A DNA stretch of 64,000 nt. It comes from an uncultured Methanosarcinales archaeon (GTDB taxonomy: Archaea > Nanobdellota > Nanobdellia > Woesearchaeales > CAYMBN01). Under the pieces are notes generated by a model that saw nothing but the letters and a program-made list of their open reading frames with translations, was not told the origin of the DNA and searched no databases. The first letter of the stretch is position 1. The number at the start of each line of letters is the position of its first letter. Location of the stretch: contig CAYMBN010000006.1 of the NCBI GenBank assembly GCA_964388715.1, positions 1 to 64,000 on the forward strand, read 5' to 3'. Both the position numbers and the translations under genes were made by a program. Of the stretch, positions 1 through 64,000 are shown piece by piece.

Positions 1-1
1 A

Positions 2-904
2 GAAGCATTGAAAGTTGTTAGACCTTCTGCTATGAGAGAGGTTTTAGTAGAAATTCCAAATGTTAAATGGGATATGATTGGTGGGTTAGAACAAGTTAAA
101 CAAGAGTTAAAGGAAGCTGTTGAATGGCCACTTAATTTTCCTGAAGCATTCAAAAGATTAGGTATAAAACCACCAAGAGGAGTTTTACTTTATGGTCCAC
201 CTGGTACTGGAAAGACTTTGCTTGCTAAAGCTGTTGCAAATGAAAGTGATGCTAACTTTATCCTTGTTAAAGGGCCTGAAATATTAAGTATGTGGGTTGG
301 TGAGTCTGAGAAAGGTATAAGAAAGATTTTTAAAAAAGCAAGGCAAACTTCACCTTCAATTATATTCTTTGATGAGATTGATGCGATTGCACCAAGAAGA
401 GGTGCTGCTGTTGATAATAAAGTAACTGAAAGGGTTGTTAATCAAATACTTACTGAGTTAGATGGTTTAGAAGAATTACAGGATGTTGTTGTGATTGGTG
501 CAACTAATCGTCCTGATATAATGGATCCTGCTTTGTTAAGACCAGGTAGGTTTGATAGAATTATTTTAGCTAGTGTTCCTGATGTTAAAGGAAGGGAAGA
601 AATATTTAAAGTACATACTGCAGAAATGCCTTTGAAAAATGTTGATATTAAAAAGTTAGCTGAAGTTACAGAAGGTTATGTTGGTTCTGATATTGAAGCA
701 TTATGTAGGGAAGCTGCAATGTTAGCTTTAAGAAGGGATATGAAAGCAAAAGAAGTTACACAAAAAGATTTTGAAGAAGCACTTGAAAAAGTAAGGCCAA
801 GTGCAACAAAAGAGATTGAAGAAGCGTATAAGAAGTTAAAGGATCATTTTACAGCTGCTAAAGGAAAGCAAATGAAAGAAGAAAAACCTAGTTATATGGG
901 TTAA
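2..904 (+). CDS. cdc48: Cdc48/VCP-family AAA+ ATPase, C-terminal (D2) part; gene starts upstream of the window
   Basis: [10 protein letters not shown] linker, Walker A GPPGTGKT, Walker B FFDEID, SRH ATNRPD...LLRPGRFD; frame open to the window edge. Confidence 0.95.
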
Positions 905-909
905 CGATA

Positions 910-1302
910 TTAAATTTGTTCTTTCAATTCTTTATAAAATTCAGAAAGACTAAACTTTTCATAAGCTTCAACTATTTTTCTCAAACCATGTTTAAATTTA
1001 TCAACAATACTTGCTTCTGATTGTTTTACACTAGGTAAATATTCAACATGTTTAACAGCAATTGGAGAAGAGCTTCCAAATTCATAAACAGTAGCCTCTC
1101 CATCACGAGGAATCAAATACTCAATTCTATTCAACAACTCTTTAGAATAAACTCTCTGTGATAATCTTAAAGTCTTTGTTTCAGGATTATATTCATAAGG
1201 ATTAACAACTGGTACTCTAGCATCCACATAAGACATTAAAACAATATCCATTGCATTAGGATCAATTCTCATTTCCATTGGTCCTTCACTCATTCCAAAC
1301 AT
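910..1302 (-). CDS. hypothetical protein
   Basis: 130-aa ORF filling the gap between cdc48 and the divergent Nif3 gene; no motif recognised. Confidence 0.6.
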   Translation of the reverse strand: MFGMSEGPMEMRIDPNAMDIVLMSYVDARVPVVNPYEYNPETKTLRLSQRVYSKELLNRIEYLIPRDGEATVYEFGSSSPIAVKHVEYLPSVKQSEASIVDKFKHGLRKIVEAYEKFSLSEFYKELKEQI

Positions 1303-1390
1303 TTTAAAGAGTAAAAAGAGTCTATTCTTTAAAAATTTTATTATAATACAGAATAAAATTTATAAATGGATATCCTATTTTCTCTTTAAA

Positions 1391-2143
1391 ATGGCAGAAC
1401 TGAAGAAGATTGTGGAGTTTATGGATAAATGGCTTAAGGTTAGTGAGATTGAAGACTCTTCTTGTAATGGGTTGCAGGTTGAGGCATGTGGTGATGTTAT
1501 TAAGATAGGGTTTGCTGTTGATGCTTGTTTAGAGGTTTTTGAGAAAGCAAAGAATGCTGGTTGTAATCTAATTGTTGTACATCATGGGTTACTCTGGGAT
1601 AAGTTGCATTCAATTACAGGATTGTTTGCTAAAAGGATTAGGTTTTTGTTACAAAATAATATTGGTTTATATGGAATACATCTACCTCTTGATAAACATA
1701 ATAAGTTAGGTAATAATATTCAGTTGTGTAAATTGTTTAGATTGAATAATATAAGAGAGTTTGGAAATTATAGAGGAAGTAATATTGGGTTTTCAGGAGA
1801 ACGTGAGAATGAAGTTGATGTTGAAGATTTTGTTAGGGAAGTTGAGGAAAAGTTAGGTACAAAATGTAGATTGTTGAAATTTGGTAAAGAACAAGTTAAA
1901 AAAATTGGAATTGTGAGTGGTATGGGTTGTGATGCTGTTGAAGAAGCAGGTGAAAAGGTTGATGTTCTTTTAACTGGTGAATCAAAGTTATCTGCGTATC
2001 ATATTGCAAAAGAAGCGAAAACTAATGTTATTTATGCTGGGCATTATGCAACAGAAACATTAGGATTAAAAGCTTTGATGGAGTTTGTTAAGGAAAAGTT
2101 TAATATACAAGTAATCTTTATAGATAATAAGGTAGATTTTTGA
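1391..2143 (+). CDS. Nif3/YbgI-like dinuclear metal-centre protein
   Basis: NGLQVE, VHHG, HLPLD.H and GHYATE motifs. Confidence 0.92.
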   Translation: MAELKKIVEFMDKWLKVSEIEDSSCNGLQVEACGDVIKIGFAVDACLEVFEKAKNAGCNLIVVHHGLLWDKLHSITGLFAKRIRFLLQNNIGLYGIHLPLDKHNKLGNNIQLCKLFRLNNIREFGNYRGSNIGFSGERENEVDVEDFVREVEEKLGTKCRLLKFGKEQVKKIGIVSGMGCDAVEEAGEKVDVLLTGESKLSAYHIAKEAKTNVIYAGHYATETLGLKALMEFVKEKFNIQVIFIDNKVDF

Positions 2144-2742
2144 AAATGATGAAGTGTGTTGATTGTGGTTCTGATAATAAGGATGATTCTAAATATTGTG
2201 AACAGTGTGGTGCAAAATTACCTAAAACAGAAAAATCAACAAAAAAACAAATTAGTTTTGTACTGAAGAGAAGATTGTTTCCTTTTAGTGCTTTATATGA
2301 TGTTTATGATGAAAGAAATCAGTTAGTTTATATGGTGAAATTTAAGTTTAGGGGTTATGAAATATTAAATAAAAATAAAGAACTTGTTTTGAAAGTCAAA
2401 ACAAAAAAATTAATACAATTTAAACCTGAATATGAAATATTTGAAGTTAATAGGAAAATAGGTTCTGTTAAAGCAGTATTAAGGTTTATGAAGCTGGAAT
2501 ATGATATTATGGATGTGGATGGAAGAGTTATTGCAGATGTTATTGAAAGGAGAAAGTTGTTTAAAAGGTCAACGTTTATATTTAGATGGGATCAAAAAGA
2601 ACAGATTGGTGCTTTAATTCATAATATATGGGGTAGAAAGTATCTTCTTGAGTTGGATACAAGTAAATTGAATCAAAATCTTGGATTAGCTGCTTCTGTG
2701 GTTCTAGCTTCAAAAATAGCAAAAAGATATAATAATCATTAA
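2140..2742 (+). CDS. zinc-ribbon + LURP-one/scramblase-like beta-barrel protein
   Basis: N-terminal CxxCG...YCxxCG ribbon, then repeated beta-strand pattern ending in a hydrophobic helix. Confidence 0.6.
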   Translation: MKMMKCVDCGSDNKDDSKYCEQCGAKLPKTEKSTKKQISFVLKRRLFPFSALYDVYDERNQLVYMVKFKFRGYEILNKNKELVLKVKTKKLIQFKPEYEIFEVNRKIGSVKAVLRFMKLEYDIMDVDGRVIADVIERRKLFKRSTFIFRWDQKEQIGALIHNIWGRKYLLELDTSKLNQNLGLAASVVLASKIAKRYNNH

Positions 2743-2779
2743 TAAGGTTTATAAATACAAAAATAATAATATATTCAAA

Positions 2780-4075
2780 ATGGCAAAACCAGGTGATCAT
2801 GTAAAAATTAGTACTTCTGAGACAATTATTGAAGGAACTCTTATGCCTTCTGTTCATAAAGATACTGTTATTGTTAAACTTGATAATGGATATAATCTTG
2901 GTGTGAGCGGTAGTAAGATTAAGAAGATTGAGGTTGTTAAGGTTCATAAAGAAGTAAAAGGAAAGGCAAAGAAAGTTAAACAAGATCAAAAATTACCTAA
3001 GATTTCTATTTTACATACAGGTGGTACAATTGCTTCTAAGGTAGATTATAAAACAGGTGGTACAAAACCACAGTTTAGTCCTGAAGAATTGCTTGCAATG
3101 ATACCTGAGATTAAAACAATTGCTCATATCAAAAGTAGGCTTGTTAGGAATATTTGGTCACAAGATATGAGATTTGCTCATTATAATCTTATTGCAAAAG
3201 AAATTAAGAAAGAAATTGATCATGGTGCAAAAGGTGTTATTGTTTCGCAAGGTACTGATACAATACATTATACAGCAGCTGCATTGAGTTTTATTTTAGA
3301 GGATTTACCTGTGCCTGTTTTAGTAGTAGGTGCACAAAGGTCATCTGATAGAGGTTCAACTGATGCACATCTTAACTTGATTAATGCTGCTTATTTTATG
3401 GCAAATACTAATTTTGCAGAAGTTGGAATTTGTATGCATGAAAATTCTGATGATAAGGATTGTTTGATTTTGCCTGGAACTAAGGCTAGGAAAATGCATA
3501 CAAGTAGAAGAGATGCTTTTAGACCGATTAATACAAAACCATGGGCAAGAGTTAATTATAAAGAGAAAAAAATTAGTTATATTAAGAAAAGTTATAAGAA
3601 AAGAAATGATGCAAAGATTAAATTAATGTTGTTTAGTGATAAAATTAAAGTTGCTATTGTAAAACAACATACTAATATGTTTGCTGAGCAGTTTAAGTTT
3701 TATGAAAAATATGATGGATTGGTAATTGAGGCTACAGGGCTTGGATGTTTGCCAATAAGTGAAAAAGATGAAATTACAAAAGAATCTGGTAAGATATTTA
3801 AAGTTTTGGAAGGGATGATTAAGAAAGGTGTTATTGTTGTTGAATCACCGCAGACTATTTATGGAAGAATTAATATGAATGTTTATGAAGATCAAAGACA
3901 TGCACAAGATATTGGAATTCTTGGAAATTTATCTGATATGACAACTGAAACAACTTTTGTTAAATTAGCTTGGTTACTAAGTAATTTTAAAAAGAATGAA
4001 GTTAAAGATTTGATTAGTAAGAATTTGAGAGGGGAAATTTCTGGTAAAACTGAATCTGATACTTTTTTGATATAA
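2780..4075 (+). CDS. gatD: Glu-tRNA(Gln) amidotransferase subunit D
   Basis: KLDNGYNLG N-domain, TGGTIASKVDY, GTDT, GAQRSSDRGS, RKMHTSRRDAF. Confidence 0.95.
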   Translation: MAKPGDHVKISTSETIIEGTLMPSVHKDTVIVKLDNGYNLGVSGSKIKKIEVVKVHKEVKGKAKKVKQDQKLPKISILHTGGTIASKVDYKTGGTKPQFSPEELLAMIPEIKTIAHIKSRLVRNIWSQDMRFAHYNLIAKEIKKEIDHGAKGVIVSQGTDTIHYTAAALSFILEDLPVPVLVVGAQRSSDRGSTDAHLNLINAAYFMANTNFAEVGICMHENSDDKDCLILPGTKARKMHTSRRDAFRPINTKPWARVNYKEKKISYIKKSYKKRNDAKIKLMLFSDKIKVAIVKQHTNMFAEQFKFYEKYDGLVIEATGLGCLPISEKDEITKESGKIFKVLEGMIKKGVIVVESPQTIYGRINMNVYEDQRHAQDIGILGNLSDMTTETTFVKLAWLLSNFKKNEVKDLISKNLRGEISGKTESDTFLI

Positions 4076-4076
4076 A

Positions 4077-4649
4077 ATGATATTATCAATAATAGAATTA
4101 ATTGATATTGTAATTATGACTGCTTTTGTGGGTTATATATTCATGGATTTCTTTAAACCACATGCTAGGATGGCTTATACTGATCCTGTTTCATATTATC
4201 AAAAACAAGGTTTTGATTGGCACAGTTTTAAGTTTGCTGCAATGGTAACTGCTCCTGCAATAATATTTCATGAGTTTGCACATAAAGCAGTTGCATTAAG
4301 TTTTGGAATTCAATCTGTTTTCAGAGCAGCGTATTTCTTTTTATTTTTAGGAGTTGTTTTGAAAGTAATGGGAAGTAATTTCATATTTTTTGTACCTGCA
4401 TATATTGCACATGCAAGAACAACTGCATTAAATAGCTCAATGATTGCAATAGCTGGACCATTAATGAATCTGGTGATCTTTCTGATTGCTTTTATTGTTT
4501 TGAAAAAGGTTAATTTAAAGAAAAGTTCAATTGCGTTTTGGGCATTGACAAAAAGAATTAATTTGTTTTTGTTTATATTTAATATGTTACCTATTCCAGG
4601 ATTTGATGGATATCACTTTTTTAGTGGATTGATAAGTGCTATATTTTAG
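4077..4649 (+). CDS. M50-family intramembrane metalloprotease (site-2 protease-like)
   Basis: HEFAH zinc motif, AGP and FNMLPIPGFDG motifs, TM helices. Confidence 0.9.
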   Translation: MILSIIELIDIVIMTAFVGYIFMDFFKPHARMAYTDPVSYYQKQGFDWHSFKFAAMVTAPAIIFHEFAHKAVALSFGIQSVFRAAYFFLFLGVVLKVMGSNFIFFVPAYIAHARTTALNSSMIAIAGPLMNLVIFLIAFIVLKKVNLKKSSIAFWALTKRINLFLFIFNMLPIPGFDGYHFFSGLISAIF

Positions 4650-5071
4650 AAATCTTTCATGTATTCTTTCATCTTTTTGACATATTCTTTTACTTCTGCA
4701 ATTACTTTGTCATTAACCATGTTTTCTTTTGCATAATTAATAATGGGCCTTACTGATTCTATCTTTATGCCAAAACGTTCCATCCATTTATGCCTAGAAA
4801 ACATCCATAAATGAAAATCACCAGTAGTATCTTCGTTTTGAATTAAATAAACAACATTTATTCCAAGTACTTCTTTCATACCTTTTCTCATTTTACAAAG
4901 TAATTTAGAAAATTCTTGTGCTTCTTCATCTGTAAATTCTGCAACTGATTTTATCTTCCTTACAGTTGCAATAGAAAAAAAACCAGGAATAGGAACTTCC
5001 CAATCTTGATGAATATCAAAAAGTTTTGTTACAATTACTTTATCATTTGGGAATATATTTTTACTTGTCAT
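4646..5071 (-). CDS. HIT-like nucleotide hydrolase family protein
   Basis: QDWEVPIPGF and degenerate HIT region FHLWMFSR; size fits. Confidence 0.6.
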   Translation of the reverse strand: MTSKNIFPNDKVIVTKLFDIHQDWEVPIPGFFSIATVRKIKSVAEFTDEEAQEFSKLLCKMRKGMKEVLGINVVYLIQNEDTTGDFHLWMFSRHKWMERFGIKIESVRPIINYAKENMVNDKVIAEVKEYVKKMKEYMKDF

Positions 5072-5342
5072 CTTTCAACTTTTTAACAACTTTCTTAAAA
5101 GCTTCAACTTGTTTTTCAGTTAAATTTTTCCACTTAACATATTTTGCTTTTATGTCACGAAGAAAAGCATTATCTTTATAGAACTCCTCAGGAATATCAA
5201 ACATCTTTTTCATCTTAGGATCTTTAATCTCACCTTTCATATCATGTTTTTGACAATCATAACACAAAGCATATCTTTGCCTATGGGAAATTAAAACATA
5301 ATTCTTTTTGCATCTGTAACATAATTGTTTATATTTTGGCAT
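5061..5342 (-). CDS. small Zn-finger hypothetical protein
   Basis: CYRC...CYDC pairs. Confidence 0.7.
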   Translation of the reverse strand: MPKYKQLCYRCKKNYVLISHRQRYALCYDCQKHDMKGEIKDPKMKKMFDIPEEFYKDNAFLRDIKAKYVKWKNLTEKQVEAFKKVVKKLKDDK

Positions 5343-5419
5343 TATGTATGATTAATTAGTAGTTATTTAATAATGTTTTTGTCAAAAAACATAAAAACCC
5401 TGGATTATTCCTGTTTTGT

Positions 5420-7087
5420 ATGGGGAAATTTAGTACTAATTATGGAATTCCTGATGGATATTGTTTAGGTAAAACAAATTATATTGTTATAACAGGTGGA
5501 GTTCTCTCTGGACTAGGTAAAGGTGTTGTTATTTCTTCAATTGGTAAGATTTTACAAGCACAAGGTTATTCTGTGACAGCTATTAAAATTGATCCTTACA
5601 TTAATATTGATGCGGGAACAATGAGACCAACTGAACATGGTGAAGTGTGGGTTACTGAAGATGGTGGTGAGATTGATCAGGATTTAGGTAATTATGAAAG
5701 ATTTCTTGATATTAATTTAGGAAAAGAACATAATATTACAACAGGACAGATTTATCTTAATGTAATTAAAAAAGAAAGAGCAGGAGAATATCTTGGAGAA
5801 GATGTTGAAGTTATTCCACATATTCCAGAAGAAATTAAAAGAAGGATAAGGAAAGTTGCGTTTGATACAAATTCTGATTTTGTTCTTGTTGAAGTTGGTG
5901 GTACAAGTGGAGATTATCAAAATGTGTTGTTTTTAGAGGCTGTAAGGGAAATGAAGTTAGAGGATGAAAAAGTATTGTTTATCCATGTTGCTTATTTACC
6001 AATTCCAAAACATATTGGTGAAATGAAAACTAAACCAGCACAACATTCTGTACGATTTTTAAACTCAGCAGGTATTCAACCAGACTTTTTTATTGGAAGA
6101 AGTGAAATAGAACTTGATGAACCTAGAAAAAGAACACTTTCATTTACCTGCAATATTAAGATGGATCAAATTTTTTCAGCACCTGATATTGATTGTATTT
6201 ACAAAGTTCCTTTGGTGTTTGAAAAACAAAGGTTTGGTGAAAGAATATTATCATCTTTTAAGTTACCATATAAAGATGGAACATTACATAAATGGAAAAG
6301 TTATATTGAAAAAGTTGATAATATTGAAAAAGAGGTAAAGATTGCGATTGTTGGAAAATATTTTGATGTTGGTAAGTTTACATTATCTGATTCATATATT
6401 TCTGTGATTGAAGCAATTAAACATGCGTGTTGGTATAATAATGTTAAACCTATAATTGAATGGTTAGATTCAAAAGAATTTGAAAGGGATTCTGAGAAAG
6501 TAGGAATTTTAAGAGGGTTTAATGGAGTAATTGTTCCAGGTGGTTTTGGTAGTAGTGGTGTACAAGGTAAAATTAATGTTATTAAATATTGTAGAGAAAA
6601 TAATATTCCTTACCTAGGTTTGTGTTATGGAATGCAACTAGCAGTTATTGAATTTGCAAGAAATGTTTGTGGGTTAAAAGAAGCAAACTCCACTGAGATT
6701 GATGAGAGTGCAAAATATCCTGTAATTTGTATCTTACCGGAACAAAAAAAGAATATTGAACTAAATAAGTATGGTGCTTCAATGAGACTTGGTGCGTATA
6801 AAGCAACATTAAAGCAAGGTACAAAAGTGTGGGAACTATACAAGCAGAAAGAATATGCTAGTGAAAGACATAGGCATAGGTATGAGGTTAATCCTGAGTA
6901 TGTTCAACAGTTAGAGGAAAAAGGTCTTGTTTTTTCTGGTTTTTCACCAAGTAAAAGGTTGATGGAGTTTATGGAATTGCCTAGTAATAAGTTCTTTGTT
7001 GCAACACAAGCACATCCTGAGTTTAAGTCAAGACCACAGAAACCAGCACCATTATTTGATGGTTTTATTAAGGCTGGACTTGAGTAA
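5420..7087 (+). CDS. pyrG: CTP synthase
   Basis: TGGVLSGLGKG, KIDPYIN, HGEVWV, KTKP.QHSV, GLCYGMQ, ERHRHRYEVN, HPEF. Confidence 0.98.
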   Translation: MGKFSTNYGIPDGYCLGKTNYIVITGGVLSGLGKGVVISSIGKILQAQGYSVTAIKIDPYINIDAGTMRPTEHGEVWVTEDGGEIDQDLGNYERFLDINLGKEHNITTGQIYLNVIKKERAGEYLGEDVEVIPHIPEEIKRRIRKVAFDTNSDFVLVEVGGTSGDYQNVLFLEAVREMKLEDEKVLFIHVAYLPIPKHIGEMKTKPAQHSVRFLNSAGIQPDFFIGRSEIELDEPRKRTLSFTCNIKMDQIFSAPDIDCIYKVPLVFEKQRFGERILSSFKLPYKDGTLHKWKSYIEKVDNIEKEVKIAIVGKYFDVGKFTLSDSYISVIEAIKHACWYNNVKPIIEWLDSKEFERDSEKVGILRGFNGVIVPGGFGSSGVQGKINVIKYCRENNIPYLGLCYGMQLAVIEFARNVCGLKEANSTEIDESAKYPVICILPEQKKNIELNKYGASMRLGAYKATLKQGTKVWELYKQKEYASERHRHRYEVNPEYVQQLEEKGLVFSGFSPSKRLMEFMELPSNKFFVATQAHPEFKSRPQKPAPLFDGFIKAGLE

Positions 7088-7133
7088 ATTTTCCGCAATA
7101 TATATAAATAATCAGCTATTTTTAGGGGTTAAT

Positions 7134-8084
7134 ATGGAGCAAAGTGAAGATAGGGGGGCTGAAACTAGTGATATTCAAGCTAGTGAGAGTTCTGAACAAA
7201 CTAGGTTAACTGAAGAACCTGTAAAGGAAGTGGTTCAACCTGAGGTTAAGCCTTTTGAAGAAAAGAAAGTAGAGGAAAAAAAGGAAGAACCTAAGGTTGA
7301 GAAGAAAGTGGAAGTTCCTGTAATTAAAGAAGAGCCTAAGCATGAAGAAAAGCATATTCATCATAAACATCATGTTCACAAAGAACGTAAAAAGATTAAT
7401 TTAAATGTAAAAGAGATATATAAACACAAATATAAACAATTATTATGGATTCCAGCTATATTATTAATTCTTGCTTTAGTACAAATTAGTGTTCAAACAG
7501 CAATGACAGGAGATTTTGTTAATAAAGGGATTTCTTTGAAAGGTGGAACAACAATTACTATCCCTGAAAAAACCTATGATGCAAAAGAGTTACAACATTT
7601 TATAACTTCTAAATTTAATAATATGGATGTTAATGTGAGAGCGTTGACAAGAGGGGGTAGAAATATAGGATTAATTGTAGAGTCTGACATACAAAGTTAT
7701 GAAGATATTGATAGTTTGGTTAGTGCTATTGGAGAAAAAACGGGTGGATTAACTAAAGATGATTATTCAATTGAACAAATGGGCCCTAGTTTAGGTGCAA
7801 GTTTCTTTAAAGAAACTTTTAGAGCAATTATATTTGCATTTATTTTTATGGCTATTGTGGTATTTTATTATTTTAGATTACCTGCTCCTTCATTAGCAGT
7901 TATATTGGCTGCATTTTCAGATATTGTTGTTACTGTTGCTATATTTAATTTACTTGGATTTAAATTATCAACTGCTGGTGTTGCAGCATTTTTAATGTTA
8001 ATTGGTTATTCTGTTGATACTGACATTCTTTTGTCAACAAGAGTACTAAAAAGAAGAAGAGGTAGAGTGCTAGACAGGGTTTAA
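7134..8084 (+). CDS. secF: protein translocase subunit SecF, N-terminal part (ends at in-frame TAA 8082-8084)
   Basis: GISLKGGT, GPSLG and AAFLMLIGYSVDTDILL motifs; ATG at 7134 follows TATA at about 7099-7107. Confidence 0.88.
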   Translation: MEQSEDRGAETSDIQASESSEQTRLTEEPVKEVVQPEVKPFEEKKVEEKKEEPKVEKKVEVPVIKEEPKHEEKHIHHKHHVHKERKKINLNVKEIYKHKYKQLLWIPAILLILALVQISVQTAMTGDFVNKGISLKGGTTITIPEKTYDAKELQHFITSKFNNMDVNVRALTRGGRNIGLIVESDIQSYEDIDSLVSAIGEKTGGLTKDDYSIEQMGPSLGASFFKETFRAIIFAFIFMAIVVFYYFRLPAPSLAVILAAFSDIVVTVAIFNLLGFKLSTAGVAAFLMLIGYSVDTDILLSTRVLKRRRGRVLDRV

Positions 8085-8090
8085 AATAAA

Positions 8091-8282
8091 ATGAAAACTG
8101 GTCTTACAATGAGTGCAACCACTATATCTGCAGTTGTTATTGCACTTATCTTTACACAATCTGAGGTTTTAAGAGAAATTATGATCATATTATTTATCGG
8201 TTTATTAGTTGATTTAATTAATACATGGATACAGAACGCAGGATTATTGCGTTGGTATTGTGAAAAGAAGCGTATACATTAA
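8091..8282 (+). CDS. secF: SecF C-terminal fragment (last two TM helices), same frame as the upstream part
   Basis: KTGLTMS.TT and GLLVDLINTWIQNAGLL are the archaeal SecF C-terminal motifs. Confidence 0.8.
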   Translation: MKTGLTMSATTISAVVIALIFTQSEVLREIMIILFIGLLVDLINTWIQNAGLLRWYCEKKRIH

Positions 8283-8283
8283 A

Positions 8284-10023
8284 ATGCGAAAACTAAAAAA
8301 AATATTTACAAGTGCAAGGGTTATTGTACTTTTGATTTTTTTAGTGTTAGCTATTGTTGTAATTCGTCCTAATCCGTGGAATAGTGGAGCTTCAATTAGG
8401 AATGTGGTTAAAGAGTCTGCAGCTTCTTTTGCTGAGATTAAAAATCCTGAAGCTGGTGCAAGTCCAATGAGTGCGGAAAGGATTATTGCTATAAATAATA
8501 AACCTGTTGAAAATGCTTATGATTATTATATGTTAACTAAAGATCTTCCAGTAAATAAAACACTGCTTATTAAGACAAATAAACAGCTTTATAGAGTTGT
8601 TACAAAATCATTGATTGATGTTACTGTTTTACCTGAACTTGTTGATAAAGAAGAGAGTTATATTGAATTAGTTAACAAAACATTTGTGAATGAAAGTACA
8701 AATGAAACTTATGTTGAAGAGGTTGAGGTTAATCAAACAAGAATTGTAAAGATTAATAAAACAATTGAAAATGTTATTGGTACTGAAGATGTTGGGTTAA
8801 GAGTTTATGATGCTCCTACAACTAATATAAGAAAAGGTCTTGATTTGCAAGGTGGTACAAGAGTTTTATTACAGCCTGAAAGAGAACTTACTAAAGATGA
8901 GATTGATACATTAATTGATAATCTTAAACAAAGGTTGAATGTTTATGGTTTAAGTGATATTGTTGTTAGGGAAGTTGGTGATTTAAGTGGTAATCAATAC
9001 ATTTTGATTGAGATTGCTGGTGCAAATGAGCAAGAGGTTAAAGAGTTAATTGCAAAACAAGGTAAGTTTGAAGCAAAGATTGCTAATAGTACTGTTTTTA
9101 GGGGTGGACAAGATATTACTTATGTATGTAGAAGTGCTGATTGTTCTGGTATTGATCCTAATTCTGGTTGCGGTGCTACAAATGATAATCAATGGGCTTG
9201 TAGATTTAGGTTTTCAATTAGTTTAACACCTGAGGCAGCTCAAAGACAAGCTAATCTTACACAAAATCTTAATGTGATAACAAAAAGTGGGAATGAATAT
9301 CTTGATCAAATGTTAATATTATATCTTGATGATAGTCAGGTTGATGAACTTAATATTGGTGCTGATTTAAAAGGACAAGCTGTTACTGATATTGCAATAT
9401 CTGGTTCTGGTGTTGGTGCTAATAGGCAGGAAGCAATCTTACAATCACTTGAAAATATGAAAAGGTTACAAACTATACTTATTACTGGTAGTTTGCCTGT
9501 AAAAACTAATATTGTGAAAACAGATTCTATCTCACCTGTACTTGGTAAAGAGTTTGTTAATAATGCATTACTTATTGGATTGTTTGCTGTGTTAGCAATT
9601 GGTATTGTTGTTTTTGTTAAATATAGAGTTATTAAAGTTGTTCTTCCAATGGTACTTGCTTCTGCCTCAGAAATTGTAATTTTGTTAGGTGTTGCTTCAT
9701 TGATTGGATGGAATCTTGACCTTGCTGCAATTGCAGGTATTATTATTGCAGTTGGTACTGGAGTAGACCATAAAATAGTTATTACAGATGAAACATTAAA
9801 AGGAGAAGGGGAAATATTTACAAACTGGAAAGAACAAATTAAAAAAGCGTTTTTTATAATTATTGCGGCATATTTTACAACTGTTGTAGCAATGTTACCA
9901 TTATTATTTGCAGGTGCTGGTATGTTAAGAGGGTTTGCACTTACAACAATTATAGGAATTTCAATTGGAGTATTTATATCAAGACCTGCGTATGCTAAAG
10001 CTATTGAGATTATACTTAAATAA
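8284..10023 (+). CDS. secD: protein translocase subunit SecD
   Basis: GLDLQGGTRVLL, RLNVYGLSD, GSLP, AVGTGVD, LRGFALTT. Confidence 0.95.
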   Translation: MRKLKKIFTSARVIVLLIFLVLAIVVIRPNPWNSGASIRNVVKESAASFAEIKNPEAGASPMSAERIIAINNKPVENAYDYYMLTKDLPVNKTLLIKTNKQLYRVVTKSLIDVTVLPELVDKEESYIELVNKTFVNESTNETYVEEVEVNQTRIVKINKTIENVIGTEDVGLRVYDAPTTNIRKGLDLQGGTRVLLQPERELTKDEIDTLIDNLKQRLNVYGLSDIVVREVGDLSGNQYILIEIAGANEQEVKELIAKQGKFEAKIANSTVFRGGQDITYVCRSADCSGIDPNSGCGATNDNQWACRFRFSISLTPEAAQRQANLTQNLNVITKSGNEYLDQMLILYLDDSQVDELNIGADLKGQAVTDIAISGSGVGANRQEAILQSLENMKRLQTILITGSLPVKTNIVKTDSISPVLGKEFVNNALLIGLFAVLAIGIVVFVKYRVIKVVLPMVLASASEIVILLGVASLIGWNLDLAAIAGIIIAVGTGVDHKIVITDETLKGEGEIFTNWKEQIKKAFFIIIAAYFTTVVAMLPLLFAGAGMLRGFALTTIIGISIGVFISRPAYAKAIEIILK

Positions 10024-10035
10024 GAGAGGTGTTTT

Positions 10036-10422
10036 ATGACTAAGACAAGGCTTAGTTCAATTGTCATAATAATATTTATGACTATATTAACTTCTGCTGC
10101 ACAGTTTTTTTATAAAGCTGGTGCAAATAGACTTGAGTTTGATCTTATTAGTATAATTACTAATTATCATATTATTTTTGGACTTGTTTTGTATGGAACA
10201 GGAGCAATATTAATGTTAATTGCTCTAAGGTATGGTGAGGTTAGTGTATTATTTCCTATAATCGCTACAAGTTATATTTGGGTTAGTTTAGGTGGAAAGT
10301 ATTTTTTTAATGAACCAATTGGAATAATTAAATGGATTGGAATTTCTGTTGTGATACTAGGTGTGTCAATATTAGGGTATGGTAGTCAAAAGGGTAGTGT
10401 TAAATACACTGGAGTGGTATAA
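10036..10422 (+). CDS. EamA/DMT (ArnE/F-like) 4-TM transporter subunit
   Basis: 4 TM helices, GEVSVLFP, FFNE motif. Confidence 0.8.
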   Translation: MTKTRLSSIVIIIFMTILTSAAQFFYKAGANRLEFDLISIITNYHIIFGLVLYGTGAILMLIALRYGEVSVLFPIIATSYIWVSLGGKYFFNEPIGIIKWIGISVVILGVSILGYGSQKGSVKYTGVV

Positions 10423-10773
10423 ATGGAAACACCAATTTGGACAATAATTGTAACATTAATTGCGTGTTTTATAGGTGCATTTGGACCTATGTATTTGAAA
10501 AGAGCTTCTGGTAAATTATCGTTTAATATTATTGAATTGATTAAGAATAAGGATTTGATTATTGGAATATTTTTGTATGGGATTGCAACTATTATATTTA
10601 TACCTGCGCTTAAGTTTGGACAATTGTCTGTTTTGTATCCGTTGGTTGCGACAACTTATATGTGGAGTACTTTGATTGCAATTAAGTTTTTAGGAGAAAA
10701 AATGAATAAGTTTAAATGGATTGGAATTATTGTAATTATCATTGGAGTAAGTTTGATTGGAATTGGTGCTTAA
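10423..10773 (+). CDS. EamA/DMT (ArnE/F-like) 4-TM transporter subunit, paralog of the upstream gene
   Basis: GQLSVLYP, FLGEK..KWIG; tandem pair typical of heterodimeric DMT transporters. Confidence 0.8.
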   Translation: METPIWTIIVTLIACFIGAFGPMYLKRASGKLSFNIIELIKNKDLIIGIFLYGIATIIFIPALKFGQLSVLYPLVATTYMWSTLIAIKFLGEKMNKFKWIGIIVIIIGVSLIGIGA

Positions 10774-10774
10774 G

Positions 10775-11452
10775 ATGAAAACATGGTTAATATCACTTGG
10801 TGGATCAATAATTGTTCCTGATAAGATTAATATTGGATTTCTAAAGAAGTTTAAGAAAATGATTATTAATTTTGTTAAGAAAGGTAATAGGATTATTATT
10901 GTAACTGGTGGAGGCCGTACTTGTAGGGTTTATCAAGGTGAAGCTAAAAAATTGAATAAAACAAAACAAGTTGATCTTGATTGGGTTGGAATAATGGCAA
11001 CAAGATTGAATGCAGAACTTATTAAAGTAATGTTTAAGGAATATGCTTATGAAAAAGTTGTTTATAATCCACATAAAAAGATTAAAACAAAGAAAAAGAT
11101 AATTATTGCTGCTGGTTATGTGCCTGGATGTAGTACTGATAATGATTGTGTATTATTGGCTAAAAGTTTTAAGGCTGATACTGTGGTTAATATGTTTGAT
11201 TTGTATTATGTTTACAATAAAAATCCTAAAAAGTATAAAGATGCTAAACCTTTAAAAGAAGTTTCATGGAAAGAATACAGAAAGATAATTGGAGATAAGT
11301 GGGAAGCTGGAAGACATACTCCTTTTGATCCTGTTGCTGCGAAGAATGCGCAAAGGTTTGGGATGGAAGTTGTGATTGTAAAAGGTACTGATTTGAAGAA
11401 TTTTAAGAATTTGTTGAATGGGAAAAAGTTTAAGGGGACTGTGATAAGATGA
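10775..11452 (+). CDS. pyrH: UMP kinase, archaeal type
   Basis: SLGGS, GGG.T.R.YQ, D.VGIMATRLNA, STD, PFDPVA, GTVI. Confidence 0.93.
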   Translation: MKTWLISLGGSIIVPDKINIGFLKKFKKMIINFVKKGNRIIIVTGGGRTCRVYQGEAKKLNKTKQVDLDWVGIMATRLNAELIKVMFKEYAYEKVVYNPHKKIKTKKKIIIAAGYVPGCSTDNDCVLLAKSFKADTVVNMFDLYYVYNKNPKKYKDAKPLKEVSWKEYRKIIGDKWEAGRHTPFDPVAAKNAQRFGMEVVIVKGTDLKNFKNLLNGKKFKGTVIR

Positions 11453-11955
11453 GCATATTAACAAAAAAAGAGGTTTTGAAGGAGATTAAGAAAGGGAATA
11501 TTAAGATAACTCCTTTTAGGAAAAGTAATCTTGGTCCTGCTTCTTATGATTTGACACTTGATAATAAATTTAGAAAGTTTACAACCGATAAGATTATTGA
11601 TATAAGAAATAATACTAATTATAAAAAGTATACTAGAGCGTTTACAGCAAAAACAGTTTTGTTACATCCTGGAGAATTTGTACTTGGAGTTACTAAAGAA
11701 AGAATTAAGTTGTCTAAAGATATTTGTGGATGGTTATCTGGTAGGTCTAGGTTTGCTCGTTTAGGATTGACAGTACATATTACAGCTAATTTTGTACAGC
11801 CTGGTATTAATAATAAACAGGTTTTGGAAATTAGGAATTTAGGTAGTTCTGTGCTTAAGTTGAATCCTGGGACAAAGATATGTCAGATTATATTTCAAAG
11901 AACAGAAGGTTCTTCTAAATATAAAGGAAGGTTTGCAAGACAAAGTAGTGTTTAA
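11449..11955 (+). CDS. dcd: dCTP deaminase
   Basis: PASYDLTL, GRSRFARLGL.VH.TA, LEI.N, ICQ. Confidence 0.92.
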   Translation: MSILTKKEVLKEIKKGNIKITPFRKSNLGPASYDLTLDNKFRKFTTDKIIDIRNNTNYKKYTRAFTAKTVLLHPGEFVLGVTKERIKLSKDICGWLSGRSRFARLGLTVHITANFVQPGINNKQVLEIRNLGSSVLKLNPGTKICQIIFQRTEGSSKYKGRFARQSSV

Positions 11956-12293
11956 GATTCTTCTACATTATTTTCAATTAGTTTGTCAAGGTCTCCTTGT
12001 GTTTCTGCTTCAGAATTAGTTTCAATTTGTTTGATTTTAGATTCTTGTTTTTGAGTAGTTTCCTGTTGTTTTTCTTTAGAAACCCAACTTTCTTTACCAT
12101 CCCAAGTATCATCACCGCTACCAGCAAAATTAACTTTAAGCCAAACTTCTTTACCACAGTTACATTTGATTCCTTTATAGTGTTGATGACCTGAGAAATG
12201 TGATTTCCAGCCAAAGGTTTCCTCTAGATTATTCTTACAATACGGGCAAGTAAATCTTACTTCCTTTGAATCCATATTATGATGATGTTCCAT
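11952..12293 (-). CDS. Zn-binding hypothetical protein
   Basis: CPYC...CNCGK, GSGDD.W, acidic tail. Confidence 0.65.
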   Translation of the reverse strand: MEHHHNMDSKEVRFTCPYCKNNLEETFGWKSHFSGHQHYKGIKCNCGKEVWLKVNFAGSGDDTWDGKESWVSKEKQQETTQKQESKIKQIETNSEAETQGDLDKLIENNVEES

Positions 12294-12415
12294 GATAAAT
12301 GAGAATCAAATTGGATTTATAAATTTAATGGAAAGTTGTCGTAGTTGTTCCGGTGTCTAAAACATAACGTTAAATTTATATAATACTAATATTTTGAGGT
12401 TATAAAGGTGTTTAG

Positions 12416-12970
12416 ATGTATGAAATTACAATTCTAGGAAGAGGCGGGCAAGGTGCTAAAACAGCTGCTTTGTTCTTAGCTGAATCTGCTCTTACAGGAG
12501 ATAAATATATTCAGGCATTTCCTGAGTATGGGCCAGAAAGAGCTGGTGCGCCTGTGATGGCATATGTTAGAATAAGTGATAAACCCATTACAATACATTC
12601 TGCTGTTGTACATACTGATGTTTTTGTTGTTATTGATGATACTTTAATTGGGCAGATAGATGTTAAAGAGAAATTGAAAAAAGATGGTGTTTTGATTGTT
12701 AATAGTGAAAAAAGTTCTGAAGAGATTAAAAAGATATCTAAATTTGCCGGGAATGTTCATGTAGTTGATGCTACTAGTATTGCAATTGATCTGTTTGGTA
12801 AAAATATTCCAAATACACCAATGCTTGGTGCTTTAGTTAAGATAACTAATGTTGTTAAACTTGATATTTTGAAAAAGAATGTTGAAAAAAAGTTTTTAGG
12901 AAAGTTGGGGAAGGATATTACTAATAAAAATATACAAGCAATTGATCGTGCTTATAAAGAGGTTAAATAG
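12416..12970 (+). CDS. porG: pyruvate/2-oxoacid:ferredoxin oxidoreductase gamma subunit
   Basis: GRGGQGAKTA, FPEYGPERAGAP, PNTPMLGAL. Confidence 0.93.
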   Translation: MYEITILGRGGQGAKTAALFLAESALTGDKYIQAFPEYGPERAGAPVMAYVRISDKPITIHSAVVHTDVFVVIDDTLIGQIDVKEKLKKDGVLIVNSEKSSEEIKKISKFAGNVHVVDATSIAIDLFGKNIPNTPMLGALVKITNVVKLDILKKNVEKKFLGKLGKDITNKNIQAIDRAYKEVK

Positions 12971-13245
12971 TGAAGAAAAAAACTCATAAAGAAATTCCAA
13001 TTGGTGGATTGATAACAGAAGCAGGTAATTCTGCTAAATTTAATACTGGTAGTTGGAAAGCTTTTTTGCCTGTAAGAGATGAAAAAAAATGTACTCAATG
13101 TTTACTTTGTTGGTTATATTGTCCTGACATGGCTATTAAAGTTAAAAATGGTAAAATACAAAAGTTTGATGAATTTCATTGTAAAGGATGTGGAATATGT
13201 GCAAAGGAGTGTCCTGTGAAATGTATTAAAATGGTGAAGAAATGA
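12970..13245 (+). CDS. porD: pyruvate:ferredoxin oxidoreductase delta subunit (2x[4Fe-4S])
   Basis: TGSW, CTQCLLCWLYCPD, CKGCGICAKECP. Confidence 0.95.
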   Translation: MKKKTHKEIPIGGLITEAGNSAKFNTGSWKAFLPVRDEKKCTQCLLCWLYCPDMAIKVKNGKIQKFDEFHCKGCGICAKECPVKCIKMVKK

Positions 13246-14402
13246 AAAAATTAATCAAAGCGTTAACAGGAGCAGAAGCTGTTGCAAATGCAATGCGACA
13301 AATTAATCCAGATGTAGTAGCTGCATTTCCGATTACTCCACAAACACCAATCATGCATGCATTTTCAAAATATGTTGCTGATGGTGATGTTGATACTGAG
13401 ATGATTCTTGTTGAATCTGAACATTCTGCAATGTCAGCTGTTGTTGGTGCAGGTGCTGCTGGTGTAAGGACAATGACTGCGACAAGTTCAAATGGTCTTG
13501 CGTTAATGCATGAGATTGTTTATATTGCTGCATCATCAAGATTACCTATTGTAATGCCTGTTGTAAACAGAGCATTAAGTGGGCCTATTAATATTCATTG
13601 TGATCATTCTGATACAATGGCTGAGCGTGATTCTAGTTGGATACAAATTTATTCTGAGAATGCACAAGAAGCTTATGAAAATACATTGTTAGCTTTGAAG
13701 CTGGCTGAGAATAAGGATGTTTTGTTACCTGTTATGGTTTGTATGGATGGTTTTATTACAAGCCATTCAATGGAAAGGGTTGAATTGTTGGAAGATGGAA
13801 TTATTAAGAAGTTTATTGGAACATACAAACCAAAACATAGTTTGCTTAATACTGAAAAACCTTTCACATTTGGACCATTAGATTTTTTTGATTATTACAT
13901 GGAACATAAAATGCAACAAAAGATTGCAATGAAGAATGCTAAAAAGGTTTATCTTGAAGTTGGAAAAGAGTTAAGTAAGATAACTGGTAAAAATTATGGT
14001 TATTTTGAAGAATATAAACTTAAAGATGCTGAATATGTTATTGTTACTATGTCTTCAACAGCTGGTACAACTAAGTTTGTTGTTGATGAATTAAGAAAAA
14101 AAGGAGAAAAAGTAGGATTGCTTAAGTTAAAATTGTTTAGGCCATTTCCTGGTAAAGAGATTATGAAAGTTTTATGTAAAAAAAAAGTTGTTGCTGTGCT
14201 TGATAGAAGTGATTCGTTTGGTGCAGAGGCACCGTTGTTTGTTGGAATCAAGTCTGCAATGTATGACTGTGATGTTAAATTACAAAGTTATGTATTTGGA
14301 CTTGGAGGAAGAGATATTAATCCTGAAATGATTGAAGAAGTGTTTGATGATTTGGAGAAAAATAAATTTAGTGAAGAAAGTGTTTATTTAGGTGTAAGAT
14401 GA
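13242..14402 (+). CDS. porA: pyruvate:ferredoxin oxidoreductase alpha subunit
   Basis: FPITPQT, ESEHSAMS, PINIHCDH, FRPFP, GLGGRD. Confidence 0.95.
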   Translation: MKKLIKALTGAEAVANAMRQINPDVVAAFPITPQTPIMHAFSKYVADGDVDTEMILVESEHSAMSAVVGAGAAGVRTMTATSSNGLALMHEIVYIAASSRLPIVMPVVNRALSGPINIHCDHSDTMAERDSSWIQIYSENAQEAYENTLLALKLAENKDVLLPVMVCMDGFITSHSMERVELLEDGIIKKFIGTYKPKHSLLNTEKPFTFGPLDFFDYYMEHKMQQKIAMKNAKKVYLEVGKELSKITGKNYGYFEEYKLKDAEYVIVTMSSTAGTTKFVVDELRKKGEKVGLLKLKLFRPFPGKEIMKVLCKKKVVAVLDRSDSFGAEAPLFVGIKSAMYDCDVKLQSYVFGLGGRDINPEMIEEVFDDLEKNKFSEESVYLGVR

Positions 14403-15319
14403 ATTTAAAAGAATTTTCAAAACAAGAGGATAAATTGATTGGTGGACATAGACTTTGCGCTGGTTGTGGTGCACCAATTGTTGTAAAAATGGTACTTAGT
14501 GCTATAAAGGATATGAATGTTGTAATTGCAAATGCAACAGGATGTTTAGAAGTTGCTACAACTATTTATCCGTTTACTTCTTGGAAAGTTCCTTGGATAC
14601 ATAATGCTTTTGAGAATGCAGCTGCAACTATTTCTGGAGTTGAGACTGCATATAAAGTTATGAAGAAAAAAGGTAAAATAAAAAAGGACATTAAATTTGT
14701 TGCGTTTGGTGGTGATGGTGGAACTTATGATATTGGATTACAAAGTTTATCAGGTGCAATGGAACGTGGACATAATTTTGTTTATGTATGTTATGATAAT
14801 GAAGCTTATATGAATACTGGAATTCAAAGGAGTAGTGCAACACCATATGGGGCTGCTACTAATACTGCACCAGCTGGTAAAGTACATCAAGGTAAAGAGC
14901 AATTTAAAAAAGATCTTGTTAGTATTGCTGCAGCACATCATATTCCTTATGTTGCGCAAGCAATAATATCTGATTGGAATGATTTAATGAAAAAGGCGCA
15001 GAAAGCGTTTAATGTAAAAGGACCTGCTTTTCTTAATGTGTTATCTCCATGTCCACTTGGTTGGCGTTTTGCATCTGATCAAAGTGTTGAGATTGCAAAA
15101 TTAGCTGTAAAAACAAGGTTTTGGCCATTGATTGAGTGTGAGAATGGAAAATGGACATTAAATAAGGATGTTACTAATCCTTTACCAATAATTGAATGGA
15201 TTAAGCCACAGAAAAGGTATAAACATTTATTAAAACCAGAGAATAAAGGTATAATTGAGAAGATTCAAAAGCATGTTGATTCTGAATGGGAAAGGATTAA
15301 GAAACTGTGTTCTAACTAG
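14399..15319 (+). CDS. porB: pyruvate:ferredoxin oxidoreductase beta subunit (TPP-binding)
   Basis: GHRLCAGCG, ATGCLE, GGDGG.YDIG, DNEAYMNTG, SPCP. Confidence 0.95.
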   Translation: MNLKEFSKQEDKLIGGHRLCAGCGAPIVVKMVLSAIKDMNVVIANATGCLEVATTIYPFTSWKVPWIHNAFENAAATISGVETAYKVMKKKGKIKKDIKFVAFGGDGGTYDIGLQSLSGAMERGHNFVYVCYDNEAYMNTGIQRSSATPYGAATNTAPAGKVHQGKEQFKKDLVSIAAAHHIPYVAQAIISDWNDLMKKAQKAFNVKGPAFLNVLSPCPLGWRFASDQSVEIAKLAVKTRFWPLIECENGKWTLNKDVTNPLPIIEWIKPQKRYKHLLKPENKGIIEKIQKHVDSEWERIKKLCSN

Positions 15320-15349
15320 TAATCTTTTAAAATTAAAAATTTTAAACGA

Positions 15350-15384
15350 TTTGGAAATCTTTTTGATTTCCAAAACTTTATAAA
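15350..15384 (+). promoter_or_regulatory. 10-bp inverted repeat abutting the nop5 TATA box
   Basis: TTTGGAAATC-TTTTT-GATTTCCAAA (15350-15374), then TTTATAAA (15377-15384) about 24 nt before the ATG. Confidence 0.6.
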
Positions 15385-15407
15385 TAAACCACCTATAAGA
15401 GGTATTT

Positions 15408-16274
15408 ATGGGGAAATATTTATTCACAAACTCACTAGGTAGCTTTGTATTTGATGAAAAGCTTAAACTAGTTGATAAAGGAGAAGAGAAAAAGCTTAGT
15501 AAGAAGTATAAGGATGCTATTAAAACAGATGATCCAAAAATTGTAAATGGGATCTTGAGATTATTTAAAGAGCAAGCTAAGAAGTTTTATGAGCCTAATT
15601 TAAAGTTTACAAAGCAGAAAGTAAAGGATTCTGTTAATTCTGATAATTTGGTTGTGCAGACAATTGATAATATTGAAGAAATTGATAAAGCTGCTAATTT
15701 ATTGGTTAAAAGGTTAAGAGAATGGTATGAACTTTATAATCCAGAGTTTTCCAAAGGTATTGCATCACATGATAAATTTGTTGAATTGATTCTTGAAAAG
15801 GTGAGTAAGAAGAAGAATTCAATGGGTGCTGAGTTAAGTAAAGAGGATTTAAAGCCAATAATGTCTTTAGCTAAGAAGATTAATGAGTTGTATAAGTTTA
15901 GAGAAGAACAGAAAAAATATCTTGAAAAGATTATGAAAAATAATTATAAGAATCTTACAGCTGTTGCAGGTGTTTTGATTGGAGCAAAATTGTTAGCGCA
16001 TGCTGGTTCATTGAAAAAATTAGTGTTATTTCCTGCTTCAACAATACAATTGTTAGGAGCTGAAAAGGCATTGTTTAGGCATATTAAAACAAAAGCAAAA
16101 TGTCCTAAATATGGATTAATTGTAAATCATCCTATTGTCTCTCAAGCCAAGAAGAAAGGTAAAGCTGCAAGAGCTGTAGCTGATAAAATTAGTATGGCTG
16201 TTAAAATTGATTATTTTAAAGGGAAGTTTATTGGTGATAAACTAAGGAAAGGTTTGGAGAAAAGGTTTGGATGA
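15408..16274 (+). CDS. nop5: Nop5 (Nop56/58) box C/D sRNP core protein
   Basis: RLREWY...PE, PASTIQLLGAEKALFRH, PKYG, GKAAR. Confidence 0.93.
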   Translation: MGKYLFTNSLGSFVFDEKLKLVDKGEEKKLSKKYKDAIKTDDPKIVNGILRLFKEQAKKFYEPNLKFTKQKVKDSVNSDNLVVQTIDNIEEIDKAANLLVKRLREWYELYNPEFSKGIASHDKFVELILEKVSKKKNSMGAELSKEDLKPIMSLAKKINELYKFREEQKKYLEKIMKNNYKNLTAVAGVLIGAKLLAHAGSLKKLVLFPASTIQLLGAEKALFRHIKTKAKCPKYGLIVNHPIVSQAKKKGKAARAVADKISMAVKIDYFKGKFIGDKLRKGLEKRFG

Positions 16275-17758
16275 AAACTGAACAAATCATCAAAAAGTTT
16301 GCTCTTGATAAGACAACTTGGACATTTAAAGGATTTCATGGTCTTCCATTTACATTTTATTATATTGGTTATGGGTCATTGAAGTGGTGTAAAAAGTTTT
16401 ATGGTGATCAATGTAAAAAGTCTATGTTCTTTGCAAGTAAAGATTATATAAGATGGTATTGGCCTGATGAAGATATGAGACGATTGAGAAAGTTACTGAT
16501 TAAAAATGTAAATAAAGATGATAATTATTTAAAAAAGATGAGAACAGATTGGGCAAAAAAGCTCAGAGAATTTAATAAAGTTTTAGAAAAGATAAGTAAA
16601 ACAGACTTAAGTAAACTTAATGATAAAGAATTGCTAGAGTTATATGATGAGTTTCTTGTTAAATATATGGAAGAGTTTGGCATTGTTATGACTGTTCAAG
16701 ATGCTTTTTCAATGTATTCTTCTGAGTTTTTAGAGCCTGCCTTTGTAGAAGTTTTGGAAAAACAAGATAAATTAGACAAATTTACTTATTATTATACTAA
16801 ATTACTTTCACCTGTTGAAGATTCATTTATTTCAATTGAAAAGAAGTCAAGGCTAAATATTTTGAAGGAAGTTGAGAAGAATGGTTTTGACTCAGATAAA
16901 GTAAAAAATATACTTAAAGAACATCAAAAAAAGTTTTTTTGGGTTAGAAATAACTATGCAAAACAGCCTGTTTTGGATGTTAAGTTTTTTGTGGATGAAA
17001 TAAAGAATATGATTAAAGAAGGTGTTAAGGCTGAGAAAGAATTGAAAAAGATGGATGATGAAATTAAAGAGATTGTTGAGGAAAAAAAGAAGATAATAAA
17101 GGAGCTTAAGTTAAGTAAAGAGTTTGTTAATTTGATTAAAATAACTGAAAATTTTAGTTATATTCAAGATGAAAGGAAAAAGTATGTTCTTATTGCAAAC
17201 CATTATCAAAGATTGTTTATGAAAGAGATTTCCAAAAGAAAGAAATTGCCTATTAAGATGGTTGAATATCTTGTTTATCCTGAAATAAAGCAAAGAATGT
17301 TTGACAAACAAAAGTTGAAGAAAAGGTATGATTCTTGTGTATGTATACAGGATGATTCTGGTTTTTATGTTTATGAAGGAGAAGAAGTTGATAAATTACA
17401 TGATAAATTGTTTGGTTCTGATAAAGATAAGAATATTACTGAATTAAAAGGTTTATGTGCTTCAAAAGGTAAAGCAAGAGGTACTGTTAAGATTGTCCAG
17501 AAAACACATGATTTAGTTAATTTCAAAGAAGGAGATATTTTGCTTTCTTCCATGACAAGGCCTGAGATGGTTGTTGCTATGAAAAAAGCAGCTGCAATTG
17601 TAACTGATGAAGGTGGAATCACTTCACATGCTGCGATTGTTTCACGAGAGTTGGGTAAACCATGCATAATTGGTACAAAGAAAGCAACAAGTGTGTTTAA
17701 GGATGGTGATATTGTTGAAGTTGATGCTGATAAAGGAGTTGTAAAGAAAATAAAATGA
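16271..17758 (+). CDS. helical domain + C-terminal PEP-utilising mobile (phospho-His swivel) domain protein
   Basis: TDEGGITSHAAIVSRELGKPCIIGT...VEVDADKG; no ATP-grasp or TIM-barrel domain. Confidence 0.88.
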   Translation: MKTEQIIKKFALDKTTWTFKGFHGLPFTFYYIGYGSLKWCKKFYGDQCKKSMFFASKDYIRWYWPDEDMRRLRKLLIKNVNKDDNYLKKMRTDWAKKLREFNKVLEKISKTDLSKLNDKELLELYDEFLVKYMEEFGIVMTVQDAFSMYSSEFLEPAFVEVLEKQDKLDKFTYYYTKLLSPVEDSFISIEKKSRLNILKEVEKNGFDSDKVKNILKEHQKKFFWVRNNYAKQPVLDVKFFVDEIKNMIKEGVKAEKELKKMDDEIKEIVEEKKKIIKELKLSKEFVNLIKITENFSYIQDERKKYVLIANHYQRLFMKEISKRKKLPIKMVEYLVYPEIKQRMFDKQKLKKRYDSCVCIQDDSGFYVYEGEEVDKLHDKLFGSDKDKNITELKGLCASKGKARGTVKIVQKTHDLVNFKEGDILLSSMTRPEMVVAMKKAAAIVTDEGGITSHAAIVSRELGKPCIIGTKKATSVFKDGDIVEVDADKGVVKKIK

Positions 17759-19038
17759 AAGCTGAAGAAGTTAAGGAAAAAATTAGAGAATTAACATGGG
17801 AAAAATGGCTTCAGAGACACTTTGATCCGTTAGTAACTTCATTTTTTACAGAAGGATTTTATGAAAAATCATTTGAAAAAATAGGAATTCCTAATATGAA
17901 AGGTAAAGCGTCATTATTTCAGGAAAGTGTTTGGTATGAAAGTAAAGAAGTATGGGCTCATGCTGTTGAACTGTTAGAAGTTTATTTAAAGAACCATACA
18001 ATGTTGGATGTATCAAATTTACTTGAAAAATTTTATGAACAAAAAAAGAAACATATTCAATATCTTGTTAAACAAAACGGAAATCCTATTGAGAATTTAA
18101 AGGAGATTTATGAAATTTTAAAATCATGTACAACATTCATATGGGTAGCACATGCATTAGAACAAGTTTTCATGAGAAGGCTAAAACAGGAAGTTCCAAA
18201 ATATGTTAAGAAAGATGTTGATAAATTTATAGGAGATGCAAGTTTTCCAAAGAAAAAGAATGTAAACATGTTAATGGAAGAAGCAATGCGAAAAGGTGAA
18301 GATCCAGAAAAGATTGTTAAAGATTATGGGTGGGTAAAAGTTCGTTGCACTTTTGAAGAACCTTTTAGTGTTGATGATATTAAAAAGTTAATAAAGGAAT
18401 TAAAGCCAACTAAAACAGTAAAAAAAGTAGATATACCTAAAGAACTTCAACCTTTATTTAATGATGTACAAGAGCTAGTATATTTTCGTACTGCAAGAAC
18501 AGATATTTTTTATGAACTTTTGTTTTTATCACGACCGATCTTTAAAAGAGTAGCTGAATTTTACAAAATACCATTTTCTGAATTTCCTTATTACACTGTT
18601 CAAAGTTTAATTAATGGAAAACCTAAAAAGTTTGGGAAAAAATATTCGTTTGCACAATATGAAGATAATCATTATTTTGGGGAAGAACCTATTTTGGAGG
18701 ATGAAGTAGTTAAAGAAGTTGATTATGTAAAAGGAACTGTTGCATATAAAGGAATAATAAAAGGTATTGTAAAAATTGTTAGAATAGAAACAGAATTAGA
18801 TAAAGTAAAACAAGGAGATATCTTAGTGACACAAATGACTTTCCCTTCTTTTATCACTGCTATGCATAAGGCATCTGCATTTGTGACAGATGAAGGTGGA
18901 ATTACGTGTCACGCTGCAATTGTTTCACGGGAAATGCATAAACCATGCATAATTGGTACAAAAATTGGTACAAAGGTTTTTAAAGATGGGGATTTGGTTG
19001 AAGTTGATGCTGATAAAGGTATTGTGAGGAAATTATGA
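17755..19038 (+). CDS. helical domain + C-terminal PEP-utilising mobile (phospho-His swivel) domain protein
   Basis: TDEGGITCHAAIVSREMHKPCIIGT...VEVDADKG. Confidence 0.88.
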   Translation: MKAEEVKEKIRELTWEKWLQRHFDPLVTSFFTEGFYEKSFEKIGIPNMKGKASLFQESVWYESKEVWAHAVELLEVYLKNHTMLDVSNLLEKFYEQKKKHIQYLVKQNGNPIENLKEIYEILKSCTTFIWVAHALEQVFMRRLKQEVPKYVKKDVDKFIGDASFPKKKNVNMLMEEAMRKGEDPEKIVKDYGWVKVRCTFEEPFSVDDIKKLIKELKPTKTVKKVDIPKELQPLFNDVQELVYFRTARTDIFYELLFLSRPIFKRVAEFYKIPFSEFPYYTVQSLINGKPKKFGKKYSFAQYEDNHYFGEEPILEDEVVKEVDYVKGTVAYKGIIKGIVKIVRIETELDKVKQGDILVTQMTFPSFITAMHKASAFVTDEGGITCHAAIVSREMHKPCIIGTKIGTKVFKDGDLVEVDADKGIVRKL

Positions 19039-19694
19039 AACAAACAAAATTTCCAGGTATATTTGAAAAGAAAGGAAAACTTTACACTAGAAGTCTAATT
19101 AAGGGTAAGAAGGAATTTAGAGAAAAAATTGTTAGAGAAGGTAAGATTGAATATAAAGAATGGGATCCGAGGAGAAGTAAACTTGCTGCTGCTATTCTAA
19201 AAGGACTTAATCAAATAGGTATTAAAGAAGGACATGTTGTGCTTTATTTAGGTGCTTCACATGGTTATACACCTTCATATATTTCTGATATTATTGGTAA
19301 AGGAGGTTTTATGTTTGCACTTGATTTTGCACCAAGAGTTGTGCGAGATTTAGTATATGTTTGTGAGCAGAGAAAAAATATGACTCCTTTGTTATCAGAT
19401 GCAAATCAACCAATGAGTTATGCTGATAAAGTAACCCAGGTTGATGTGATCTATCAAGATATTGCGCAAAGAAATCAAGCAGGAATATTTTTGGATAATA
19501 TTGATTATTTTTTGAAACCAGAAGGATTTGGTATTCTTGCTGTTAAATCAAGAAGTATTGATATTGCTAAAAAGCCTTTTCAGGTTTATCAAGATGTTAA
19601 AAAAGAATTAGAGAAAAAGGTTACAATAGTTGATTTTAGAAAGCTTGATCCATTTGAAAAGGATCATTGTTTGTTTGTTGTGAAGAAGAAATAA
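19035..19694 (+). CDS. flpA: fibrillarin rRNA/tRNA 2'-O-methyltransferase
   Basis: WDPRRSKLAAAI, VLYLGA, YQDIAQ.NQ, KSRSID, LDPFEKDH. Confidence 0.95.
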   Translation: MKQTKFPGIFEKKGKLYTRSLIKGKKEFREKIVREGKIEYKEWDPRRSKLAAAILKGLNQIGIKEGHVVLYLGASHGYTPSYISDIIGKGGFMFALDFAPRVVRDLVYVCEQRKNMTPLLSDANQPMSYADKVTQVDVIYQDIAQRNQAGIFLDNIDYFLKPEGFGILAVKSRSIDIAKKPFQVYQDVKKELEKKVTIVDFRKLDPFEKDHCLFVVKKK

Positions 19695-19707
19695 AAAAAT
19701 TTATATA
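19694..19707 (+). promoter_or_regulatory. BRE/TATA promoter of the Cys leader-tRNA-Cys unit
   Basis: A-run then TTTATATA (19700-19707), about 24 nt before the ATG at 19731. Confidence 0.7.
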
Positions 19708-19730
19708 TTAGCATAAATTTCTAATTAGTT

Positions 19731-19760
19731 ATGAAACAAACAATAGATTGTTGTTGTTGA
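19731..19760 (+). CDS. putative cysteine-sensing leader peptide MKQTIDCCC
   Basis: ATG AAA CAA ACA ATA GAT TGT TGT TGT TGA, at leaderless spacing from the TATA and directly upstream of tRNA-Cys/cysK/cysS. Confidence 0.7.
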   Translation: MKQTIDCCC

Positions 19761-19789
19761 ATTCTTTCATTGTTTTAGTTTTAACTCTA

Positions 19790-19914
19790 GGGAGTGTTGC
19801 CAAGCGGCTAAATTTTCAAGGCTAGGTTTTCAAGGCTAGGGCGGTCGGCTGCAACCCGACTAATCAAGGGTTCGAGACGTTTATTCTAAAGACGCGAAAT
19901 TCCCTTCACTCCCT
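19790..19914 (+). tRNA. tRNA-Cys(GCA) with two non-canonical introns (19812-19839 in the D arm, 19877-19900 in the T loop)
   Basis: Acceptor GGGAGTG/CACTCCC + U73; anticodon arm GTCGG-CTGCAAC-CCGAC; T stem AAGGG/CCCTT; removing both BHB-bounded inserts restores a canonical cloverleaf. Confidence 0.92.
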
Positions 19915-19982
19915 TCTTAACAATGAAAGGTCAAAAAAGCAAAACTTAATAAATAATCTAAACTAAAATAGAGGTAATCAAA

Positions 19983-20903
19983 ATGCAAAAAGCGAGATTA
20001 TTACAATTGGTTGGAGGAACTCCTGTAGTTAAATTAACTAGAGTTAATAATACAAAAGCCAAAATATTTGCAAAACTTGATTCCATGAATCCAAGTGGTA
20101 GTATAAAAGATGTTATGGCATGGTACATGATGCAAAGGGCAGAAGAAAAAGGTCTTCTAAAACCTGGCCAGAGAATAATTGAAGTTACAACAGGAAATAC
20201 TGGAATAGCTTTCGCAATGTTATCTGCAATAATGGGATATAAATTTACAGCAGTTATGCCAGAACATATGTCAAAAGAAAGAATGCAAATGATGCGAGCT
20301 TTTGGTGCAGAATTGGTTTTAACATCTGAAAAAGAGGATGTTGCAGGTGCTATTAAAAAATATAATGAATTAGTTAAGAAAAATCCAAATGCATGGTTCC
20401 CAAGACAATTCCAAAACAAAGATAATGTAAGAGCACATATGGAAATAACAGGTAAAGAAATCCTTAATCAGATTTATGATAAGATTGACGCTTTTGTTGC
20501 AGGAGCAGGTACAGGTGGAACAATAATGGGTACTTCAAAAATATTAAGAAAAGCCTATCCAAATATAAAGATTGTTGCTGTTGAACCTGCTGAATCAGCT
20601 GTGTTGTCAGGGAAAGAGCCTGGACCGCATGGAATCCAAGGAATTGGTGAAGGTTTTATACCTGATCTTTTAGATCCAAAACAACTTGATGAAGTTATTG
20701 TAATCAAAACTGAAGATGCAAAGAAAATGGCTGCGCGTTTAGCAAAAGAAGAAGGGATATTATGTGGAATTAGTTCAGGTGCAAATGTGTTAGCATCATT
20801 ACAAATTGCAAAAAAACTTGGAAAAGATAAGGTTGTTGTTACTGTTATACCTGATAGAGGGGAAAGATATTTAAGTATGGATTTTTTAGGTGGTAAACAA
20901 TGA
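19983..20903 (+). CDS. cysK: cysteine synthase (O-acetylserine sulfhydrylase family, PLP)
   Basis: NPSGSIKD, TTGNTGIA, GAGTGGT, HGIQGIG.GF.P, GISSGAN, PDRGERYLS. Confidence 0.92.
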   Translation: MQKARLLQLVGGTPVVKLTRVNNTKAKIFAKLDSMNPSGSIKDVMAWYMMQRAEEKGLLKPGQRIIEVTTGNTGIAFAMLSAIMGYKFTAVMPEHMSKERMQMMRAFGAELVLTSEKEDVAGAIKKYNELVKKNPNAWFPRQFQNKDNVRAHMEITGKEILNQIYDKIDAFVAGAGTGGTIMGTSKILRKAYPNIKIVAVEPAESAVLSGKEPGPHGIQGIGEGFIPDLLDPKQLDEVIVIKTEDAKKMAARLAKEEGILCGISSGANVLASLQIAKKLGKDKVVVTVIPDRGERYLSMDFLGGKQ

Positions 20904-22303
20904 CACTAAAATTATACAATACTTTTACTAGAAAAAAGCAAGAGTTTAAACCGATTAAAAAAGGAGTTGTTCATATGTATACCTGTGGTCCTACTGTCTA
21001 TGATTATGCACATATTGGAAATTTTAGAGCTTATGTTAATTATGATATCCTAAGAAGATATCTTAAATTTAAAGGGTTTAAAGTAAAACAGGTCATGAAT
21101 ATCACAGATATAGATGATAAAACAATAAAAAAATCACAAGAAGAAGGAAAATCAATAAAAAAATTTACAGAATTCTATGAAAAAGAATTTTTAAAAGATC
21201 TAAAAGCACTTAATATAGAAATGCCTGAAATTATGCCACATGCTTCAGATCACATTAAGGAAATGGTTGAATTAATTCAAAAATTAAGCAGAAAAGGTTA
21301 CACATACGAAGCAAATGGTTCAATTTATTTTAAAATTTCAAAATTTAAAGATTATGGAAAACTAGCAAAGCTTGATATGGAAAGTCTCAAAGAAAATGCA
21401 GATGGTAGACTTGCTGATGCTGATGAATATGAAAAAGAAGATGCACGTGATTTTGTATTATGGAAAGGATATAACAAATCAGATGGAGGTGTTTTTTGGA
21501 ATCCAATAATTGGAAAAGGTAGACCTGGTTGGCATATTGAATGTTCTGTAATGTCAATGAAATATCTGGGGAAAACATTTGATATTCATACTGGTGGTAT
21601 TGATTTAATATTTCCACATCATACAAATGAGATTGCGCAATCAGAAAGTGCCACTGATGAGAAGTTTGTTAATTATTGGATACACAATGAACATTTACTT
21701 GTTAACAACAAAAAAATGAGTAAATCACTGGAAAATTATTTCACTTTAAGAGATTTGTTAAAGAAAGGGTATAAACCAATTGCTATTCGTTATCTTTTAC
21801 TTTCAGCGCATTATAGGCAAAAACTTAATTTTACATTAAAAGGTATTGAAGCAGCTGAAAAAACAGTACAAAAGTTCTATGATTTTATTGATAAGTTAAA
21901 AGAATATAAGGATGGAACAGATAATTCAAAAATTAACAACATTCTAGAAAAAACAAAATCATCTTTTGAACAAGCAATGGATGATGACTTAAACACATCA
22001 AAAGCACTAGGAATAATCTTTGACATGATGAGTGAGATTAATAAATTATTGATGAAAAAAGATATGAATAAGAAAAATGCAGAAAAAGTATTGAAGGTTA
22101 TGAAAGAGTTTGATCTTGTTCTTGGTGTTATGGAACATAAGGAAGAGAAGACTCCTAAAAAAGTTATTGATCTTATTGAGAAAAGGGAGGAAGCTCGTGA
22201 AAAAAAGGATTTTAAGATTGCTGATAAGATTCGTGAAGAGATAGGTAAGTTGGGTTATATTATTGAGGATACTAAAGAAGGAGTAAAGTGTAAGAAAAAA
22301 TGA
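20900..22303 (+). CDS. cysS: cysteinyl-tRNA synthetase
   Basis: CGPTVYD..HIGN, GRPGWHIEC, DLIFPHH.NE, KMSKS. Confidence 0.97.
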   Translation: MTLKLYNTFTRKKQEFKPIKKGVVHMYTCGPTVYDYAHIGNFRAYVNYDILRRYLKFKGFKVKQVMNITDIDDKTIKKSQEEGKSIKKFTEFYEKEFLKDLKALNIEMPEIMPHASDHIKEMVELIQKLSRKGYTYEANGSIYFKISKFKDYGKLAKLDMESLKENADGRLADADEYEKEDARDFVLWKGYNKSDGGVFWNPIIGKGRPGWHIECSVMSMKYLGKTFDIHTGGIDLIFPHHTNEIAQSESATDEKFVNYWIHNEHLLVNNKKMSKSLENYFTLRDLLKKGYKPIAIRYLLLSAHYRQKLNFTLKGIEAAEKTVQKFYDFIDKLKEYKDGTDNSKINNILEKTKSSFEQAMDDDLNTSKALGIIFDMMSEINKLLMKKDMNKKNAEKVLKVMKEFDLVLGVMEHKEEKTPKKVIDLIEKREEAREKKDFKIADKIREEIGKLGYIIEDTKEGVKCKKK

Positions 22304-22734
22304 TATTTATTGGAAGTGATCATGCTGGGTTTGAGGAAAAGGAAAGAATAAAAAAGTTTCTTATTGATAATGGTTATGAAGTAGAGGATTGTGGGCCATT
22401 AGAATATGATAAAGAAGATGATTATCCTGACTTTGCATTAAAAGTTGCTGAGAAAGTTAGTGAGAGTGGTGAGAAAGGTATTTTGGTTTGTGGAACAGGA
22501 CAAGGTGTTTGTATTGCTGCAAATAAAGTTCCTGAAATAGTTGCAGCTTTGTGTTGGGATAAAGAGTCTGCGGTACATGCAAAGCAGCATCTTAATGCTA
22601 ATATTATTACTTTTTCTGCTAAGATTGGTTGTGGAGAGGAGATTGTTAAAGCTTGGTTAGATGAGAAGTTTAAAGAGCATGAAGAAAGGCATACAAGAAG
22701 ATTGAGTAAGATTAAAGAGATTGAGAAAAGATAA
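22300..22734 (+). CDS. rpiB: ribose-5-phosphate isomerase B family
   Basis: GSDHAG, DYPD, CGTGQG..IAANK, RH.RR. Confidence 0.93.
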   Translation: MIFIGSDHAGFEEKERIKKFLIDNGYEVEDCGPLEYDKEDDYPDFALKVAEKVSESGEKGILVCGTGQGVCIAANKVPEIVAALCWDKESAVHAKQHLNANIITFSAKIGCGEEIVKAWLDEKFKEHEERHTRRLSKIKEIEKR

Positions 22735-23343
22735 TTATTCTGAAAGTTTTGGTAAGTAATTTAGTTTTTTTCTAATGAAATCAAACAAATAAAGTTTTAT
22801 AGTTTCATTTTTTTCAGTTTCTCTATTAGAGTTTCCTCGAATTGTTTCAGATTCAACTGAAAGGATTGTTTCAAAAAATAATCTTAAATACTCATCACGA
22901 TAGGAATAAATAGTATCAACAATATCTAATTTTTCTTTTTCTGTAAGGAGAATACCTGGAATATAATCAATATCAAAGTGGATTTCTTCTTCAGAATAAT
23001 TGTATGGAGGTAAAAAATGAAGATTTGAAAGAATTTCCTTCTTCTGATTAGGAGTAGGATTATAAGAAAGAATGAATCTTTTTATTTCTTTTTCATTAAA
23101 GTCATAAACAACAATAAAATTAAAATCTAATTCATCAGCTCTAAATGAACTTTGATTATAATAAGAAAATTCAACTGCAGGATATTGTTTACCATCAACT
23201 GTTACATTTCTTTCACTACTAGACATTATATCTTCAAGGCAAATTTTTCTTATTGATTTAATATTAATAGCATGAACTACATCACCCAGTAAAGAAGAAG
23301 ATAATACACCAGCCGCGAGAAGTAAACATAAACTTTTACGCAT
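22735..23343 (-). CDS. hypothetical secreted protein
   Basis: N-terminal signal-peptide-like MRKSLCLLLAAGVL...VHA. Confidence 0.6.
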   Translation of the reverse strand: MRKSLCLLLAAGVLSSSLLGDVVHAINIKSIRKICLEDIMSSSERNVTVDGKQYPAVEFSYYNQSSFRADELDFNFIVVYDFNEKEIKRFILSYNPTPNQKKEILSNLHFLPPYNYSEEEIHFDIDYIPGILLTEKEKLDIVDTIYSYRDEYLRLFFETILSVESETIRGNSNRETEKNETIKLYLFDFIRKKLNYLPKLSE

Positions 23344-23354
23344 GATAACATCAC

Positions 23355-25808
23355 TTAGATCTCAATCCCTATTTGTACTAAATCAATAGAACAAGGTATG
23401 TCTACTTTATCGCCAAATTTGATTTCTTTTGCATGTGTTGTTGCTTTAAGGTCTTCTAGTGCTTGTTCAATTAATTCTTTATCTTTTTTACCACATTTAA
23501 TTGTTAAGCATTTTATTTCTTGTTTTAGTGACATCTTTTTCTCTGATTTGTACTTTCTTACTGTTGAAATTACCTCAGCTATTAAATCACCTGCTTTTTC
23601 AATGTTTTCATTAATGAATTTTTCGTTGAATTTTGGCCATTGTGAAATATGAATTGATTTATGAGCATCTTTTTCATTGAAATAAAGATGATAAATTGAT
23701 TCTGTGATGTGTGGCATGATTGGAGCAAAGAGTTTTAAAACATCTAAAACTGCTGTGTACAAAACATATTGTGCACTTTTACGTGCTTCTTTGCCACGTT
23801 TGTCTGGATTATAAAGACGGTCTTTGATTATTTCTAAATATAAGTCACATAAAGTGTGCCAGAAAAAGTTTTCTGTTTCTGACCTTGTTTTTGCATATTC
23901 ATATTTGTTAAACGTGTTTGTACTTGCCTTGATTATATTATGAAGTTTGCACAGTAACCATTGATCTACTAATTCTAATTTTTTTGGTTCTTTATTGTCA
24001 AAATCTTCAAGGTGCATAATTGCAAATTTGCTTGCATTCCAGAGTTTTGTGATTGTTTTTTGTGCTGTAACAAGATCTTTTTCTTGATAAGGTAAATCAT
24101 CACCTAATTTTGAACCAGCTGCCCAAAATCTTAAACAGTCTGCACCATATTTTTCAATAACTTCCTGTGGTTCAACAACATTACCAAGTGATTTTGACAT
24201 TTTTTTACCATGTGGATCTTGTGCATGGCCACTGATAACAACATCTTTCCATGGTTTTGCTTTATAATGTAAGTGTGATTTAACAACTGTGTTGAAAAGC
24301 CAAAATGTGATAATGTCATGTGCTTGAGGTCTTAGTGACATTGGATAAAGTTTTTTGAAAATTTTGTGATCTTTAAATAATTCAACAGCTAATCTTGGTG
24401 TTAGTGAGGAAGTTGCCCAGGTATCAAGTACATCTTTTTCAGGAACAAATTCTTTACATTTACATTTTGGACATTCTTTAACAGGAGGGTTATCTTTTAA
24501 TGGATCAACAGGTAGATCTTGTTTTTTTGCTAGAATAACTTCATCACATTTTTTACAGTACCATACTGGAAATGGTATCCCAAAAAATCTTTGCCTTGAA
24601 ATTAACCAATCCCATTGAAGACCTTTTACCCAATGATCATAACGTGATTTCATATGTTCAGGATACCAGTTAAGTTCTTTTCCCCACTTTAACATTTCAT
24701 CTTTAAGATCAAGGTATTTGATAAACCATTGTTTTGAATGTAAGAATTCTATCTCGGTTTTACAACGTTCGTGAACATTAACAGCGTGTTTAATTGGTTC
24801 TTGGCTTAGTAAAAGTCTATTATCTTTAAGATCTTCAATAATCATCTTACGTGCTGTTGCTATTGACATTCCTTTGAACTTTCCTGCTAATTCTGTCATT
24901 TTTCCATCATGTGTAATTGCTGTTTTAATAGGTAAATTATGTGCTTTTTGCCATTCCATGTCTGTTTGATCACCAAAAGTACAACACATTACAATACCAG
25001 TCCCTTTTTCAGGATCAGCACGTTCATCAGGCATGATAGGTACTTCATAATCAAACAAAGGAACTTTTGCTTTTTTTCCTTTTAATTTTTGGTAACGTTT
25101 ATCCTCAGGATGGTAAAATACTGCAACACATGCAGGCAATAATTCTGGACGTGTTGTTGCAATTATGAGATCTTGTTCTTTTTTATCTGTTTTTACTTTG
25201 AATATAATGTCATTAAAAAAAGAGTCAAGTTCTTTATCTTCACATTCAACTTGTGAAATACCTGTTTGACATTCAGGACACCACATACATGGTGCTTCTT
25301 TTCTATATTCACGGCCTATTTCATAGAGTTCAATAAATGATCTTTGTGATATTGCTTGACAATGTGGATTTATTGTATCATAAAAAATACTCCATTCACA
25401 ACTCATACCAATACGTTTCCAATCTGCTATATATTTTGGTCTTAATTCCTTATCAAGTGTTTCAAGACATAGTTTAACAAATTCTTGTCTATCCATGTCA
25501 TGTGCTTTAACACCTTTCATTTGTTCAATTAAACGTTCTGTTGCTACACCATTGTTGTCGGTACCAAAAGGATAGAAAATGTTTTTGCCAAGCATTCTTT
25601 GAAATCTAACAATGAAATCTTGTTGAGCATATGAAAATGCGTGACCTATGTGCATCTTACCACTTACAGTTGGGGGTGGTGTGTCAATTGAGTAAATTTC
25701 AGCATCTGAATCTGGGTCAAATTTGAATATTTCTTTATCTTCCCAATATTTTTCCCATTTAAGTTCTTCTTCTTTGAAATTATAATGTTTTGGTAGTTCT
25801 TTTCCCAT
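23355..25808 (-). CDS. valS: valyl-tRNA synthetase, archaeal type
   Basis: DTPPPTVSG.MHIGH, DWLISRQR.FG, DTWATSS, RPQAHDII, KMSKS. Confidence 0.96.
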   Translation of the reverse strand: MGKELPKHYNFKEEELKWEKYWEDKEIFKFDPDSDAEIYSIDTPPPTVSGKMHIGHAFSYAQQDFIVRFQRMLGKNIFYPFGTDNNGVATERLIEQMKGVKAHDMDRQEFVKLCLETLDKELRPKYIADWKRIGMSCEWSIFYDTINPHCQAISQRSFIELYEIGREYRKEAPCMWCPECQTGISQVECEDKELDSFFNDIIFKVKTDKKEQDLIIATTRPELLPACVAVFYHPEDKRYQKLKGKKAKVPLFDYEVPIMPDERADPEKGTGIVMCCTFGDQTDMEWQKAHNLPIKTAITHDGKMTELAGKFKGMSIATARKMIIEDLKDNRLLLSQEPIKHAVNVHERCKTEIEFLHSKQWFIKYLDLKDEMLKWGKELNWYPEHMKSRYDHWVKGLQWDWLISRQRFFGIPFPVWYCKKCDEVILAKKQDLPVDPLKDNPPVKECPKCKCKEFVPEKDVLDTWATSSLTPRLAVELFKDHKIFKKLYPMSLRPQAHDIITFWLFNTVVKSHLHYKAKPWKDVVISGHAQDPHGKKMSKSLGNVVEPQEVIEKYGADCLRFWAAGSKLGDDLPYQEKDLVTAQKTITKLWNASKFAIMHLEDFDNKEPKKLELVDQWLLCKLHNIIKASTNTFNKYEYAKTRSETENFFWHTLCDLYLEIIKDRLYNPDKRGKEARKSAQYVLYTAVLDVLKLFAPIMPHITESIYHLYFNEKDAHKSIHISQWPKFNEKFINENIEKAGDLIAEVISTVRKYKSEKKMSLKQEIKCLTIKCGKKDKELIEQALEDLKATTHAKEIKFGDKVDIPCSIDLVQIGIEI

Positions 25809-25859
25809 AATACACTAGAAAATCAGTTGCTTATATTTAAATGTTAAGGAAAAAAGAGA

Positions 25860-28307
25860 TTATTCTTGAAGTGCATCTTTAATGATAGTGTAAACCTTTG
25901 GGTATAGGTCTGTGTCTAGGATTTGTGTGTGGAGTGTGTCTAGTTTTGAGCATGTACCGTTAATTAGGTAGTTTTTTGCATTCTCAAGTTCTGCGTTTTG
26001 TTCAAAAACTACACCATCTCCTATTTCAGTGTCCATTATACAACCAGTACCTATTATGGAATGCATTGGGATGTCTGGTTGTTTACCTATGCTTAATTTG
26101 TTCATGAATAAACTGTCTGAATTCATGTCTCTGCATTCAAGTTTTTCACCTATAATTGGACAATAATCAGCTGTACTTCCTTGAATTCCTTTGTTAGGAG
26201 TGGCAATTGTAATTAATTTGTGAATATTATGGTTTTCAAAGATTTGCATGTATCGTCTTGCAACTAATCCACCCATACTGTGTGCAATAATTGTTACTTT
26301 TGGTTTTTTTGTTTTAAATTGGATTGTTTCAATTAATTCTTTTAATCTTAATGCATAGGTGTTTATGTTCTCACTTTTTGTTTGTACAACTATATAGTTT
26401 TCTGGTTGTTTGAAAATGTCAAAATAGTAGCTTGCTTTGATTGTTACTGGTACATTTGGTAAACCCCATATGCCTGGTGTGTCAAAACCTGTGTAAAGTG
26501 AGATTGCTCCTGCATTAAGGTATCCATCTTGTTCAAGTTTTCTTTGGATTTTGTTAAATGCATCTAAACTGTAGTCTGCTGAAGTGTCTTTGTTGAATGC
26601 GTGGCCGTGTATGAATACTATAGGAAACATTTTTGGGTTATTGTGGCATTTATCAGTTGTGCAACATTCTTTACATTCACTGAAAACACAACAAATTGGT
26701 TGAGGATTTTTGAATGTGATGTTAAGTGGGATTGAAGTGCTTTTTTGTATGGTGATTTTGTTGGTTTGGATATTCTGGATGTCTAATGTGTTTATTATTT
26801 TACAGGCTTTTGGTTGGTTTTCAATTAGTTTTGTTGTTAATATTGGGGATAGGTTGTATTGAGAGTAATTGCCTGTTGTAGCTAGTGGTTTTTGTGTTAA
26901 TATTTCTTTAATTAATTCTGTATTTTGAGAATTTCCAGGAACTTGAGTTAGATAATTGTTGATTATATTCTGTTTTAGATTATTGAATTTTAGAGAAATG
27001 TTATCTGAAAATACTGTTGTGTTTGGATAGTTTTGAGCAGAAGAAATATTTTGAATTGAAATGTTTAATTCTTTGTACAGGTTTCTTAGGTTGTTTATTT
27101 TAGAGCAAGTTTGATTTAATTCAAAGGTTGTTTGATCTGAATGTTCTTGTATTGATGGATGTTGGATACAATTGCCTGTTAAATTACAGATTAAGTCATA
27201 GTTTACGTTGAGTGAGAGTTCTTTCTCAAGAGCTTGTTTTTTTGTTACTTCTTTTATTGAGAAAGAAAGAGAAGTAATAATACTCGCTACTTCCCTTATA
27301 CTATTTTGTTTTAGAGTGAAATCATTTTTTGTTTGAAATATGCTAATTACTTGATTAAATTTTTTGATAACATCATTTATTTGTGTGATTAGGCTTTCAT
27401 TGATTGTAAATTGGTTTTTAAGTTGTGTTAGTTGATCTTTTACTGTGGTTAAATCAGTAATAAGTAAGTTGTATTGATTTATTTTGTTTGATAAATTATT
27501 GTTTAGTTCTGAAAATCGTGCTTCTATTTGGGTTATGTCTGAATTTGCTTTGTAGAATCCTTTTTCAAGTTTGAAATAATCTTGTTGATCCCATGTTTCT
27601 TGTAAATCTTTTACATTTTCTAGTAGTTTTGAAGATATGTTTTTTATTTCTAGATTTTCTTTGATTATTTGGTTTATATTGAGTGTTTGGTTTAGTTCTT
27701 GGATTGCTTGATCAATTACAACTTGCTTTCCATGAAGGTTACTTTGTCTTTTTAATAAAAAACCAATTAATTCATTGAGTTTGTTTTTTAATTCTTTTTC
27801 TGCTTCTGTTAAACTTCTATTAACAATTATAAGGATATTTCTTGTAGTTGGCACTTCACTTGTGTGACAAAGTAGTGATCTTATACTATGGCAATCCATG
27901 GAAAATTTGTATAAATCAATACCTGTTCCAATATTTGTTGATTTTATTAAATAATTTCTTTTAGAAGCTTTACCAGGGATAAGTTTGAAAGTTTCATTTT
28001 TTAGGATTTGGTTGTCATTAATGTTAGTAAAAGTTGATTCACATTGTGCTGTGCAAAAAGGGTTTGTAGTAACTTTTGCTTTAAATGTGATGTTTTCTTC
28101 TTGATTGTGGATAAGTGGGAGAATTTCCTTGTCTACTTCAAGTTTAACTATAATATCATTACCTAGAAGGAAATTAACAAAAAGGTAGATTTTTGCTCCT
28201 GAAGCTGTGAAAAGAAGAATTATTAAGAGGATTATTAAAATATAAAGAATTTTGTGTTTTTTAGAGAAAGGTATCTTTTCAACTATTTTAACCATCTTTT
28301 TTGCCAT
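25860..28307 (-). CDS. membrane-anchored protein with coiled-coil stalk and C-terminal alpha/beta hydrolase (lipase/PGAP1-like) domain
   Basis: N-terminal TM; PIVFIHG, AHSMGG nucleophile elbow, TPNKG, GDGVV, late His. Confidence 0.82.
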   Translation of the reverse strand: MAKKMVKIVEKIPFSKKHKILYILIILLIILLFTASGAKIYLFVNFLLGNDIIVKLEVDKEILPLIHNQEENITFKAKVTTNPFCTAQCESTFTNINDNQILKNETFKLIPGKASKRNYLIKSTNIGTGIDLYKFSMDCHSIRSLLCHTSEVPTTRNILIIVNRSLTEAEKELKNKLNELIGFLLKRQSNLHGKQVVIDQAIQELNQTLNINQIIKENLEIKNISSKLLENVKDLQETWDQQDYFKLEKGFYKANSDITQIEARFSELNNNLSNKINQYNLLITDLTTVKDQLTQLKNQFTINESLITQINDVIKKFNQVISIFQTKNDFTLKQNSIREVASIITSLSFSIKEVTKKQALEKELSLNVNYDLICNLTGNCIQHPSIQEHSDQTTFELNQTCSKINNLRNLYKELNISIQNISSAQNYPNTTVFSDNISLKFNNLKQNIINNYLTQVPGNSQNTELIKEILTQKPLATTGNYSQYNLSPILTTKLIENQPKACKIINTLDIQNIQTNKITIQKSTSIPLNITFKNPQPICCVFSECKECCTTDKCHNNPKMFPIVFIHGHAFNKDTSADYSLDAFNKIQRKLEQDGYLNAGAISLYTGFDTPGIWGLPNVPVTIKASYYFDIFKQPENYIVVQTKSENINTYALRLKELIETIQFKTKKPKVTIIAHSMGGLVARRYMQIFENHNIHKLITIATPNKGIQGSTADYCPIIGEKLECRDMNSDSLFMNKLSIGKQPDIPMHSIIGTGCIMDTEIGDGVVFEQNAELENAKNYLINGTCSKLDTLHTQILDTDLYPKVYTIIKDALQE

Positions 28308-28391
28308 AATGGATAGAAAGAAAAAAGAATATTTAAAAGCTTCGTAAAGATAGGGAAAAAATTAATAAATCTGTGATTTTTAAGTGTTAGT

Positions 28392-29603
28392 ATGGCAATT
28401 CCGTGGACAAAAAAATATCAACCTAAGAAGATTAAGGATATTCTTGGACATGAGTCTGAGATGAAGCAGTTAAAGAAGTTTGTTGAGGATTTTAAGAAGT
28501 CTAAGAAGAAGGCTGTTATTATCTATGGGCCAAGTGGAAGTGGGAAAACAGCTGCTGCTTATACTTTGGCAGAGAGTGTTGGTTATGAAATTATTGAAGT
28601 AAATGCTTCTAATTTTAGAAATCCTGAACAGCTTAAAAATAGTGTAGGTGCTGCTTCTAAACAGATGAGTTTGTTTTCTAAAGGTAAAGTAATTTTAATT
28701 GATGAAGTAGATGGTTTATCAGGGAGAAAAGATAGAGGTGGTATTAAAGAAATGATTAAGTTGATTGATAATAGTGCTTTTCCAATAATTCTTACATCTA
28801 ACAATCCGTGGAATACTAAGTTTGCTACATTGAGGAAAAGATGTGAAATGGTTCAGTTTAGATCTTTAGATTATAATACTGTTTATGAATTACTTAAGAA
28901 TATTTGTGAAAATGAAAAAATTAAATATGATGATTATTCTCTGAAAAGTTTAGCTAGAAGAGCTGGTGGGGATTTAAGAGGTGCAATAACTGATTTGCAG
29001 TTATTAACAAATAAAGATAATATGCTTGATAAAAATAGTCTTGATGAATTGTCTGGAAGAGCGCAGACAGAATCAATGTTGTCTGCGTTAGTTAAAATAT
29101 TTAAAACAACTGATCCTAATATTGCAAATAGAGCTTTGGATAATGTTAATGAGGATCTTAATCAAGTTATGTTATGGATTGATGAAAATTTACCTATTGA
29201 GTATGATAAACCTAAGGATTTAGCTGAGGCATATGATAAATTATCACGAGCAGATGTTTTTCGAGGTAGAATTAGAAGATGGCAACATTGGCGTTTTATG
29301 GTTTATATGAATAATCTTTTAACAGCTGGTATTGCTGTTAGTAAAGATGAAAAAAAGCATGGTTTTGTGCAGTATAAACCAACGTCTCGTCTATTGAAAT
29401 TATGGTGGGCAAAGCAAAAGAATATTAAGAAGAAGGCAATTGCTGCAAAAATAGCAGAACATACACATTCTTCTGTGAAAGAAACTATTAAATCAGCTCT
29501 TCCTTATTATAAAGTAATTTTTAAGAAAAATAAAGAAATGAGTGCAAAGATTGCTAAACAACTTGATCTAAATAAGGATGAAGTTGCTTGGTTAAGGAAG
29601 TAA
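28392..29603 (+). CDS. rfcL: replication factor C large subunit
   Basis: W..KY.P, GPSGSGKT, EVNAS, LIDEVDG, GDLRGAI.DLQ, WIDEN. Confidence 0.93.
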   Translation: MAIPWTKKYQPKKIKDILGHESEMKQLKKFVEDFKKSKKKAVIIYGPSGSGKTAAAYTLAESVGYEIIEVNASNFRNPEQLKNSVGAASKQMSLFSKGKVILIDEVDGLSGRKDRGGIKEMIKLIDNSAFPIILTSNNPWNTKFATLRKRCEMVQFRSLDYNTVYELLKNICENEKIKYDDYSLKSLARRAGGDLRGAITDLQLLTNKDNMLDKNSLDELSGRAQTESMLSALVKIFKTTDPNIANRALDNVNEDLNQVMLWIDENLPIEYDKPKDLAEAYDKLSRADVFRGRIRRWQHWRFMVYMNNLLTAGIAVSKDEKKHGFVQYKPTSRLLKLWWAKQKNIKKKAIAAKIAEHTHSSVKETIKSALPYYKVIFKKNKEMSAKIAKQLDLNKDEVAWLRK

Positions 29604-30548
29604 TTATTTCTTAAAAGTTGTTACTGGTCGTGATTGTGTGAGGTATATTTTTCTTCCTTCAACAGCCCATTCTATGTCTTGTGGAAATTTATAGTGTTTT
29701 TCTACTTTTTTACCAAGTTCTGCTAATTCTGTTATTTCATGGTCAGTTAAAACTTGTTTTTCTGGATCAGGGATGTTTTTTCTTGTGTTTTCTCCTGTTT
29801 CTTCATCTCTGAAAAGGCCCCATTCTTGTTCATTAACTGTTTTTTCTTTTATGTTAAGAGAATGTTTGTTAACAATGTATAAGTCTGGGTTGATGCTTCC
29901 TGAGACTACTGATTCACCTAATCCAAATGCTCCTTCAATTATGATTTCATCTTCACTGTTTGTAACTGGGTTAACAGAAAATAGAACTCCTGCTTTGTCT
30001 GAATTAACCATTTTTTGTATAACAACTGCAATGAAAACTTCTTCGTGTTTAAAGTTGTTTTTTTCTCTGTAATAGATTGCACGAGCAGTAAATAATGATG
30101 CCCAACATTTTTGAGTAGCTTCAACAACGTTTTTTGCACCTTTTACATTAAGGAATGTTGCTTGTTGTCCTGCAAAACTTGCATCTGGTAAGTCTTCTGC
30201 TGTTGCAGATGAACGTACTGCTACAAAAGTGTCAATCAAATCGTAGTTTGTGATTGTATCTTGTTTAATCTCTTCTGGCATTTCTGCGCTTGTGATAATA
30301 TGTTGAATTTCATTAGAAGCTTTTTGCAGTGCTTCAGTATCTTCAACATCAAGATCAGCTAATTTGTCAAATATTTTTTTTTGTATTCCTGTTCTTTCTA
30401 AGAAAAGTTTGTAAGCGTCTGCTGTAACAACAAAACCTTCTGGAATTGGAAAGTCTGCGTTGAATAGTTCACCAAGGTTAGCTCCTTTTCCACCTACAAT
30501 TGGAATATCTTTCTTGCTTAAATCTTTAAACCACATTATATTTTGCAT
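29604..30548 (-). CDS. stand-alone PEP synthase/PPDK N-terminal ATP-grasp domain protein
   Basis: VGGKGANLGEL, AVRSSATAEDLPDASFAGQ, GLGESVVSG, DIEWA, QSRPVT then stop; lacks the His and PEP/pyruvate domains. Confidence 0.92.
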   Translation of the reverse strand: MQNIMWFKDLSKKDIPIVGGKGANLGELFNADFPIPEGFVVTADAYKLFLERTGIQKKIFDKLADLDVEDTEALQKASNEIQHIITSAEMPEEIKQDTITNYDLIDTFVAVRSSATAEDLPDASFAGQQATFLNVKGAKNVVEATQKCWASLFTARAIYYREKNNFKHEEVFIAVVIQKMVNSDKAGVLFSVNPVTNSEDEIIIEGAFGLGESVVSGSINPDLYIVNKHSLNIKEKTVNEQEWGLFRDEETGENTRKNIPDPEKQVLTDHEITELAELGKKVEKHYKFPQDIEWAVEGRKIYLTQSRPVTTFKK

Positions 30549-30583
30549 GATTATCACCTTTATATCTTATTTGGGATTTGTTT

Positions 30584-33571
30584 TTATATTTTTCTAATAA
30601 TTCCTTTGTTTGCATCGACTTCTACTAAATCATTATCTTTGAAGACTTTAGTGGCTATTTTTGTGCCGATGATGCATGGTTTACCTAATTCTCGGCTTAC
30701 GATTGCTGCGTGGCAAGTTATCCCACCCATGTCTGTAACTATTGCAGCTGATTTTTTCATTGCAACAACAATTTCAGGATCTGTCATACGTGAAACTAAT
30801 ATATCTCCTGGGTTCATTTTGTGTAAATCCTTAGGATGATTAATAATCTTTACTGTTCCTTTGGCATAACCACCTTTTGCGCAATAACCTTTGATTTCAT
30901 TTACATTGAGATTAACTTTTTCTTCTCTTATAAGATTAATTTCTTTTACAAATTCTCTAGCTTTATCTCCAACAAAAACTTTAGTTTGACCATTTTCAAA
31001 GTATATGAAACTGTATTTGTAACGTTCTTCTAGTTCCTCTTTGTTAAACTTTTTTCCTAAAAGAAATGGTTTGATTTCCCAAGGTAAGGTAAATCTTAAT
31101 AGATTTAAGTTAATCTTTAAACGTTTTGCAATTTCTTTTAATAAACCTTCAGCAGCATAAAATCCAAAAAATAATGCGTCTTTGCTTGATGCTTTAACAT
31201 CAATTGATTCTTCTGCAAGTTGAATTAATTTTTTGTGTTTTTCATCAAGATTTAGTTTTCTAAGAATCTCTTTTTTTTGTTTTTTGATTGTCTCTGGTTC
31301 TTCTAATAGTTTTTTTAGTTCATTTTGTAAAATCTGTTTATCTTGAGTAAGTAAATCTTTCATTGATTTAATAAAATGTTCATCATTCCATGCTGGACCA
31401 GTAAGTCCGTAAGGTAACCATTTATAGTTATCAATGTGCTTTCTTAGTTTTTGTTTGATTTGTTGTGACGTTATATTTTTTTCTGACTTTAATTCAATTG
31501 CAAGTTGTAAAAATTCTTCTTTTTCAAGACGAGGAAAATTCTTTTTAAGTGGTGTTGAGAGAATAGCAAAAGTAGCACTAGGTTCTAGATTGAGTTTTTG
31601 TTTTTTTATTTGAGAATTTAAATAGTTAAGCATGTATTTAGTAAATACTTCGTAATATGTTTCCATTATCCAAATTGGTGCTCTTCTTTTGTGAGAAGAA
31701 TTATGTAATAATTCAAATTGTTTGTATAAATCCGCTAGTTCTTGATTAGTTTTATTAGTGAAATCTGTTTTTAGTAATTCTTGGCTAAAATCAAGCAATT
31801 GTTTTCCAAATTTTTCAATATCTTTGTTGACCTGATTTAATTTATCTGGGTTGTTTAAAATGATTTTTAAGTAATCTTCACCTAATTTTTTCCATTCTTT
31901 TTGTACAAAAACATAATTACCTTTTCCTTTAATGAATTCTGTACCATCAACTTTAAAATTTAATAGGCCTAATGATTCCATTTCTGAAGTAATACTTCTA
32001 AGTGGAGAAGCAGCAAATAAGTAATGTGTCATTTCAGCTTCCTCAACAACAAACCAGTTATCTTTTACTTTAATTTTTTTTACTGTTCCATTTGTTGCTT
32101 CTACTTCTACTTCTTCTCCATCTTTTAACACGTGTGTTGCAATTTTTGTACCTATTACACAGGGTGTTTGTAATTCGCGGCTAACTATGGCTGCATGACA
32201 TGTAATTCCACCCATATCTGTTATAATTGCTGCTGCTTTTTCCATTGCAGGCACTAAATTAGGATTTGTTGAATGTGAAACCATTATATCCCCTTTATTC
32301 ATTTTAAAGATTTCTGATGTGTGGTTTATTACCTTAACAGTACCTTTTGCATAACCTTGATAAGCACAACTTCCTTTTAACTCAGAAACATTTTCAATTT
32401 TTTTAGCATCCTTGTACAAATCATTAAACTTTTTTTCAGCTTCTTCGCCAACTAAAAAAGTTTCTTTTCCATTAAGGTCAATCATATATAATCCCTTGTC
32501 AAATCTTTGTTTTAAAATTTCAGAATCATATTCACCTGTTTCAAGTGCTTTAATTAATTCTTCTGGTAGAAAGTATCTTACTTCATCTAAAGTTGAGTTG
32601 AGTCTTTTTGCAACCTCCTCTAAAAAAGGAGTTATAACATAGCAAGCAAAATAAGTTACATCTTTTCTGTAACCTTTAATAAATACTGTTTCTGATAATG
32701 CCTCCATTATCAATTGATTATACTTGTTAAAATCTAATTTTTTTATTAAAGCTTCTCTTGTTTTAGATAAAGATTTTTCGTATTCTAGCTTTGCTTTTAT
32801 TGTTTCAGCGGTTTCTTCTTCTAACATTTGTTTGAGTTTAACTAAAAAGTAATCAATATCCCAAGCGGGTCCTTCATACATGTAAGGTAACCAAAGATAT
32901 TCTTTATAATGTTCAAATATAGCATTATAAATTTCAGGTTTTTTAGATTTTAATAATTTAAGATCTTTTTGCTTAATAATTTCACAAACTTCTTTATCTT
33001 GATAAATTTTAATAAATAATTGGTTCAATTCCTTTTCTTCTTTTTTCAAATAACTTGATTCTGTAGGAGTTGATAATAAAACAAAAGTTTTAGTGGGATT
33101 AATATCTAACCCTTTTTCTTTAATTCTTTTATCAATAATTTGTTTTGCAAAAGTTGTTAAGTATTCATGTTCAAATTCAAGCATGTTTCCAAAAAAACCG
33201 TATCCATGTACAGGTGCATAGTGATGATAATATTTTTTATATAAATCAGCTAATTCATTGTTTGTTAATTTACTAAAATTCACTCGTCTTAAACTATCAC
33301 AAAACTCTTTCCAATCATTAGAATATTGTTTTAATTCTTTGTTTATTTTTTTATACCATTTAGGATCTGACTTGAGTTTATTAAATATTTCTAAAGCAAC
33401 TTTACCAAATCTTTCTTTTGGGTAAATTATTGTAATTCTTCTATGTTTATAAAAAACTGCACAATTTAATCTTAGTTTATCTTCCCAAATAGTTGAATAC
33501 CTAAGATAACCCACTGTTTGCATAGGAAAAATCCCAAATATTTTTTCGAATAAAAACCATTCTTGTTTCAT
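30584..33571 (-). CDS. tandem double (helical domain + phospho-His swivel domain) protein
   Basis: Two TDMGGITCHAAIVSREL motifs (mid-protein and C-terminus); both helical halves share T..LLSTP/AILSTP and Y.WLPY...GPAW. Confidence 0.9.
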   Translation of the reverse strand: MKQEWFLFEKIFGIFPMQTVGYLRYSTIWEDKLRLNCAVFYKHRRITIIYPKERFGKVALEIFNKLKSDPKWYKKINKELKQYSNDWKEFCDSLRRVNFSKLTNNELADLYKKYYHHYAPVHGYGFFGNMLEFEHEYLTTFAKQIIDKRIKEKGLDINPTKTFVLLSTPTESSYLKKEEKELNQLFIKIYQDKEVCEIIKQKDLKLLKSKKPEIYNAIFEHYKEYLWLPYMYEGPAWDIDYFLVKLKQMLEEETAETIKAKLEYEKSLSKTREALIKKLDFNKYNQLIMEALSETVFIKGYRKDVTYFACYVITPFLEEVAKRLNSTLDEVRYFLPEELIKALETGEYDSEILKQRFDKGLYMIDLNGKETFLVGEEAEKKFNDLYKDAKKIENVSELKGSCAYQGYAKGTVKVINHTSEIFKMNKGDIMVSHSTNPNLVPAMEKAAAIITDMGGITCHAAIVSRELQTPCVIGTKIATHVLKDGEEVEVEATNGTVKKIKVKDNWFVVEEAEMTHYLFAASPLRSITSEMESLGLLNFKVDGTEFIKGKGNYVFVQKEWKKLGEDYLKIILNNPDKLNQVNKDIEKFGKQLLDFSQELLKTDFTNKTNQELADLYKQFELLHNSSHKRRAPIWIMETYYEVFTKYMLNYLNSQIKKQKLNLEPSATFAILSTPLKKNFPRLEKEEFLQLAIELKSEKNITSQQIKQKLRKHIDNYKWLPYGLTGPAWNDEHFIKSMKDLLTQDKQILQNELKKLLEEPETIKKQKKEILRKLNLDEKHKKLIQLAEESIDVKASSKDALFFGFYAAEGLLKEIAKRLKINLNLLRFTLPWEIKPFLLGKKFNKEELEERYKYSFIYFENGQTKVFVGDKAREFVKEINLIREEKVNLNVNEIKGYCAKGGYAKGTVKIINHPKDLHKMNPGDILVSRMTDPEIVVAMKKSAAIVTDMGGITCHAAIVSRELGKPCIIGTKIATKVFKDNDLVEVDANKGIIRKI

Positions 33572-33619
33572 TTTTACTAGATTAATGTATTTTATTATTT
33601 AAATATTGTTTGTGAAATG

Positions 33620-33829
33620 TTATTCAAACCGCCAACCACATTTTTGGCATGGTTCTAATTTACTGTTCATGATATTATTGCATTCTCTACATCTTAATAT
33701 GAAGTCAACTTTAATACCATTTTGCCAAATGTTAAAACCACAATGAGGACATTTCTTGACATCGTAATCGTCATCTATAACATTATTACAACGTTTGCAC
33801 CTTCTTAAGTAATGGTTCCAAAGTTTCAT
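33620..33829 (-). CDS. double zinc-ribbon small protein
   Basis: Four CxxC pairs in 69 aa. Confidence 0.7.
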   Translation of the reverse strand: MKLWNHYLRRCKRCNNVIDDDYDVKKCPHCGFNIWQNGIKVDFILRCRECNNIMNSKLEPCQKCGWRFE

Positions 33830-33831
33830 TT

Positions 33832-33984
33832 TTAAACATCATCCCTATATTGATCTATGATGTTAAAACATTGTGTGCAAACTACCATGAATACATTAAA
33901 TACAGGATCTACTGTTACATGGTCCATTATTGTATTACCACATTTTGGGCAAGTGTATTCTGGTTTTGATGGAATTTTGATCAC
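33832..33984 (-). CDS. zinc-ribbon microprotein (about 50 aa, not in the ORF track)
   Basis: VIKIPSKPEYTCPKCGNTIMDHVTVDPVFNVFMVVCTQCFNIIDQYRDDV*; fills the gap between co-oriented neighbours; start codon uncertain. Confidence 0.65.
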   Translation of the reverse strand: MIKIPSKPEYTCPKCGNTIMDHVTVDPVFNVFMVVCTQCFNIIDQYRDDV

Positions 33985-33989
33985 CTTTT

Positions 33990-34181
33990 TTAGATTGCTA
34001 GTTTAAAACCACTAGGACTAACAAAATGATTATGGCCTGTTCTTAGGAAAAGTGTTTTTTCCTTGTATTCTTTTGTGATTGGATCTTTATATCTATGTTT
34101 TGCTGAAAAGTTTATTCCTTTAACTAATTCAATTGCTTGTTTAATTTCAATTTCCACAAATGAATCAAGTGTTTTTTTCAT
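33990..34181 (-). CDS. small hypothetical protein
   Basis: 63-aa ORF heading the small-gene run; TATA-like element about 27 nt upstream. Confidence 0.55.
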   Translation of the reverse strand: MKKTLDSFVEIEIKQAIELVKGINFSAKHRYKDPITKEYKEKTLFLRTGHNHFVSPSGFKLAI

Positions 34182-34274
34182 GTTACTACTTAGCAGTCCA
34201 TTATGATATATAAAATCTAGTTGTAGTGGTTCACTATGACAAAGTTTATATATTAGTATAACCTTATTTAATAC

Positions 34275-35027
34275 ATGAAATTGGCTGTTTTACAGAAAGT
34301 ATTGTCAAAGAATGAGGCGTTGGTTTATCTTAAATTGTTAAGGCTTGGAAATGCCTCAGCAAGCCAAATAATTGATGCTACAGGGCTTCACAGGGCGAAT
34401 GTGTATGATGCTCTTGACAGATTAGCTATAAAAGGGCTTGTAAGTAATGTGATAAGAAAGAACAAGAATTTCTTTGAAGCTGCTCATCCTGGCAAGATAA
34501 TTGAAATTCTTGAGGATAAGAAAAAGGTAATTGATGTTGATGAAGAAAATATTAAAGCAGTAATGCCTGAATTAGAGCTTGACTTTAATATGATAAAGGA
34601 AAGGCAGGAAGTACATTATTATAAAGGCAAAGAAGGGCTTAAAACACTTTATGATGAAATATATAAAGGGATTAAACCAAAAACAAAGATGTATGCAATT
34701 GGTGCTATGGGTACAATGCGAGATATCTTTAAGTATAGTTTCAAATCAAAGTGGCTTAAAATGGCTGAGAAAAAAAATGTTAAATTTCATATTTTATATT
34801 ATAGTACAGCAAAAAAAATCCCAAATCTTAGATTTAGTAAAAATCTTGCAATAAGGTTTTTGCCAGAATCTGTAAAATTAACACCCTCAACAACTTATAT
34901 TTTTGAGAATAAGTTTGCAATTGTATCTCTTGATACTATGATTGGAGTACTAATAGAAAATAAAGATATTGTAAGTGTTTATAAGAGTTATTTTGAATTG
35001 ATGTGGAGTGTTTCTGAGGAGAATTAA
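34275..35027 (+). CDS. TrmB-family transcriptional regulator
   Basis: LSKNEALVY..LL wHTH, R.NVYD.L.RL..KGLV, Y.GKEG.K, PLD-like C-domain ending YFE.MW. Confidence 0.88.
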   Translation: MKLAVLQKVLSKNEALVYLKLLRLGNASASQIIDATGLHRANVYDALDRLAIKGLVSNVIRKNKNFFEAAHPGKIIEILEDKKKVIDVDEENIKAVMPELELDFNMIKERQEVHYYKGKEGLKTLYDEIYKGIKPKTKMYAIGAMGTMRDIFKYSFKSKWLKMAEKKNVKFHILYYSTAKKIPNLRFSKNLAIRFLPESVKLTPSTTYIFENKFAIVSLDTMIGVLIENKDIVSVYKSYFELMWSVSEEN

Positions 35028-35743
35028 GCTGCTTCTGCTTCTTCACTGCCTTCATCTGTTTCTTCTGAGTTTTCTTGGTATACTGATTCAAATGGTTTTT
35101 CAGATTTTTCTTTTGGAGATACCTGCACTGTCATTCCCTTGTATGTTACTTTGATTACTTTTTTTCCGTCTTTATTTTCAATGTTAATAACATATTCTTC
35201 TCCTGTGTCAAAAGTGCCTCTAATACTATTTAAATTTCTTTTGCCAAGATATTTTATAAGTGAAGCTTCTACAACAGGTGAGTGACTTACAACAGCTGCA
35301 TAAACTTTTCCATTTAGTTTATCGGATTTTTTAATTATGTCTTCAATTACACTAATTATTCCGTCTCCTGAACTAGGAGATCTGTCAAGAATCTTTTGAC
35401 ATAATTCAGTATTTGACATAGGATTTCCGCTTAATTTTCTTTTTTTCTCTTCTCTTTTAAGATCATCTGGAAAAGGAGCAGGATTTAATCTGTTATCTTG
35501 TCTGTAATTTGAAGCCAAGCCAGCACCTTTGTAAATATTATCAATTGATTGTCTTGTCCTAAACTTCTGAGAATGATAACCAAGAACATGATTACATTGA
35601 TTAATTTCATATTCTAAGTTTTTTCCAGTATTATAAGCATCTTGAAGGCCTGATTTGGAGAGTTTATCAAGAGATTCTTTAGTAACAGGATCTTTTGCTT
35701 TATCATAATGCCTTCTGACTGAAATTATGGTTTGGTATGCCAT
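35024..35743 (-). CDS. histidine phosphatase (phosphoglycerate mutase-like) superfamily protein
   Basis: N-terminal RH, LS..G, S...RT.Q, VVSH. Confidence 0.6.
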   Translation of the reverse strand: MAYQTIISVRRHYDKAKDPVTKESLDKLSKSGLQDAYNTGKNLEYEINQCNHVLGYHSQKFRTRQSIDNIYKGAGLASNYRQDNRLNPAPFPDDLKREEKKRKLSGNPMSNTELCQKILDRSPSSGDGIISVIEDIIKKSDKLNGKVYAAVVSHSPVVEASLIKYLGKRNLNSIRGTFDTGEEYVINIENKDGKKVIKVTYKGMTVQVSPKEKSEKPFESVYQENSEETDEGSEEAEAA

Positions 35744-35867
35744 ATTAAGCCTATATAATTCTAAGTATTTAAACTTTTTGATTTTTTACTACTATTAAGT
35801 GATATTTTAGGTTGAGCTTTGTTGTGATTGTTTATCGAGAAAAATTTAAATACTAAAAAAGTAATAT

Positions 35868-36056
35868 ATGTCTAAAATGATTAAAAAAATCAATTTAAAG
35901 ATATCACCTGTTGAGTTAGCTAAGAAACTTGATCAAGCTAAAAAGGAAGGAAAAGATTATATTGAAGTTGTTACAGAAGAAGGTAATAAAGTAAGGATCT
36001 CTTTAAAAGATAAACATGGCATGCAAGCTGTTACTAGATATGATAGAATGGATTAG
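35868..36056 (+). CDS. small hypothetical protein
   Basis: 62-aa ORF with TTTAAATA upstream. Confidence 0.55.
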   Translation: MSKMIKKINLKISPVELAKKLDQAKKEGKDYIEVVTEEGNKVRISLKDKHGMQAVTRYDRMD

Positions 36057-36883
36057 AGACCTAAGAAATTAATTACATTATGAGTAACATAAGCTTCTAT
36101 ATATGCTGCTATTAGCAGCATTACTACTGCAATAAAGAATATTACTAATGCATCTGTGATGATTTGGGTGAAACGTTTTGAAAATATCTTTTCTCTTAAA
36201 GTAGCTGTTGATACAACTCCACCTGATAAGGCTACAAGAAAATATGCAACTGCTTCTGCAAATAGATGTGGAAGTACTGCAATTAAAGTTATAAAAAAGT
36301 AAACAAATGGGTTTCTATTGCCAATAATGGCAGCGTTTTTAGCTATTAGTCCAAAGATAACACCCCAAACCGAAGCATTCCATGTTAAAATTAAAATTGC
36401 ACCTGCACCATAAATAAAAGAAGCAACAAGACAGATTATTAAAATTTTAAAGTTGTGGGTAAAAACAATATTAAATGTACTTGGTGAAGCTGCTCTTCCA
36501 ACTTCTCCAACTATTTGTATCTGATCTGCAAAAATTCTACTTGTAGCCATATTAGGTAAAACTATTGAGAAAAATGAAAATGTGAGAAGTATACCTAAAA
36601 ATAAGTAAAGGTAAATTTTAGTAATATTTTTATGCTCTTTGAAAAGGTGAATAAGATTAAAAGTACTATCTCTTGCTTCTTCATTTTCTTCTATAATTAG
36701 GAGTTTGTTTAGTGAAGGAAGTATAAGTAAGGATGTAAAAGCAATCGCAATTAAACCAGGATCATCTGGAAATAATAACATTGCTGAGAAAATACCTAAA
36801 ACAGAGTATGCTATTCCAAGAAGAATTGAATAGTAAGGTTTTTTTGATATCCATTTTACAGGGTAAATTTGTTCTAATACCAT
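36053..36883 (-). CDS. SpoIIM/DUF95-family membrane protein
   Basis: multi-TM; YGAGAILILTWNASVWG, LPH..E, AAYIE. Confidence 0.8.
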   Translation of the reverse strand: MVLEQIYPVKWISKKPYYSILLGIAYSVLGIFSAMLLFPDDPGLIAIAFTSLLILPSLNKLLIIEENEEARDSTFNLIHLFKEHKNITKIYLYLFLGILLTFSFFSIVLPNMATSRIFADQIQIVGEVGRAASPSTFNIVFTHNFKILIICLVASFIYGAGAILILTWNASVWGVIFGLIAKNAAIIGNRNPFVYFFITLIAVLPHLFAEAVAYFLVALSGGVVSTATLREKIFSKRFTQIITDALVIFFIAVVMLLIAAYIEAYVTHNVINFLGL

Positions 36884-36886
36884 TTT

Positions 36887-38407
36887 TTATTTTTTTAGTT
36901 TGCCTGATTTTTCAAATTTTTCTTCTTGATTAAGTAGTTTTGTTAAAACTTCTTTTAAGTCTTTTATTTTTACTCTTATTTGTTTTGTAGTGTTGCGATC
37001 TCTAACAGTCACACTTTTACTTTTTGAAGTGTCAAAGTCAATTGTAATACCATAAGGAATGCCTATTTCATCTGCTCTGGCATAGCGTCTACCAATTGAA
37101 CCACCTTTGTCAAATTGTGTTGTAAAGTGTAATTTGAGTTCTTCGTGGACTTTTTTTGCATCTTTTTCCAGTTTGTTAACAAGAGGAAAGATGCCTAATT
37201 GAATTGGAACAAGTGAAGGATGGAGTTTTAATACAATATTTCCTCTTTTTTTATCATCATTGTAAGCATCATACATAAAAATTAAAAAAGCTCTATCAAC
37301 TCCCTGTGAAGGTTCTGCCGCAACATAGGGCACAATCTTTTGTTTGGTTTCCTCATCATAAACAGAAATATCTTTTTTACTTACTTTTATGTGTTGGTTA
37401 AGATCATATTGAGTACGGTCTGCATTACCATGGATTTCTTTCCAACCAAATGGAAAATTGTATTCAATATCAAAGCATGCTCCTGCATAATGTGCAAGTT
37501 CTTGTTTTTTATGTTCTCTTAATCTTAGATTAGCTGGTTTTACTCCTAAATCTAAGAACCATTTATAATTTAATGCAAGCCAATAAGCATGCCATTGTGT
37601 TGCTATTTTTTTTGTCATTATTTCTTTTATTGTTACTTGCTTATGTTTTGGTAATTTTTTTTCTTGATCTTTTTCAGTTAGAAGATTTACCTTCATATTT
37701 TGAACTTTTTTTAGGAGTGGGCAATTGTTGATTTTATCTGGATGAACAAAATATTCTATTTCCATTTGTTCGAATTCTCTGCTTCTAAACAAGAAATCTC
37801 TTGGAGAAATTTCATTTCTAAATGCTTTACCAACTTGTGCAATACCAAAAGGAAGTTTCATACGTGCATTGTCATGTACTAATTTAAAGTCTGCAAAAAT
37901 TAATTGTGCTGTTTCAGGTCTTAAATAAGCAATACTATCTTCTTTTTCTAATGGACCAACATATGTTTTAAACATAAGATTGAATTTTCTTCCTAAACCA
38001 AGTTTACTTTTACATTTTGGACAATCTATTTTTTCTTTTTGTATTGTCTTGTTTATTTCTTCTACTGACATTCCATCTGTAGATATGTTAAGTTTGTCTT
38101 CAATTAAGAAGTCTGCCCTAAAACGATTTTTACATTTTTCACATTCAAGCATAACATCTGTAAATGAAGAAACGTGACCAGAAGCTTCCCAAATTTTTTT
38201 ATGAGTTATGATTGAACCATCAATTCCAACAACATCATCTCTTTGATGTACAAAAGTTTTCCACCAATGTTGTTTGATATTGTTTTTTAGTTCAACTCCT
38301 AATGGGCCAAAGTCCCAAAAACCTGCTAAAGAACCATATATTTCTGAGTCCTGATAAACAAATCCTTTTTTCTTACAAAATGTAGCCATTTCTTCTATAT
38401 TAAGCAT
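36887..38407 (-). CDS. glyS: glycyl-tRNA synthetase (alpha2 type)
   Basis: LRPETAQ, GKAFRNEISPR, REFEQMEIE, LAHY, EPSQGVDR, SIGRRYARADEIG. Confidence 0.97.
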   Translation of the reverse strand: MLNIEEMATFCKKKGFVYQDSEIYGSLAGFWDFGPLGVELKNNIKQHWWKTFVHQRDDVVGIDGSIITHKKIWEASGHVSSFTDVMLECEKCKNRFRADFLIEDKLNISTDGMSVEEINKTIQKEKIDCPKCKSKLGLGRKFNLMFKTYVGPLEKEDSIAYLRPETAQLIFADFKLVHDNARMKLPFGIAQVGKAFRNEISPRDFLFRSREFEQMEIEYFVHPDKINNCPLLKKVQNMKVNLLTEKDQEKKLPKHKQVTIKEIMTKKIATQWHAYWLALNYKWFLDLGVKPANLRLREHKKQELAHYAGACFDIEYNFPFGWKEIHGNADRTQYDLNQHIKVSKKDISVYDEETKQKIVPYVAAEPSQGVDRAFLIFMYDAYNDDKKRGNIVLKLHPSLVPIQLGIFPLVNKLEKDAKKVHEELKLHFTTQFDKGGSIGRRYARADEIGIPYGITIDFDTSKSKSVTVRDRNTTKQIRVKIKDLKEVLTKLLNQEEKFEKSGKLKK

Positions 38408-38524
38408 AATTAAACACCTTTTAAGAGTATATTATTGGTTGATATTTATATAGGTTTTGGAAATTGAATTTTTGATTTCTTAAATTTTAATAGTAAAGTT
38501 TATATATAACTATATCTTTCTTAT

Positions 38525-38580
38525 TTCTGAATTACTGAAAATTGAATATTATTGTAAAAAGTATTTTCAGAAAATCAGAA
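38525..38580. repeat. 18-bp inverted repeat (16/18 paired, 20-nt spacer) between the TATA box and the AbrB start
   Basis: TTCTGAATTACTGAAAAT (38525-38542) / ATTTTCAGAAAATCAGAA (38563-38580). Confidence 0.7.
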
Positions 38581-38747
38581 TGAAAAAGCCTAAAGTTGTT
38601 CAATGTGATGTGAGAGGACAGATTGTTATACCTAAATCCCTTAGGGAAAAGCTTAGGATAGATGATGGTACAGCGTTCTGGATTTATGATTCTGATAATG
38701 AACATATTGTGTTAAAAAGAATTGCTAAACCAAAGATTAAAAAATGA
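38580..38747 (+). CDS. AbrB/MazE/SpoVT-family DNA-binding protein (55 aa, not in the ORF track)
   Basis: MKKPKVVQCDVRGQIVIPKSLREKLRIDDG...IVLKRI; ATGA overlap with the subtilase gene. Confidence 0.88.
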   Translation: MKKPKVVQCDVRGQIVIPKSLREKLRIDDGTAFWIYDSDNEHIVLKRIAKPKIKK

Positions 38748-39817
38748 AAATTGGAAAGATGAAATTTGAGAAAAAAGAAGTGATTGTTTATGGTATTTTG
38801 ATTGTTCTTCTTACTGCTCTTGGTTTTTATCTTAATAATATTTTGCCTGGACGTTATGCTGGGAAAGGTTATTTCACACCTTATGAAGAATTAGGAGTTT
38901 CTGAACAAGGGAGTTTTGGAGCAATTAGGGGACAAGGTATTCCTGTTGAAGCTATTAAGGTTTTTGATGCATTTAATTTAAAGGAAAAGATGGATTATGT
39001 TAAAAATATGGATGTTAATGTTAAAAAAGCTGCTGGTTTTATCAATAAGATTGATCCATTATTGATGAATGTTTCTTTTTTACAAACAGAAGGTTATTTG
39101 CAGAATAATAAGATTACTGTAATCATTTTAAATGAAAATAAAAAACAATATGCTAATCCTAATGTGAAAGTAAAAAGAAAGTTAAGTCTTATTGATGGTT
39201 TTTCTGCTGAGATTGAGTTTAATCAATTAGGAGAAATTTCAAGATCTGGAGATGTAAAATCAATTTATCTTAATCAAGTACAAAAATTACCAGATCCTTT
39301 AGATGATGATGAAATAGAAGAAGATAGGACAAGTGATAATAGAAATGAATTAATTAAAAGCCAGTTTGCTTGGTCACTAGGGTATGATGGAGAAGGTGTT
39401 ACTGTTGCTGTGCTTGATACTGGTGTTGATAATAATCATCCTGATTTAGGTGAAAGAGTAATTGCAGAAGAATCTTTTATTGAAGGAGAAGAACCTAGTG
39501 ATGGGCATGGGCATGGAACACATTGTGCAACATTGGTTGCTGGTTCTGGTGTTGCTTCAAATGGAAAGTACAAAGGAGTAGCTCCTAAAGCATTTATTAT
39601 GAATGGAAAGGTTTTGAGTAATGGTGGAAGTGGTTCTGATGACGGTATTATTGCTGGTATTCAATGGGCTATTGATAATGGTGCCGATATAATCAGTATG
39701 AGTTTAGGTGGTGATCCTACAGCAGGATTAAATGATGCTTTAACAATTGCTGCAAATAGGGCAATGGAAAGAGGGGTTGTGATGGTTATTGCAGCTGGAA
39801 ATAATGGATGGTATTGA
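38744..39817 (+). CDS. S8 subtilase N-terminal half (TM/signal, propeptide, catalytic Asp and His, oxyanion Asn; no catalytic Ser)
   Basis: VAVLDTG (39416), HGTH (39512), SMSLG, AAGNNG (39800), then WY*. Confidence 0.9.
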   Translation: MKIGKMKFEKKEVIVYGILIVLLTALGFYLNNILPGRYAGKGYFTPYEELGVSEQGSFGAIRGQGIPVEAIKVFDAFNLKEKMDYVKNMDVNVKKAAGFINKIDPLLMNVSFLQTEGYLQNNKITVIILNENKKQYANPNVKVKRKLSLIDGFSAEIEFNQLGEISRSGDVKSIYLNQVQKLPDPLDDDEIEEDRTSDNRNELIKSQFAWSLGYDGEGVTVAVLDTGVDNNHPDLGERVIAEESFIEGEEPSDGHGHGTHCATLVAGSGVASNGKYKGVAPKAFIMNGKVLSNGGSGSDDGIIAGIQWAIDNGADIISMSLGGDPTAGLNDALTIAANRAMERGVVMVIAAGNNGWY

Positions 39818-42800
39818 TGATTAAGAAAAATAATATTAAAATTTGTATTTTGGTTTTGATGTTATTATTAATATTATTTTTATCAGGTTGTGCAATATTA
39901 GTTGGTTCACCTGGTGAAGCTAAAAAAGTTATCTCTGTGGCTGCTTCAAAACATGATAATACAATTGTATTGTTTAGTAGTAGGGGTCCTAGTAGATTAG
40001 GTTATCAAAAACCAGATATAACTGCGCCAGGTAATTTAATTATTGCAGGAAGAGCAGCTGATACTAATTTAGGTGGAGATAGGGATGAAGAATATGGAGA
40101 TTATTATACAAAGATTTCTGGGACATCAATGGCAACACCACAAGTAGCTGGTGTGTCTGCTTTATTGATTCAAGCATATAAAAAGTTGTATGGAACAAAG
40201 CCAAGTGCTGAGTTAATTAAAACAGCTATATTAAAAGGTGCTGATGATTTGTATATTGATGGGCTTGAATATGATCCATTACATCAGGGTGCTGGTTTAA
40301 TTAATGTTGAAAAGTCACTTAATTATATATTAAGTCAGGAACCAATAATGTCTTCTTCACCTGATAAGTGGTTTGCAAAAAAGTTGACAACAATTTCTGA
40401 AAGAGAAACTAATTTAGGTGAACCAATGTATTCAATTGGTTTGTTACCTGGTGATTTTGTATTTCAAAAGTTTATGTTGTTTTCTGGTCAATCACTGCCA
40501 AGTATAAGTTTAACAGGATCAAGTGATTGGATTAAAATAAATCAACAATCAAGTGTTAATTTAGGAGATATAAGTGAAAATGAACAAAAAGAGTTTGATG
40601 CTTATGTAATTATTCCTGAAGGTGCTGTTGCAGGAGATTATAATGAAAAGATTAATGTTTATTCTGATAATCAATTGTTGTTAGAAATTCCTGTGATAAT
40701 TAAGGTTGCAGAAAATTTAGGTGATGTAACTGATGAACTTGACTTTTCACAAGGAAAAGGTTATTATTATTTTAGTGTTCCTGAGAATGCATTTTTATTA
40801 GAGGTTAATGCTACAACAAATGATTATGATTTTGAATTAGAACATGATTGTTTGAATATGTATATTTATGATCCATCCTCATATATTTATGATTTTGAAG
40901 ATTATTATTATGGTGATTATTCAAAATCATTTGAAGATAATATTACAAATGATTGGATAAGTCTTAATAATCCTTCAAGTGGAAAATATACACTTGTTTT
41001 GGATAATATGCTTTGGGATGAAGATTATGATGAAAGAATTGTTAGGCCAGAGTTTAAGTGTGATAATATTAATGTAGATGGTTCGGTAAAAGTATATGCA
41101 ACAAAAATAGAACCGTTGAGTATTTCTTCAACACTGATTGAGGGAGGAAATGAAAGTTTTGTTATTAATGTTGAGAATAATGGTGCAGAATTGAGTAGTG
41201 TTTCTATAATTGGTTTTTGTGGTGATATTGAAAAGGATTATGAAGCACATAGTTTAGATCTTGTTGAAGGAAATCTTTATGATGTACACTATGGTGACTT
41301 TGAGGAACAAGGTTATATTGGAGAGATTTTGTTTAATGTAAGTGATGGTACAAGAAAATTAGGAATAGATGTAGCAAAAACCGAGGATCATCCTACTGTT
41401 GTTAATTTATATGATCCAAATGGTAATCTTGTTATGTGGGGTGCAAATAGTCCTAAAAGTCCACCTGAAACAACACATGAAGTAGAACTTCCAGATGTTT
41501 TAAACCCTATGCCTGGGGAGTGGAAGGTTGTTGTTTTGAATTCAGATGTATATGAAGATTATAATGCTGGAGCTGTAACAGTTATTGTTGATATTAAAAA
41601 GGATATTGGTTTGGAATGTGATTATTTAGAATTGGGACAGGTTGACTTTGATAGTGTTGGAGTGGGAGAAACAAAACAATTTAAAATTACTTTATTATAT
41701 CCTGATTCTACAAGGAAAGGTGCTGTTACAATTTTGACTGATAAAAGGAATTTTGAAGTTCCATTAACAATTATTCCTAAAAAAGAAGCAGAGACTGAGA
41801 GTGAACTTAAGTTAAGTGAGGATAATTGGAATTATGTTTGGTTAGATATGCCTAATAATGTTATTGATACAACTTTAACAATTACAAGTCCTTTTTTAAG
41901 TAGTGATTTTGACTTAATATTAAGTGCAGAGAAAACAGAAGATATTGGAAAAATTAATTCAAGAGTTTTGCATAAAAGTTTTGAAAGTTATGAATTAGAA
42001 AATTATAACCATGTTAGTGGGCAAAGTGAAAAATTAGAATTATTTCAAGATTCAAATGGTGATGGAATTATTGGTATTCCAAAATATAAATATGGTGACT
42101 CATTTTATAGTTCATTTGATGATGATCAAGATGGTTTTGTTGATGGTGTTTATAGTAGTGGTGGACATGGTTGGGAAAATTATTTAGAAAGTGGTGAACA
42201 AAATAATGTTTCATTTAATCAGATTTCTTTTTATGTAGGTGATATTTCTCCTGTTGAAGAGTATGGTATTGCTACAATGTACTCTAATGGATTTATGTAT
42301 TATATTTTATTTCCAAAAAATTCTGATGATGATGAAGATGTGGATAGAGTGTATATTGATTTTGATTTGAATAATAATTTTACTGATGAAACACCGTTGT
42401 ATGAAGAGGATGTGTTTTATATTAATGAAACCAAGTATAAAATAAAGGAGATAAACATTAATTCATGGTATGAAGAGGATGATGATACTGGAGAAGAAAC
42501 AAAAGTTGTTTATGGAGTAGTGAGGATTTATGAATTAAAAGAGATATATGTAGGAGATATCTCAAGTAATTATGGTTATGGTGCTGGAAAAGATCATCCA
42601 TTTGATGGGATGTATATGGTGCCTTTTGATAATAATAATACTATTTATTTTGATTTTGATGGTGATTTTAACTTTTCAAATGAAACAGGATATCAAGTTG
42701 GAGAGGAATTTAGTTATGGTGATAATAATTATGTTGTTAGGGAGATTACAATTTACGAATATGATGATGATGATGAAACAGGTTATATTGGTTATAATAG

Positions 42801-45800
42801 GGTTGAGGATGCGTATGTTGGTAATTTATCTGTGGTTGATAATTATATATTTACAGAAGATTGGTTTGGAGACCATTATAGGATGATAATTCCTGTAGAT
42901 GAAAATTATAATTATGATGAACCAATATATGTTGATTTTGATAAGGATTTGAATTTTAGTGATGAAACACCACTTTATTTAGGAGATAAAATAAGTGAGG
43001 AACTAGGATATAAAATTATATTTACAGATATTGATAAAGGACATATGGATAATTTAACAATGGAAGTTTGTGATAGATGGGGTTGGTGTTGGGAAGATTA
43101 TAAGTATTTATATTTTGGTGTTGAAGGTACTATTAAAAAAGAAAAATATCAAGGTACTGAGATTAGAAGGTTAAATATTAGTGGAGAAATTTATTATTTA
43201 CTTGATTTTTATGATTATTTTTATATTGATGTTAATGATGATAAGGATGTTTTAGATGCTTATGAAGGACAGGTATGGGATGGAGATGTTTTTTCTGATA
43301 AGTATGGAAATAAATATTTGTTTGATGAAGATAATAATGAAGTTAAAAAGCTTGAAGCTGATAATGAATATAATTTACAATTAAATCCAAGGCAGTGGAA
43401 AGCTTCTCTTAAAGCAAAATCTATTAGGAATGATAAAGGACTGGAGGTTGTTAGCGATGCAATAAGTAGTCAAAGTGAAGAGATAAGAATTGAAAATAGT
43501 GGTAATACAGAATTACAACTAAAGATCCCAATTAAATCAGGAGATGCAACAATTAAATTGCTTGGAAGTAATGGTAGTGGTGGGTTTGATACTATTGGTG
43601 GAGATGACCATCATGATGAAGGATTGTTAACAGCTGTTGGTACTTATCCTAGTGCTGTTTGGAATGAAAGTTATGAAGCATTAGTTGTTAGTTATAGTGA
43701 TGGTTTATCAAAGGGTGAGAGTTATTTAGTTGAAGTAAGTAAGATTGATGATACTGATGGTGTAACATTTAAGAACTCAGTTACTGCGGATAAATGGGAA
43801 AATAGGAAAGATGGTGATTTTAATGTTGGTAATGCTGTACTAACTTTGTCTGATATTAATGAAACATATGGAACTGTAACAATAACTGCTGGAGATAATA
43901 CTTATTTTGATAGAGTTATCAGTAGGGAAGGATATACAGTTTTTTTACCTATAGAAAGTAAAGAACTTACTGGAGTGACATTCATAAATTTGTCTTCTAA
44001 TCCAACAACATGGACCCTACGTGTGGTAGAAAAGGCAGAAAATTATCCGGTTGTTGAAGATAGGGAAATTATTGATATTACACTTGGACATGCTAATTCC
44101 AAAACTTCTGTTGTTAGTGTAAACGGTGATTGGAGTAGTTATGATGATGCTGATGGAAATTATGAATATGTAGGAATAGTTGATTCTAATATTGAAACAA
44201 GGGTATATTATGATACAGATCCTGATCAAGATACTGTGAGATTAGAATATGTTGAGGCAAGTGGTGAAGCAAGTGATGAGGTTGAGTTTGTGGTGAATGT
44301 TGATGATATTCAGAATGTTAAAAGTTATAATTTAGTTGTTCAAAATCTTGAGAGTGTGCCTCCTGTTGTGATTAATACTATTTATTATAATGTTAAGATT
44401 GAGAATAAAGATGGTATAAAGAATGTTGATGGTTTGGAAACTGATTTTACTGATGAGATTAATATTGGACATCTTATAAGAGATGGAGTAAATAATATTA
44501 CAATTAGTTTCTTAAATCAAGAGGGAGTTGCTACTGCTTATAATACAAGAGTTTATGTTCATGAGATTGAACAGTATGAAGCTAATGTTGATATTGCACT
44601 TGAACACAATCTTTTACCGTGGTCAATTGAATTAAATCTTAACAAGGATGTAATAGGAGACGCTTCTGAATTAGAATATACTTTGAGTGTTGAAAATAAT
44701 AAAAATGATAGTTTAAGTGTTGATTGTGATTTGAAGATTGTTGATGAATTAGGTAACACCAAGAGTGGAAAACAATTGGGTTTTAGTGTTGATTCTAATA
44801 CTAGCAAGGAGAAAGTTGGAGAGTTTATAGATTTTCCTCAAAAGATAGGGCATCATTATGTAATAACTAAATGTAAAGATTTAGAGGAGAAAACTGCTAC
44901 TGATATAAAAGAATTTACAATAACAGGAGATGTTAATATGAATGTTATTCTTGATAAGAATGTTGTTGGAGTTAATGAAGTATTAAATTATAAGATTATA
45001 TTAAGTAAAGTTGTGACTGAGGAAATTACAGGAGATGTTGAGATTATTATTGGTGGAAAGAGGATTTATAAAAGTAATGTTGAAGTGCCAAGTGTGGTCG
45101 AAGAAAGTGTTATGCTTGATCAAAAACCTGGAGAGTATGATGCTGAGTTTAAATTTATTCATAGTGGTAAGAGTTTTAAGGTTGTTAAACCAATTGTGAT
45201 TTTGAGTCAAGTAATGATGGAAGATATTGATGGTGATGGTATTCCTAATCATCTTGATGATGATGATGATGAAGATGGTATTCCTGATAGCCAAGATAGA
45301 ATAAGGGGAAATCTTAGTCATATAAAAGGAAATGTTGATAATATTAGGGTAAAGATTGGTGCAAGTTCAGATTTAATAAATACTGCAAGTACAGTACAAA
45401 GAGTAAAAATTGAAGATGGTAATGATACTCTTGTTGAGTTTGATTATGATTTTAGTAATGAGTTAGCACTTGATGAAGTAAAGATTGAAAAAGAGGTTAG
45501 TGGTGATAGTAAAGGCAAACTTCTAATTAAAGGAATTAATTTGAGTAGTGGTACTAAGACTGTTTATTTAAGTAGGATCAAAGCAAATGATTTAATATGT
45601 ATTAAAGATGTTGAAATTGATTCATTAGATGAAATCTCTGGAGGTTGTAATGCTAATGGTGAGTTTAAAATTACATGTGATGGAACAATACAAAATGGAT
45701 ATAATTGTAGTGTATTAAATAATACTTATAAAATTACTGGATTAAATCATTCTGGTATTGTTGAATATGAAGTGCCTCCACAACCTCAACAACCAGCTTC

Positions 45801-46590
45801 AACACCAACACCAGCAGGAAGTGGTGGAACTGGAGGAGGAAGGATACAACCTAGAACACATGAAGTGGATTATTCAGGTAAGGAAATGACTATTACTTTA
45901 AGATATCAAGATGACATTATAATTGAAAAAGGTGGTAAAGAATATCTGATTGAATATAGAAGAGTTAATAGACAAAATATAAAATTAATAGTTGAAGAAA
46001 CAACAGGTGTTTTATTTGAAATTGGGGAAACAAATCCTATTGATATTGATAATGATGGTATTGATGATTATGATGTTACATTAGAAAGAGTTACATCAAG
46101 CAAAATAATCTTTGATTTTGTTAAGAAGACTGTTGTTGATAGAGACGAAGAAACTAAAGTTGATACAAAAGTAGAACCTATTGATGATGATCAAGAGGTA
46201 GATACTGAAATGGGATATGTGTCTGTAACAGATGAAGAAGAAGTCGAGGTGGAAGAAGAAAGTGATTGGCCTTATTATGTTGTAGGGGTTGTTGTCTTGC
46301 TTATTATATTGTTTGTATTGTTTGCTGTTATTAAGAAACATAAGAATAAAAAAGTACTTTCTCAAATGGATCAACCAAAACCAATGGTTCCTCAAACTAA
46401 ACCAATATCTCGGCCAATTAAACAAGTGGTTGCTCCTGTTAAAAGGTTTAGGTATAAGGAGTCAGAAAAGTTAGCACCAATAGTAAAACAATTGCTTGGT
46501 CAGGGTTATGATAAAGTACATATTAAGGTTGGCTTTATGAGAAAAGGATGGCCTGAAAAATATATTGATGATGTTTTGGATAATATTTAA
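39817..46590 (+). CDS. giant surface protein: lipobox signal, S8 subtilase C-terminal half (catalytic Ser), Ig-like/Ca-binding repeats, C-terminal TM
   Basis: LFLSG-C (Cys codon 39889), GSPG, FSSRGP, KPDITAPG, SGTSMATPQVAG (Ser 40126), QGAG; DxDxDG repeats; TM near 46270-46330. Confidence 0.88.
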   Translation: MIKKNNIKICILVLMLLLILFLSGCAILVGSPGEAKKVISVAASKHDNTIVLFSSRGPSRLGYQKPDITAPGNLIIAGRAADTNLGGDRDEEYGDYYTKISGTSMATPQVAGVSALLIQAYKKLYGTKPSAELIKTAILKGADDLYIDGLEYDPLHQGAGLINVEKSLNYILSQEPIMSSSPDKWFAKKLTTISERETNLGEPMYSIGLLPGDFVFQKFMLFSGQSLPSISLTGSSDWIKINQQSSVNLGDISENEQKEFDAYVIIPEGAVAGDYNEKINVYSDNQLLLEIPVIIKVAENLGDVTDELDFSQGKGYYYFSVPENAFLLEVNATTNDYDFELEHDCLNMYIYDPSSYIYDFEDYYYGDYSKSFEDNITNDWISLNNPSSGKYTLVLDNMLWDEDYDERIVRPEFKCDNINVDGSVKVYATKIEPLSISSTLIEGGNESFVINVENNGAELSSVSIIGFCGDIEKDYEAHSLDLVEGNLYDVHYGDFEEQGYIGEILFNVSDGTRKLGIDVAKTEDHPTVVNLYDPNGNLVMWGANSPKSPPETTHEVELPDVLNPMPGEWKVVVLNSDVYEDYNAGAVTVIVDIKKDIGLECDYLELGQVDFDSVGVGETKQFKITLLYPDSTRKGAVTILTDKRNFEVPLTIIPKKEAETESELKLSEDNWNYVWLDMPNNVIDTTLTITSPFLSSDFDLILSAEKTEDIGKINSRVLHKSFESYELENYNHVSGQSEKLELFQDSNGDGIIGIPKYKYGDSFYSSFDDDQDGFVDGVYSSGGHGWENYLESGEQNNVSFNQISFYVGDISPVEEYGIATMYSNGFMYYILFPKNSDDDEDVDRVYIDFDLNNNFTDETPLYEEDVFYINETKYKIKEININSWYEEDDDTGEETKVVYGVVRIYELKEIYVGDISSNYGYGAGKDHPFDGMYMVPFDNNNTIYFDFDGDFNFSNETGYQVGEEFSYGDNNYVVREITIYEYDDDDETGYIGYNRVEDAYVGNLSVVDNYIFTEDWFGDHYRMIIPVDENYNYDEPIYVDFDKDLNFSDETPLYLGDKISEELGYKIIFTDIDKGHMDNLTMEVCDRWGWCWEDYKYLYFGVEGTIKKEKYQGTEIRRLNISGEIYYLLDFYDYFYIDVNDDKDVLDAYEGQVWDGDVFSDKYGNKYLFDEDNNEVKKLEADNEYNLQLNPRQWKASLKAKSIRNDKGLEVVSDAISSQSEEIRIENSGNTELQLKIPIKSGDATIKLLGSNGSGGFDTIGGDDHHDEGLLTAVGTYPSAVWNESYEALVVSYSDGLSKGESYLVEVSKIDDTDGVTFKNSVTADKWENRKDGDFNVGNAVLTLSDINETYGTVTITAGDNTYFDRVISREGYTVFLPIESKELTGVTFINLSSNPTTWTLRVVEKAENYPVVEDREIIDITLGHANSKTSVVSVNGDWSSYDDADGNYEYVGIVDSNIETRVYYDTDPDQDTVRLEYVEASGEASDEVEFVVNVDDIQNVKSYNLVVQNLESVPPVVINTIYYNVKIENKDGIKNVDGLETDFTDEINIGHLIRDGVNNITISFLNQEGVATAYNTRVYVHEIEQYEANVDIALEHNLLPWSIELNLNKDVIGDASELEYTLSVENNKNDSLSVDCDLKIVDELGNTKSGKQLGFSVDSNTSKEKVGEFIDFPQKIGHHYVITKCKDLEEKTATDIKEFTITGDVNMNVILDKNVVGVNEVLNYKIILSKVVTEEITGDVEIIIGGKRIYKSNVEVPSVVEESVMLDQKPGEYDAEFKFIHSGKSFKVVKPIVILSQVMMEDIDGDGIPNHLDDDDDEDGIPDSQDRIRGNLSHIKGNVDNIRVKIGASSDLINTASTVQRVKIEDGNDTLVEFDYDFSNELALDEVKIEKEVSGDSKGKLLIKGINLSSGTKTVYLSRIKANDLICIKDVEIDSLDEISGGCNANGEFKITCDGTIQNGYNCSVLNNTYKITGLNHSGIVEYEVPPQPQQPASTPTPAGSGGTGGGRIQPRTHEVDYSGKEMTITLRYQDDIIIEKGGKEYLIEYRRVNRQNIKLIVEETTGVLFEIGETNPIDIDNDGIDDYDVTLERVTSSKIIFDFVKKTVVDRDEETKVDTKVEPIDDDQEVDTEMGYVSVTDEEEVEVEEESDWPYYVVGVVVLLIILFVLFAVIKKHKNKKVLSQMDQPKPMVPQTKPISRPIKQVVAPVKRFRYKESEKLAPIVKQLLGQGYDKVHIKVGFMRKGWPEKYIDDVLDNI

Positions 46591-46650
46591 TTCTGTTTTA
46601 TACGTAAAATATATAAATAACACATTAAAATCTTTATTAAAGGTGATCAT

Positions 46651-47016
46651 ATGGCAATAAAAGATTTAAAAGCAAGAGAAGGTAATGTGAATATTGTACT
46701 TACCATCACAAATAAAGGTGATGTAAGAGAATTTAATAAGTTTGGTAAAACAGGTAGAGTATGTAATGCTACTGCTAAAGATGAAACAGGAACAATAAAA
46801 TTAACTTTATGGAATGAAGATATTGATAAAGTTAATATTGGTGATAAAATTAAAATGGAAAACGGTTGGGTTGGTGAATGGCAAGGAGAACTTCAATTAT
46901 CAACTGGTAAGTTTGGTAAGATGGAAGTTGTTGGAAGTGATGCATCAGTTAGTGAAGAACCAACTGAAACTAAAGAACCAGCAGCTCCTGTAACAGAAGA
47001 AGAAAAAGTTGAGTAA
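46651..47016 (+). CDS. single OB-fold ssDNA-binding protein (SSB/RPA) with acidic tail
   Basis: DETGTIKLTLWN, NGWVGEWQGELQLSTGKFG. Confidence 0.88.
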   Translation: MAIKDLKAREGNVNIVLTITNKGDVREFNKFGKTGRVCNATAKDETGTIKLTLWNEDIDKVNIGDKIKMENGWVGEWQGELQLSTGKFGKMEVVGSDASVSEEPTETKEPAAPVTEEEKVE

Positions 47017-47062
47017 ATAAGTAGAAAGTTTTATAAATTAAATTAAAAGTAATATTGTTTAT

Positions 47063-47166
47063 GGGAACATAGCTCAGACTGGGAGAGCACTACGCTGAAG
47101 ACGTAGGTGTCCTGGGAAGTTAATTGGAATACAATTAACTCAGGAATTCAAATCCCAGTGTTCCCA
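47063..47166 (+). tRNA. tRNA-Phe(GAA) with a 30-nt intron at position 53/54 (47117-47146)
   Basis: GGGAACA/TGTTCCC acceptor, GCTC/GAGC D stem, CTACG-CTGAAGA-CGTAG, CTGGG/CCCAG T stem; TATA at 47030-47037. Confidence 0.95.
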
Positions 47167-47278
47167 TTTTTTAATCTTCTATATCTTTTTATATTATAAA
47201 TAAGGATTATATGATATCTTCTTCACTTTGTTTTGAAAATAAATAAATTTATAAATCTAAACTTCAAAATAATCTATC

Positions 47279-48514
47279 ATGGGGAAATATGTTAACATAA
47301 TACATAAAATTGCAACTGCTTATTGTAGGAAACATCCTGAAAGAGGGCTTACTTTTGTATGTGATGGTAATAAAAAAAGTTTTGGATCAAAAAATACCCA
47401 TACAATCATTTTTAGAAATGCTGAAAAAACCTGGAAACAAATTTTAAAAGGAGGAAGCATAGCACTAGGAAACACTTATATTGAGAATAAATGGGATGGT
47501 GATTATAAAGATATACCTTTTTTTTTAGAGTTTATGTTAAATATTTTAGAAGATAAAACTTTGATTAAAAATCTTTCGTTCTATGATAAACTAAGTATTG
47601 TATTAGCCTTAAAAAAATCAGTAACTAAAAGTTCTGGATATTCTCATGAAAAGAATATAAATTCACATTATTCACTTGAATTTGTACTTTCAGATATAAA
47701 TGCGTCAAATAAGTTTTTTTTCCCTGTATTAAGTAAGGATTTTCCAGTATATTCTTGTGGTTTATGGGAAACTGGAGCGAAAAATCTTGAAGAAGCACAA
47801 CTTGAAAAATTTAAATTATATGCTAAACTCTTAAATCTAAAAAAATCAAAAAAATTAATTGATTTAGGATGTGGTTGGGGGATACAATCACTTTGGTATG
47901 CAAAAAACTTGGGAGTTAATGTTACTTTGGTAACCTTATCCAAAGCTCAAGCAAAATATATTCAAGACATTGTAAAAAAAGAGAATTTGCAAAATTTGGT
48001 TACTTTAAAATTAATGGATATGATGGATGTAGATAAGTTAAATAAAAAATATGATGCTATCATTTCTTTAGGTGCAATCGAACATATAGAAGATTTTAAT
48101 ACATTATTTAAAAAAAGTCGTTCTATACTAAGTTCTAATGGGATTGCCTTATTTCATACTATGTTTAATCATATTCATCATGATTTTGATGCTTGGAATA
48201 GTATTTATATGTGGCCCGGGGTTCAAATACCCTCAAGGCAAAGATTATTAGGTTCCTTAACAAAATATTTTGAAAACGTTTCATTCACACCATATAAAAA
48301 AGGTTCTTATTCTAAAACATTTAGGTGCTGGCTAGATAATTTTGTTAAAAATGAAAAAAAATTGCTTAATATACTTGACGAAGCAAATCCTAGTGGAGAT
48401 AATAAAAAGTTTATGAGAAAATTTAAATATTATCTTATGTGTTGTGTTTCAGCTCATAATGTATATATGGATGTTGGTTATGCATTATGTTCCAGTAAAC
48501 GTATTGAGAGATGA
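47279..48514 (+). CDS. cfa: cyclopropane-fatty-acyl-phospholipid synthase-family SAM methyltransferase
   Basis: NI.SHY, YSCG.W, LEEAQ..K, DLGCGWG, TLS..Q, GAIEH, YYLMCC. Confidence 0.78.
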   Translation: MGKYVNIIHKIATAYCRKHPERGLTFVCDGNKKSFGSKNTHTIIFRNAEKTWKQILKGGSIALGNTYIENKWDGDYKDIPFFLEFMLNILEDKTLIKNLSFYDKLSIVLALKKSVTKSSGYSHEKNINSHYSLEFVLSDINASNKFFFPVLSKDFPVYSCGLWETGAKNLEEAQLEKFKLYAKLLNLKKSKKLIDLGCGWGIQSLWYAKNLGVNVTLVTLSKAQAKYIQDIVKKENLQNLVTLKLMDMMDVDKLNKKYDAIISLGAIEHIEDFNTLFKKSRSILSSNGIALFHTMFNHIHHDFDAWNSIYMWPGVQIPSRQRLLGSLTKYFENVSFTPYKKGSYSKTFRCWLDNFVKNEKKLLNILDEANPSGDNKKFMRKFKYYLMCCVSAHNVYMDVGYALCSSKRIER

Positions 48515-48560
48515 GTAAAAAATAGTATAATTAAGTAATAAATGCTATGTTTACTTCTTA

Positions 48561-50720
48561 TTAAACATTAATACTTTTCATTATTGTCATGGCGAGAAGG
48601 TTGAAGAGGATTATTACTGCTAATGATATTATTGTGTAGAGTACTGTTCCGTTAATTAGATTTTTTCCAAGGTTGTATTTTTCAGAAAGTTTATCAGAAC
48701 CGTTTTCTATTCCGTTTACTAATATTGTTAAGATATAAATTATTTGTACTACGTAAAGTCCTACTATTAATTGGAAAAAGTAGGTTGGGATACCATCTCC
48801 AAACATTCCACCTAAAGAAGGTGCACCTATTTGAGTTCCTGCTGCTTTTGAAGAAAGAGCTGTAACTTGGGTTGCTAGTTTACCTAAAATAGTTGTAATC
48901 ATTGAAGTTATACCAATAACAATGCCTGCAATGACTGGAGTGAGAAATTTTATTTGTGATTTCATTGAAGATATTATGTCTGCCATTAAATCTTTTAGTC
49001 TTTCATTGACCTTGTGAATTTCTTTAATGTATCGTGAAATGCTCATGAGAGCTGCTGCTGCAACTTTTGGACCTTTTTTTATTCCTTCAACTAAAACTTT
49101 CATTGAACTTTCAATTAAGTTAGAAGGAAATGCTGTTAGTGCACCTTGTTTTGGATTAAATATAGCATTTTTGACACTCATACCAAGCCTGACTATGTTT
49201 TGTGAAACTAAATTAAAAAAACTTCCTGAGACAGTACCTTCCATTATAGCACCAACTTTGCCAAAAGCAATTTCTGCAGGAAGACCATCCCCAATCCTAT
49301 TACCAAGTTGGAATATTCCCGAAGCAAATTCTTTTTCAAGTTCTTTTGCACGTTTTCTTATCCTAATTATATTATTTGAACGAAGTTTGTAATATAAACC
49401 TAAAGAAAGACCTATTGAAAGAGGAATTGCTAGTCCTAAAATAGAAGCACCTAAACCATAAGGTCCAATTATTTCTTTGGTTTTTATGCTTTCTTTGTAT
49501 TCTAATAGTTTAAAATCGTTTGTTACAATGTTCATGTCAAAGTTAGGATTAAGAAAGTGCATGATTAGTGGGCTTAGTCCTATCATTAAAATTATAATGA
49601 AAACGAATATGCTTATAAAGATAGGGTTAATTTTAATTTCAATTCCAGATAGATTTACAATGACACTTTTATATTTTTTTAGTCCAGGATTGTCACGAGA
49701 TATGTCTGTATCTCCATAACCTGTTGGACGTTTGCTAAGGATTGTTTTACCTAAATAATAAACACCTATTGGCAATAAGATGTTGTAAAGCATTGATATG
49801 TGATACCATTCTACGTTTTCCATGAAAGAAACGACTAAAGGGAGAATAACTAAACCAAGGATAGGTAAAATAATTCCAAGCATGTGTAACATTGTTATTG
49901 GACTTTTTAGATTGTGTGCATAATGTAACATTTTTTCATATGTCTCTGTTAACATTACTGAAAGGGATTTGTCAAGAAGGCCTATACGTCTTGATTCACT
50001 TGATTCAAACAATGAACTTTCTACCAAGTGAAATGCTTCAATAAATTCAATATTCCATTTTCTCCATGTTTCAAGATAAATGTCAAGAGATTCTTTAATT
50101 GATTCATATTTTTCTGTTTCAACATCCCATAAAACTTTTTTTAAGTCAAAAGCTAATGGTGGTGAAAGATGTTCTGCTGCAAAATTGATTGCATTTTCAA
50201 GGTTTGAGGTGTGACGCATATAGGTTACAACATAAAAAATGCATAGAACCATTTGATTGCTTGCTTTCATACGCCAATTGTTTGCTAAGAAAAGTGGGAT
50301 TTTTGAAAATGGTACAATTAGGATTAAACCAACAAGTATAAAAAAGAATACAAAGAAAAAACTTTGTAATAAAAGAAAGCTGAATATAGAACCAAAAAAT
50401 GCAATAAGCATTGGAAATAATATTGCAAAACTCATTGCACCTGTAGGAGTCATATTTAAATGACATATATTGATTGCTTCTTGAAGATCAGGGATTTTCT
50501 TTTTATCTGGTTTTATTCTAAGAAGTTTTTCACTAAATTTACATAATTTTTCGTAAGTAGACAAATGTTTTGGCAGATTATCCTTTTTAAAGTCGAGATA
50601 TTCTTTTGAAGAAATTGGGTGTGAAATCACTTTGTCGAGGTCTACATTAAGTTTTCTTTGTAGTTTATTTTTATATTTAATAAGAAGTTTTTCTATTTCT
50701 TTATCTTTTTGTGTAGTCAT
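48561..50720 (-). CDS. type IV pilus/Tad platform membrane protein (TadC/ArlJ-like, two T2SSF-type halves)
   Basis: multi-TM; ELEKEF...QLGNRIGDG.P.E; ATGA overlap with the upstream ATPase. Confidence 0.8.
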   Translation of the reverse strand: MTTQKDKEIEKLLIKYKNKLQRKLNVDLDKVISHPISSKEYLDFKKDNLPKHLSTYEKLCKFSEKLLRIKPDKKKIPDLQEAINICHLNMTPTGAMSFAILFPMLIAFFGSIFSFLLLQSFFFVFFFILVGLILIVPFSKIPLFLANNWRMKASNQMVLCIFYVVTYMRHTSNLENAINFAAEHLSPPLAFDLKKVLWDVETEKYESIKESLDIYLETWRKWNIEFIEAFHLVESSLFESSESRRIGLLDKSLSVMLTETYEKMLHYAHNLKSPITMLHMLGIILPILGLVILPLVVSFMENVEWYHISMLYNILLPIGVYYLGKTILSKRPTGYGDTDISRDNPGLKKYKSVIVNLSGIEIKINPIFISIFVFIIILMIGLSPLIMHFLNPNFDMNIVTNDFKLLEYKESIKTKEIIGPYGLGASILGLAIPLSIGLSLGLYYKLRSNNIIRIRKRAKELEKEFASGIFQLGNRIGDGLPAEIAFGKVGAIMEGTVSGSFFNLVSQNIVRLGMSVKNAIFNPKQGALTAFPSNLIESSMKVLVEGIKKGPKVAAAALMSISRYIKEIHKVNERLKDLMADIISSMKSQIKFLTPVIAGIVIGITSMITTILGKLATQVTALSSKAAGTQIGAPSLGGMFGDGIPTYFFQLIVGLYVVQIIYILTILVNGIENGSDKLSEKYNLGKNLINGTVLYTIISLAVIILFNLLAMTIMKSINV

Positions 50721-52996
50721 TTTATGTTTTTCTTTTTTACTTCTCTTTTTAACCACTCATTCCAATTAAAAAATATTCTTTTATTATCAAGGTGACCAAT
50801 TTCTTTTTTACTTAGGTCACATTGTAAGTGGAACATATCATTAGCCTTGATTACAAAAGGTGCTTCTAGTAGTTCCATATCTTTGATTTTGTTAGCATAT
50901 TTAACAAGTGTTTCTTTTGTTTTTGCTCTTAACTGAATGTTTGACCAGATTGCGTCCCAGTTGCCTGCAAATTCTTTTATATTTCCAGCTATGTTTTTTA
51001 ATATATCAGATTCTCCATTAATTAGAGAATCACTTGCTTCAAGCTTATCATTATTGACTTCGTATTTCATTAAGTCAACAAAACCTTTCTCAAGTATTGG
51101 ATCTTGCTGCCAGAATTTTCTTACTTCTGTTATTTGTGTAACCCTTCTTACACGATTTATTCCACCTGCAGTCCTTATAGGGTTTGCAACTACTACAATG
51201 TCGGTTGCTTTGAAACTTGTCTTTGGTACACCAATATCATTAACAACCCTATCAAAAACACCGTAAGGTGATTCAGCGTGGATTGTTCCTGCAACTATAT
51301 TAGCTGCTGCTCCAACTCTCATTGCTTCGTAAAGTGATTTTGCTTCATCACTTCTAACCTCACCAACTATTAAAGCAGAATCTCCTAAACGAAGTGTTGA
51401 TCTTATACCTTCTGTGGCACTTACTTCAGCAGAACCTTTTGCGAGTGCACCTGCAACCTTAAGCGGTTGTATGTTAAAACCTAATTTTCTTAATGAAGTT
51501 GTTGGAAGTTCTAATGTATCTTCTATTGTAATAACTCTATAACGTCTCATTATTTCTACCATGAGACTACCAAGTAAAGATGTTTTACCACTACTCCTAG
51601 TTCCTGCAATTAACATTGTTCTTGTTCCGTCAACAAGGAAGCTGAGTAAACCAGCTGCTAAAGGAGTTAACATTTTTACGTTCATGAATAATGGAAGTGT
51701 CCATGGTTTATCTCTATGACGTCTAAAAGAGAAAGCAAGACCATAAGGATCAAGAGGTTGTGTAATTGCAGATACTCTTGCACTTGCACTAGGAAGAAGT
51801 AATTCTGTGTCAAGGATTTGGTTTGCTTCGTCTAAAGGTCGACCAGATATCATTCTTAGTTTAGAAGCCCAGCTTTCTGCTTCTGTATTTGTAGGAGTTA
51901 TATTAGTAAAACAATCACCATAATCCTGGTGTACAACAAACATTGGAATTTGGCCAAGTGGAGAGTTGATTGATATATCTTGAATCTTTTCATCATTTAG
52001 TAATACTTCTATTAATCCAAATCCAACTGTGTATCTAACTAATATTTCTGTTAATTCATCTATCTCTTTTTCACGCATGTTTATTTTTCTGTGCTCAACT
52101 AATTCTTCTATTAAATCATGGCCTACATTGTAGAAAACTTCTCTCATACGTTTTGGGTCAACAAATTCAGAGCGTTTTGGTTTATGTTCTGCCATTATCC
52201 TTCTTGCTGTATCTAGTATTTCATACTTTTCTTCTGTTAATGTGAATTCTGGTGGCATTAGATGGTATAAATAACGTGTTGAATTAGGAAAAGAAAAGAT
52301 TGTTACTTCTGTATTGCCAACAGAATAATTGTCAAGCTCTTCTCCGTTGGTTGGATAAGACGCCATTAGTTTTGTGAACATAAAGTCTGGTTTTACTGTT
52401 GGAGAAAATATTTGTCTATATATTGTTCTGTCACCAATTTTGTAACCTGCTAGGTTTGGTTTTGCAATCTTTATTAGAGCTGTTTTTTCAAATTGATCAA
52501 TTAAAAATTTAAGAATTGATATAAATTTTTCAATACAGGCGTGGCATCTTTCATCAATTAGATTTTGGAGGTTTATTTTTTCTTTTCTCAATAATCTTTT
52601 TACCTCAACATAACTGCCAAGAGGATCAGTTTTCATTAATCTAAATAATAAATTTTGTATTTTAGTGTACCTTGTATTATAACAACGTGTGCAACCTTCA
52701 ACAAAAGTGCCCATGCTGTGGTAAGAAAGTAATGTTTTTTGTTTAAGTAAACGGTTGTATAACTTAGATATTTCAGCTAATAGTTGTGTTTGGTGAAAAT
52801 CATATTCAAAATCACGTTTTTGAGTAAAAATTATTTTAGTAACATTACCTGCTTCGGCAAGAATTTCAATTGTTTTTGCCATGACAGTAGGATTATCTTC
52901 AATACTTGGTAAATAAAGAAGTTTTTCGCAATCTATTCTAAGGATATTTTCGTCTCCTTCACGAATAATCTCATAATCCCATAACTTTGGTTTCAA
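50717..52996 (-). CDS. type II/IV secretion ATPase (VirB11/TadA/ArlI-like)
   Basis: GTRSSGKTS, ITIEDTLEL, LRLGD..L.VGEVRS.EA, GTIH. Confidence 0.9.
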   Translation of the reverse strand: MKPKLWDYEIIREGDENILRIDCEKLLYLPSIEDNPTVMAKTIEILAEAGNVTKIIFTQKRDFEYDFHQTQLLAEISKLYNRLLKQKTLLSYHSMGTFVEGCTRCYNTRYTKIQNLLFRLMKTDPLGSYVEVKRLLRKEKINLQNLIDERCHACIEKFISILKFLIDQFEKTALIKIAKPNLAGYKIGDRTIYRQIFSPTVKPDFMFTKLMASYPTNGEELDNYSVGNTEVTIFSFPNSTRYLYHLMPPEFTLTEEKYEILDTARRIMAEHKPKRSEFVDPKRMREVFYNVGHDLIEELVEHRKINMREKEIDELTEILVRYTVGFGLIEVLLNDEKIQDISINSPLGQIPMFVVHQDYGDCFTNITPTNTEAESWASKLRMISGRPLDEANQILDTELLLPSASARVSAITQPLDPYGLAFSFRRHRDKPWTLPLFMNVKMLTPLAAGLLSFLVDGTRTMLIAGTRSSGKTSLLGSLMVEIMRRYRVITIEDTLELPTTSLRKLGFNIQPLKVAGALAKGSAEVSATEGIRSTLRLGDSALIVGEVRSDEAKSLYEAMRVGAAANIVAGTIHAESPYGVFDRVVNDIGVPKTSFKATDIVVVANPIRTAGGINRVRRVTQITEVRKFWQQDPILEKGFVDLMKYEVNNDKLEASDSLINGESDILKNIAGNIKEFAGNWDAIWSNIQLRAKTKETLVKYANKIKDMELLEAPFVIKANDMFHLQCDLSKKEIGHLDNKRIFFNWNEWLKREVKKKNIK

Positions 52997-53119
52997 TAAA
53001 AAACACCTCTCTTTTTAGTATACTACTCATGAATACTCCACAAAGTATAATAAAGGTAAATACTAAATACTAAAAAATTAATTAAATATTTAAACTTTTA
53101 GGTAATAATACTAATTAAA

Positions 53120-53530
53120 ATGGCTAATACAAAACAAAAAGGGTTATTTCATCATTCTTCGCAACCAGATACTGTTTTGGTTAACTTTAATAATCAAATC
53201 AATGATGTAAGTAGAAGATTAAGAATACTTGAAGAAAGGTATACTAATATAAGAAGAAAGGGTCAAGTTGTTGAACAAAATATGCTGTCAGAAAATAAAA
53301 AAGTTAATACAGAAATCAAAACTGTGAATTCTGATATAAGTGATTTGAAACGGGGAATAGCTGAACTTAAATCAAAGATGATGTTAATAGTGAAAGAATT
53401 GCAACTTTGTGCTAAAAAAGAGGATGTACAAGTACTTGAAAAATACATTAATTTATGGGAACCTATTAACTTTGTTACATCTAATGAAGTCGAGAAGATT
53501 GTTAAGAGTATGATAGAAAAGTTTAAATAA
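53120..53530 (+). CDS. coiled-coil hypothetical protein
   Basis: heptad pattern; LEKYINLWEP motif. Confidence 0.75.
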   Translation: MANTKQKGLFHHSSQPDTVLVNFNNQINDVSRRLRILEERYTNIRRKGQVVEQNMLSENKKVNTEIKTVNSDISDLKRGIAELKSKMMLIVKELQLCAKKEDVQVLEKYINLWEPINFVTSNEVEKIVKSMIEKFK

Positions 53531-53564
53531 GTATAATATAATAAATATATAAAAAGGTGATTAG

Positions 53565-54224
53565 ATGGCTCTTTTTAAGAAAAAAGCAAGTGCAGGGGAG
53601 TTTGAGAATGATATTTTTAAACCCTCTTCAACAGAAGGTTTACCAACAGATCTTGTTCTTGCAATGAAGAAACAAGGACTTTCCAATAATCAAATTGTTC
53701 AAAATCTTCAAAGAGAAGGATATACTTCTGAACAAATATTTGATGCTATGAATCAAGCTGATTTAAAGTATGGTGTTAAAGATATTTCAACTCAGGATGT
53801 TAATACTGGATCTGAACCAGATAAAAGTCAATTTGAACAACCACAACCAATGCCACAACAAGCTGTTCAAGCACAACAACCATATTATGAGACATCTTCT
53901 GATAAAGAAAGGATAGAAGAGATAGCTGAGGCTATTATTGATGAAAAATGGGCTGATTTAATTAAAAATGTTGATAAAATAGTAGCTTGGAAAGAAAAAA
54001 CAGAAGCTAAAATAACTAGAATTGAACAAGAATTTGCAGATTTAAAACATAACTTTGATAATCTAAATAAAGCTATTATTGGTAAGATTAATGATTATGA
54101 TAAAGGACTTGCTAATGTTGGAACTGAAGTAAAGGCATTAGAAAAAGTGTTCCAAAAAGTATTGCCAACATTAACTGAAAATGTTAATGAATTATCAAGA
54201 ATTACTAAGAAAATCAAGAAGTAA
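53565..54224 (+). CDS. hypothetical protein with small helical N-motif and C-terminal coiled coil
   Basis: QGLSNNQIVQNLQREGY motif, Q/P linker, IEEIAEAIIDEKW coiled coil; GGTGA RBS. Confidence 0.78.
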   Translation: MALFKKKASAGEFENDIFKPSSTEGLPTDLVLAMKKQGLSNNQIVQNLQREGYTSEQIFDAMNQADLKYGVKDISTQDVNTGSEPDKSQFEQPQPMPQQAVQAQQPYYETSSDKERIEEIAEAIIDEKWADLIKNVDKIVAWKEKTEAKITRIEQEFADLKHNFDNLNKAIIGKINDYDKGLANVGTEVKALEKVFQKVLPTLTENVNELSRITKKIKK

Positions 54225-54227
54225 AAA

Positions 54228-54770
54228 TTAAGGTTGTTTACTTACTTCTCCTGCCATTAATTTTATTGTAAATACACAGATTAATAAAACAAAAATTAAT
54301 CCAAGTAGTTTTGGATGAAAAAAGCTTGTCCAAAAACTTTGTTCAAATCCTTCTGTGGATCCAGTAGTTGTTTCTGTAAGGTCCATAAGTCCACCACCGT
54401 AAACATTTGCAAGTGCAATGACTAAGATTAATATTGAAAAAGTGATAATCCAATACATAACAGATTTATCTTTAACTGCTTCTCTTATTTTAGCATCTTC
54501 TGTACCAAATATTTTAAAAATAAGTAGTAAGAAGATTAAAAATATAAATACAAGAACAAACCAAGGAACCATTTGTTTAATAACTTCCATTACATTTCCT
54601 GAAAATAGTGCGAAAACTCCTACACATAAACCAATTAGGATATTAATACCTTGATTTTTACCAAGAAATCCTGTAAATTGTAGTATTGCATATACAATTA
54701 ACCAAACAAAAATAAAACCAAAAATGGTTGTTAGGTTTTGTAATAAACCAAGATCAATTAAAGTAGCCAT
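54228..54770 (-). CDS. multi-TM membrane protein (paralog 3 of 3)
   Basis: FIFVWLIVYAILQFT..LG.N..IN motif shared with neighbours. Confidence 0.75.
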   Translation of the reverse strand: MATLIDLGLLQNLTTIFGFIFVWLIVYAILQFTGFLGKNQGINILIGLCVGVFALFSGNVMEVIKQMVPWFVLVFIFLIFLLLIFKIFGTEDAKIREAVKDKSVMYWIITFSILILVIALANVYGGGLMDLTETTTGSTEGFEQSFWTSFFHPKLLGLIFVLLICVFTIKLMAGEVSKQP

Positions 54771-54771
54771 T

Positions 54772-55380
54772 TTACTTTTTTCCGCCAAAATAGTTTCCAA
54801 TATCGTTCACAAGGTTACCCATTCTCACTGCGCCTTCACCTTTAGTGTCTGGTTTAGTGATATACCAGATAATTACACCAAATATTAGGACCATGATTAT
54901 TATAGCTACCGAATCTGAACCAAAGAAATTGTTAAACCAACCCCATGATCCTTTACGTCCCCACCATCCTGCTGCGCCACCAAAGATGTAGATAATAATT
55001 ATAAAAGATGCTATTGCTATCCATCCTGATAATGAAGCACCAAGCCATCTTGATTCTGCTCCAAATAAACCAATTAGGATTAATAACATAACAAATGCTA
55101 CTGCTACAATTGATACATTAGGTAATGCTTTATTCAGCATTTCAACAACATCTGTTCCACCTGGATAAGAGCCTGTAACGTGTGGAATTACAACACTAAG
55201 TGCTAAAACTAGTGCGATTACAACGTTAAAATTCTTTTTTCCGTCACCTAAAATTTTGGTTTTTTGCAGTATTGCAAAAACAATTGTGAATATTAATAAA
55301 AAAGGTAATAGAACATCTGTTAGGCCCCAAGATTCAAGCATTTTCATGAAACCTTCAAGTTGATAAGCATTTGATGGCAT
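54772..55380 (-). CDS. multi-TM membrane protein (paralog 2 of 3)
   Basis: G..DVLLPFLLIFTIVFAILQKTKILG. Confidence 0.78.
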   Translation of the reverse strand: MPSNAYQLEGFMKMLESWGLTDVLLPFLLIFTIVFAILQKTKILGDGKKNFNVVIALVLALSVVIPHVTGSYPGGTDVVEMLNKALPNVSIVAVAFVMLLILIGLFGAESRWLGASLSGWIAIASFIIIIYIFGGAAGWWGRKGSWGWFNNFFGSDSVAIIIMVLIFGVIIWYITKPDTKGEGAVRMGNLVNDIGNYFGGKK

Positions 55381-55401
55381 TTACAACACCTCTTTTCATA
55401 T

Positions 55402-55980
55402 TTATTTTTTTGAGGAAACAGCACTCCTCTCTTTTGGATTTATTATATATATCATAAATAAAATTACGACAATAACTAGGATAACTGAACCAGCTAATTT
55501 ACCTGTCATCCAGTGGTCTTCTAAATATTCCCAGAACCATTCTAGCCACGATTCTCCGCTTTTAGTAGGGATGGCATGTAAAAATATAATTACAATTGCA
55601 ATGAACATAATAATCATGAAAAACTTTCTCCAAGGTCCTTCAAGGAAAACATCTTCACCTTGTCTATAAAATGAACCAATTAGTAAAAGGAAACATATTG
55701 ATAATAAAAGTAATATTACAATATTTCCAACTGCTTCATTAATAGCTGAAACAAGTCTTGTTGAGGCAACAACAATAAATGCAATAACAAAAGCAATCAT
55801 TGCATTAAGGTTTTTCTTTGTGTATTCTTTGCCATCAAAGGTATCTACTCCTAAAATTTTGGTTTTTTCTAGTATTGCAAATACCATTGTAAAAACAAGA
55901 ATAAAAGGTAGAATTACATCGTATACACCTATATCTTCAAAAAATTCAATAATACTTCTAAACACCGTCTCTTTTACCAT
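55402..55980 (-). CDS. multi-TM membrane protein (paralog 1 of 3)
   Basis: G.YDVILPFILVFTMVFAILEKTKILG. Confidence 0.78.
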   Translation of the reverse strand: MVKETVFRSIIEFFEDIGVYDVILPFILVFTMVFAILEKTKILGVDTFDGKEYTKKNLNAMIAFVIAFIVVASTRLVSAINEAVGNIVILLLLSICFLLLIGSFYRQGEDVFLEGPWRKFFMIIMFIAIVIIFLHAIPTKSGESWLEWFWEYLEDHWMTGKLAGSVILVIVVILFMIYIINPKERSAVSSKK

Positions 55981-56061
55981 TATTCTTTATTTAATATAAT
56001 TGTGGTATTTAAAGGTTTCGGTTTAGAAATGTCGGAAATTTTTAACAAAAATTTATGAGCA

Positions 56062-56102
56062 TTCTCAAAAACACTCATTGAGTTTTTGAGAAGATTTATA
56101 AA
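56062..56102 (+). promoter_or_regulatory. inverted repeat abutting the translin-aspS TATA box
   Basis: TTCTCAAAA-AC-ACTCA-T-TGAGT-TTTTGAGAA (56062-56092), then TTTATAAA. Confidence 0.55.
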
Positions 56103-56126
56103 TAAGCACGGTAATCTTATAATAAA

Positions 56127-56705
56127 ATGTTAAATAAAAAGGATCTAAATGAGATGAAAGCTGAGATGGCTAATTTTGATTTAAATAGAGAAAAGGTTAT
56201 TAAGAAAGCAAGAGACGTTATTAAATTAAGCAAAAAGATTATTTATTCTATTCATAGGAATAATATTGATGAAGGACTTATTAAGGAAATTAAAAAAGAG
56301 AAAGAAGAACTTGAAAAGTATATAAAAAAGAATAAAGGGTTATATTATGAAGGTTCTTTTAAAGTTGCTATACAAGAATATGTTGAAGCAATGCTTTATT
56401 ATGGATTTGTGAAAAGTAAGAAGGTTTTTTCAAGAAAAGAGCTTGAAGTACAAAGTTATTATTATTTGCTTGGATTATGTGATTTAAGTGGTGAACTTGT
56501 AAGAAGAGCTATACATTCTGCTACAGCTGGAAAATACAAAGATGTTGAGGTCATTAGAAATCTCGTTGATGACATTTATGGTACTTTACTTGAATTTAAT
56601 ATAAGAGAAAATGAATTAAGGAAAAAATTTGATTCAATTAAATATGATATTAAAAAACTTGATGATCTTAATTATGATTTGAAAGTTAAAAGAAAAGTAA
56701 AATAA
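56127..56705 (+). CDS. translin/TRAX-family protein
   Basis: RE..IK..RD....SK..I...HR, QEYVEA, YLLGLCDLSGEL.R, LRKK.D. Confidence 0.9.
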   Translation: MLNKKDLNEMKAEMANFDLNREKVIKKARDVIKLSKKIIYSIHRNNIDEGLIKEIKKEKEELEKYIKKNKGLYYEGSFKVAIQEYVEAMLYYGFVKSKKVFSRKELEVQSYYYLLGLCDLSGELVRRAIHSATAGKYKDVEVIRNLVDDIYGTLLEFNIRENELRKKFDSIKYDIKKLDDLNYDLKVKRKVK

Positions 56706-56718
56706 TAAGGGTGTTTTC

Positions 56719-58440
56719 ATGTTAAGAACTCATACTTGTGGTGAACTTACCAAAAAGAATATTGGTAAAAAAGTTGAATTATGTGGTTGGTTAGATAGTA
56801 AAAGAGAACATGGGAATGTTACTTTTGTTAATTTAAGGGACCGATATGGTGTAACACAGGTTGTTTTTAATGAAAGTGTTCGTGACCTTAAAAATGAGTT
56901 TGTTCTAAGAGTTAAAGGTACTGTTAAAAAAAGGCCCGAATCTAATAAAAAATTAAAAACAGGTGAAATTGAAGTTGAAGTTAATAGTTATGACATTCTT
57001 AATAAGTGTGATGTTTTACCTCTTGATTTGAGTGGACAAGTTGAATCTACAGAAGAAACAAGAATGAAGTATAGGTATCTTGATTTGAGAAGACCAGAAA
57101 TACAAAAGTTTTTTGTGATAAGGGATAAAGCAATACTTAGTGCAATGAATTTCATGAATAATAATAATTTTATTCATCTTGAAACACCTTTATTAGTTAA
57201 GGCAACACCAGAAGGAGCTAGAGATTATATTGTTCCAAGTAGAGTTAATAAAGGAAAATTTTATGCATTGCCTCAAAGTCCACAGTTGTATAAACAAATT
57301 CTTATGGTTGCTGGTTTTGATCGTTATTATCAAATTGCTCGTTGTTTAAGAGATGAAGATTTAAGATCTGATAGACAACCAGAACATACACAAATTGATA
57401 TTGAAATGAGTTTTATTGAAGCAGAAGATTTATATAAATTAGTTGAAGGTTTAATGAAAGCTATATTTAAAGAGGGAATTGGTTTTGATGTTAAAGTTCC
57501 ATTTAAGAGATTTACTTATGATGAAGCAATGAATAGATTTGGTTCTGACAAGCCCGATATAAGATTTGGTTTGGAGCTTGTTGATGTTTCCGATATAATG
57601 AAAAAAAGTGAATTTGGAATTTTTAAATCAGTGATTGAGTCTGGTGGAAATGTTAAATGTATTAATGCAAAAGGTTGTGGAAAATTTTCAAGGAAAGAAG
57701 TTGATGAACTTGAAAAAGTTGCTAAAACATACCATGCAAAAGGTTTGGTTAGAATTAAGATGATTGATAAGTTAGAAGGAACAGTTGTGAAGTTTTTTAG
57801 TGAGAAAGTACAAAAAGAATTAATTAAAAAAACTGAGGCAAAAAATGGAGATTTGTTACTGTTAATAGCAGATAATTTTAAGACTTGTTCAGAAGCTCTT
57901 GGACAAGTGAGAATATTTTTAAGAGATAAACTTAATCTGATTAAGAAAGAAGAGTTTTCATTTTGCTGGGTTGATAATTTTCCATTATTTGCTTGGAATG
58001 AAGAAGAAAAAAGATGGGAACCAGAACATCATATGTTTACAATGCCACAAAAAGAATTTATTAAAGATTTTGAAAAAAGACCTGGTAATGTAAAAGGTGT
58101 TTTATGGGATTTAACATTAAATGGAATTGAACTTGGCTCTGGTTCAATACGTGTTTCTGATCCAGTATTACAAGAGAGAATAATGAATTTTATTGGACTT
58201 CCTAAAAAAGAAGCTCATAAAAAGTTTGGTTTCTTGCTTGATGCTTATAAGTATGGTGGACCTGTACATGGAGGAATTGGTCTTGGTTTTGATAGAATGA
58301 TTGCATTAATGTGTGGTTTAACTGATATAAGAGAAATCATTTTGTTCCCTAAAAATAAGGATGCGGCATGTTTAATGGATGATTCTCCTGGTGAAGTTGA
58401 TAGAAAACAGTTAGATGAAGTTGGAATAAAATTAAAGTGA
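56719..58440 (+). CDS. aspS: aspartyl-tRNA synthetase, bacterial type (with GAD insertion)
   Basis: MLRTHTCGEL, YRYLDLRR, TPEGARDY, LPQSPQ, RDEDLR.DRQPE, GGP.HGGIGLG.DR; 573 aa. Confidence 0.96.
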   Translation: MLRTHTCGELTKKNIGKKVELCGWLDSKREHGNVTFVNLRDRYGVTQVVFNESVRDLKNEFVLRVKGTVKKRPESNKKLKTGEIEVEVNSYDILNKCDVLPLDLSGQVESTEETRMKYRYLDLRRPEIQKFFVIRDKAILSAMNFMNNNNFIHLETPLLVKATPEGARDYIVPSRVNKGKFYALPQSPQLYKQILMVAGFDRYYQIARCLRDEDLRSDRQPEHTQIDIEMSFIEAEDLYKLVEGLMKAIFKEGIGFDVKVPFKRFTYDEAMNRFGSDKPDIRFGLELVDVSDIMKKSEFGIFKSVIESGGNVKCINAKGCGKFSRKEVDELEKVAKTYHAKGLVRIKMIDKLEGTVVKFFSEKVQKELIKKTEAKNGDLLLLIADNFKTCSEALGQVRIFLRDKLNLIKKEEFSFCWVDNFPLFAWNEEEKRWEPEHHMFTMPQKEFIKDFEKRPGNVKGVLWDLTLNGIELGSGSIRVSDPVLQERIMNFIGLPKKEAHKKFGFLLDAYKYGGPVHGGIGLGFDRMIALMCGLTDIREIILFPKNKDAACLMDDSPGEVDRKQLDEVGIKLK

Positions 58441-59484
58441 TTTTCCTTTCTTGATTTTTTCCCTTAACCTTTCCATAAATTTTTGCATATAGTAAAGATT
58501 ATGGTAAGATTTTAAGATGTATGCATTTGGTTCGTTAATTTTTGTTAAGTAACGGATGTATGCTCTGCTGTAGTTTTTACAAACAAAGCAGTTGCAGTTT
58601 GAGTCAATTGGTTTTTTATCATTTTGGAAGGCTTTGTTTGTGATTTTAAGAATCCCTTTACTTGTTAACATGAAATTGTGTCTTGCAACTTGTGTTGGAT
58701 AAACAGAGTCAAAACAATCAATACCTTGTTTTACTGCTTGAATAATATCATCAGGGTGACCAATACCCATTGTGTAACGTAATTTATTTTCTGGTAATAA
58801 AGAAGTTGTTTTCATTGAGTCATATGTCTTTTTTTGTGGTTCACCTATTGCTAAACCACCAAGTGCGTAGCCGTCAAAGTCTAGTGATGTTATTTGTTGG
58901 ATGGATTTTTTTCTGAGGTCTTTATGGAATCCTCCTTGGCAGATTCCAAAAAGTAGTTGTTTCTTGTTTTTATGGAATTGTTTACAGAGTTTAGCCCATT
59001 CATAAGTTTTGTTTAATGAGTAAAGTACTTGTGATCTGTTTTGGTTTGGTAGTGGCATTAAGTCAAGAACCATTGCAATATCACTTGCTATTGTGTTTTG
59101 GTTTTGCATACATTCTTTTGGAGTTAATAAATGATGTGAACCATCGAAAGGACTTTTGAAATGAATGCCTTTATCTGTTATCTTTTGACAGAAATCTCTT
59201 ATTACTTGGAAACCGCCTGAGTCAGTGAAGATTATGTCTTTGTAGTTCATGAATTTGTGAAGTCCACCATGTTTTTTTATTAGTTGATTTCCTGGTTTTA
59301 ATGAAAGAAGAAGAGAGTTTGCTATGATTGCTTTTGCGCCGATTGTATTAAGTTGTTCTGATAGAACATGTCTTGGAGCTGCTTTTGTTGCAACTGGCAT
59401 AAAAAAAGGAGTTTCTATCTTCTTGTTGTTTACTTTGAATATTCCTGTACGTGCTTTACCTAAGTTGTGAGTGATTTTTAGCAT
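58432..59484 (-). CDS. tgt: tRNA-guanine transglycosylase, bacterial (queuosine) type
   Basis: TP.FMPVAT, TDSGGFQV, F.SP.DGS, QGG, GGLAIGE, MGIG, FDSVYPT, CxCxxC..HNL; no archaeal C-terminal PUA extension. Confidence 0.9.
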   Translation of the reverse strand: MLKITHNLGKARTGIFKVNNKKIETPFFMPVATKAAPRHVLSEQLNTIGAKAIIANSLLLSLKPGNQLIKKHGGLHKFMNYKDIIFTDSGGFQVIRDFCQKITDKGIHFKSPFDGSHHLLTPKECMQNQNTIASDIAMVLDLMPLPNQNRSQVLYSLNKTYEWAKLCKQFHKNKKQLLFGICQGGFHKDLRKKSIQQITSLDFDGYALGGLAIGEPQKKTYDSMKTTSLLPENKLRYTMGIGHPDDIIQAVKQGIDCFDSVYPTQVARHNFMLTSKGILKITNKAFQNDKKPIDSNCNCFVCKNYSRAYIRYLTKINEPNAYILKSYHNLYYMQKFMERLREKIKKGKSL

Positions 59485-59489
59485 AGAAA

Positions 59490-59936
59490 TTATACCTCAT
59501 CTAGGACAACCAGTGTTTGTGTTCTATCAACACCATCTATATTACGGAGGGTCCTTGTAATAAAATTATTTAATTCTGATATGTTTGTTGTTCTTAGTTT
59601 AATAATGATATCTGTTTCACCTGTTACCATATCAACTGATTCAACATAAGAATTTTTCTTTATTTTAAATGCAATATCTTTTTGTTCTAGCTTTTTACCT
59701 GATTTTAAGGTATAATCAACTGTTACAAAAATGTATGCACAGATTGTTTTACCAAGTTTTTCATGATCAATATTAATTGTAAAGTTTTTTATGATACCTT
59801 GCTGAGTTAATCGTTTAATTCTGTTGTGTACTGTTGTAATTGGAAGGGAAACTTTTTTAGAAATTTGACTAGTAGTAAGTTTTGCGTTATTTTTTAATAC
59901 GTCTAAAATTCTTAAATCTTTTCCATCTATTTTCAT
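59490..59936 (-). CDS. Lrp/AsnC-family transcriptional regulator
   Basis: D..D..IL..L, TTVHNRIKRL..QGII, VTGETD, RAM domain. Confidence 0.93.
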   Translation of the reverse strand: MKIDGKDLRILDVLKNNAKLTTSQISKKVSLPITTVHNRIKRLTQQGIIKNFTINIDHEKLGKTICAYIFVTVDYTLKSGKKLEQKDIAFKIKKNSYVESVDMVTGETDIIIKLRTTNISELNNFITRTLRNIDGVDRTQTLVVLDEV

Positions 59937-60043
59937 ATAATGGAATAATATTCCATATTTTATAAATTTTTTGGTATTTTTTTGTATATATTTTCATTTT
60001 AAAAAAGATAGTTTTAAATATAATGGGTGAATTCTGAAAACCA

Positions 60044-60145
60044 ATGAAAAAATCAAAAAGAAAATTAAAACCATTGTTCAGGCTAAAGAGAAAAGCTTGC
60101 CTGAAAGCACTTTTTCTAGATCAAAATCTTTTGAATAATAATTGA
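60044..60145 (+). CDS. putative asparagine-sensing leader peptide (33 aa, ends NLLNNN)
   Basis: MKKSKRKLKPLFRLKRKACLKALFLDQNLLNNN-TGA; TTTAAATA at 60013-60020 about 24 nt upstream; precedes asnS. Confidence 0.55.
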   Translation: MKKSKRKLKPLFRLKRKACLKALFLDQNLLNNN

Positions 60146-60242
60146 GATGTCTGTTTTTATCAGATCAATGTATTTTTTCAATAAAGTTTTAGAACCATCA
60201 AGCAGAGCTTGAGGTTTCTAAACGGTTTCGACCCTGTCGAAA
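60141..60242 (+). promoter_or_regulatory. structured leader between the uORF and asnS (hairpin + T6 tract, two further hairpins)
   Basis: ATTGA..TCTG/CAGA-TCAAT then T6 (60173-60178); TTTAGAA..TCAAGC/GCTTGA..TTCTAAA (60188-60222); TTTCGAC/GTCGAAA (60226-60242). Confidence 0.55.
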
Positions 60243-60287
60243 ACTTTATATAATATAAAACTAAATAAAATCATAATTGGTGAAAAA

Positions 60288-61580
60288 ATGAAATTTGTTA
60301 GTATACAAGAAGCAATGGATAAAGGAAAAGGCAAAGTCTCTATAAGAGGTTGGGTTTATAGAGAAAGAAAAAGTAGCAAATATGCCTTTATTATACTTAG
60401 AGATAGCTCTCACACTATTCAATGTGTGTTTGATGCAAAGAAATTTGGAAAAAGGTGGAAAGATATTGATAAAATACTTATTGAGTCTGCTATGGAAATA
60501 AGTGGACAGATAAAAAAGGATGACAGAGCACCAACAGGTTATGAAATTCACGCAGAAGATTTTAGAGTAGAACATTATGCAGAACCATTCCCAATTGTAA
60601 AAGATCAAAGTCCTGAGTTTTTAGCTGATAAAAGACATTTGTGGCTAAGAAGTCAGAAAATGATTGCTATTATGAAAATACGATCAACTATTTTTGGTGC
60701 AATCCATGATTATTTTAGAAAACAAGGTTTTTATGAATTTCAGAGTCCTATTTTTCAGCCAACCCAATCAGAAGGTGGTTCTACTGTTTTTACTGTACCT
60801 TATTTTGGTGATAAAGTTTATCTAGCACAAACATGGCAATTACAAGCTGAAACAGCTATCTTTGCATTAGAAAAGATTTATTGTATTGCTCCTAGTTTTA
60901 GAGCAGAGAAATCAAAAACTTCACGTCATTTAACAGAATATTGGCATGCTGAAATGGAAATGCCTTGGTGTAAGTTTGAGGATTTGCAAGATCATGGTGA
61001 AGCATTGGTTAAACATGTTGTTAAAGACGTTCTTAAGAAACATAAAAAAGATTTGAAAACATTGAAAAGAGATATTAAAAAGTTAGAACCTGTTGTTAAA
61101 AAACCATTTTTAAGAATAACTTATGATAAAGCATTGAAGATTCTTAAAGATAAATGCAAGATGAAGGTTGAATGGGGTAAAGATTTAAGAACAATTGAAG
61201 AAGAAAAATTAACTAAATTGTATGATGTGCCAATAATTGTAACTGATTATCCAAAAGTTGTTAAAGCGTTTTATATGAAAGAAACTCCTGGGAAATCTAA
61301 GTGTGTGCAAGGGTTTGATTTTTTAGCACCAGAAGGATATGGTGAAATAATTGGTGGATCACAAAGAGAAGAAGATATTGAAAAAATTAAGAAAAGGTTA
61401 AAAGAGCAAGGTGAAGATCCTAAAGATTATGAATTCTATCTTGATACTCGTCGATATGGGTCAGTGCCACATGGTGGATTTGGTTTTGGAGTAGAAAGAG
61501 TCATTGCATGGGTGTGTGGTCTTGATACAATTAAAGATGCAATAGCATTTCCAAGGACAATGGTTAGGTATAAGCCTTAA
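60288..61580 (+). CDS. asnS: asparaginyl-tRNA synthetase
   Basis: RHLWLR, YLAQT.QL, SFRAEKSKTSRHLTEYW, GEIIGGSQRE, RRYGSVPHGGFG.GVER. Confidence 0.93.
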   Translation: MKFVSIQEAMDKGKGKVSIRGWVYRERKSSKYAFIILRDSSHTIQCVFDAKKFGKRWKDIDKILIESAMEISGQIKKDDRAPTGYEIHAEDFRVEHYAEPFPIVKDQSPEFLADKRHLWLRSQKMIAIMKIRSTIFGAIHDYFRKQGFYEFQSPIFQPTQSEGGSTVFTVPYFGDKVYLAQTWQLQAETAIFALEKIYCIAPSFRAEKSKTSRHLTEYWHAEMEMPWCKFEDLQDHGEALVKHVVKDVLKKHKKDLKTLKRDIKKLEPVVKKPFLRITYDKALKILKDKCKMKVEWGKDLRTIEEEKLTKLYDVPIIVTDYPKVVKAFYMKETPGKSKCVQGFDFLAPEGYGEIIGGSQREEDIEKIKKRLKEQGEDPKDYEFYLDTRRYGSVPHGGFGFGVERVIAWVCGLDTIKDAIAFPRTMVRYKP

Positions 61581-62788
61581 TTATTACTTACCAACATTTC
61601 ATCTACTTCTGTAAGGAGTCTTTTTTCGAAGTCTGTTACTCTTTCTCCTTCTTTTCTTTCTGTGTTGAGGTGAGTTATTAGTTCTTTTGTTAAAGTGATT
61701 TCTTTTTCGCGTTCTAAGAAAGAAACTTGGCCTAAGTGTTCTTTTATGATTGAATCTTCAAGCTCGTCGATGTTTTTGGTATCAATCTTGATTTCTTCAA
61801 ATTCTTTTGTTTTGAGTGCATTGGTATTTTTCATTAAAAAATAAGCTCCTTTCCCATAAATAATCCTATAAATTTCTTTGAAATCAATGTCAGACACTTT
61901 GCCACTTTCTAAAGTTCCTTTTAATCTTAACGATACAATTGTGTTGATGAATTCTTTATCTTTAACTTTGCCTAGTAGTTCAACTTTAACTTGTTCAGGA
62001 GTTAAATGATTACAATCAAGTTCAATATGTTCATGATTCTTAATTGTAATTGGTTCATATCTAAGCTGACCATTATCATAAATATAAAACCCGCCCCTTT
62101 CTAGTTTTTCAAGTTCAGCAAAATTGTTTGGAAATAATGGGCCAGGGTAAACAATGTTTTTGTAGTTTTCCAAAGATATGTCTTTTACAATATGTACATG
62201 ACCCCCAGCATAATAATCAAAGTTTTTTGGTAGAAATGAAATAGGAGCTGAAGCCATTTTTTCAAGTTCTTTTGGTTTTAATTCTGTTATAGCTGTGTGA
62301 AACATGAAAATCTTAAAACCTTGTTCTGATTCAAGGTTTTCTCTAATAAGATTTTCATAATATTTTCTTTCTAACATTCCCCTTTTCCCTAACAAACCTG
62401 TAATTTTGACATTTGTTTTTGAATCAACTGTGAACTTAAGTTTAAGTTTTTCATCAATAACTTCTCCTTTCACAACATTTACAAAAAGTCCTGCATTTTC
62501 TAAAACATCGACGACGGTTTTGCCACTTGGACTGAAATCGTGGCTGCCAACAATGCCATAAACAGGAATATTTTTATCTTTTAATTTTTTTAATTTGAGA
62601 ACAACTCTTTTTAAGTGATCTATTTGTGGAAGAGACGTGTTGAACAAGTCACCACTTATTAAGATGAAATCTATATTTTCTTCAATACATTTATCAACGG
62701 ATTTTTCAAAAGCTTGTAAACTAATATCTTTTAATCTAGGATCTCTCCACGATCCAATATGACAGTCAGCTATGTGTGCAAATTTCAT
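61577..62788 (-). CDS. mre11: Mre11/SbcD DNA repair nuclease
   Basis: AD.HIG, SGDLF, GSHD, FH, GGHVH, YPG. Confidence 0.9.
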
Positions 62789-63999
62789 AATTTAACACCA
62801 TTAAAATCTGTTTGGAATTTATTTTCTTTTGTTTTTTCCTTTTTTTCTATTAATTCATCAAAGAAAGGTATCTTGATAGGGATTGCAAATCGTGCAAAGT
62901 TGCTTGTTATGATTGCTTCACCTTTATCAAGAGACGCAATGTTTCTATTGTCTGAGCTTAGATCTTGTGCAGCTGACTCTATTATTGCTTGACGTTCTGG
63001 TGCCATTTCTGTTCCAAGGATTATCTTTGTGTTCATGTTTGCTAATATTGGGCGAGGGATTAAACTTGGTAATTGAGTTATTGCTGTTAAACCAACTTTG
63101 AATTTACGCCCTTCACGAGCAATTGTTGAAAAGATATTTGAACCACGTTCAAGTGCATCTTTGCCTAGCACACGTGGTGCTTCCTCAAGTACAATTGAAA
63201 TAACTGGTTTGTTATCAAGTATACCGTCAATTTTATAATGTTTATATCTGTAAAATATTTCATTTGCAATCAAACTTCCGACGAGGATTTCAACTGCGCC
63301 ACCAAAACTGGAAGTGTCAATAATAACAACTTTTCCTTGTTCAAGTTCATTACAAATATCACTTATTGTTGTTTCACCTGCTGCTAAATCAAATATTCCT
63401 TTACAAAATACTTGTGATCCATTAAATTCAAGATTAAGTAATGAGAGCATTCTTCTTTTTAAAACTGCAAGTGTTCCTTCAAAGAATTCAACATTTAGCG
63501 GTTTTTCTAAAATAATAGCTTCAATCCATTTAATACCATATTCACGGTAATATGCATTCATTGCTTGTTGTTGTGGATCTGACCAATTGACAACACCTTC
63601 AAAATGTTGCGGTTTAATGTTTTTTATGTTAATTTTAAGTGTTTTTGTACCAACAGGTGCATTTTTCGGAGTGTAATAAATTACATTTTCTTTTTTTTCA
63701 TGATCTTTTAAACCAACTTTATTACGACCGTAATATTCATCATGGGGATCAAGAACTAAAACACCACAATAATTTTGGTTGATTATGTTCCATAACATCA
63801 CTTTTAATAATACACTTTTTCCTTTACCAGTTGTGCCTGGAATAAGAATATGGTGTGAAAATACTTTTTCTCCATCGAGGTTTATGTCAACATCCATTAT
63901 TTTACTTCCTGAACGTAACTTGCCAATAAAAATAGGATTATTAGGTTTGATTAAAAATTTAAGATCATTTTCAGTTATAGCTCTTACTTCTGAAAAGAA
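62785..63999 (-). CDS. herA: HerA-family helicase/translocase (5' end beyond the window)
   Basis: [31 protein letters not shown]...ITQ.P; frame open to the window edge; overlaps mre11. Confidence 0.9.
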
Positions 64000-64000
64000 T

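Follow-up and report, generated by a model that had tools for sequence, protein, structure and literature searches.

A short polycysteine reading frame before tRNA-Cys, cysK and cysS as a candidate leaderless, ribosome-mediated sensor of cysteine supply in a Woesearchaeota-type archaeon

How could an archaeal cell match the expression of the genes that provide charged tRNA-Cys to the supply of that same molecule, and might the translating ribosome itself take the measurement? This question is raised by a locus in a 64,000-nucleotide stretch of archaeal DNA (hereafter the window, meaning the whole stretch analysed), in which a reading frame of nine codons, the last three of them for cysteine, is found between a TATA box and the genes for tRNA-Cys, cysteine synthase and cysteine--tRNA ligase (CysRS). 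Ribosome-mediated attenuation is a textbook bacterial mechanism, and we found no description of it in Archaea in the full-text literature, a body of work whose coverage leaves out most subscription journals. Based on the geometry of the promoter, the gene content and the comparison with related loci, we consider that the frame is probably a leaderless leader ORF acting in cis, through which the ribosome would sense the supply of Cys-tRNA(Cys).

Promoter, reading frame and downstream genes

The elements of the locus, together with the tRNA-Phe gene used for comparison, are the following:

19700..19707, + strand: TATA box TTTATATA, preceded by an A-run and directly 3' of the fibrillarin stop codon (19692-19694)
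19731..19760, + strand: short ORF MKQTIDCCC-stop, predicted to be leaderless; nine codons (ATG at 19731-19733) and TGA (19758-19760)
19749..19757, + strand: three consecutive TGT (Cys) codons directly before the stop, the proposed sensing site
19761..19789, + strand: T-rich spacer from the ORF stop to tRNA-Cys; 17 of 29 bases are T, with T4 at 19773-19776 and 19779-19782
19764..19774, + strand: 5' arm of a perfect 11-bp long-range helix, starting 4 nt past the stop codon
19790..19914, + strand: tRNA-Cys (GCA) gene with non-canonical insertions in the D-loop and the T-loop, discriminator T and no encoded CCA
19919..19929, + strand: 3' arm of the leader/trailer helix, 4 nt past the tRNA discriminator base
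19983..20903, + strand: cysK (cysteine synthase A; TIGR01139, 393 bits, cut-off 351), with an AGAGGT Shine-Dalgarno upstream
20900..22303, + strand: cysS (cysteine--tRNA ligase; TIGR00435, 504 bits), its start overlapping the cysK stop
22300..22734, + strand: rpiB-like gene overlapping the cysS stop, followed by a T7 run at 22765-22771
47063..47166: tRNA-Phe, with a TATA box at 47030-47037 whose start lies 33 nt before the first tRNA base

The order of TATA box, ATG, MKQTID, three TGT codons, TGA, T-rich tract, tRNA-Cys, cysK and CysRS had been described in an earlier note made from the letters alone, and every one of its statements on the sequence was confirmed. The ATG at 19731 lies 24 nt past the end of the TATA box and 31 nt from its start, and no Shine-Dalgarno is present 5' of it. 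Since this 31-nt spacing coincides with the leaderless mode of the genome (30-33 nt between TATA start and first ATG in 14 of 18 pairs, for window ORFs of at least 100 aa), the ORF is predicted to be leaderless, with a transcription start at 19731 as judged from the TATA spacing, and it is presumably translated. Cysteine is a rare residue in the window, as the note had supposed (1.03% of the 20041 codons of the window genes), and makes up three of the nine codons of the ORF; its common codon is TGT (173 TGT vs 33 TGC in the window genes).

The tRNA-Cys gene escapes the standard tools when these are applied to the raw sequence, with ARAGORN calling no tRNA genes in the window and Rfam only tRNA-Phe. 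Its identity comes from two lines of evidence. Taken exon by exon, the segment 19790-19914, which is intron-bearing, can be aligned with tRNA-Cys from two related loci, L008 (Rfam tRNA, 41.5 bits; GCA anticodon read by eye) and L015 (ARAGORN tRNA-Cys GCA; Rfam tRNA, 49.1 bits). Moreover, when the D-loop and T-loop insertions were deleted in silico, ARAGORN returned tRNA-Cys(GCA) in 6374 of 60480 deletion combinations and, in the same set, no other named tRNA type, besides three calls of undetermined type. A cloverleaf with the GCA anticodon and the U73 discriminator expected for tRNA-Cys is recovered only through insertion removal in silico and the alignment with the relatives.

The distance between promoter and tRNA sets this gene apart from tRNA-Phe, as had been pointed out before: the TATA box of tRNA-Phe is close, whereas 83 nt separate the end of the TATA box at 19700-19707 from tRNA-Cys, and the TATA patterns used match nowhere else between 19707 and the tRNA. 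No T-run follows tRNA-Cys, in contrast to tRNA-Phe, which has a T6 immediately after it (47167-47172), and computation shows no terminator between tRNA-Cys and cysK. The AGAGGT Shine-Dalgarno marks cysK as an internal or leadered cistron. Given the missing T-run, this Shine-Dalgarno and the cysK/cysS and cysS/rpiB overlaps, co-transcription of tRNA-Cys, cysK, cysS and rpiB is plausible, the rpiB-like gene being probably the last of the unit, and the leader ORF, on the same strand, would belong to one operon with tRNA-Cys, cysK and cysS. A weak TATA-like element, TTAATAAA at 19946-19953, could serve as an independent start for cysK. As a separate matter, a C/D-box sRNA next to the fibrillarin gene was considered and dropped, because an Rfam E-value scan of 19650-20000 gave only matches taken as noise (snoR64, lysM-Prevotella, mir-703 and mir-198; E 2.8-8.5).

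Counterparts in related loci and expectation by chance

Relatives were gathered by one genome scan with CysRS as the query, from which 80 loci were kept; no CysRS relative above 60% identity was returned. With labels, G+C and synteny all judged, 72 of the 80 (mostly bacterial-labelled; 1031468 bases) were used as negative background only, and the archaeal set, window included, comprises 170225 bases. Three Woesearchaeota-like loci of this set, with CysRS 56-57% identical to that of the window or more distant, carry a counterpart of the ORF:

L004, 6540-6569: MQKIICCCC-stop, nine codons, four Cys before the TGA stop, TGC among the Cys codons
L008, 4633-4674: MIRQDYYRCDCCC-stop, 13 codons, ending CDCCC-stop (TAG), TGC among the Cys codons
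L015, 7001-7078: ORF of 25 codons ending SCFCCC-stop (TAA), with three (+1) Cys

The TATA start-to-ATG distances are here 29, 31 and 30 nt, inside the ranges of the respective genomes. All that is kept across the four ORFs is the Cys run and the stop that follows it: the N-termini are unrelated, the lengths are 9, 9, 13 and 25 codons, and three different stop codons are used (TGA, TGA, TAG and TAA). Both longer ORFs have a further Cys one codon ahead of the run (CDCCC in L008, CFCCC in L015), so that a single non-Cys codon interrupts the repeat (TGTGATTGTTGTTGC in L008, TGTTTCTGTTGTTGT in L015). The search for conserved Cys-run frames showing TGT/TGC exchange, which the earlier note had proposed, was thus positive in the three loci, with TGC present in L004 and L008. 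The four instances are so few, and at 56-57% CysRS identity or beyond so divergent, that fine-scale substitution tests are impossible.

The neighbourhood of the ORFs is also shared. Corresponding to the tRNA-Cys, cysK and cysS of the window, the L004 frame is followed by cysE (TIGR01172, 211.3 bits, cut-off 210.65) and then cysS, and that of L015 by cysK/M and then cysS. In L008, a tRNA-Cys lies 350 nt downstream and cysS further on; as this tRNA stands at such a distance and behind a TATA box of its own, its link in cis with the ORF is uncertain. Elsewhere in the archaeal set, no Cys-run ORF lies near cysS in L001 and L003, where tRNA-Cys, cysK and cysE are absent as well; L011 has tRNA-Cys directly before cysS, yet no Cys-run ORF; and in L036 (tRNA-Cys-cysE-cysS) the upstream region holds only a decayed remnant, RCYC-stop, devoid of an ATG. 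The presence of equivalent frames before cysteine genes suggests, as far as sequence comparison can tell, that these archaea sense cysteine supply with the translating ribosome, as mycobacteria do.

The argument that three tandem Cys codons before a Cys operon are unlikely by chance proved weak at the DNA level and strong for the complete configuration. The 9-mer TGTTGTTGT, that is (TGT)3, occurs three times in the window vs 1.78 expected, and 30 of 100 shuffles reach three. ORFs of up to 45 codons with an ATG start and three Cys codons directly before the stop number four in the archaeal set, compared with 0.32 on average in second-order Markov simulations, which in 300 runs never reach four; if the TATA box is also required, the simulated mean falls to 0.003 per archaeal set. 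No CCC(C)-stop ORF occurs in the 1031468 bases of the other 72 loci. The significance of the Cys-run ORF comes, then, from its context and its conservation.

A related observation concerns asparagine, for which the earlier note had pointed to a matching frame before asnS:

60044..60145, + strand: second short ORF, likewise predicted leaderless, 33 codons ending NLLNNN-TGA, with the TATA start 32 nt upstream

This ORF, 142 nt before asnS (60288-61580), is real and statistically unusual. Among the 24 TATA-positioned short ORFs (4-45 codons) of the archaeal set, five have homo-tripeptide tails (four CCC and one NNN), compared with 0.15 per archaeal set in the simulations. A search of 1.84 billion protein representatives at E up to 0.001 gave no relative of its peptide, and its leader fold gives a z of 0.32. 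The NNN ORF is possibly a sister element of the Cys ORF. For the tentative lineage-wide system that the note had suggested, this ORF of the window is the single example outside cysteine.

RNA structure, output and alternative explanations

What the ribosome would act upon is less evident than the frame itself, and no output mechanism common to all four loci was found. The overlapping pairings I1, I2 and I3 of the window leader are weak, and only I2, the 11-bp helix that encloses the tRNA, exceeds chance: of 2000 shuffles, 17 contain a complement of equal or greater length, as do 2 of 2000 segments of 68 nt drawn at random from the genomic sequence, and the helix is present in both the MFE and the centroid folds of 19731-19945. 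Its 5' arm would be within reach of a ribosome standing on the last codons. The helix is specific to the window among the four loci. In L008, a segment 16-32 nt past the stop has long-range complements around a strongly folded region, a stretch that resembles no part of the window or of any other locus, and in L015 no inverted repeat of at least 9 nt was found in the leader. A bulge-helix-bulge between the 11-bp helix and the acceptor stem, through which the splicing endonuclease could excise the tRNA from the mRNA, was looked for by eye and is unsupported, no 4-bp central helix being present.

Transcription attenuation, the output that the earlier note had favoured, found no support in the leader sequences. 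The five Cys-leader folds are no better than their shuffles (z -0.48, 0.10, -0.13, -0.24 and +1.44), no hairpin terminator was found in the leader, with no G+C-rich stem ahead of the T-runs, and the Cys leaders show no mutually exclusive terminator/antiterminator hairpins with a U-run of the trp/his type. T-runs follow three of the four Cys ORFs and the Asn ORF, L015 being devoid of a run of four or more T; they were given no weight as terminators, because by a rough estimate a genome of 30% GC will often have a T4 inside a stretch of 30 nt. The Cys tract also pairs no better than chance with the downstream ribosome-binding region, since 113, 335 and 282 of 500 shuffles (window, L004 and L015, respectively) are at least as good. 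Apart from the tRNA-Phe match, neither a T-box nor any other Rfam family was found at the gathering threshold in the window, and within 19650-20000 no match with E up to 10 supports a T-box.

The conservation between the window and L004 does not stop at the reading frame, and it is here that the most serious competitor of the leader-ORF reading arises. The spacer begins with ten bases, ATTCTTTCAT, that also follow the stop of L004, the identity running for 13 bases, and 22 of 23 bases are common over the Cys run, the stop and the 13 bases beyond, which are not explained by a pure leader-peptide model. Peptide sensing has no need of nucleotide conservation, and the T/G-rich stretch, ATTCTTTCAT and the helix could together form a conserved RNA or DNA signal in a pre-tRNA or operon leader, with the reading frame incidental and a role in processing, in termination of the upstream fibrillarin operon or in regulator binding. 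The enclosure of the tRNA by the helix and the long-range complements of L008 agree with such a signal, as does the fact that (TGT)3 is not rare as DNA. However, the bases after the stop are conserved in neither L008 nor L015, the helix is confined to the window, and the breaks of the repeat either keep Cys (through TGC) or insert exactly one codon (TGTGATTGTTGTTGC, TGTTTCTGTTGTTGT), by which the simple repeat is lost and the frame is retained. Four of four runs are in frame with an ATG at the leaderless TATA distance and directly followed by a stop, where 0.003 would be expected, and we therefore regard a signal of this kind as unlikely.

The product of the frame could instead matter as a functional micropeptide, encoded with the cysteine genes and using its C-terminal Cys cluster in, for example, metal or sulfur handling; CCC(C) at the C-terminus is indeed the sole conserved peptide feature, and its association with sulfur amino-acid genes is conserved as well. 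Nevertheless, peptides of 9 to 25 residues in which nothing can be aligned outside the Cys run, the parallel NNN ORF before asnS (which fits codon sensing and not cysteine chemistry, and whose peptide is itself without relatives), and the tested mycobacterial counterparts, which act via codon translation and not through the peptide (10.1101/834739), make this explanation decidedly improbable. Least credible of all is coincidence, in which an ATG at the transcription start, a low-complexity TGT repeat and a stop would have met with no function. The unexceptional count of the 9-mer is in its favour, and an ATG also falls at the start of tRNA-Phe (47061), so that an ATG at a predicted transcription start can be accidental. 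It is already disfavoured by the simulations, and four independent cases beside cysteine genes, at 56-57% CysRS identity, with none in 1.03 Mb elsewhere, leave it very little room.

Under the leader-ORF reading, which we prefer, the TATA box at 19700 would set the transcription start at or beside A19731, and the ribosome would bind the 5'-terminal AUG and translate the nine codons. The level of charged tRNA-Cys would determine how long it dwells on the three UGU codons, and hence on some 40 nt at the 5' end of the RNA; this occupancy would decide the fate of the co-transcribed RNA downstream, which encodes all that restores the charged tRNA, namely tRNA-Cys, CysRS and cysteine synthase. If the response runs as in the tested mycobacterial system, slow decoding when cysteine is short would lead to more downstream expression, and fast decoding followed by release at the stop to less. 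Pauses of the ribosomal A-site at Cys codons are reported in a ribosome profiling study of Haloferax (PMC7261190). Three outputs can be conceived. The one we rank highest has the ribosome on the last codons or the stop covering the helix arm 19764-19774, which would otherwise pair with 19919-19929 around the tRNA, so that processing or stability of the tRNA-cysK RNA would change. Ranked after it is a ribosome parked behind the RNA polymerase that would shield the U-rich RNA at 19773-19782 from oligo-U or FttA-dependent termination, on the model of TnaC stalling, which shields a Rho site. Last comes protection of the 5' end from decay by the stalled ribosome.

Relation to known systems and meaning for the archaeal lineage

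The frame shares with the trp, his, thr, leu and pheST attenuators a short leader ORF with a run of codons of the downstream pathway, and pheST illustrates that an aminoacyl-tRNA synthetase operon can be controlled in this way. In classical bacterial attenuators, terminator and antiterminator hairpins exclude each other and end in a U-run, and the ORF is preceded by a Shine-Dalgarno, whereas the archaeal ORF is leaderless by prediction and no significant fold was obtained for its leader; termination in archaea does not depend on a hairpin. The second of the outputs above resembles tnaC of the E. coli tna operon, where a ribosome that halts as it finishes the leader ORF sits over the RNA past the stop and excludes a termination factor. 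The tnaC stall is, unlike the one proposed here, brought about at the stop codon by free tryptophan, through the nascent peptide, and not by missing charged tRNA, and the factor in place of Rho would be FttA/aCPSF1, or termination would be of the oligo-U type. The T-box elements of Firmicutes cysS and cysE likewise distinguish charged from uncharged tRNA-Cys and control CysRS and cysteine synthesis genes in cis, but do so as a structured RNA that binds the tRNA directly, independently of translation. According to PMC13681488, oligo-U and FttA/aCPSF1 termination both act in archaea, the factor route probably requiring uncoupling from translation.

The direct bacterial precedent, which does not appear in the earlier note, is provided by the mycobacterial polycysteine leaderless sORFs, whose 3' Cys tract regulates cysteine operons by ribosome stalling (Canestrari et al., 10.1101/834739). 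Like Ms5788A and the other members of the "Cys ribulon", the ORF described here is (by prediction) leaderless, is the first cistron of its predicted transcript and stands upstream of cysteine-metabolism genes; the consecutive Cys codons, of which the class has two or more and its strong cases three or more, are at its 3' end (eight in Ms5788A, three in the window); several loci per lineage carry independently shaped versions; and sensing goes, here as a proposal, through the dwell of the ribosome on Cys codons (10.1101/834739). The differences are that the present hosts are DPANN-type archaea with TATA/TFB promoters, that the regulated set adds the tRNA-Cys gene and CysRS to the biosynthesis genes, and that the pairing of Cys tract and Shine-Dalgarno that defines Ms5788A was not found here. 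The authors leave open the mechanism at other mycobacterial loci and, in the same text, know of no cysteine attenuator of the classical type (10.1101/834739). For Actinobacteria, comparative predictions of leader-peptide control of amino-acid genes beyond the model bacteria, cysteine elements included, are reported by Seliverstov et al. 2005 (PMC1262725) and, unlike our case, concern bacteria. The archaeal and mycobacterial ORFs are without sequence relationship, and their origin is therefore presumably independent; by analogy, the MKQTIDCCC ORF is best read as an archaeal counterpart of the mycobacterial sORFs.

The core idea of the earlier note, a translated leaderless leader ORF whose Cys run is tied to cysteine genes, is thus supported by the promoter spacing and by the relatives. 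Its extension is more tentative, and we would put it at somewhat less than an even chance: a family of leaderless ORFs in Woesearchaeota-type DPANN archaea, ending in a run of codons for one amino acid just ahead of the stop (CCC before tRNA-Cys, cysK, cysE and cysS; NNN before asnS), might read the supply of aminoacyl-tRNA and adjust to it how strongly the corresponding genes for tRNA, synthetase and biosynthesis are expressed. Such a family could work with no hairpin terminators, a parked ribosome blocking a post-stop helix or shielding U-rich RNA from oligo-U/FttA termination.

If true, Archaea would have here their first leader-peptide attenuation system, which would also be the first of its kind to target directly the gene of the tRNA that decodes its own sensor codons. 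It would offer a concrete, testable archaeal case of coupling between translation and the fate of the RNA, and would mean that the leaderless "ribulon" logic of mycobacteria arose independently where leaderless mRNAs dominate. More elements could be sought with a simple annotation rule, namely an ATG some 31 nt past a TATA box, opening a frame that closes with a homo-codon run and, immediately after it, the stop. For genome-reduced DPANN cells, which have few transcription factors, it would provide a means to balance charged tRNA-Cys with some 30 bases of DNA.

The cysteine leader and its promoter

The Cys leader lies downstream of a fibrillarin gene (19035-19694; Pfam, 254.6 bits), in a genome with a G+C content of 30.4%, and heads the following features:

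19700-19707, + strand: consensus TATA box TTTATATA, preceded by an A-run and 3' of fibrillarin
19731 (ATG) to 19758-19760 (TGA), + strand: leader ORF MKQTIDCCC, with three TGT codons at 19749-19757 (sequence reading)
29 nt between ORF stop and tRNA-Cys, + strand: spacer, 59% T
19790-19914, + strand: tRNA-Cys gene (from alignment and in silico deletion), acceptor stem 19790-19796 paired with 19907-19913
68 nt between tRNA-Cys and cysK, + strand: A-rich stretch with an AGAGGT Shine-Dalgarno
19983-20903, + strand: cysK (profile match)
20900-22303, + strand: cysS (profile match), start overlapping the cysK stop
22300-22734, + strand: rpiB-like gene, start overlapping the cysS stop
22765-22771, + strand: T7 run, 3' of the rpiB-like gene

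Among 18 pairs of a TATA match and the first ATG of a window ORF at least 100 aa long, 14 have the ATG 30-33 nt past the TATA start; in the remaining four the spacing is 41-49 nt and a Shine-Dalgarno is present. Most mRNAs of this genome are thus predicted to be leaderless. The first base of tRNA-Phe is found 33 nt past its own TATA start. Since the leader ATG lies 31 nt from its TATA start, without a Shine-Dalgarno, it sits where transcripts and leaderless ORFs of this organism are predicted to begin. The tRNA-Cys gene is 90 nt from the same TATA start, with no second TATA match in between. A T6 run (47167-47172) directly follows tRNA-Phe and no T-run at all directly follows tRNA-Cys, which would fit read-through into cysK. 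The earlier note had cautioned that cysK may have its own TATA-like element; TTAATAAA is indeed present at 19946-19953, 37 nt before the cysK ATG, but a start there would fall 3' of the Shine-Dalgarno, making it a poor, although possible, promoter candidate.

Elsewhere in the window, two small ORFs (35877-36056, + strand, 59 aa; 33990-34181, - strand, 63 aa) lie at exactly the leaderless distance from a TATA and match no Pfam family; they probably encode small proteins that annotation missed. Between a Nop5-like gene (15408-16274) and fibrillarin there are two ORFs (16271-17758 and 17755-19038), the sole Pfam match in each being a C-terminal PEP-utilising mobile domain, and more PPDK/PEP-utiliser pieces are found at 29604-33571 (- strand). 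At L003, one of the loci fetched with the window CysRS, a Nop5-sized ORF adjoins fibrillarin.

Relatives with and without the leader

No protein in the species-level genome collection is more than 60% identical to the window CysRS, whose best matches include Woesearchaeota MAGs (L001, L004 and L008) and MAGs titled Methanosarcinales (L003, L015 and L036). The window's 288-nt intergenic region was compared by blastn with the 80 fetched loci, and follow-up scans covered Cys-codon runs in all loci and TATA-positioned short ORFs in the archaeal ones. The blastn match in L004 (22 of 23 bases) extends from the Cys run through the stop into the sequence behind it. The search for Cys-run uORFs in relatives, which the earlier note had proposed, was productive in three loci, with both TGT and TGC in use:

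L004, 6540-6569: ORF MQKIICCCC, TATA-ATG 29 nt, codons TGT TGT TGT TGC, stop TGA
L008, 4633-4674: ORF MIRQDYYRCDCCC, TATA-ATG 31 nt, final Cys codon TGC, stop TAG
L015, 7001-7078: ORF of 25 codons ending SCFCCC, TATA-ATG 30 nt, stop TAA

In L004, the ORF is followed after 85 nt by a serine O-acetyltransferase gene (cysE; TIGR01172, 211.3 bits, cut-off 210.65), with cysS two genes on; in L008, by an intron-bearing tRNA-Cys after 350 nt, with cysS 3 kb on. The L015 ORF lies between tRNA-Cys and cysK/M, 28 nt upstream of the cysK/M ATG, and cysS comes next. All that the four loci share is an ORF with leaderless geometry that ends in a Cys run with a stop immediately after it. The ORFs differ in length, in their N-terminal residues and in which stop and Cys codons they use, and the two longer ones have an additional Cys one codon before the run. 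As read from the sequences, this is the conservation pattern expected for a sensor ORF, and not the one expected for a peptide with a function of its own or for a simple repeat.

The leader is not universal, even within this archaeal group. Upstream of tRNA-Cys-cysE-cysS in L036 there is just a remnant RCYC-stop without ATG; cysS directly follows fibrillarin in L003 and comes after a divergent gene in L001, and neither locus has a Cys-run ORF, tRNA-Cys, cysK or cysE near cysS. L011 (a Hydrothermarchaeales MAG), with tRNA-Cys immediately before cysS, has no Cys-run ORF. What the ORF accompanies is therefore tRNA-Cys, cysK or cysE, and not cysS as such.

The earlier note had argued from the rarity of Cys (1.03% of the 20041 window codons), which is insufficient alone, given that (TGT)3 is unremarkable as bare DNA (3 observed against 1.78 expected; at least 3 in 30 of 100 shuffles). 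The case rests on conservation. In the archaeal set (window, L001, L003, L004, L007, L008, L011, L015 and L036; 170225 bases), we counted short ORFs (ATG start, up to 45 codons) whose last three codons are Cys, followed by a stop: there are four, against a mean of 0.32 in second-order Markov simulations (four reached in 0 of 300), and the simulated mean falls to 0.003 per set when a TATA is required. No such short ORF occurs in the other 72 loci (1031468 bases). The bare (TGY)3 plus in-frame stop is found nine times in the archaeal set, the other five without an ATG-started short ORF.

The tRNA-Cys gene escapes ARAGORN (no tRNA genes in the whole window) and Rfam (only tRNA-Phe, 47063-47166, with 37 nt in place of the model's 7-nt T-loop) because its D-loop and its T-loop each contain an insertion. 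It matches the relatives' tRNA-Cys genes in an exon-by-exon alignment: the L015 gene is called tRNA-Cys (GCA) by ARAGORN and also matches the Rfam tRNA model, the L008 gene matches that model (GCA anticodon read by eye), and the L036 gene has an insertion at the window's T-loop insertion position, besides others. When one stretch per loop (D and T) was deleted in silico, in 60480 combinations, ARAGORN called a tRNA in 6377, of which 6374 were tRNA-Cys (GCA) and three of undetermined type. The discriminator base is T, which serves as the identity element for CysRS. The D-loop insertion holds a 14-nt tandem duplication (about 19813-19840), and both window tRNA genes carry their insertions outside the anticodon loop. 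Since standard finders miss such genes, the tRNA sets of these genomes are likely under-annotated. In L011, tRNA-Cys (7907-7978) lies 23 nt upstream of cysS, and in L023 (a Patescibacteria MAG) it lies just downstream (9501-9576), near two opposite-strand cysK-like genes; the tRNA-Cys/cysS linkage is therefore wider than the leader ORF.

L003, L015 and L036, titled "uncultured Methanosarcinales", share the window's cysS...valS order (valS region 23355-25808), with ValRS identities to the window's of 60% (L003) and 70% (L015) and low G+C in both (32% in L003). Leaderless TATA spacing like the window's is seen in L003, L008 and L015. Based on the gene order and the L015 ValRS identity, we treat the three as relatives in the same DPANN-like group; they look like DPANN-type genomes, their titles probably being bin-level mislabels. 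The bacterial MAGs L002 and L005 (Zixibacteria and Ignavibacteria titles) have CysRS 58% and CysK 49-50% identical to the window's, as near as those of archaeal relatives or nearer (L015 CysK, 42%), which hints at exchange of the cysteine genes (19983-22303) between DPANN archaea and bacteria. In L008, a G+C-rich stretch between ORF and tRNA-Cys (4780-4990, + strand) folds at -73.2 kcal/mol (z -4.9; matched by none of 200 shuffles), with no Rfam family and no similar sequence in the window or the other 79 loci; positions 4690-4706, 16-32 nt past the ORF stop, are complementary to stretches flanking it on both sides. It may be a novel structured RNA, possibly part of the locus leader.

A second short ORF before asnS

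The NNN-TGA uORF noted earlier before asnS was borne out: it has 33 codons (60044-60145), ends NLLNNN-TGA, has a TATA start 32 nt upstream and is separated by 142 nt from asnS (NCBIfam asparagine--tRNA ligase, 497.8 bits). Homo-tripeptide tails occur in five of the 24 TATA-positioned short ORFs of the archaeal set (four CCC, one NNN), against 0.15 per set in simulations, where an NNN tail arose in 0 of 200. The case is weaker here. With 13 copies in the window against 5.8 expected, AATAATAAT is more frequent than (TGT)3; asnS is preceded by a TATA and a Shine-Dalgarno of its own; the ORF is followed by T5 and T6 runs; upstream lies the gene of an Lrp/AsnC-family regulator, divergently oriented (59490-59936, - strand); and the evidence covers a single locus. 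A search of 1.84 billion representatives at E up to 0.001 gave no relatives of the peptide. Between the ORF and the asnS TATA, 60146-60260 (+ strand) folds at -26.5 kcal/mol (z -3.68; 0 of 200 shuffles) into two hairpins inside a stem whose 3' arm overlaps that TATA, with alternative pairings too; given the divergent regulator, its palindromes could be Lrp/AsnC DNA sites and not RNA structure. For the lineage-wide system proposed in the earlier note, the element is thus real and suggestive at most.

Possible outputs of the proposed sensor and comparison with known systems

On sequence grounds, the sensor half is established by comparison, while the output half is what we infer. The relatives uphold the Cys-codon sensor ORF in the attenuator originally proposed; the classical form does not fit. 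A hairpin attenuator was rejected, since five Cys-leader folds are no better than shuffles (z -0.48 to +1.44) and no G+C-rich stem precedes the T-runs. An output like that of Ms5788A, a mycobacterial polycysteine leaderless sORF, was likewise rejected: pairing of the Cys tract with the next gene's ribosome-binding region was at least as good in 113, 335 and 282 of 500 shuffles.

A perfect 11-bp helix (19764-19774 with 19919-19929) encloses the entire tRNA-Cys, its 5' arm beginning 4 nt past the ORF stop and its 3' arm 4 nt past the tRNA discriminator. It is present in both the MFE and centroid folds of 19731-19945. Among 2000 shuffles of leader and trailer, 17 gave an equal complement, as did 2 of 2000 random genomic windows. 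Two weaker alternative pairings, both within chance, use bases of this 5' arm: one is with 19727-19744 (5' part of the ORF), the other with 19960-19968, immediately upstream of the cysK Shine-Dalgarno. Archaeal ribosome footprints are reported as about 27 nt (PMC7261190); by our own estimate of the footprint edges, the front of a ribosome whose A site holds the last Cys codon or the stop would be at about 19766-19770, over the start of the 5' arm. How long the ribosome stays there could then decide whether tRNA-Cys is locked between leader and trailer, which might in turn alter tRNA end processing or the stability of the tRNA-cysK RNA. Alternatively, following tna/Rho logic, a ribosome held up behind the polymerase, with the latter at 19773-19782, could shield the RNA from termination, which in archaea is described as occurring at oligo(dT) tracts and via FttA, a factor with a preference for U-rich RNA whose action probably depends on uncoupling from translation (PMC13681488); or the ribosome might protect this very short leaderless ORF from decay at its 5' end. 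None of these three routes is common to all loci: the L015 leader has no T-run of at least 4 and no detectable inverted repeat, and the window and L004 agree in all 10 bases past the stop, whereas L008 and L015 do not share them. We therefore commit only to a ribosome-occupancy sensor acting in cis, a reading that we hold to be probable; within it, helix blocking would be the likeliest output for the window, roughly as probable as the remaining two routes combined.

The closest system described so far is that of mycobacteria, where the first cistron ahead of cysteine operons is reported to be leaderless, to carry a Cys run (eight at the Ms5788A 3' end) and, in experiments, to relieve attenuation upon ribosome stalling; the authors state that uORF-mediated attenuation for cysteine was previously undescribed (10.1101/834739). 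The archaeal architecture is the same and the logic presumably so, but the tested mycobacterial output is not common to the archaeal elements, which add a tRNA gene and a synthetase as targets. Full-text searches, in a collection that lacks most subscription journals, gave no archaeal case, so its absence from the literature is unproven; ribosome profiling papers on Haloferax (PMC7261190) and Methanosarcina mention uORFs and, in the portions available, no cognate-codon attenuators.

Judged from the sequences compared, the Cys leader is real and conserved, and very probably functional. It would represent a known type of control in a new variant, in a domain, the Archaea, without earlier description of such control, and its circuit logic is that the quantity sensed, charged tRNA-Cys, depends on exactly the three downstream products.

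Follow-up and report, generated by a model that had tools for sequence, protein, structure and literature searches.

The locus lies in the window, the whole 64,000-nucleotide stretch of DNA that was analyzed, which comes from a 1.3-Mb archaeal genome of 31% GC that is 96% complete. A fibrillarin gene ends at 19694, upstream of the features of interest, and two tandem genes for PEP-utilising swivel-domain proteins sit between nop56 and the fibrillarin gene (16271–19038). From the promoter onward, the features at this locus are all on the forward strand. A short leader open reading frame (ORF) is followed by a tRNA-Cys gene, by cysK (19983–20903), encoding cysteine synthase A (TIGR01139, 393 bits against a cutoff of 351), and by cysS (20900–22303), encoding cysteinyl-tRNA synthetase (TIGR00435, 504 bits against a cutoff of 340). 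A gene for an rpiB-type sugar-phosphate isomerase (22300–22734), identified by family search, overlaps the cysS stop codon and is probably cotranscribed with cysS. Ahead of cysK, the sequence GAGGT (19971–19975) forms what we take to be a Shine–Dalgarno-like motif, as expected of an internal gene. The queries used turned up neither cysE nor a SerK-like gene in the host genome, leaving cysK without a detectable partner to supply activated serine.

The tRNA-Cys gene (19790–19914) has the anticodon GCA at 19851–19853 and carries two inserts, probably introns with approximate junctions, in the D loop (about 19812–19839) and the T loop (about 19876–19900). Because of these inserts, ARAGORN and Rfam miss the intact gene; once both are taken out in silico, 882 of 1300 junction variants are recognized by ARAGORN as tRNA-Cys and none as a different tRNA. 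The D-loop insert, as assembled, contains a 14-nt tandem duplication (19813–19840). The gene has no promoter of its own. Most tRNAs that ARAGORN recognizes in the host genome have a TATA-like site 30–36 nt upstream, and the TATA box of the tRNA-Phe gene at 47063 ends 25 nt ahead of it, a comparison already drawn in the sequence-only reading of this DNA. That reading also saw no TATA box nearer to tRNA-Cys than the one ahead of the leader, and the promoter matrix agrees, with no site between 19701 and 19944. A second tRNA-Cys gene in the host genome (contig C2, 114803–114967, minus strand) has its own TATA box and three inserts, in the D, anticodon, and T loops; ARAGORN misses this copy as well. 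Second copies were found in 3 of 10 other genomes tested (two with their own TATA box, one at a contig end) and not in the other 7, using a pattern that misses intron-bearing copies.

The promoter (19692–19707; matrix score 13.5) consists of an A-rich BRE-like stretch and the TATA box TTTATATA at 19700–19707. After a gap of 23 nt comes the ATG (19731) of a nine-codon ORF (19731–19760) encoding MKQTIDCCC, with three consecutive TGT codons (19749–19757), a TGA stop codon (19758–19760), and a T-rich tract thereafter, all of it as first read from the sequence. The ATG sits 31 nt past the first base of the TATA box, a distance typical of leaderless genes in the host. Such genes are common: the matrix, itself derived from the promoters of the Cys leaders, gives 253 matches at 29–34 nt among 1011 genes, with a peak at 30 nt. 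The same TATA element is found 29–34 nt upstream of the ATG in 46 tabulated Cys leaders, 35 of them at 30–31 nt, within a window of 29–37 nt preset by the search pattern. Judging from this spacing, the transcript is predicted to begin at the leader AUG. The caution raised at the outset that cysK may have a TATA-like element of its own was warranted, as a weaker site (19946–19953; score 6.1 versus 13.5) lies 37 nt upstream of the cysK ATG. Its spacing falls outside the 29–34 nt leaderless peak, and it could drive cysK separately.

A Cys run ahead of a Cys operon had initially been judged unlikely to arise by chance. In dinucleotide shuffles of 19708–19789, an ATG ORF of any kind with three Cys codons appears in 50 of 100,000 cases and a leaderless-spaced ORF ending in Cys-Cys-Cys-stop in 0 of 100,000. 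Three-Cys short ORFs are frequent genome-wide in any frame (63 entries), and position and conservation therefore carry the case, not the run alone.

Conservation and range of the Cys leaders

A pattern of TATA box, ATG, three Cys codons, and TRR stop, blind to frame and neighboring genes, was searched in 401 genomes of the host's order and matched at 140 places in 111 of them. Among the 134 matches examined, a set that leaves aside five in genomes marked unpublished and one more, 41 of 50 in frame and 0 of 84 out of frame stand ahead of tRNA-Cys, cysE, cysK, or cysS (Fisher p = 5e-26, a value overstated by kinship among the genomes). The script had split these matches into 49 in frame and 85 out, and one of the 85 is in frame with a later stop. 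The nine other in-frame matches either have less than 500 nt of contig left (five) or lie inside long ORFs (four). By hand count, the 41 Cys-gene leader loci represent 40 genomes and 29 families, and the ATG, frame, run, and stop are kept before the Cys genes. Synonymous change between TGT and TGC, which the sequence-only reading had named beforehand as decisive, is also present: the 46 tabulated leaders hold 127 TGT and 38 TGC codons, and they use all three stop codons (TAG in 22, TGA in 15, and TAA in 9).

These comparisons bear on whether there is a sensor at all. The TGT repeats might instead be a DNA operator, the ORF might encode a functional Cys-rich micropeptide, or the arrangement might be due to chance; an Lrp-family regulator is present in the window, and the genome-wide frequency of three-Cys ORFs lends something to the last of these. 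The strict frame dependence, the synonymous change, and the three different stop codons argue against all such readings, as do the free N-terminal sequence and variable length (7–15 codons) of the tabulated leaders and the occurrence of other amino acids only ahead of their own genes. A locus without a sensor is considered very improbable. What selection maintains in the tabulated leaders appears to be that Cys codons are translated immediately ahead of a stop; neither a DNA repeat nor a peptide seems to be its target.

The leaders are not general to cysS. Among 30 cysS loci taken from different families, a leaderless Cys-run ORF lies within 1.45 kb upstream in 6, the host included, and the lack of one at most cysS genes within that distance counts against an attenuator model. 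Unrelated genes stand between some Cys leaders and cysS (loci L131, L109, and L026), namely a 258-aa ORF and a gene for a BshB1-like deacetylase. At L026, another leaderless ORF, with two Cys codons at its end, lies about 200 nt farther upstream.

Searches outside the order were samples, with a pattern that assumes TTTAWA promoters and three Cys codons. A Cys leader of the same kind occurs in a record titled Candidatus Woesearchaeota (L322). Three records with other titles (two Methanosarcinales and one 2.4-kb contig from a bacterial bin) carry leaders that closely resemble those of the order, and their titles are treated as unreliable. In an all-species pattern scan, 76 of 80 loci among the matches listed lack the combination of a leader and a Cys gene. 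Neither 63 genomes from other orders of the same class (4 matches) nor 131 genomes from the phylum, around a record with a Micrarchaeia title (8 matches, none of them in frame), gave a Cys leader ahead of a Cys gene. A match in genome G510 was rejected as a Cys leader because it overlaps genes on the opposite strand. A further 131 genomes, around a record with a Thermoplasmatales title, include one (G727, from another phylum) that has an eight-codon Cys leader 65 nt upstream of cysK on a 203-kb contig (L655:9573–10560), where it occurs twice, within an identical 16.6-kb duplicate. The G727 cysK is 71–74% identical to leader-bearing cysK genes of the order, which suggests that the gene and leader were transferred together.

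The element behind the stop codon and a proposed mechanism

The stretch behind the leader stop codon (19761–19782) is conserved and unstructured. In the host, it comprises a pyrimidine run (19762–19767), a CA dinucleotide (19768–19769), and two U4 tracts (19773–19776 and 19779–19782); the general order of the element is pyrimidines, CA, UUG, and a U-rich segment. Of 44 leaders, 36 carry the motif TTYT(0-4)CAT, compared with 9 of the 412 free gene ends in the host genome, a rarity that sets it apart from the terminator usual there. The post-stop alignment has the C in all 44 rows and the A in 40, counts that lean high from the free placement of gaps. The first CA falls 6–11 nt past the stop codon in 41 of 44 leaders, and the post-stop pyrimidine fraction is 0.67 in leaders versus 0.51.

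No stable fold accompanies this linear element. The mean z-score of the leaders relative to shuffles is +0.33, with 1 of 44 below −2 (the host leader scores −0.48), and no terminator or antiterminator hairpins were found in the leaders, the sole terminator-like match being inside the tRNA. An Rfam scan of the window at gathering thresholds returned only tRNA-Phe, with no T-box or riboswitch match to the 59-nt leader. Two other roles for the post-stop CAT were considered and rejected. As an anti-start that pairs with the leader AUG, it shows no covariation (22 of 40 cases are compatible, all of the common A/T kind), and as the start of an antisense ORF, its distance from the stop codon varies over all frames.

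A sensor of the same kind could act on translation, as in mycobacteria, with the Cys tract or the post-stop element pairing with the next Shine–Dalgarno sequence or start codon unless a ribosome is there. The closest precedent works in this way (bioRxiv 10.1101/834739), Shine–Dalgarno-like motifs are found at 23 of 37 first downstream genes, and in the window, 19764–19774 is complementary to 19921–19931 behind the tRNA. Pairing with the downstream Shine–Dalgarno region is not locus specific, however (−6.9 kcal/mol with a leader's own downstream start versus −7.0 kcal/mol with those of other loci), and the absence of a fold and the tRNA gene that often intervenes also tell against this route, which is considered decidedly improbable.

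The features of the element are reminiscent of the substrates of aCPSF1 (FttA), for which it is a candidate site by motif and alignment. The host genome has an aCPSF1 gene (contig C1, 255008–256885; TIGR03675, 875 bits). The nuclease cuts RNA and favors CA that is single-stranded (PMC3553952), and its binding needs two U4 tracts (PMC8716108). It contacts positions −1 to −36 of the RNA, with the U-rich contacts at −30 to −36, and about 36 nt of nascent RNA is needed (PMC11616081). Ribosomes and aCPSF1 have been proposed to be mutually exclusive (PMC8116511).

The same sensor could also work without aCPSF1, either by factor-independent termination at U tracts or through a polymerase pause released by the coupled ribosome. 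Intrinsic termination at oligo-U has been described for archaea (PMC8116511), and the T content at +1 to +25 is 0.50 in leaders, compared with 0.37 for gene ends. A factor-free route is nevertheless quite unlikely, as it leaves the near-invariant C and CA unexplained and 14 of 44 leaders lack a U4 tract.

The proposed attenuator would operate as follows. From the spacing of the promoter, a single transcript would begin at or near the leader AUG and run over the leader, tRNA-Cys, cysK, and cysS. A ribosome would load on the leaderless AUG, and its speed at the conserved Cys codons would report the level of charged tRNA-Cys. When cysteine is plentiful, the ribosome would terminate and leave, and the naked pyrimidine–CA–U tract would be bound and cut by aCPSF1/FttA with help from the U tracts, such that much of the transcription would end before or just inside the tRNA gene. 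When Cys-tRNA is scarce, the ribosome would stall on the last Cys codons with its footprint masking the stop codon and the first part of the tract; aCPSF1 would be unable to load, the polymerase would read through, and tRNA, synthase, and synthetase would be raised together. The archaeal ribosome footprint is 27 nt, with 12 nt upstream of the P site (PMC7261190). With the last Cys codon in the A site, its 3′ edge would thus fall about 6 nt past the stop codon, i.e., in the 5′ part of the element. Control of this kind must be leaky because cysS is essential and single copy here.

The position of the tRNA genes bears on the level at which control is exerted. A tRNA lies 21–130 nt behind the stop codon in 19 of 45 leaders, and none of these has a TATA score of at least 7, the highest being 6.1. 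With a promoterless tRNA so often the first downstream product, control is needed at the level of RNA synthesis or survival, and as a tRNA cannot be controlled at translation initiation, this points to transcription-level control. RNA survival is the basis of another account that keeps the sensor, in which the naked leader is cut after transcription by aCPSF1 or aRNase J, the downstream RNA is decayed 5′ to 3′, and a stalled ribosome protects it. This account draws on the same motif and the same nuclease preference and makes polymerase–ribosome timing unnecessary, and it suits the roughly half of leaders that run straight into mRNA (26 of 45 have no tRNA recognised). Where a tRNA follows, RNase P and RNase Z processing would be expected to excise it, and that excision would uncouple the cysK and cysS mRNA from the leader. 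Control by decay is rated as unlikely.

A ribosome-operated, cysteine-sensing transcription attenuator is the best explanation of the locus and is favored with modest confidence. Its parts differ in strength. That a single transcript starts at the leader AUG and a ribosome reads its Cys codons as a sensor is, from conservation and spacing, highly probable; given the sensor, termination through aCPSF1/FttA is reasonably likely. The second tRNA-Cys gene of the host, with its own TATA box, also speaks for the model. Several weaknesses attach to it. A terminating ribosome would cover slightly more of the tract than a stalled one, such that the model rests on dwell time and also needs a polymerase pause at a hypothetical site. 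Cleavage positions predicted from CA disagree with those predicted from the U tracts, and the motif is scarce at ordinary gene ends. One or more U4 tracts occur in no more than 30 of the 44 leaders, compared with 178 of 412 gene ends of the ordinary kind. The weak site before cysK is a possible internal promoter, and in 7 of 10 other genomes the search, with a pattern that misses intron-bearing copies, gave no second tRNA-Cys.

Leaders for other amino acids

The sequence-only reading had proposed a lineage-wide system from a similar ORF ahead of asnS. This ORF exists (60044–60145): it has 33 codons, with three Asn codons and then TGA, and ends 142 nt upstream of asnS. It is the weaker part of the proposal, with an asnS leader candidate in 2 of 30 loci, the host included, whereas leaders ahead of thrS, valS, hisS, and hisG bear the broader idea out. 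The asnS locus may be regulated differently, given an inverted repeat (60190–60222) between the Asn ORF and asnS, a divergent gene for an Lrp/AsnC-family regulator (59490–59936), and a TATA-like site near 60246.

A genome-wide scan of the host found 29 intergenic leaderless short ORFs, 3 of which have a terminal or near-terminal run that matches the next gene: Cys with cysK, Thr with thrS, and Asn with asnS. The Thr leader is a 32-codon leaderless ORF on contig C8 of the host (G000; L223:4173–4271, minus strand), 81 nt upstream of thrS, with eight Thr codons that end one codon ahead of the stop; similar leaders occur in relatives. Thr runs precede thrS in 4 of 30 loci of relatives, or 3 of 30 under a stricter TATA filter, and there are two further thrS leaders beyond the 30-locus set. 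A Thr-run pattern applied to 251 genomes was not above its reversed control, and of new thrS leaders 30 loci from it gave just these two. A second family of thrS leaders (4 of 30 loci: L230, L231, L233, and L253) has 21–24 codons, with Thr second or third last. A conserved hydrophobic core is seen in this family, which could possibly be an arrest peptide through which one codon suffices to gauge supply.

Val runs stand ahead of valS in 2 of 30 loci and in two hand-picked loci. Ahead of hisS, 5 of 30 loci have leaders in which one or two His codons stand close to the stop, with one more before hisS and one before hisG; these His leaders (L431, L432, L438, L480, L491, L493, and L505) share the residues neighboring the His codons. 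Several of the non-Cys leaders bear the post-stop motif too. Counted by eye, a cognate residue occupies three of the last four positions in 12 leaders and a noncognate residue (Lys or Leu) in 2.

Other cases were seen singly or in pairs. A 12-codon Ile-rich leaderless ORF lies 56 nt before ileS in one genome (L563, G020), a single case without the motif; apart from it, no clear new leader emerged at the 64 loci of other synthetases surveyed in five genomes, which hold mostly leaderless genes. On contig C13 of the host (L224:5624–5689, minus strand), a 21-codon leaderless ORF ends in six Ile codons; it was not counted as a leader because the next gene, of 173 aa, has no NCBIfam match. Two leaderless short ORFs before class I aminotransferase genes (L429 and L430) have a common Ala-containing four-residue core and the motif, a pair that possibly senses Ala. 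In the region L403:1531–1560, a nine-codon leader that ends in Arg and Trp codons and has the motif precedes a gene for an amino-acid racemase. Most of the 150 matches listed, out of 659 to a general motif pattern, are ordinary gene starts, and 20 regions were hand-picked.

The same design appears to be reused for Thr, Val, and His genes. That it amounts to multi-amino-acid attenuation in a DPANN order, with leaderless mini-genes gating a shared, structure-free aCPSF1 cleavage signal for Cys, Thr, Val, and His and perhaps Asn, Ile, and Ala, is a tentative proposal held at a little below even confidence.

Comparison with known systems

Classical bacterial attenuators such as trpL, hisL, thrL, the ilv leaders, and pheM-pheST couple runs of cognate codons to terminator and antiterminator hairpins. 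The leaders described here are like them in having a cognate-codon leader ORF before biosynthetic and synthetase genes (Cys, Thr, Val, and His); they are unlike them in having no such hairpins, a predicted leaderless start, and codons placed directly before the stop. Gauging of amino-acid supply by a ribosome in deciding on transcription has so far been established only in bacteria, and these leaders probably extend it to archaea. Possible precedents exist: a two-codon Met-Trp leader was reportedly proposed for Methanothermobacter trpY by Xie and Reeve in 2005, and a leader has been suggested in the Thermococcus trp operon. The literature searched, a body with few subscription papers, yielded no amino-acid leader attenuator from archaea. 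The available parts of PMC11456600, PMC8116511, PMC13675443, PMC12548453, PMC1854888, and PMC13681488 describe none, and as far as its available text goes, Blombach et al. (2021; PMC8448881) knew of no transcription attenuation or antitermination mechanism in archaea.

The leaders, if they work as proposed, would be the first transcription attenuators of archaea and a natural switch in which the ribosome competes with a CPSF73/Integrator-like nuclease, aCPSF1. The tRNA gene would be controlled by its own charging, an unusual placement, and reduced, host-dependent archaea would need no transcription factor to sense the supply of aminoacyl-tRNA. That a coupled ribosome excludes aCPSF1 is still a hypothesis (PMC11616081, PMC8116511), for which these 60-nt elements would be ready-made minimal reporters in several amino-acid flavors.

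The tnaC-tnaA operon of E. coli uses Rho-dependent attenuation by ribosome occlusion, with peptide-mediated arrest in response to an excess of free tryptophan. The proposed logic is similar in that a stalled ribosome would hide a site behind the leader stop codon, pyrimidine rich and unstructured, where a termination factor loads. It would differ in that the factor is the CPSF73-like nuclease aCPSF1 and not Rho, which to our knowledge archaea lack, and in that cognate codons sense shortage. The N terminus of the Cys-leader peptide is not conserved among the 46 tabulated leaders, which may be set beside the nascent-peptide arrest of the tnaC type. The element may share U tracts, a single-stranded CA, and untranslated RNA with aCPSF1/FttA terminators (PMC3553952, PMC8716108, PMC11616081, PMC8448881). 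Those terminators are at gene ends or have no sequence signal, and gating by a translated leader is not described in the portions of these papers that were available. Promoter-proximal recruitment of aCPSF1 has been reported in Saccharolobus (PMC8448881).

The closest likeness is to the polycysteine leaderless short ORFs of mycobacteria, of the Ms5788A type (Canestrari et al., bioRxiv 10.1101/834739), predicted earlier by Seliverstov et al. (PMC1262725). Both kinds of leader have a short ORF, leaderless in mycobacteria and predicted to be so here, with consecutive Cys codons at its 3′ end and cysteine genes behind it. The mycobacterial Cys tract forms a very stable fold by pairing with the next Shine–Dalgarno sequence, and the authors, in the available text, exclude termination. 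The archaeal leaders differ in that they have a TATA promoter and a conserved linear motif, lack a fold, and often have a tRNA first downstream. The design thus seems to resemble that of the mycobacterial Cys leaders with a different output.

Follow-up and report, generated by a model that had tools for sequence, protein, structure and literature searches.

Leader peptides that act through ribosome sensing are a textbook bacterial device. Genes for tRNAs can also be transcribed together with mRNAs, as in the tRNA punctuation of mitochondria and in bacterial operons of the tRNA-tufB type, where excision of the tRNA by RNase P and RNase Z makes the 5' end of the mRNA. In the ribosome shunt of plant pararetroviruses, which is eukaryotic and scanning-dependent, a long stem that surrounds a structured element has its base a few nucleotides past the end of a short ORF; we know of no evidence for ribosome shunting in archaea. 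Archaeal polymerases are likewise not known to us to use hairpin terminators.

The described systems that come closest to the locus presented here concern cysteine. In the mycobacterial “Cys ribulon” (Canestrari et al., bioRxiv 10.1101/834739), as far as the parts of that report drawn on here extend, polycysteine sORFs are leaderless and a ribosome that pauses on the Cys tract acts as the sensor. The corresponding parts of Seliverstov et al. 2005 (PMC1262725) describe leader peptides of actinobacterial cys and cbs genes that have runs of Cys close to the stop codon and no terminator hairpin, and for which tna-like factor-dependent termination was proposed. An analogy of FttA/aCPSF1 to Rho, together with a possible link to transcription-translation coupling, is offered as a hypothesis only in the sections of PMC11616081 used here. 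An archaeal counterpart of leader-peptide sensing was not found in the literature searched, in which poly-Cys leader ORFs came from Actinobacteria only.

Genes and leader reading frame

The window, by which is meant the whole stretch of 64,000 nucleotides that was analysed, contains what would be the head of a cysteine operon in an AT-rich DPANN-type (Woesearchaeota-like) archaeon. The features of the leader and of the protein-coding genes are as follows (an asterisk marks a stop codon).

19700..19707, plus strand: TATA-like box TTTATATA, 31 nt 5' of the sORF ATG
19731..19760, plus strand: leader sORF MKQTIDCCC*, 9 codons, with ATG at 19731-33, TGA at 19758-60 and three TGT codons immediately before the TGA
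19758..19784, plus strand: post-stop blocks TGAATTCTTTCAT and TTTAGTTTTAA, common to the leader of locus L004
19983..20903, plus strand: cysK, cysteine synthase A (TIGR01139, 393.4 bits against a cut-off of 350.95; Pfam PALP), with the Shine-Dalgarno (SD) sequence GAGGT at 19971-75
20900..22303, plus strand: cysS, cysteine--tRNA ligase (Pfam tRNA-synt_1e, E = 9e-115), whose start overlaps the cysK stop
22300..22734, plus strand: rpiB-family isomerase, whose start overlaps the cysS stop

The best database relatives of cysS are 64% identical and are labelled Woesearchaeota. Because the start of rpiB overlaps the stop of cysS, rpiB probably belongs to the same operon. Inspection of the sequence revealed no TATA-like box between the sORF and the tRNA gene that follows it, cysK has an SD sequence, as for an internal cistron, and the tRNA and cysK would be transcribed together. 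The position of the TATA-like box 31 nt 5' of the ATG places the presumed transcript start at or beside that ATG, so that the sORF, if translated, would be leaderless.

Related loci were collected by a contig scan anchored on cysS, which returned 80 loci; since cysS keeps about 45-60% identity from one domain to another, 72 of these were bacterial or not useful for other reasons. In 150,225 bases from 9 archaeal sources, both strands included, there are nine words that encode (Cys)3-stop, and the four of these that have an in-frame ATG are the four leader sORFs, which end as MKQTIDCCC* in the window, MQKIICCCC* in L004, ...SCFCCC* in L015 and ...RCDCCC* in L008. All four lie on the cysS strand in leader position, and in all four the ATG comes 29-31 nt after the start of a TATA-like 8-mer, the spacer in L015 being entirely A/T and the spacing there not unique. 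The reality of the upstream ORF (uORF), which had been read from the window alone, is therefore supported by ORFs with three or four Cys codons and a stop in three other archaeal loci, with the same strand and promoter spacing. The sORF precedes cysE in L004 and cysK/M in L015, and on its strand it stands upstream of cysK and cysS in the window, of cysM/K and cysS in L015, and of cysE and, further on, cysS in L004; in L008 it lies upstream of tRNA-Cys, with a structured RNA and the tRNA-Cys coming next, which is less clear-cut than the loci with cys genes.

The leaders of the window (19696-19784) and L004 (4507-4597) align with 70 of 95 columns identical and a score of 60, which none of 300 shuffles reached (maximum 43) and to which 508 control pieces of L004 came no closer than 31; on this alignment the two leaders are homologous. 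MKQTIDCCC* is a candidate archaeal poly-Cys leader ORF. The conserved block after the stop codon includes CTTTCAT, and these 7 nt open the 5' arm of the inverted repeat described below. Since CTTTCAT is kept in L004, a locus that has neither a tRNA nor a significant pairing partner, that portion of the arm must be constrained by something else. With at most 2 mismatches, TGAATTCTTTCAT has 18 matches against 10.5 expected. The reverse complement of this block is a common gene-start word, and many of the matches can be read as starts of genes that run the other way.

Four DPANN-type loci thus have a mini-ORF with a Cys run and a conserved distance to the promoter, ahead of cysE, cysK/M, tRNA-Cys and cysS, and this recurrence makes the question of leader-peptide attenuation in archaea testable on a defined sequence.

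The interrupted tRNA-Cys and the inverted repeat around it

Between the sORF and cysK lies a tRNA gene with two introns.

19790..19914, plus strand: tRNA-Cys(GCA), with anticodon GCA at 19851-53, discriminator U73 (T at 19914) and acceptor halves at 19790-96 and 19907-13
19812..19839, plus strand: D-loop intron of about 28 nt, with boundaries deduced from the D arms of the L015 and L008 tRNA-Cys and a 14-nt tandem duplication inside
19877..19900, plus strand: T-loop intron at position 59/60, with a canonical bulge-helix-bulge in minimum-energy folds (T stem, 4-bp helix TTCG/CGAA, 3-nt bulges AGA and ATT)

The boundaries of the D-loop intron are ambiguous by register, GGCTA being present three times, and its bulge-helix-bulge, judged by eye, is of the relaxed kind only; removal of the T-loop intron leaves the T loop TTCGAGT, the same as in the L008 tRNA-Cys. 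In the unspliced window ARAGORN reports 0 tRNAs, and Rfam detects tRNA-Phe only and nothing at tRNA-Cys, even in E-value mode. Of two versions made in silico without either intron, ARAGORN identifies each as tRNA-Cys (gca); it finds no tRNA when the sequence is unspliced or lacks the D-loop intron only, and its intron mode gives a spurious tRNA-Leu when the T-loop intron alone is removed. A broader trial of boundaries returned tRNA-Cys from 3083 of 5184 combinations. Insertions, two to four in number, are also present in the tRNA-Cys of L036 and L008, and in five of the nine archaeal sources a tRNA-Cys lies upstream of cysS, adjoining cysteine genes or within about 3 kb of them. A GC-island scan of the window for further hidden tRNAs left only the two known tRNAs looking non-coding (judged by eye), and an Rfam E-value scan of 19650-20000 gave 4 chance-level matches, none of them a T-box riboswitch. 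Even if the repeat around this gene is due to chance, heavily interrupted tRNA genes escape standard finders, as happened at this locus.

The repeat, the helix predicted to extend from it and a reading frame that the helix would bury are located as follows.

19764..19774, plus strand: 5' arm CTTTCATTGTT of the 11-bp inverted repeat (I5), its first 7 nt inside the conserved post-stop block
19919..19929, plus strand: 3' arm AACAATGAAAG of I5, 4 nt past the tRNA discriminator, with an ATG at 19923-25 within it
19748..19774, plus strand: 5' strand of the extended helix (RNAduplex and minimum-energy folds), pairing over 5 bp (19748-52), 4 bp (19757-60, stop codon included) and 12 bp (19763-74)
19919..19942, plus strand: 3' strand of the extended helix (RNAduplex)
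19923..19949, plus strand: putative second mini-ORF MKGQKSKT*, whose AUG is buried once the helix forms

The exact 11-bp repeat around the tRNA that the sequence-only reading had described was recovered by an inverted-repeat search of the window (11-nt arms, 100% complementary, spaced 144 nt), CTTTCATTGTT being the exact complement of AACAATGAAAG, and the 5' arm does begin, as had been claimed, with the fourth base after the leader TGA. The 5' arm is 15 nt from the tRNA and the tRNA is 4 nt from the 3' arm. RNAduplex makes the repeat the core of a predicted interrupted helix of 21 bp joining 19748-19774 to 19919-19942, in which the pairing past the core consists of a G-U pair, 4 bp and 5 bp. 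In the fold ensemble of the transcript 19731-20010 the helix has a probability of 0.98 and the tRNA acceptor stem one of 0.99, and the leader-trailer pairing persists (ddG -12.6 kcal/mol) when the tRNA is removed in silico. The stability of the fold of the whole region is ordinary (z = -1.8; 12 of 200 shuffles are equally stable or more so). A mobile or dispersed repeat element was considered as the source of the arms and rejected: with at most 1 mismatch the 11-mer has 10 matches against 6.2 +/- 2.4 expected, its only exact copies are the two arms, no duplication of a target site can be seen and the left arm is ancestral.

How far such a repeat departs from chance depends on the background against which it is counted. 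The window contains 17 exact inverted repeats of at least 11 nt with gaps of 3-200 nt, against 11.1 +/- 3.1 in dinucleotide shuffles, and 5 of 100 shuffles reach 17, so an 11-mer repeat per se is ordinary in this window. In a test confined to the geometry of the tRNA (60 nt either side of a 125-nt element, with the flanks shuffled 2000 times and the real window scanned at 2551 positions), at least 11 exact bases were obtained in 16 of the 2000 flank shuffles (0.008) and at 7 of the 2551 real positions, while the duplex energy of -20.6 kcal/mol was reached with probability 0.014 in the shuffles and matched at 197 real positions. Shuffling of the 3' segment alone, against a fixed 5' segment, gives P = 0.041. 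Within the same 300 nt lies another exact repeat of 11 bp, I6 (19666-76/19734-44), which indicates that the local TTGTT/AACAA-rich composition favours such matches. The repeat is uncommon for a geometry that brackets the tRNA, yet it is not extreme.

Relatives, ribosome position and the readings of the repeat

A transcribed leader-trailer helix comparable to that of the window was present at none of the six other tRNAs tested, four of which are tRNA-Cys genes near cysS. There was no leader-trailer match at the window tRNA-Phe, the tRNA-Cys of L011 and of L036, or one L001 tRNA (length P 0.45-0.91); the L015 tRNA-Cys has an A/T-only match of 8 nt (P 0.08; duplex-energy P 0.41), and the L008 tRNA-Cys an A/T-only match of 9 nt (P 0.026; duplex-energy P 0.076) that sits in the L008 promoter. 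The refuting test set beforehand was to look for a complementary leader and trailer in relatives that keep the uORF, and none was found in L015, L004 or L008; because the window gene order occurs in none of these three loci, the test is an indirect one. The gene order is tRNA-Cys, uORF, cysK in L015, and uORF then cysE, with no tRNA, in L004. The tRNA, which had been proposed as part of a switch, is thus not a fixed part of the arrangement, coming after the uORF in the window and before it in L015 and being missing from L004.

No homologue of the 3' arm was detected in L004, L015 or L008, where 160, 173 and 241 of 300 shuffles, respectively, reach the observed scores. A 13-nt match of the 3' arm to the SD region of L004, AAAGGT[C/G]AAAAAA, was rejected as a homology, being not significant (reached by those 160 shuffles). 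No significant partner of the post-stop block was found in the relatives either, the best duplex having P = 0.30 in L004, 0.86 in L015 and 0.93 in L008; the best one in L004 covers the cysE SD, AUG and first codons, which is suggestive, though only at that P. In the sequences compared, it is the sORF, not the clamp formed by the repeat, that is the conserved part, and the clamp may be a lineage-specific accessory or chance.

The proposal that a ribosome on the leader masks the 5' arm was examined in folds with the ribosome footprint masked. The helix is predicted with a probability of 0.98 when no ribosome is present and likewise 0.98 when the A site is at Cys1, falling to 0.70 at Cys2, 0.02 at Cys3 and 0.00 at the stop codon. 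The footprint geometry therefore agrees with the proposal, while the switch point does not: it falls between Cys2 and Cys3, and not between a Cys stall and the stop. The alternative pairings of the arm with the uORF that had been pointed out do exist, as I19 (19731-39/19762-70, 89%) and I3 (19727-44/19769-86, 72%), and in the folds these alternative pairings are weak: even in nascent RNA that lacks the 3' arm they have probabilities of 0.03 and 0.32, and with the 3' arm included they fall to 0.00. Whatever the ribosome mask, the cysK SD and AUG stay unpaired with a probability of 0.33-0.48, and the models thus predict no output on cysK. The same constancy led to the rejection of SD sequestration of the mycobacterial type. 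Inspection of the sequence 3' of the 3' arm revealed no U-run or terminator; GTCAAAAAAGC comes next and has no T-run. The AUG of the mini-ORF MKGQKSKT* has an unpaired probability of 0.00 in the free transcript and of 0.66-0.73 once a ribosome occupies Cys3 or the stop. A relay in which translation of this mini-ORF opens a cysK hairpin (19952-59/19995-20002) was tried and discarded, the hairpin having a probability of only 0.04-0.36 and the SD accessibility being unchanged.

These results can be read in several ways. The reading preferred here, tentatively and at somewhat less than even confidence, is that of a lineage-specific long-range helix around tRNA-Cys, behind a conserved sORF sensor at the head of a cysteine operon. 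Coincidence is only slightly less probable: the 5' arm would be set by the conserved post-stop block, and its 11-nt complement would have arisen by chance, with no selected role, in the spacer that follows the tRNA, which has 30% GC and is rich in TTGTT/AACAA. In its favour are the 17 repeats where 11.1 are expected, the exact 11-mer repeat I6 only 30-100 nt off, the 197 of 2551 real positions that equal the duplex energy, the helix missing from all six other tRNAs, the retention of CTTTCAT in L004 without tRNA or partner, and the frequent gene-start word formed by the block's reverse complement; an exact-match probability of 0.003-0.008 for this geometry, the continuation of the complementarity past the core and a 5' strand placed exactly where leader-peptide devices have their regulatory pairing argue against it. 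That the clamp is itself the switch, with the ribosome position on the uORF setting the clamp and the clamp setting tRNA maturation or read-through into cysK-cysS, would suit the response of the helix to ribosome masks, the existence of I3 and I19 and the operon content of tRNA, cysK and cysS. This is nevertheless regarded as unlikely, given the weakness of those pairings, the lack of a U-run or terminator after the 3' arm, the unaffected cysK ribosome site, and a tRNA that is placed otherwise in L015 and missing in L004, with no clamp in either.

Two further explanations assign the arms to other processes. A small ORF of the opposite strand might begin at the conserved CTTTCAT, or CTTTCAT might belong to a site around GAATTC that a protein binds, and the repeat would then have no bearing on RNA structure; the antisense frames MKEFNNNNLLFVS* in the window and MKEFSNNNKLFFA* in L004 are both open over 13 codons, and gene starts are enriched in words that resemble the block. 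An antisense promoter site in the window would, however, fall inside the GC-rich D arm of the tRNA, L015 and L008 have the sense features (Cys run, stop, TATA spacing) without the CAT, and the antisense-strand genomic context differs between the window and L004, all of which makes this explanation very improbable. Hardly credible is an EndA processing stem of the rRNA-operon or split-tRNA kind, in which the leader-trailer helix would offer bulge-helix-bulge sites for cutting the tRNA from the mRNA. It is clear that this genome depends on EndA at sites that are not canonical (there are tRNA introns in D and T loops in the window), the tRNA-Cys of L036 and L008 have their own multiple insertions, and a leader-trailer helix is present; but at the junction of clamp and acceptor stem 15 nt face 4 nt and there is no helix of 4 bp between two 3-nt bulges, TTAG (19775-78) is unable to pair with CCTT (19912-15), and a real motif is visible in the same gene at the T-loop intron. 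The lack of a bulge-helix-bulge at this junction means that EndA excision is not indicated.

On the preferred reading of a lineage-specific helix behind a conserved sensor, the TATA box would be followed by the probably leaderless 9-codon ORF and then by the two-intron tRNA-Cys, cysK, cysS and rpiB, and Cys-tRNA(Cys), the molecule that a ribosome on three Cys codons awaits, would get its tRNA, its amino acid and its charging enzyme from this operon. The conserved sensor would comprise the sORF and the block right after its stop, and the tRNA would be cargo whose position varies among relatives. By joining the sORF end and the post-stop block to the RNA immediately 3' of the tRNA, the helix would close the tRNA into a domain of its own and would hold the leader fragment to the cysK-cysS mRNA 5' end made by RNase Z cleavage. 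A ribosome at the stop or at the final Cys codon would open the helix, because its footprint takes in the beginning of the helix's 5' strand; what changes at once in the fold models is whether the trailer RNA has its first AUG and its 5' end exposed or buried, with the cysK ribosome-binding site unaffected. Through such steps the helix might influence processing, stability or expression. If it is functional, leader translation would be linked to how the cognate tRNA matures and how an mRNA 5' end arises, a coupling not described before. More doubtful even than the clamp as switch is a full Cys-tRNA(Cys) homeostat, in which the leaderless poly-Cys ORF would sense charged tRNA-Cys and a paused ribosome would open the clamp, gating tRNA maturation, the use of the excision-made cysK-cysS 5' end, or both; if true, no ribosome-mediated attenuator that responds to an amino acid would have been described in Archaea before it, and in no earlier attenuator would the cognate tRNA gene lie inside the regulatory loop.

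Comparison with known systems

The locus resembles the mycobacterial Cys ribulon, in the features given in the parts of that report drawn on (bioRxiv 10.1101/834739), in its run of Cys codons upstream of cysteine-metabolism genes, a sORF predicted at the transcript 5' end and an RNA duplex that includes the sORF end; it differs in its archaeal host, TATA-type promoter, tRNA-Cys gene in the loop and inclusion of cysS in the putatively regulated set. In Ms5788A, according to the same parts of that source, the Cys codons pair with the SD region of the next gene, whereas in the window the predicted partner, 19919-42, lies 40-60 nt upstream of the cysK SD. With the actinobacterial cys and cbs leaders, as they appear in the relevant parts of PMC1262725, the locus shares the grouping of Cys codons at the stop codon and the lack of a terminator hairpin, but those leaders are bacterial and without a tRNA gene, and an archaeal counterpart would need FttA/aCPSF1.

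Unlike attenuators of the trp or his type, the locus has no terminator hairpin with a U-run, and its competing pairings are limited to the weak I3 and I19. Inverted repeats around a stable RNA, forming a long-range precursor helix, are also found in archaeal rRNA-operon stems and in the helices of split and permuted tRNAs (PMC7714728, PMC10515664, PMC3978253, in the portions used here); those stems have EndA bulge-helix-bulge sites and the window helix has none. The placement of a short ORF that ends just 5' of a long enclosing stem is that of the plant pararetrovirus shunt, whose regulation would run in the wrong direction for feedback. Finally, in contrast to tRNA punctuation and tRNA-tufB operons, the tRNA of the window is cognate to the enzymes of its own operon and stands behind a leader that is predicted to be translated.

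The inverted repeat and its predicted extended helix

The sequence-only reading reported an exact 11-bp inverted repeat around the tRNA-Cys gene, and this is borne out: 19764-19774 (CTTTCATTGTT) and 19919-19929 (AACAATGAAAG) are completely complementary over 11 nt across a gap of 144 nt. The 5' arm also begins, as described, at the fourth base past the stop of the leader ORF (sORF; MKQTIDCCC*, 19731-19760, +), because that ORF ends with the TGA at 19758-60. RNAduplex places the repeat within a longer predicted helix:

19763-74 with 19919-30: core, 12 bp including one G-U
19757-60 with 19931-34: second segment, 4 bp past a 2-nt bulge, spanning the stop codon
19748-52 with 19938-42: third segment, 5 bp past a small internal loop, overlapping the first Cys codon

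Exact inverted repeats of at least 11 nt with gaps of 3-200 nt are common in the window, which holds 17 compared to 11.1 +/- 3.1 in dinucleotide shuffles (a count matched by 5 of 100 shuffles), and the region of the repeat abounds in TTGTT and AACAA words. Adjoining this repeat is another, I6 (19666-19676/19734-19744), likewise an exact inverted repeat of 11 bp, which pairs the final fibrillarin codons with sORF codons 2-5; that pairing is relevant only to transcripts that read through from fibrillarin, and the two repeats together form four related segments for which several pairing combinations are possible. When 60 nt on each side of a 125-nt element were evaluated, 11 exact bases were attained in 16 of 2000 shuffles of the tRNA-Cys flanks and at 7 of 2551 real positions of the window with the same geometry, and the duplex energy was attained in a fraction of 0.014 of the shuffles and at 197 of the 2551 positions; shuffling the 3' segment with the 5' segment kept gave P = 0.041 for the duplex. 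The arm 11-mer was sought as a dispersed repeat and was not found to be one. In our reading the repeat is uncommon and worth taking seriously, but too frequent to stand alone.

Leader-trailer complementarity was also evaluated at six other tRNAs, no locus among the relatives having the gene order of the window. It was unremarkable (length P 0.45-0.91) at the tRNA-Phe of the window and in L011, L001 and L036, three of the archaeal comparison loci found via cysS; L015 gave a match of 8 nt, all A/T (P = 0.08; energy P = 0.41), and L008 an A/T-only 9-mer (P = 0.026) located in its promoter. The tRNA-Phe (GAA; 47063-47166, +; Rfam 44.4 bits, missed by ARAGORN) has ~30 nt inserted where the T stem meets the T loop, a TATA box of its own that lies ~33 nt upstream, a run of T6 immediately 3', and a leader-trailer helix of at most 2 bp.

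The interrupted tRNA-Cys and its probable operon

15408-16274: Nop5, an archaeal marker upstream of the locus
19035-19694: fibrillarin, an archaeal marker directly upstream
19700-07: TATA-like box, beginning 31 nt before the sORF ATG
19790-19914: tRNA-Cys, anticodon GCA at 19851-53, U73, interrupted twice
~19812-19839: D-loop intron with register-ambiguous boundaries, holding a 14-nt tandem duplication (D3)
19877-19900: T-loop intron at position 59/60, a textbook bulge-helix-bulge
19971-75: cysK Shine-Dalgarno sequence, GAGGT

Because it is interrupted twice, the tRNA-Cys is invisible both to ARAGORN, which calls zero tRNAs over the window, and to Rfam, which finds the tRNA-Phe alone there and misses the tRNA-Cys even in E-value mode; ARAGORN calls tRNA-Cys (gca) once the two introns have been taken out in silico, and with either one retained it makes no such call. 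In the T-loop intron the T stem is followed by a 4-bp helix, TTCG/CGAA, with 3-nt bulges AGA and ATT, a structure which emerges unprompted in minimum-energy folds. The duplication in the D-loop region (19806-19847) consists of GGCTA plus 9 nt, giving three GGCTA copies and an ambiguous splice register; because GGCU self-pairs via G-U, this intron may be removed in one or two steps.

The window has a GC content of 30%. Its cysK scores 393 bits against TIGR01139 (cut-off 351), and its cysS shares at most 64% identity with database proteins, its own entry aside, the closest named matches being from Woesearchaeota. Downstream of cysK come cysS and then an rpiB-family gene, each start overlapping the stop of the gene before it. 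Given the TATA-like box, the cysK Shine-Dalgarno sequence and an sORF-tRNA interval in which no TATA-like box was seen on inspection, a single transcript probably runs from the sORF AUG or an adjoining base, through the tRNA, into cysK-cysS. Two successive ORFs of 495 and 427 aa (16271-19038, +), in each of which the sole domain is a C-terminal PEP-utilizer mobile domain, are interposed between Nop5 and fibrillarin, so that the usual archaeal pair is split in the window.

Poly-Cys ORFs in related loci

A genome scan anchored on cysS yielded 80 loci, 8 of them archaeal, which with the window make nine archaeal sources. In five of the nine a tRNA-Cys lies upstream of cysS, either adjoining the cysteine genes or no more than ~3 kb from them.

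Position of tRNA-Cys relative to cysS
Window: sORF, tRNA-Cys, cysK, cysS
L015: tRNA-Cys, sORF, cysM/K, cysS
L036: tRNA-Cys (at least 4 insertions), cysE, cysS
L008: multiply interrupted tRNA-Cys, ~3 kb upstream of cysS
L011: tRNA-Cys, 23 nt before cysS

In L003 fibrillarin (1647-2303) and cysS (2333-3724) are direct neighbours with a 30-nt spacer, so that, judging from gene order, the sORF, tRNA and cysK of the window are an insertion relative to that arrangement. The insertions in the L036 tRNA-Cys (4907-5089) lie after position 9, in the anticodon stem, after position 38 and at 59/60, the last site being common to L036 and the window; that of L008 (3025-3162) has two insertions in the anticodon arm, and the tRNA-Cys gene seems to have been fragmented repeatedly in the lineage. 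In L001 an intron-containing tRNA (5108-5241; Rfam 48.4 bits) directly downstream of cysS and, judged by eye, an apparent second tRNA gene (~5275-5390) are both missed by ARAGORN.

The window is one of four sources with an ORF whose last three or four codons are all Cys and directly adjoin the stop. The others are L004 (MQKIICCCC*, with cysE next), L015 (C-terminus ...SCFCCC*, 28 nt upstream of cysM/K) and L008 (C-terminus ...RCDCCC*). Both strands of the nine sources contain nine (Cys)3-stop words, and the four with an in-frame ATG are those four ORFs; in all four a TATA-like 8-mer begins 29-31 nt before the ATG. The leader DNA of the window shares 70 of 95 aligned columns with that of L004 (score 60, attained by none of 300 shuffles, with 508 control pieces of L004 scoring at most 31). 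On this alignment the DNA of the two leaders is homologous, despite cysS proteins that are only 56% identical. The common post-stop part includes TGAATTCTTTCAT and TTTAGTTT(T)AA; conservation of the 5' arm, over its first 7 nt, thus extends to a locus without a tRNA. No homologue of the 3' arm was detected in L004, L015 or L008, and even the best pairing of the L004 block falls short of significance (P = 0.30). In L008 the interval from the poly-Cys sORF to the promoter of the tRNA-Cys contains a GC-richer, strongly structured RNA (2770-2990; -73.3 kcal/mol, z = -4.7, equalled by none of 200 shuffles), with no Rfam family match above chance.

Ribosome position, competing explanations and known systems

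The transcript was folded with an assumed ribosome footprint masked from -15 to +15 nt about the first P-site base, the values being equilibrium predictions.

Predicted helix probability by ribosome position
Free transcript, 19731-20010: 0.98 (tRNA acceptor stem 0.99)
A site on Cys1: 0.98
A site on Cys2: 0.70
A site on Cys3: 0.02
A site on stop: 0.00

The earlier proposal, that a ribosome at the stop would mask the arm and one stalled on the Cys codons would mask less of it, holds as a geometric idea, but the switch point falls between the second and third Cys codons. Its two alternative pairings of the arm with the sORF exist (inverted repeats I3 and I19) but are imperfect, and they reach probabilities of 0.03 and 0.32 at most, even in nascent RNA without the 3' arm. 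A second mini-ORF, MKGQKSKT* (19923-19949, +), starts within the 3' arm, stops 34 nt short of the cysK start and has no Shine-Dalgarno sequence; its AUG is predicted to be under the control of the helix, the unpaired probability going from 0.00 with the helix closed to 0.66-0.73 with it open, while the cysK Shine-Dalgarno sequence and AUG stay at 0.33-0.48 in all states. The mini-ORF would sit 8 nt from a 5' end made by RNase Z cleavage. With the tRNA excised in silico, pairing of leader fragment and trailer persists (ddG -12.6 kcal/mol).

The explanation tentatively favoured here is that the conserved device is a poly-Cys sensor ORF, probably leaderless, with the tRNA as cargo, since it does not keep a conserved place with respect to the sORF, and the helix as an accessory of the window lineage. 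The operon behind the sORF would make all three ingredients of Cys-tRNA(Cys), so that the sORF would sense the operon's own end product. The helix would enclose the tRNA domain, tether leader to trailer and bury the first AUG of the cysK-cysS RNA together with what is to become its 5' end, until opened by a ribosome waiting on the final Cys codon or at the stop. A candidate output is a tna-like block of a factor entry site just past the stop, which would fit the conserved post-stop block and the Cys codons set against the stop. The archaeal factor would then be FttA/aCPSF1, for which PMC11616081 discusses, as a hypothesis, a Rho-like site on the elongation complex and possible steric competition with a coupled ribosome, and which, according to PMC8716108, acts with U-tracts.

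It is quite possible, if rather doubtful, that the helix arose by chance, as a complement to a 5' block conserved for another reason; retention of the first 7 nt of the arm in the tRNA-less L004 is what such an origin would leave. The strong switch of the sequence-only reading, in which the tRNA is a working part, appears unlikely. An antisense mini-ORF or protein-binding site is very improbable: the strand opposite the sORF is open for 13 codons both in the window (19729-19770, -; MKEFNNNNLLFVS) and in L004 (4538-4579, -; MKEFSNNNKLFFA), but these frames are probably a by-product of conserved sense features. That the helix is an EndA processing stem is hardly credible, as it has no bulge-helix-bulge.

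The full-text literature searched yielded neither a poly-Cys leader peptide nor an amino-acid leader peptide from archaea, a result bounded by the search terms and not proof of absence in print. Leader peptides with Cys runs near the stop are described for actinobacteria by Seliverstov et al. 2005 (PMC1262725), who found no terminator hairpins and suggested Rho-dependent control. The nearest known system is that of the mycobacterial polycysteine leaderless sORFs (bioRxiv 10.1101/834739). Like them, the window has a Cys run in an sORF that precedes cys genes, whereas the mycobacterial sequestration of the Shine-Dalgarno sequence, or duplex with the ribosome site of the next gene, is not predicted in the window. 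On sequence and folding predictions the locus therefore resembles a poly-Cys leader ORF in outline, rather than one that can be filed under the same mechanism.
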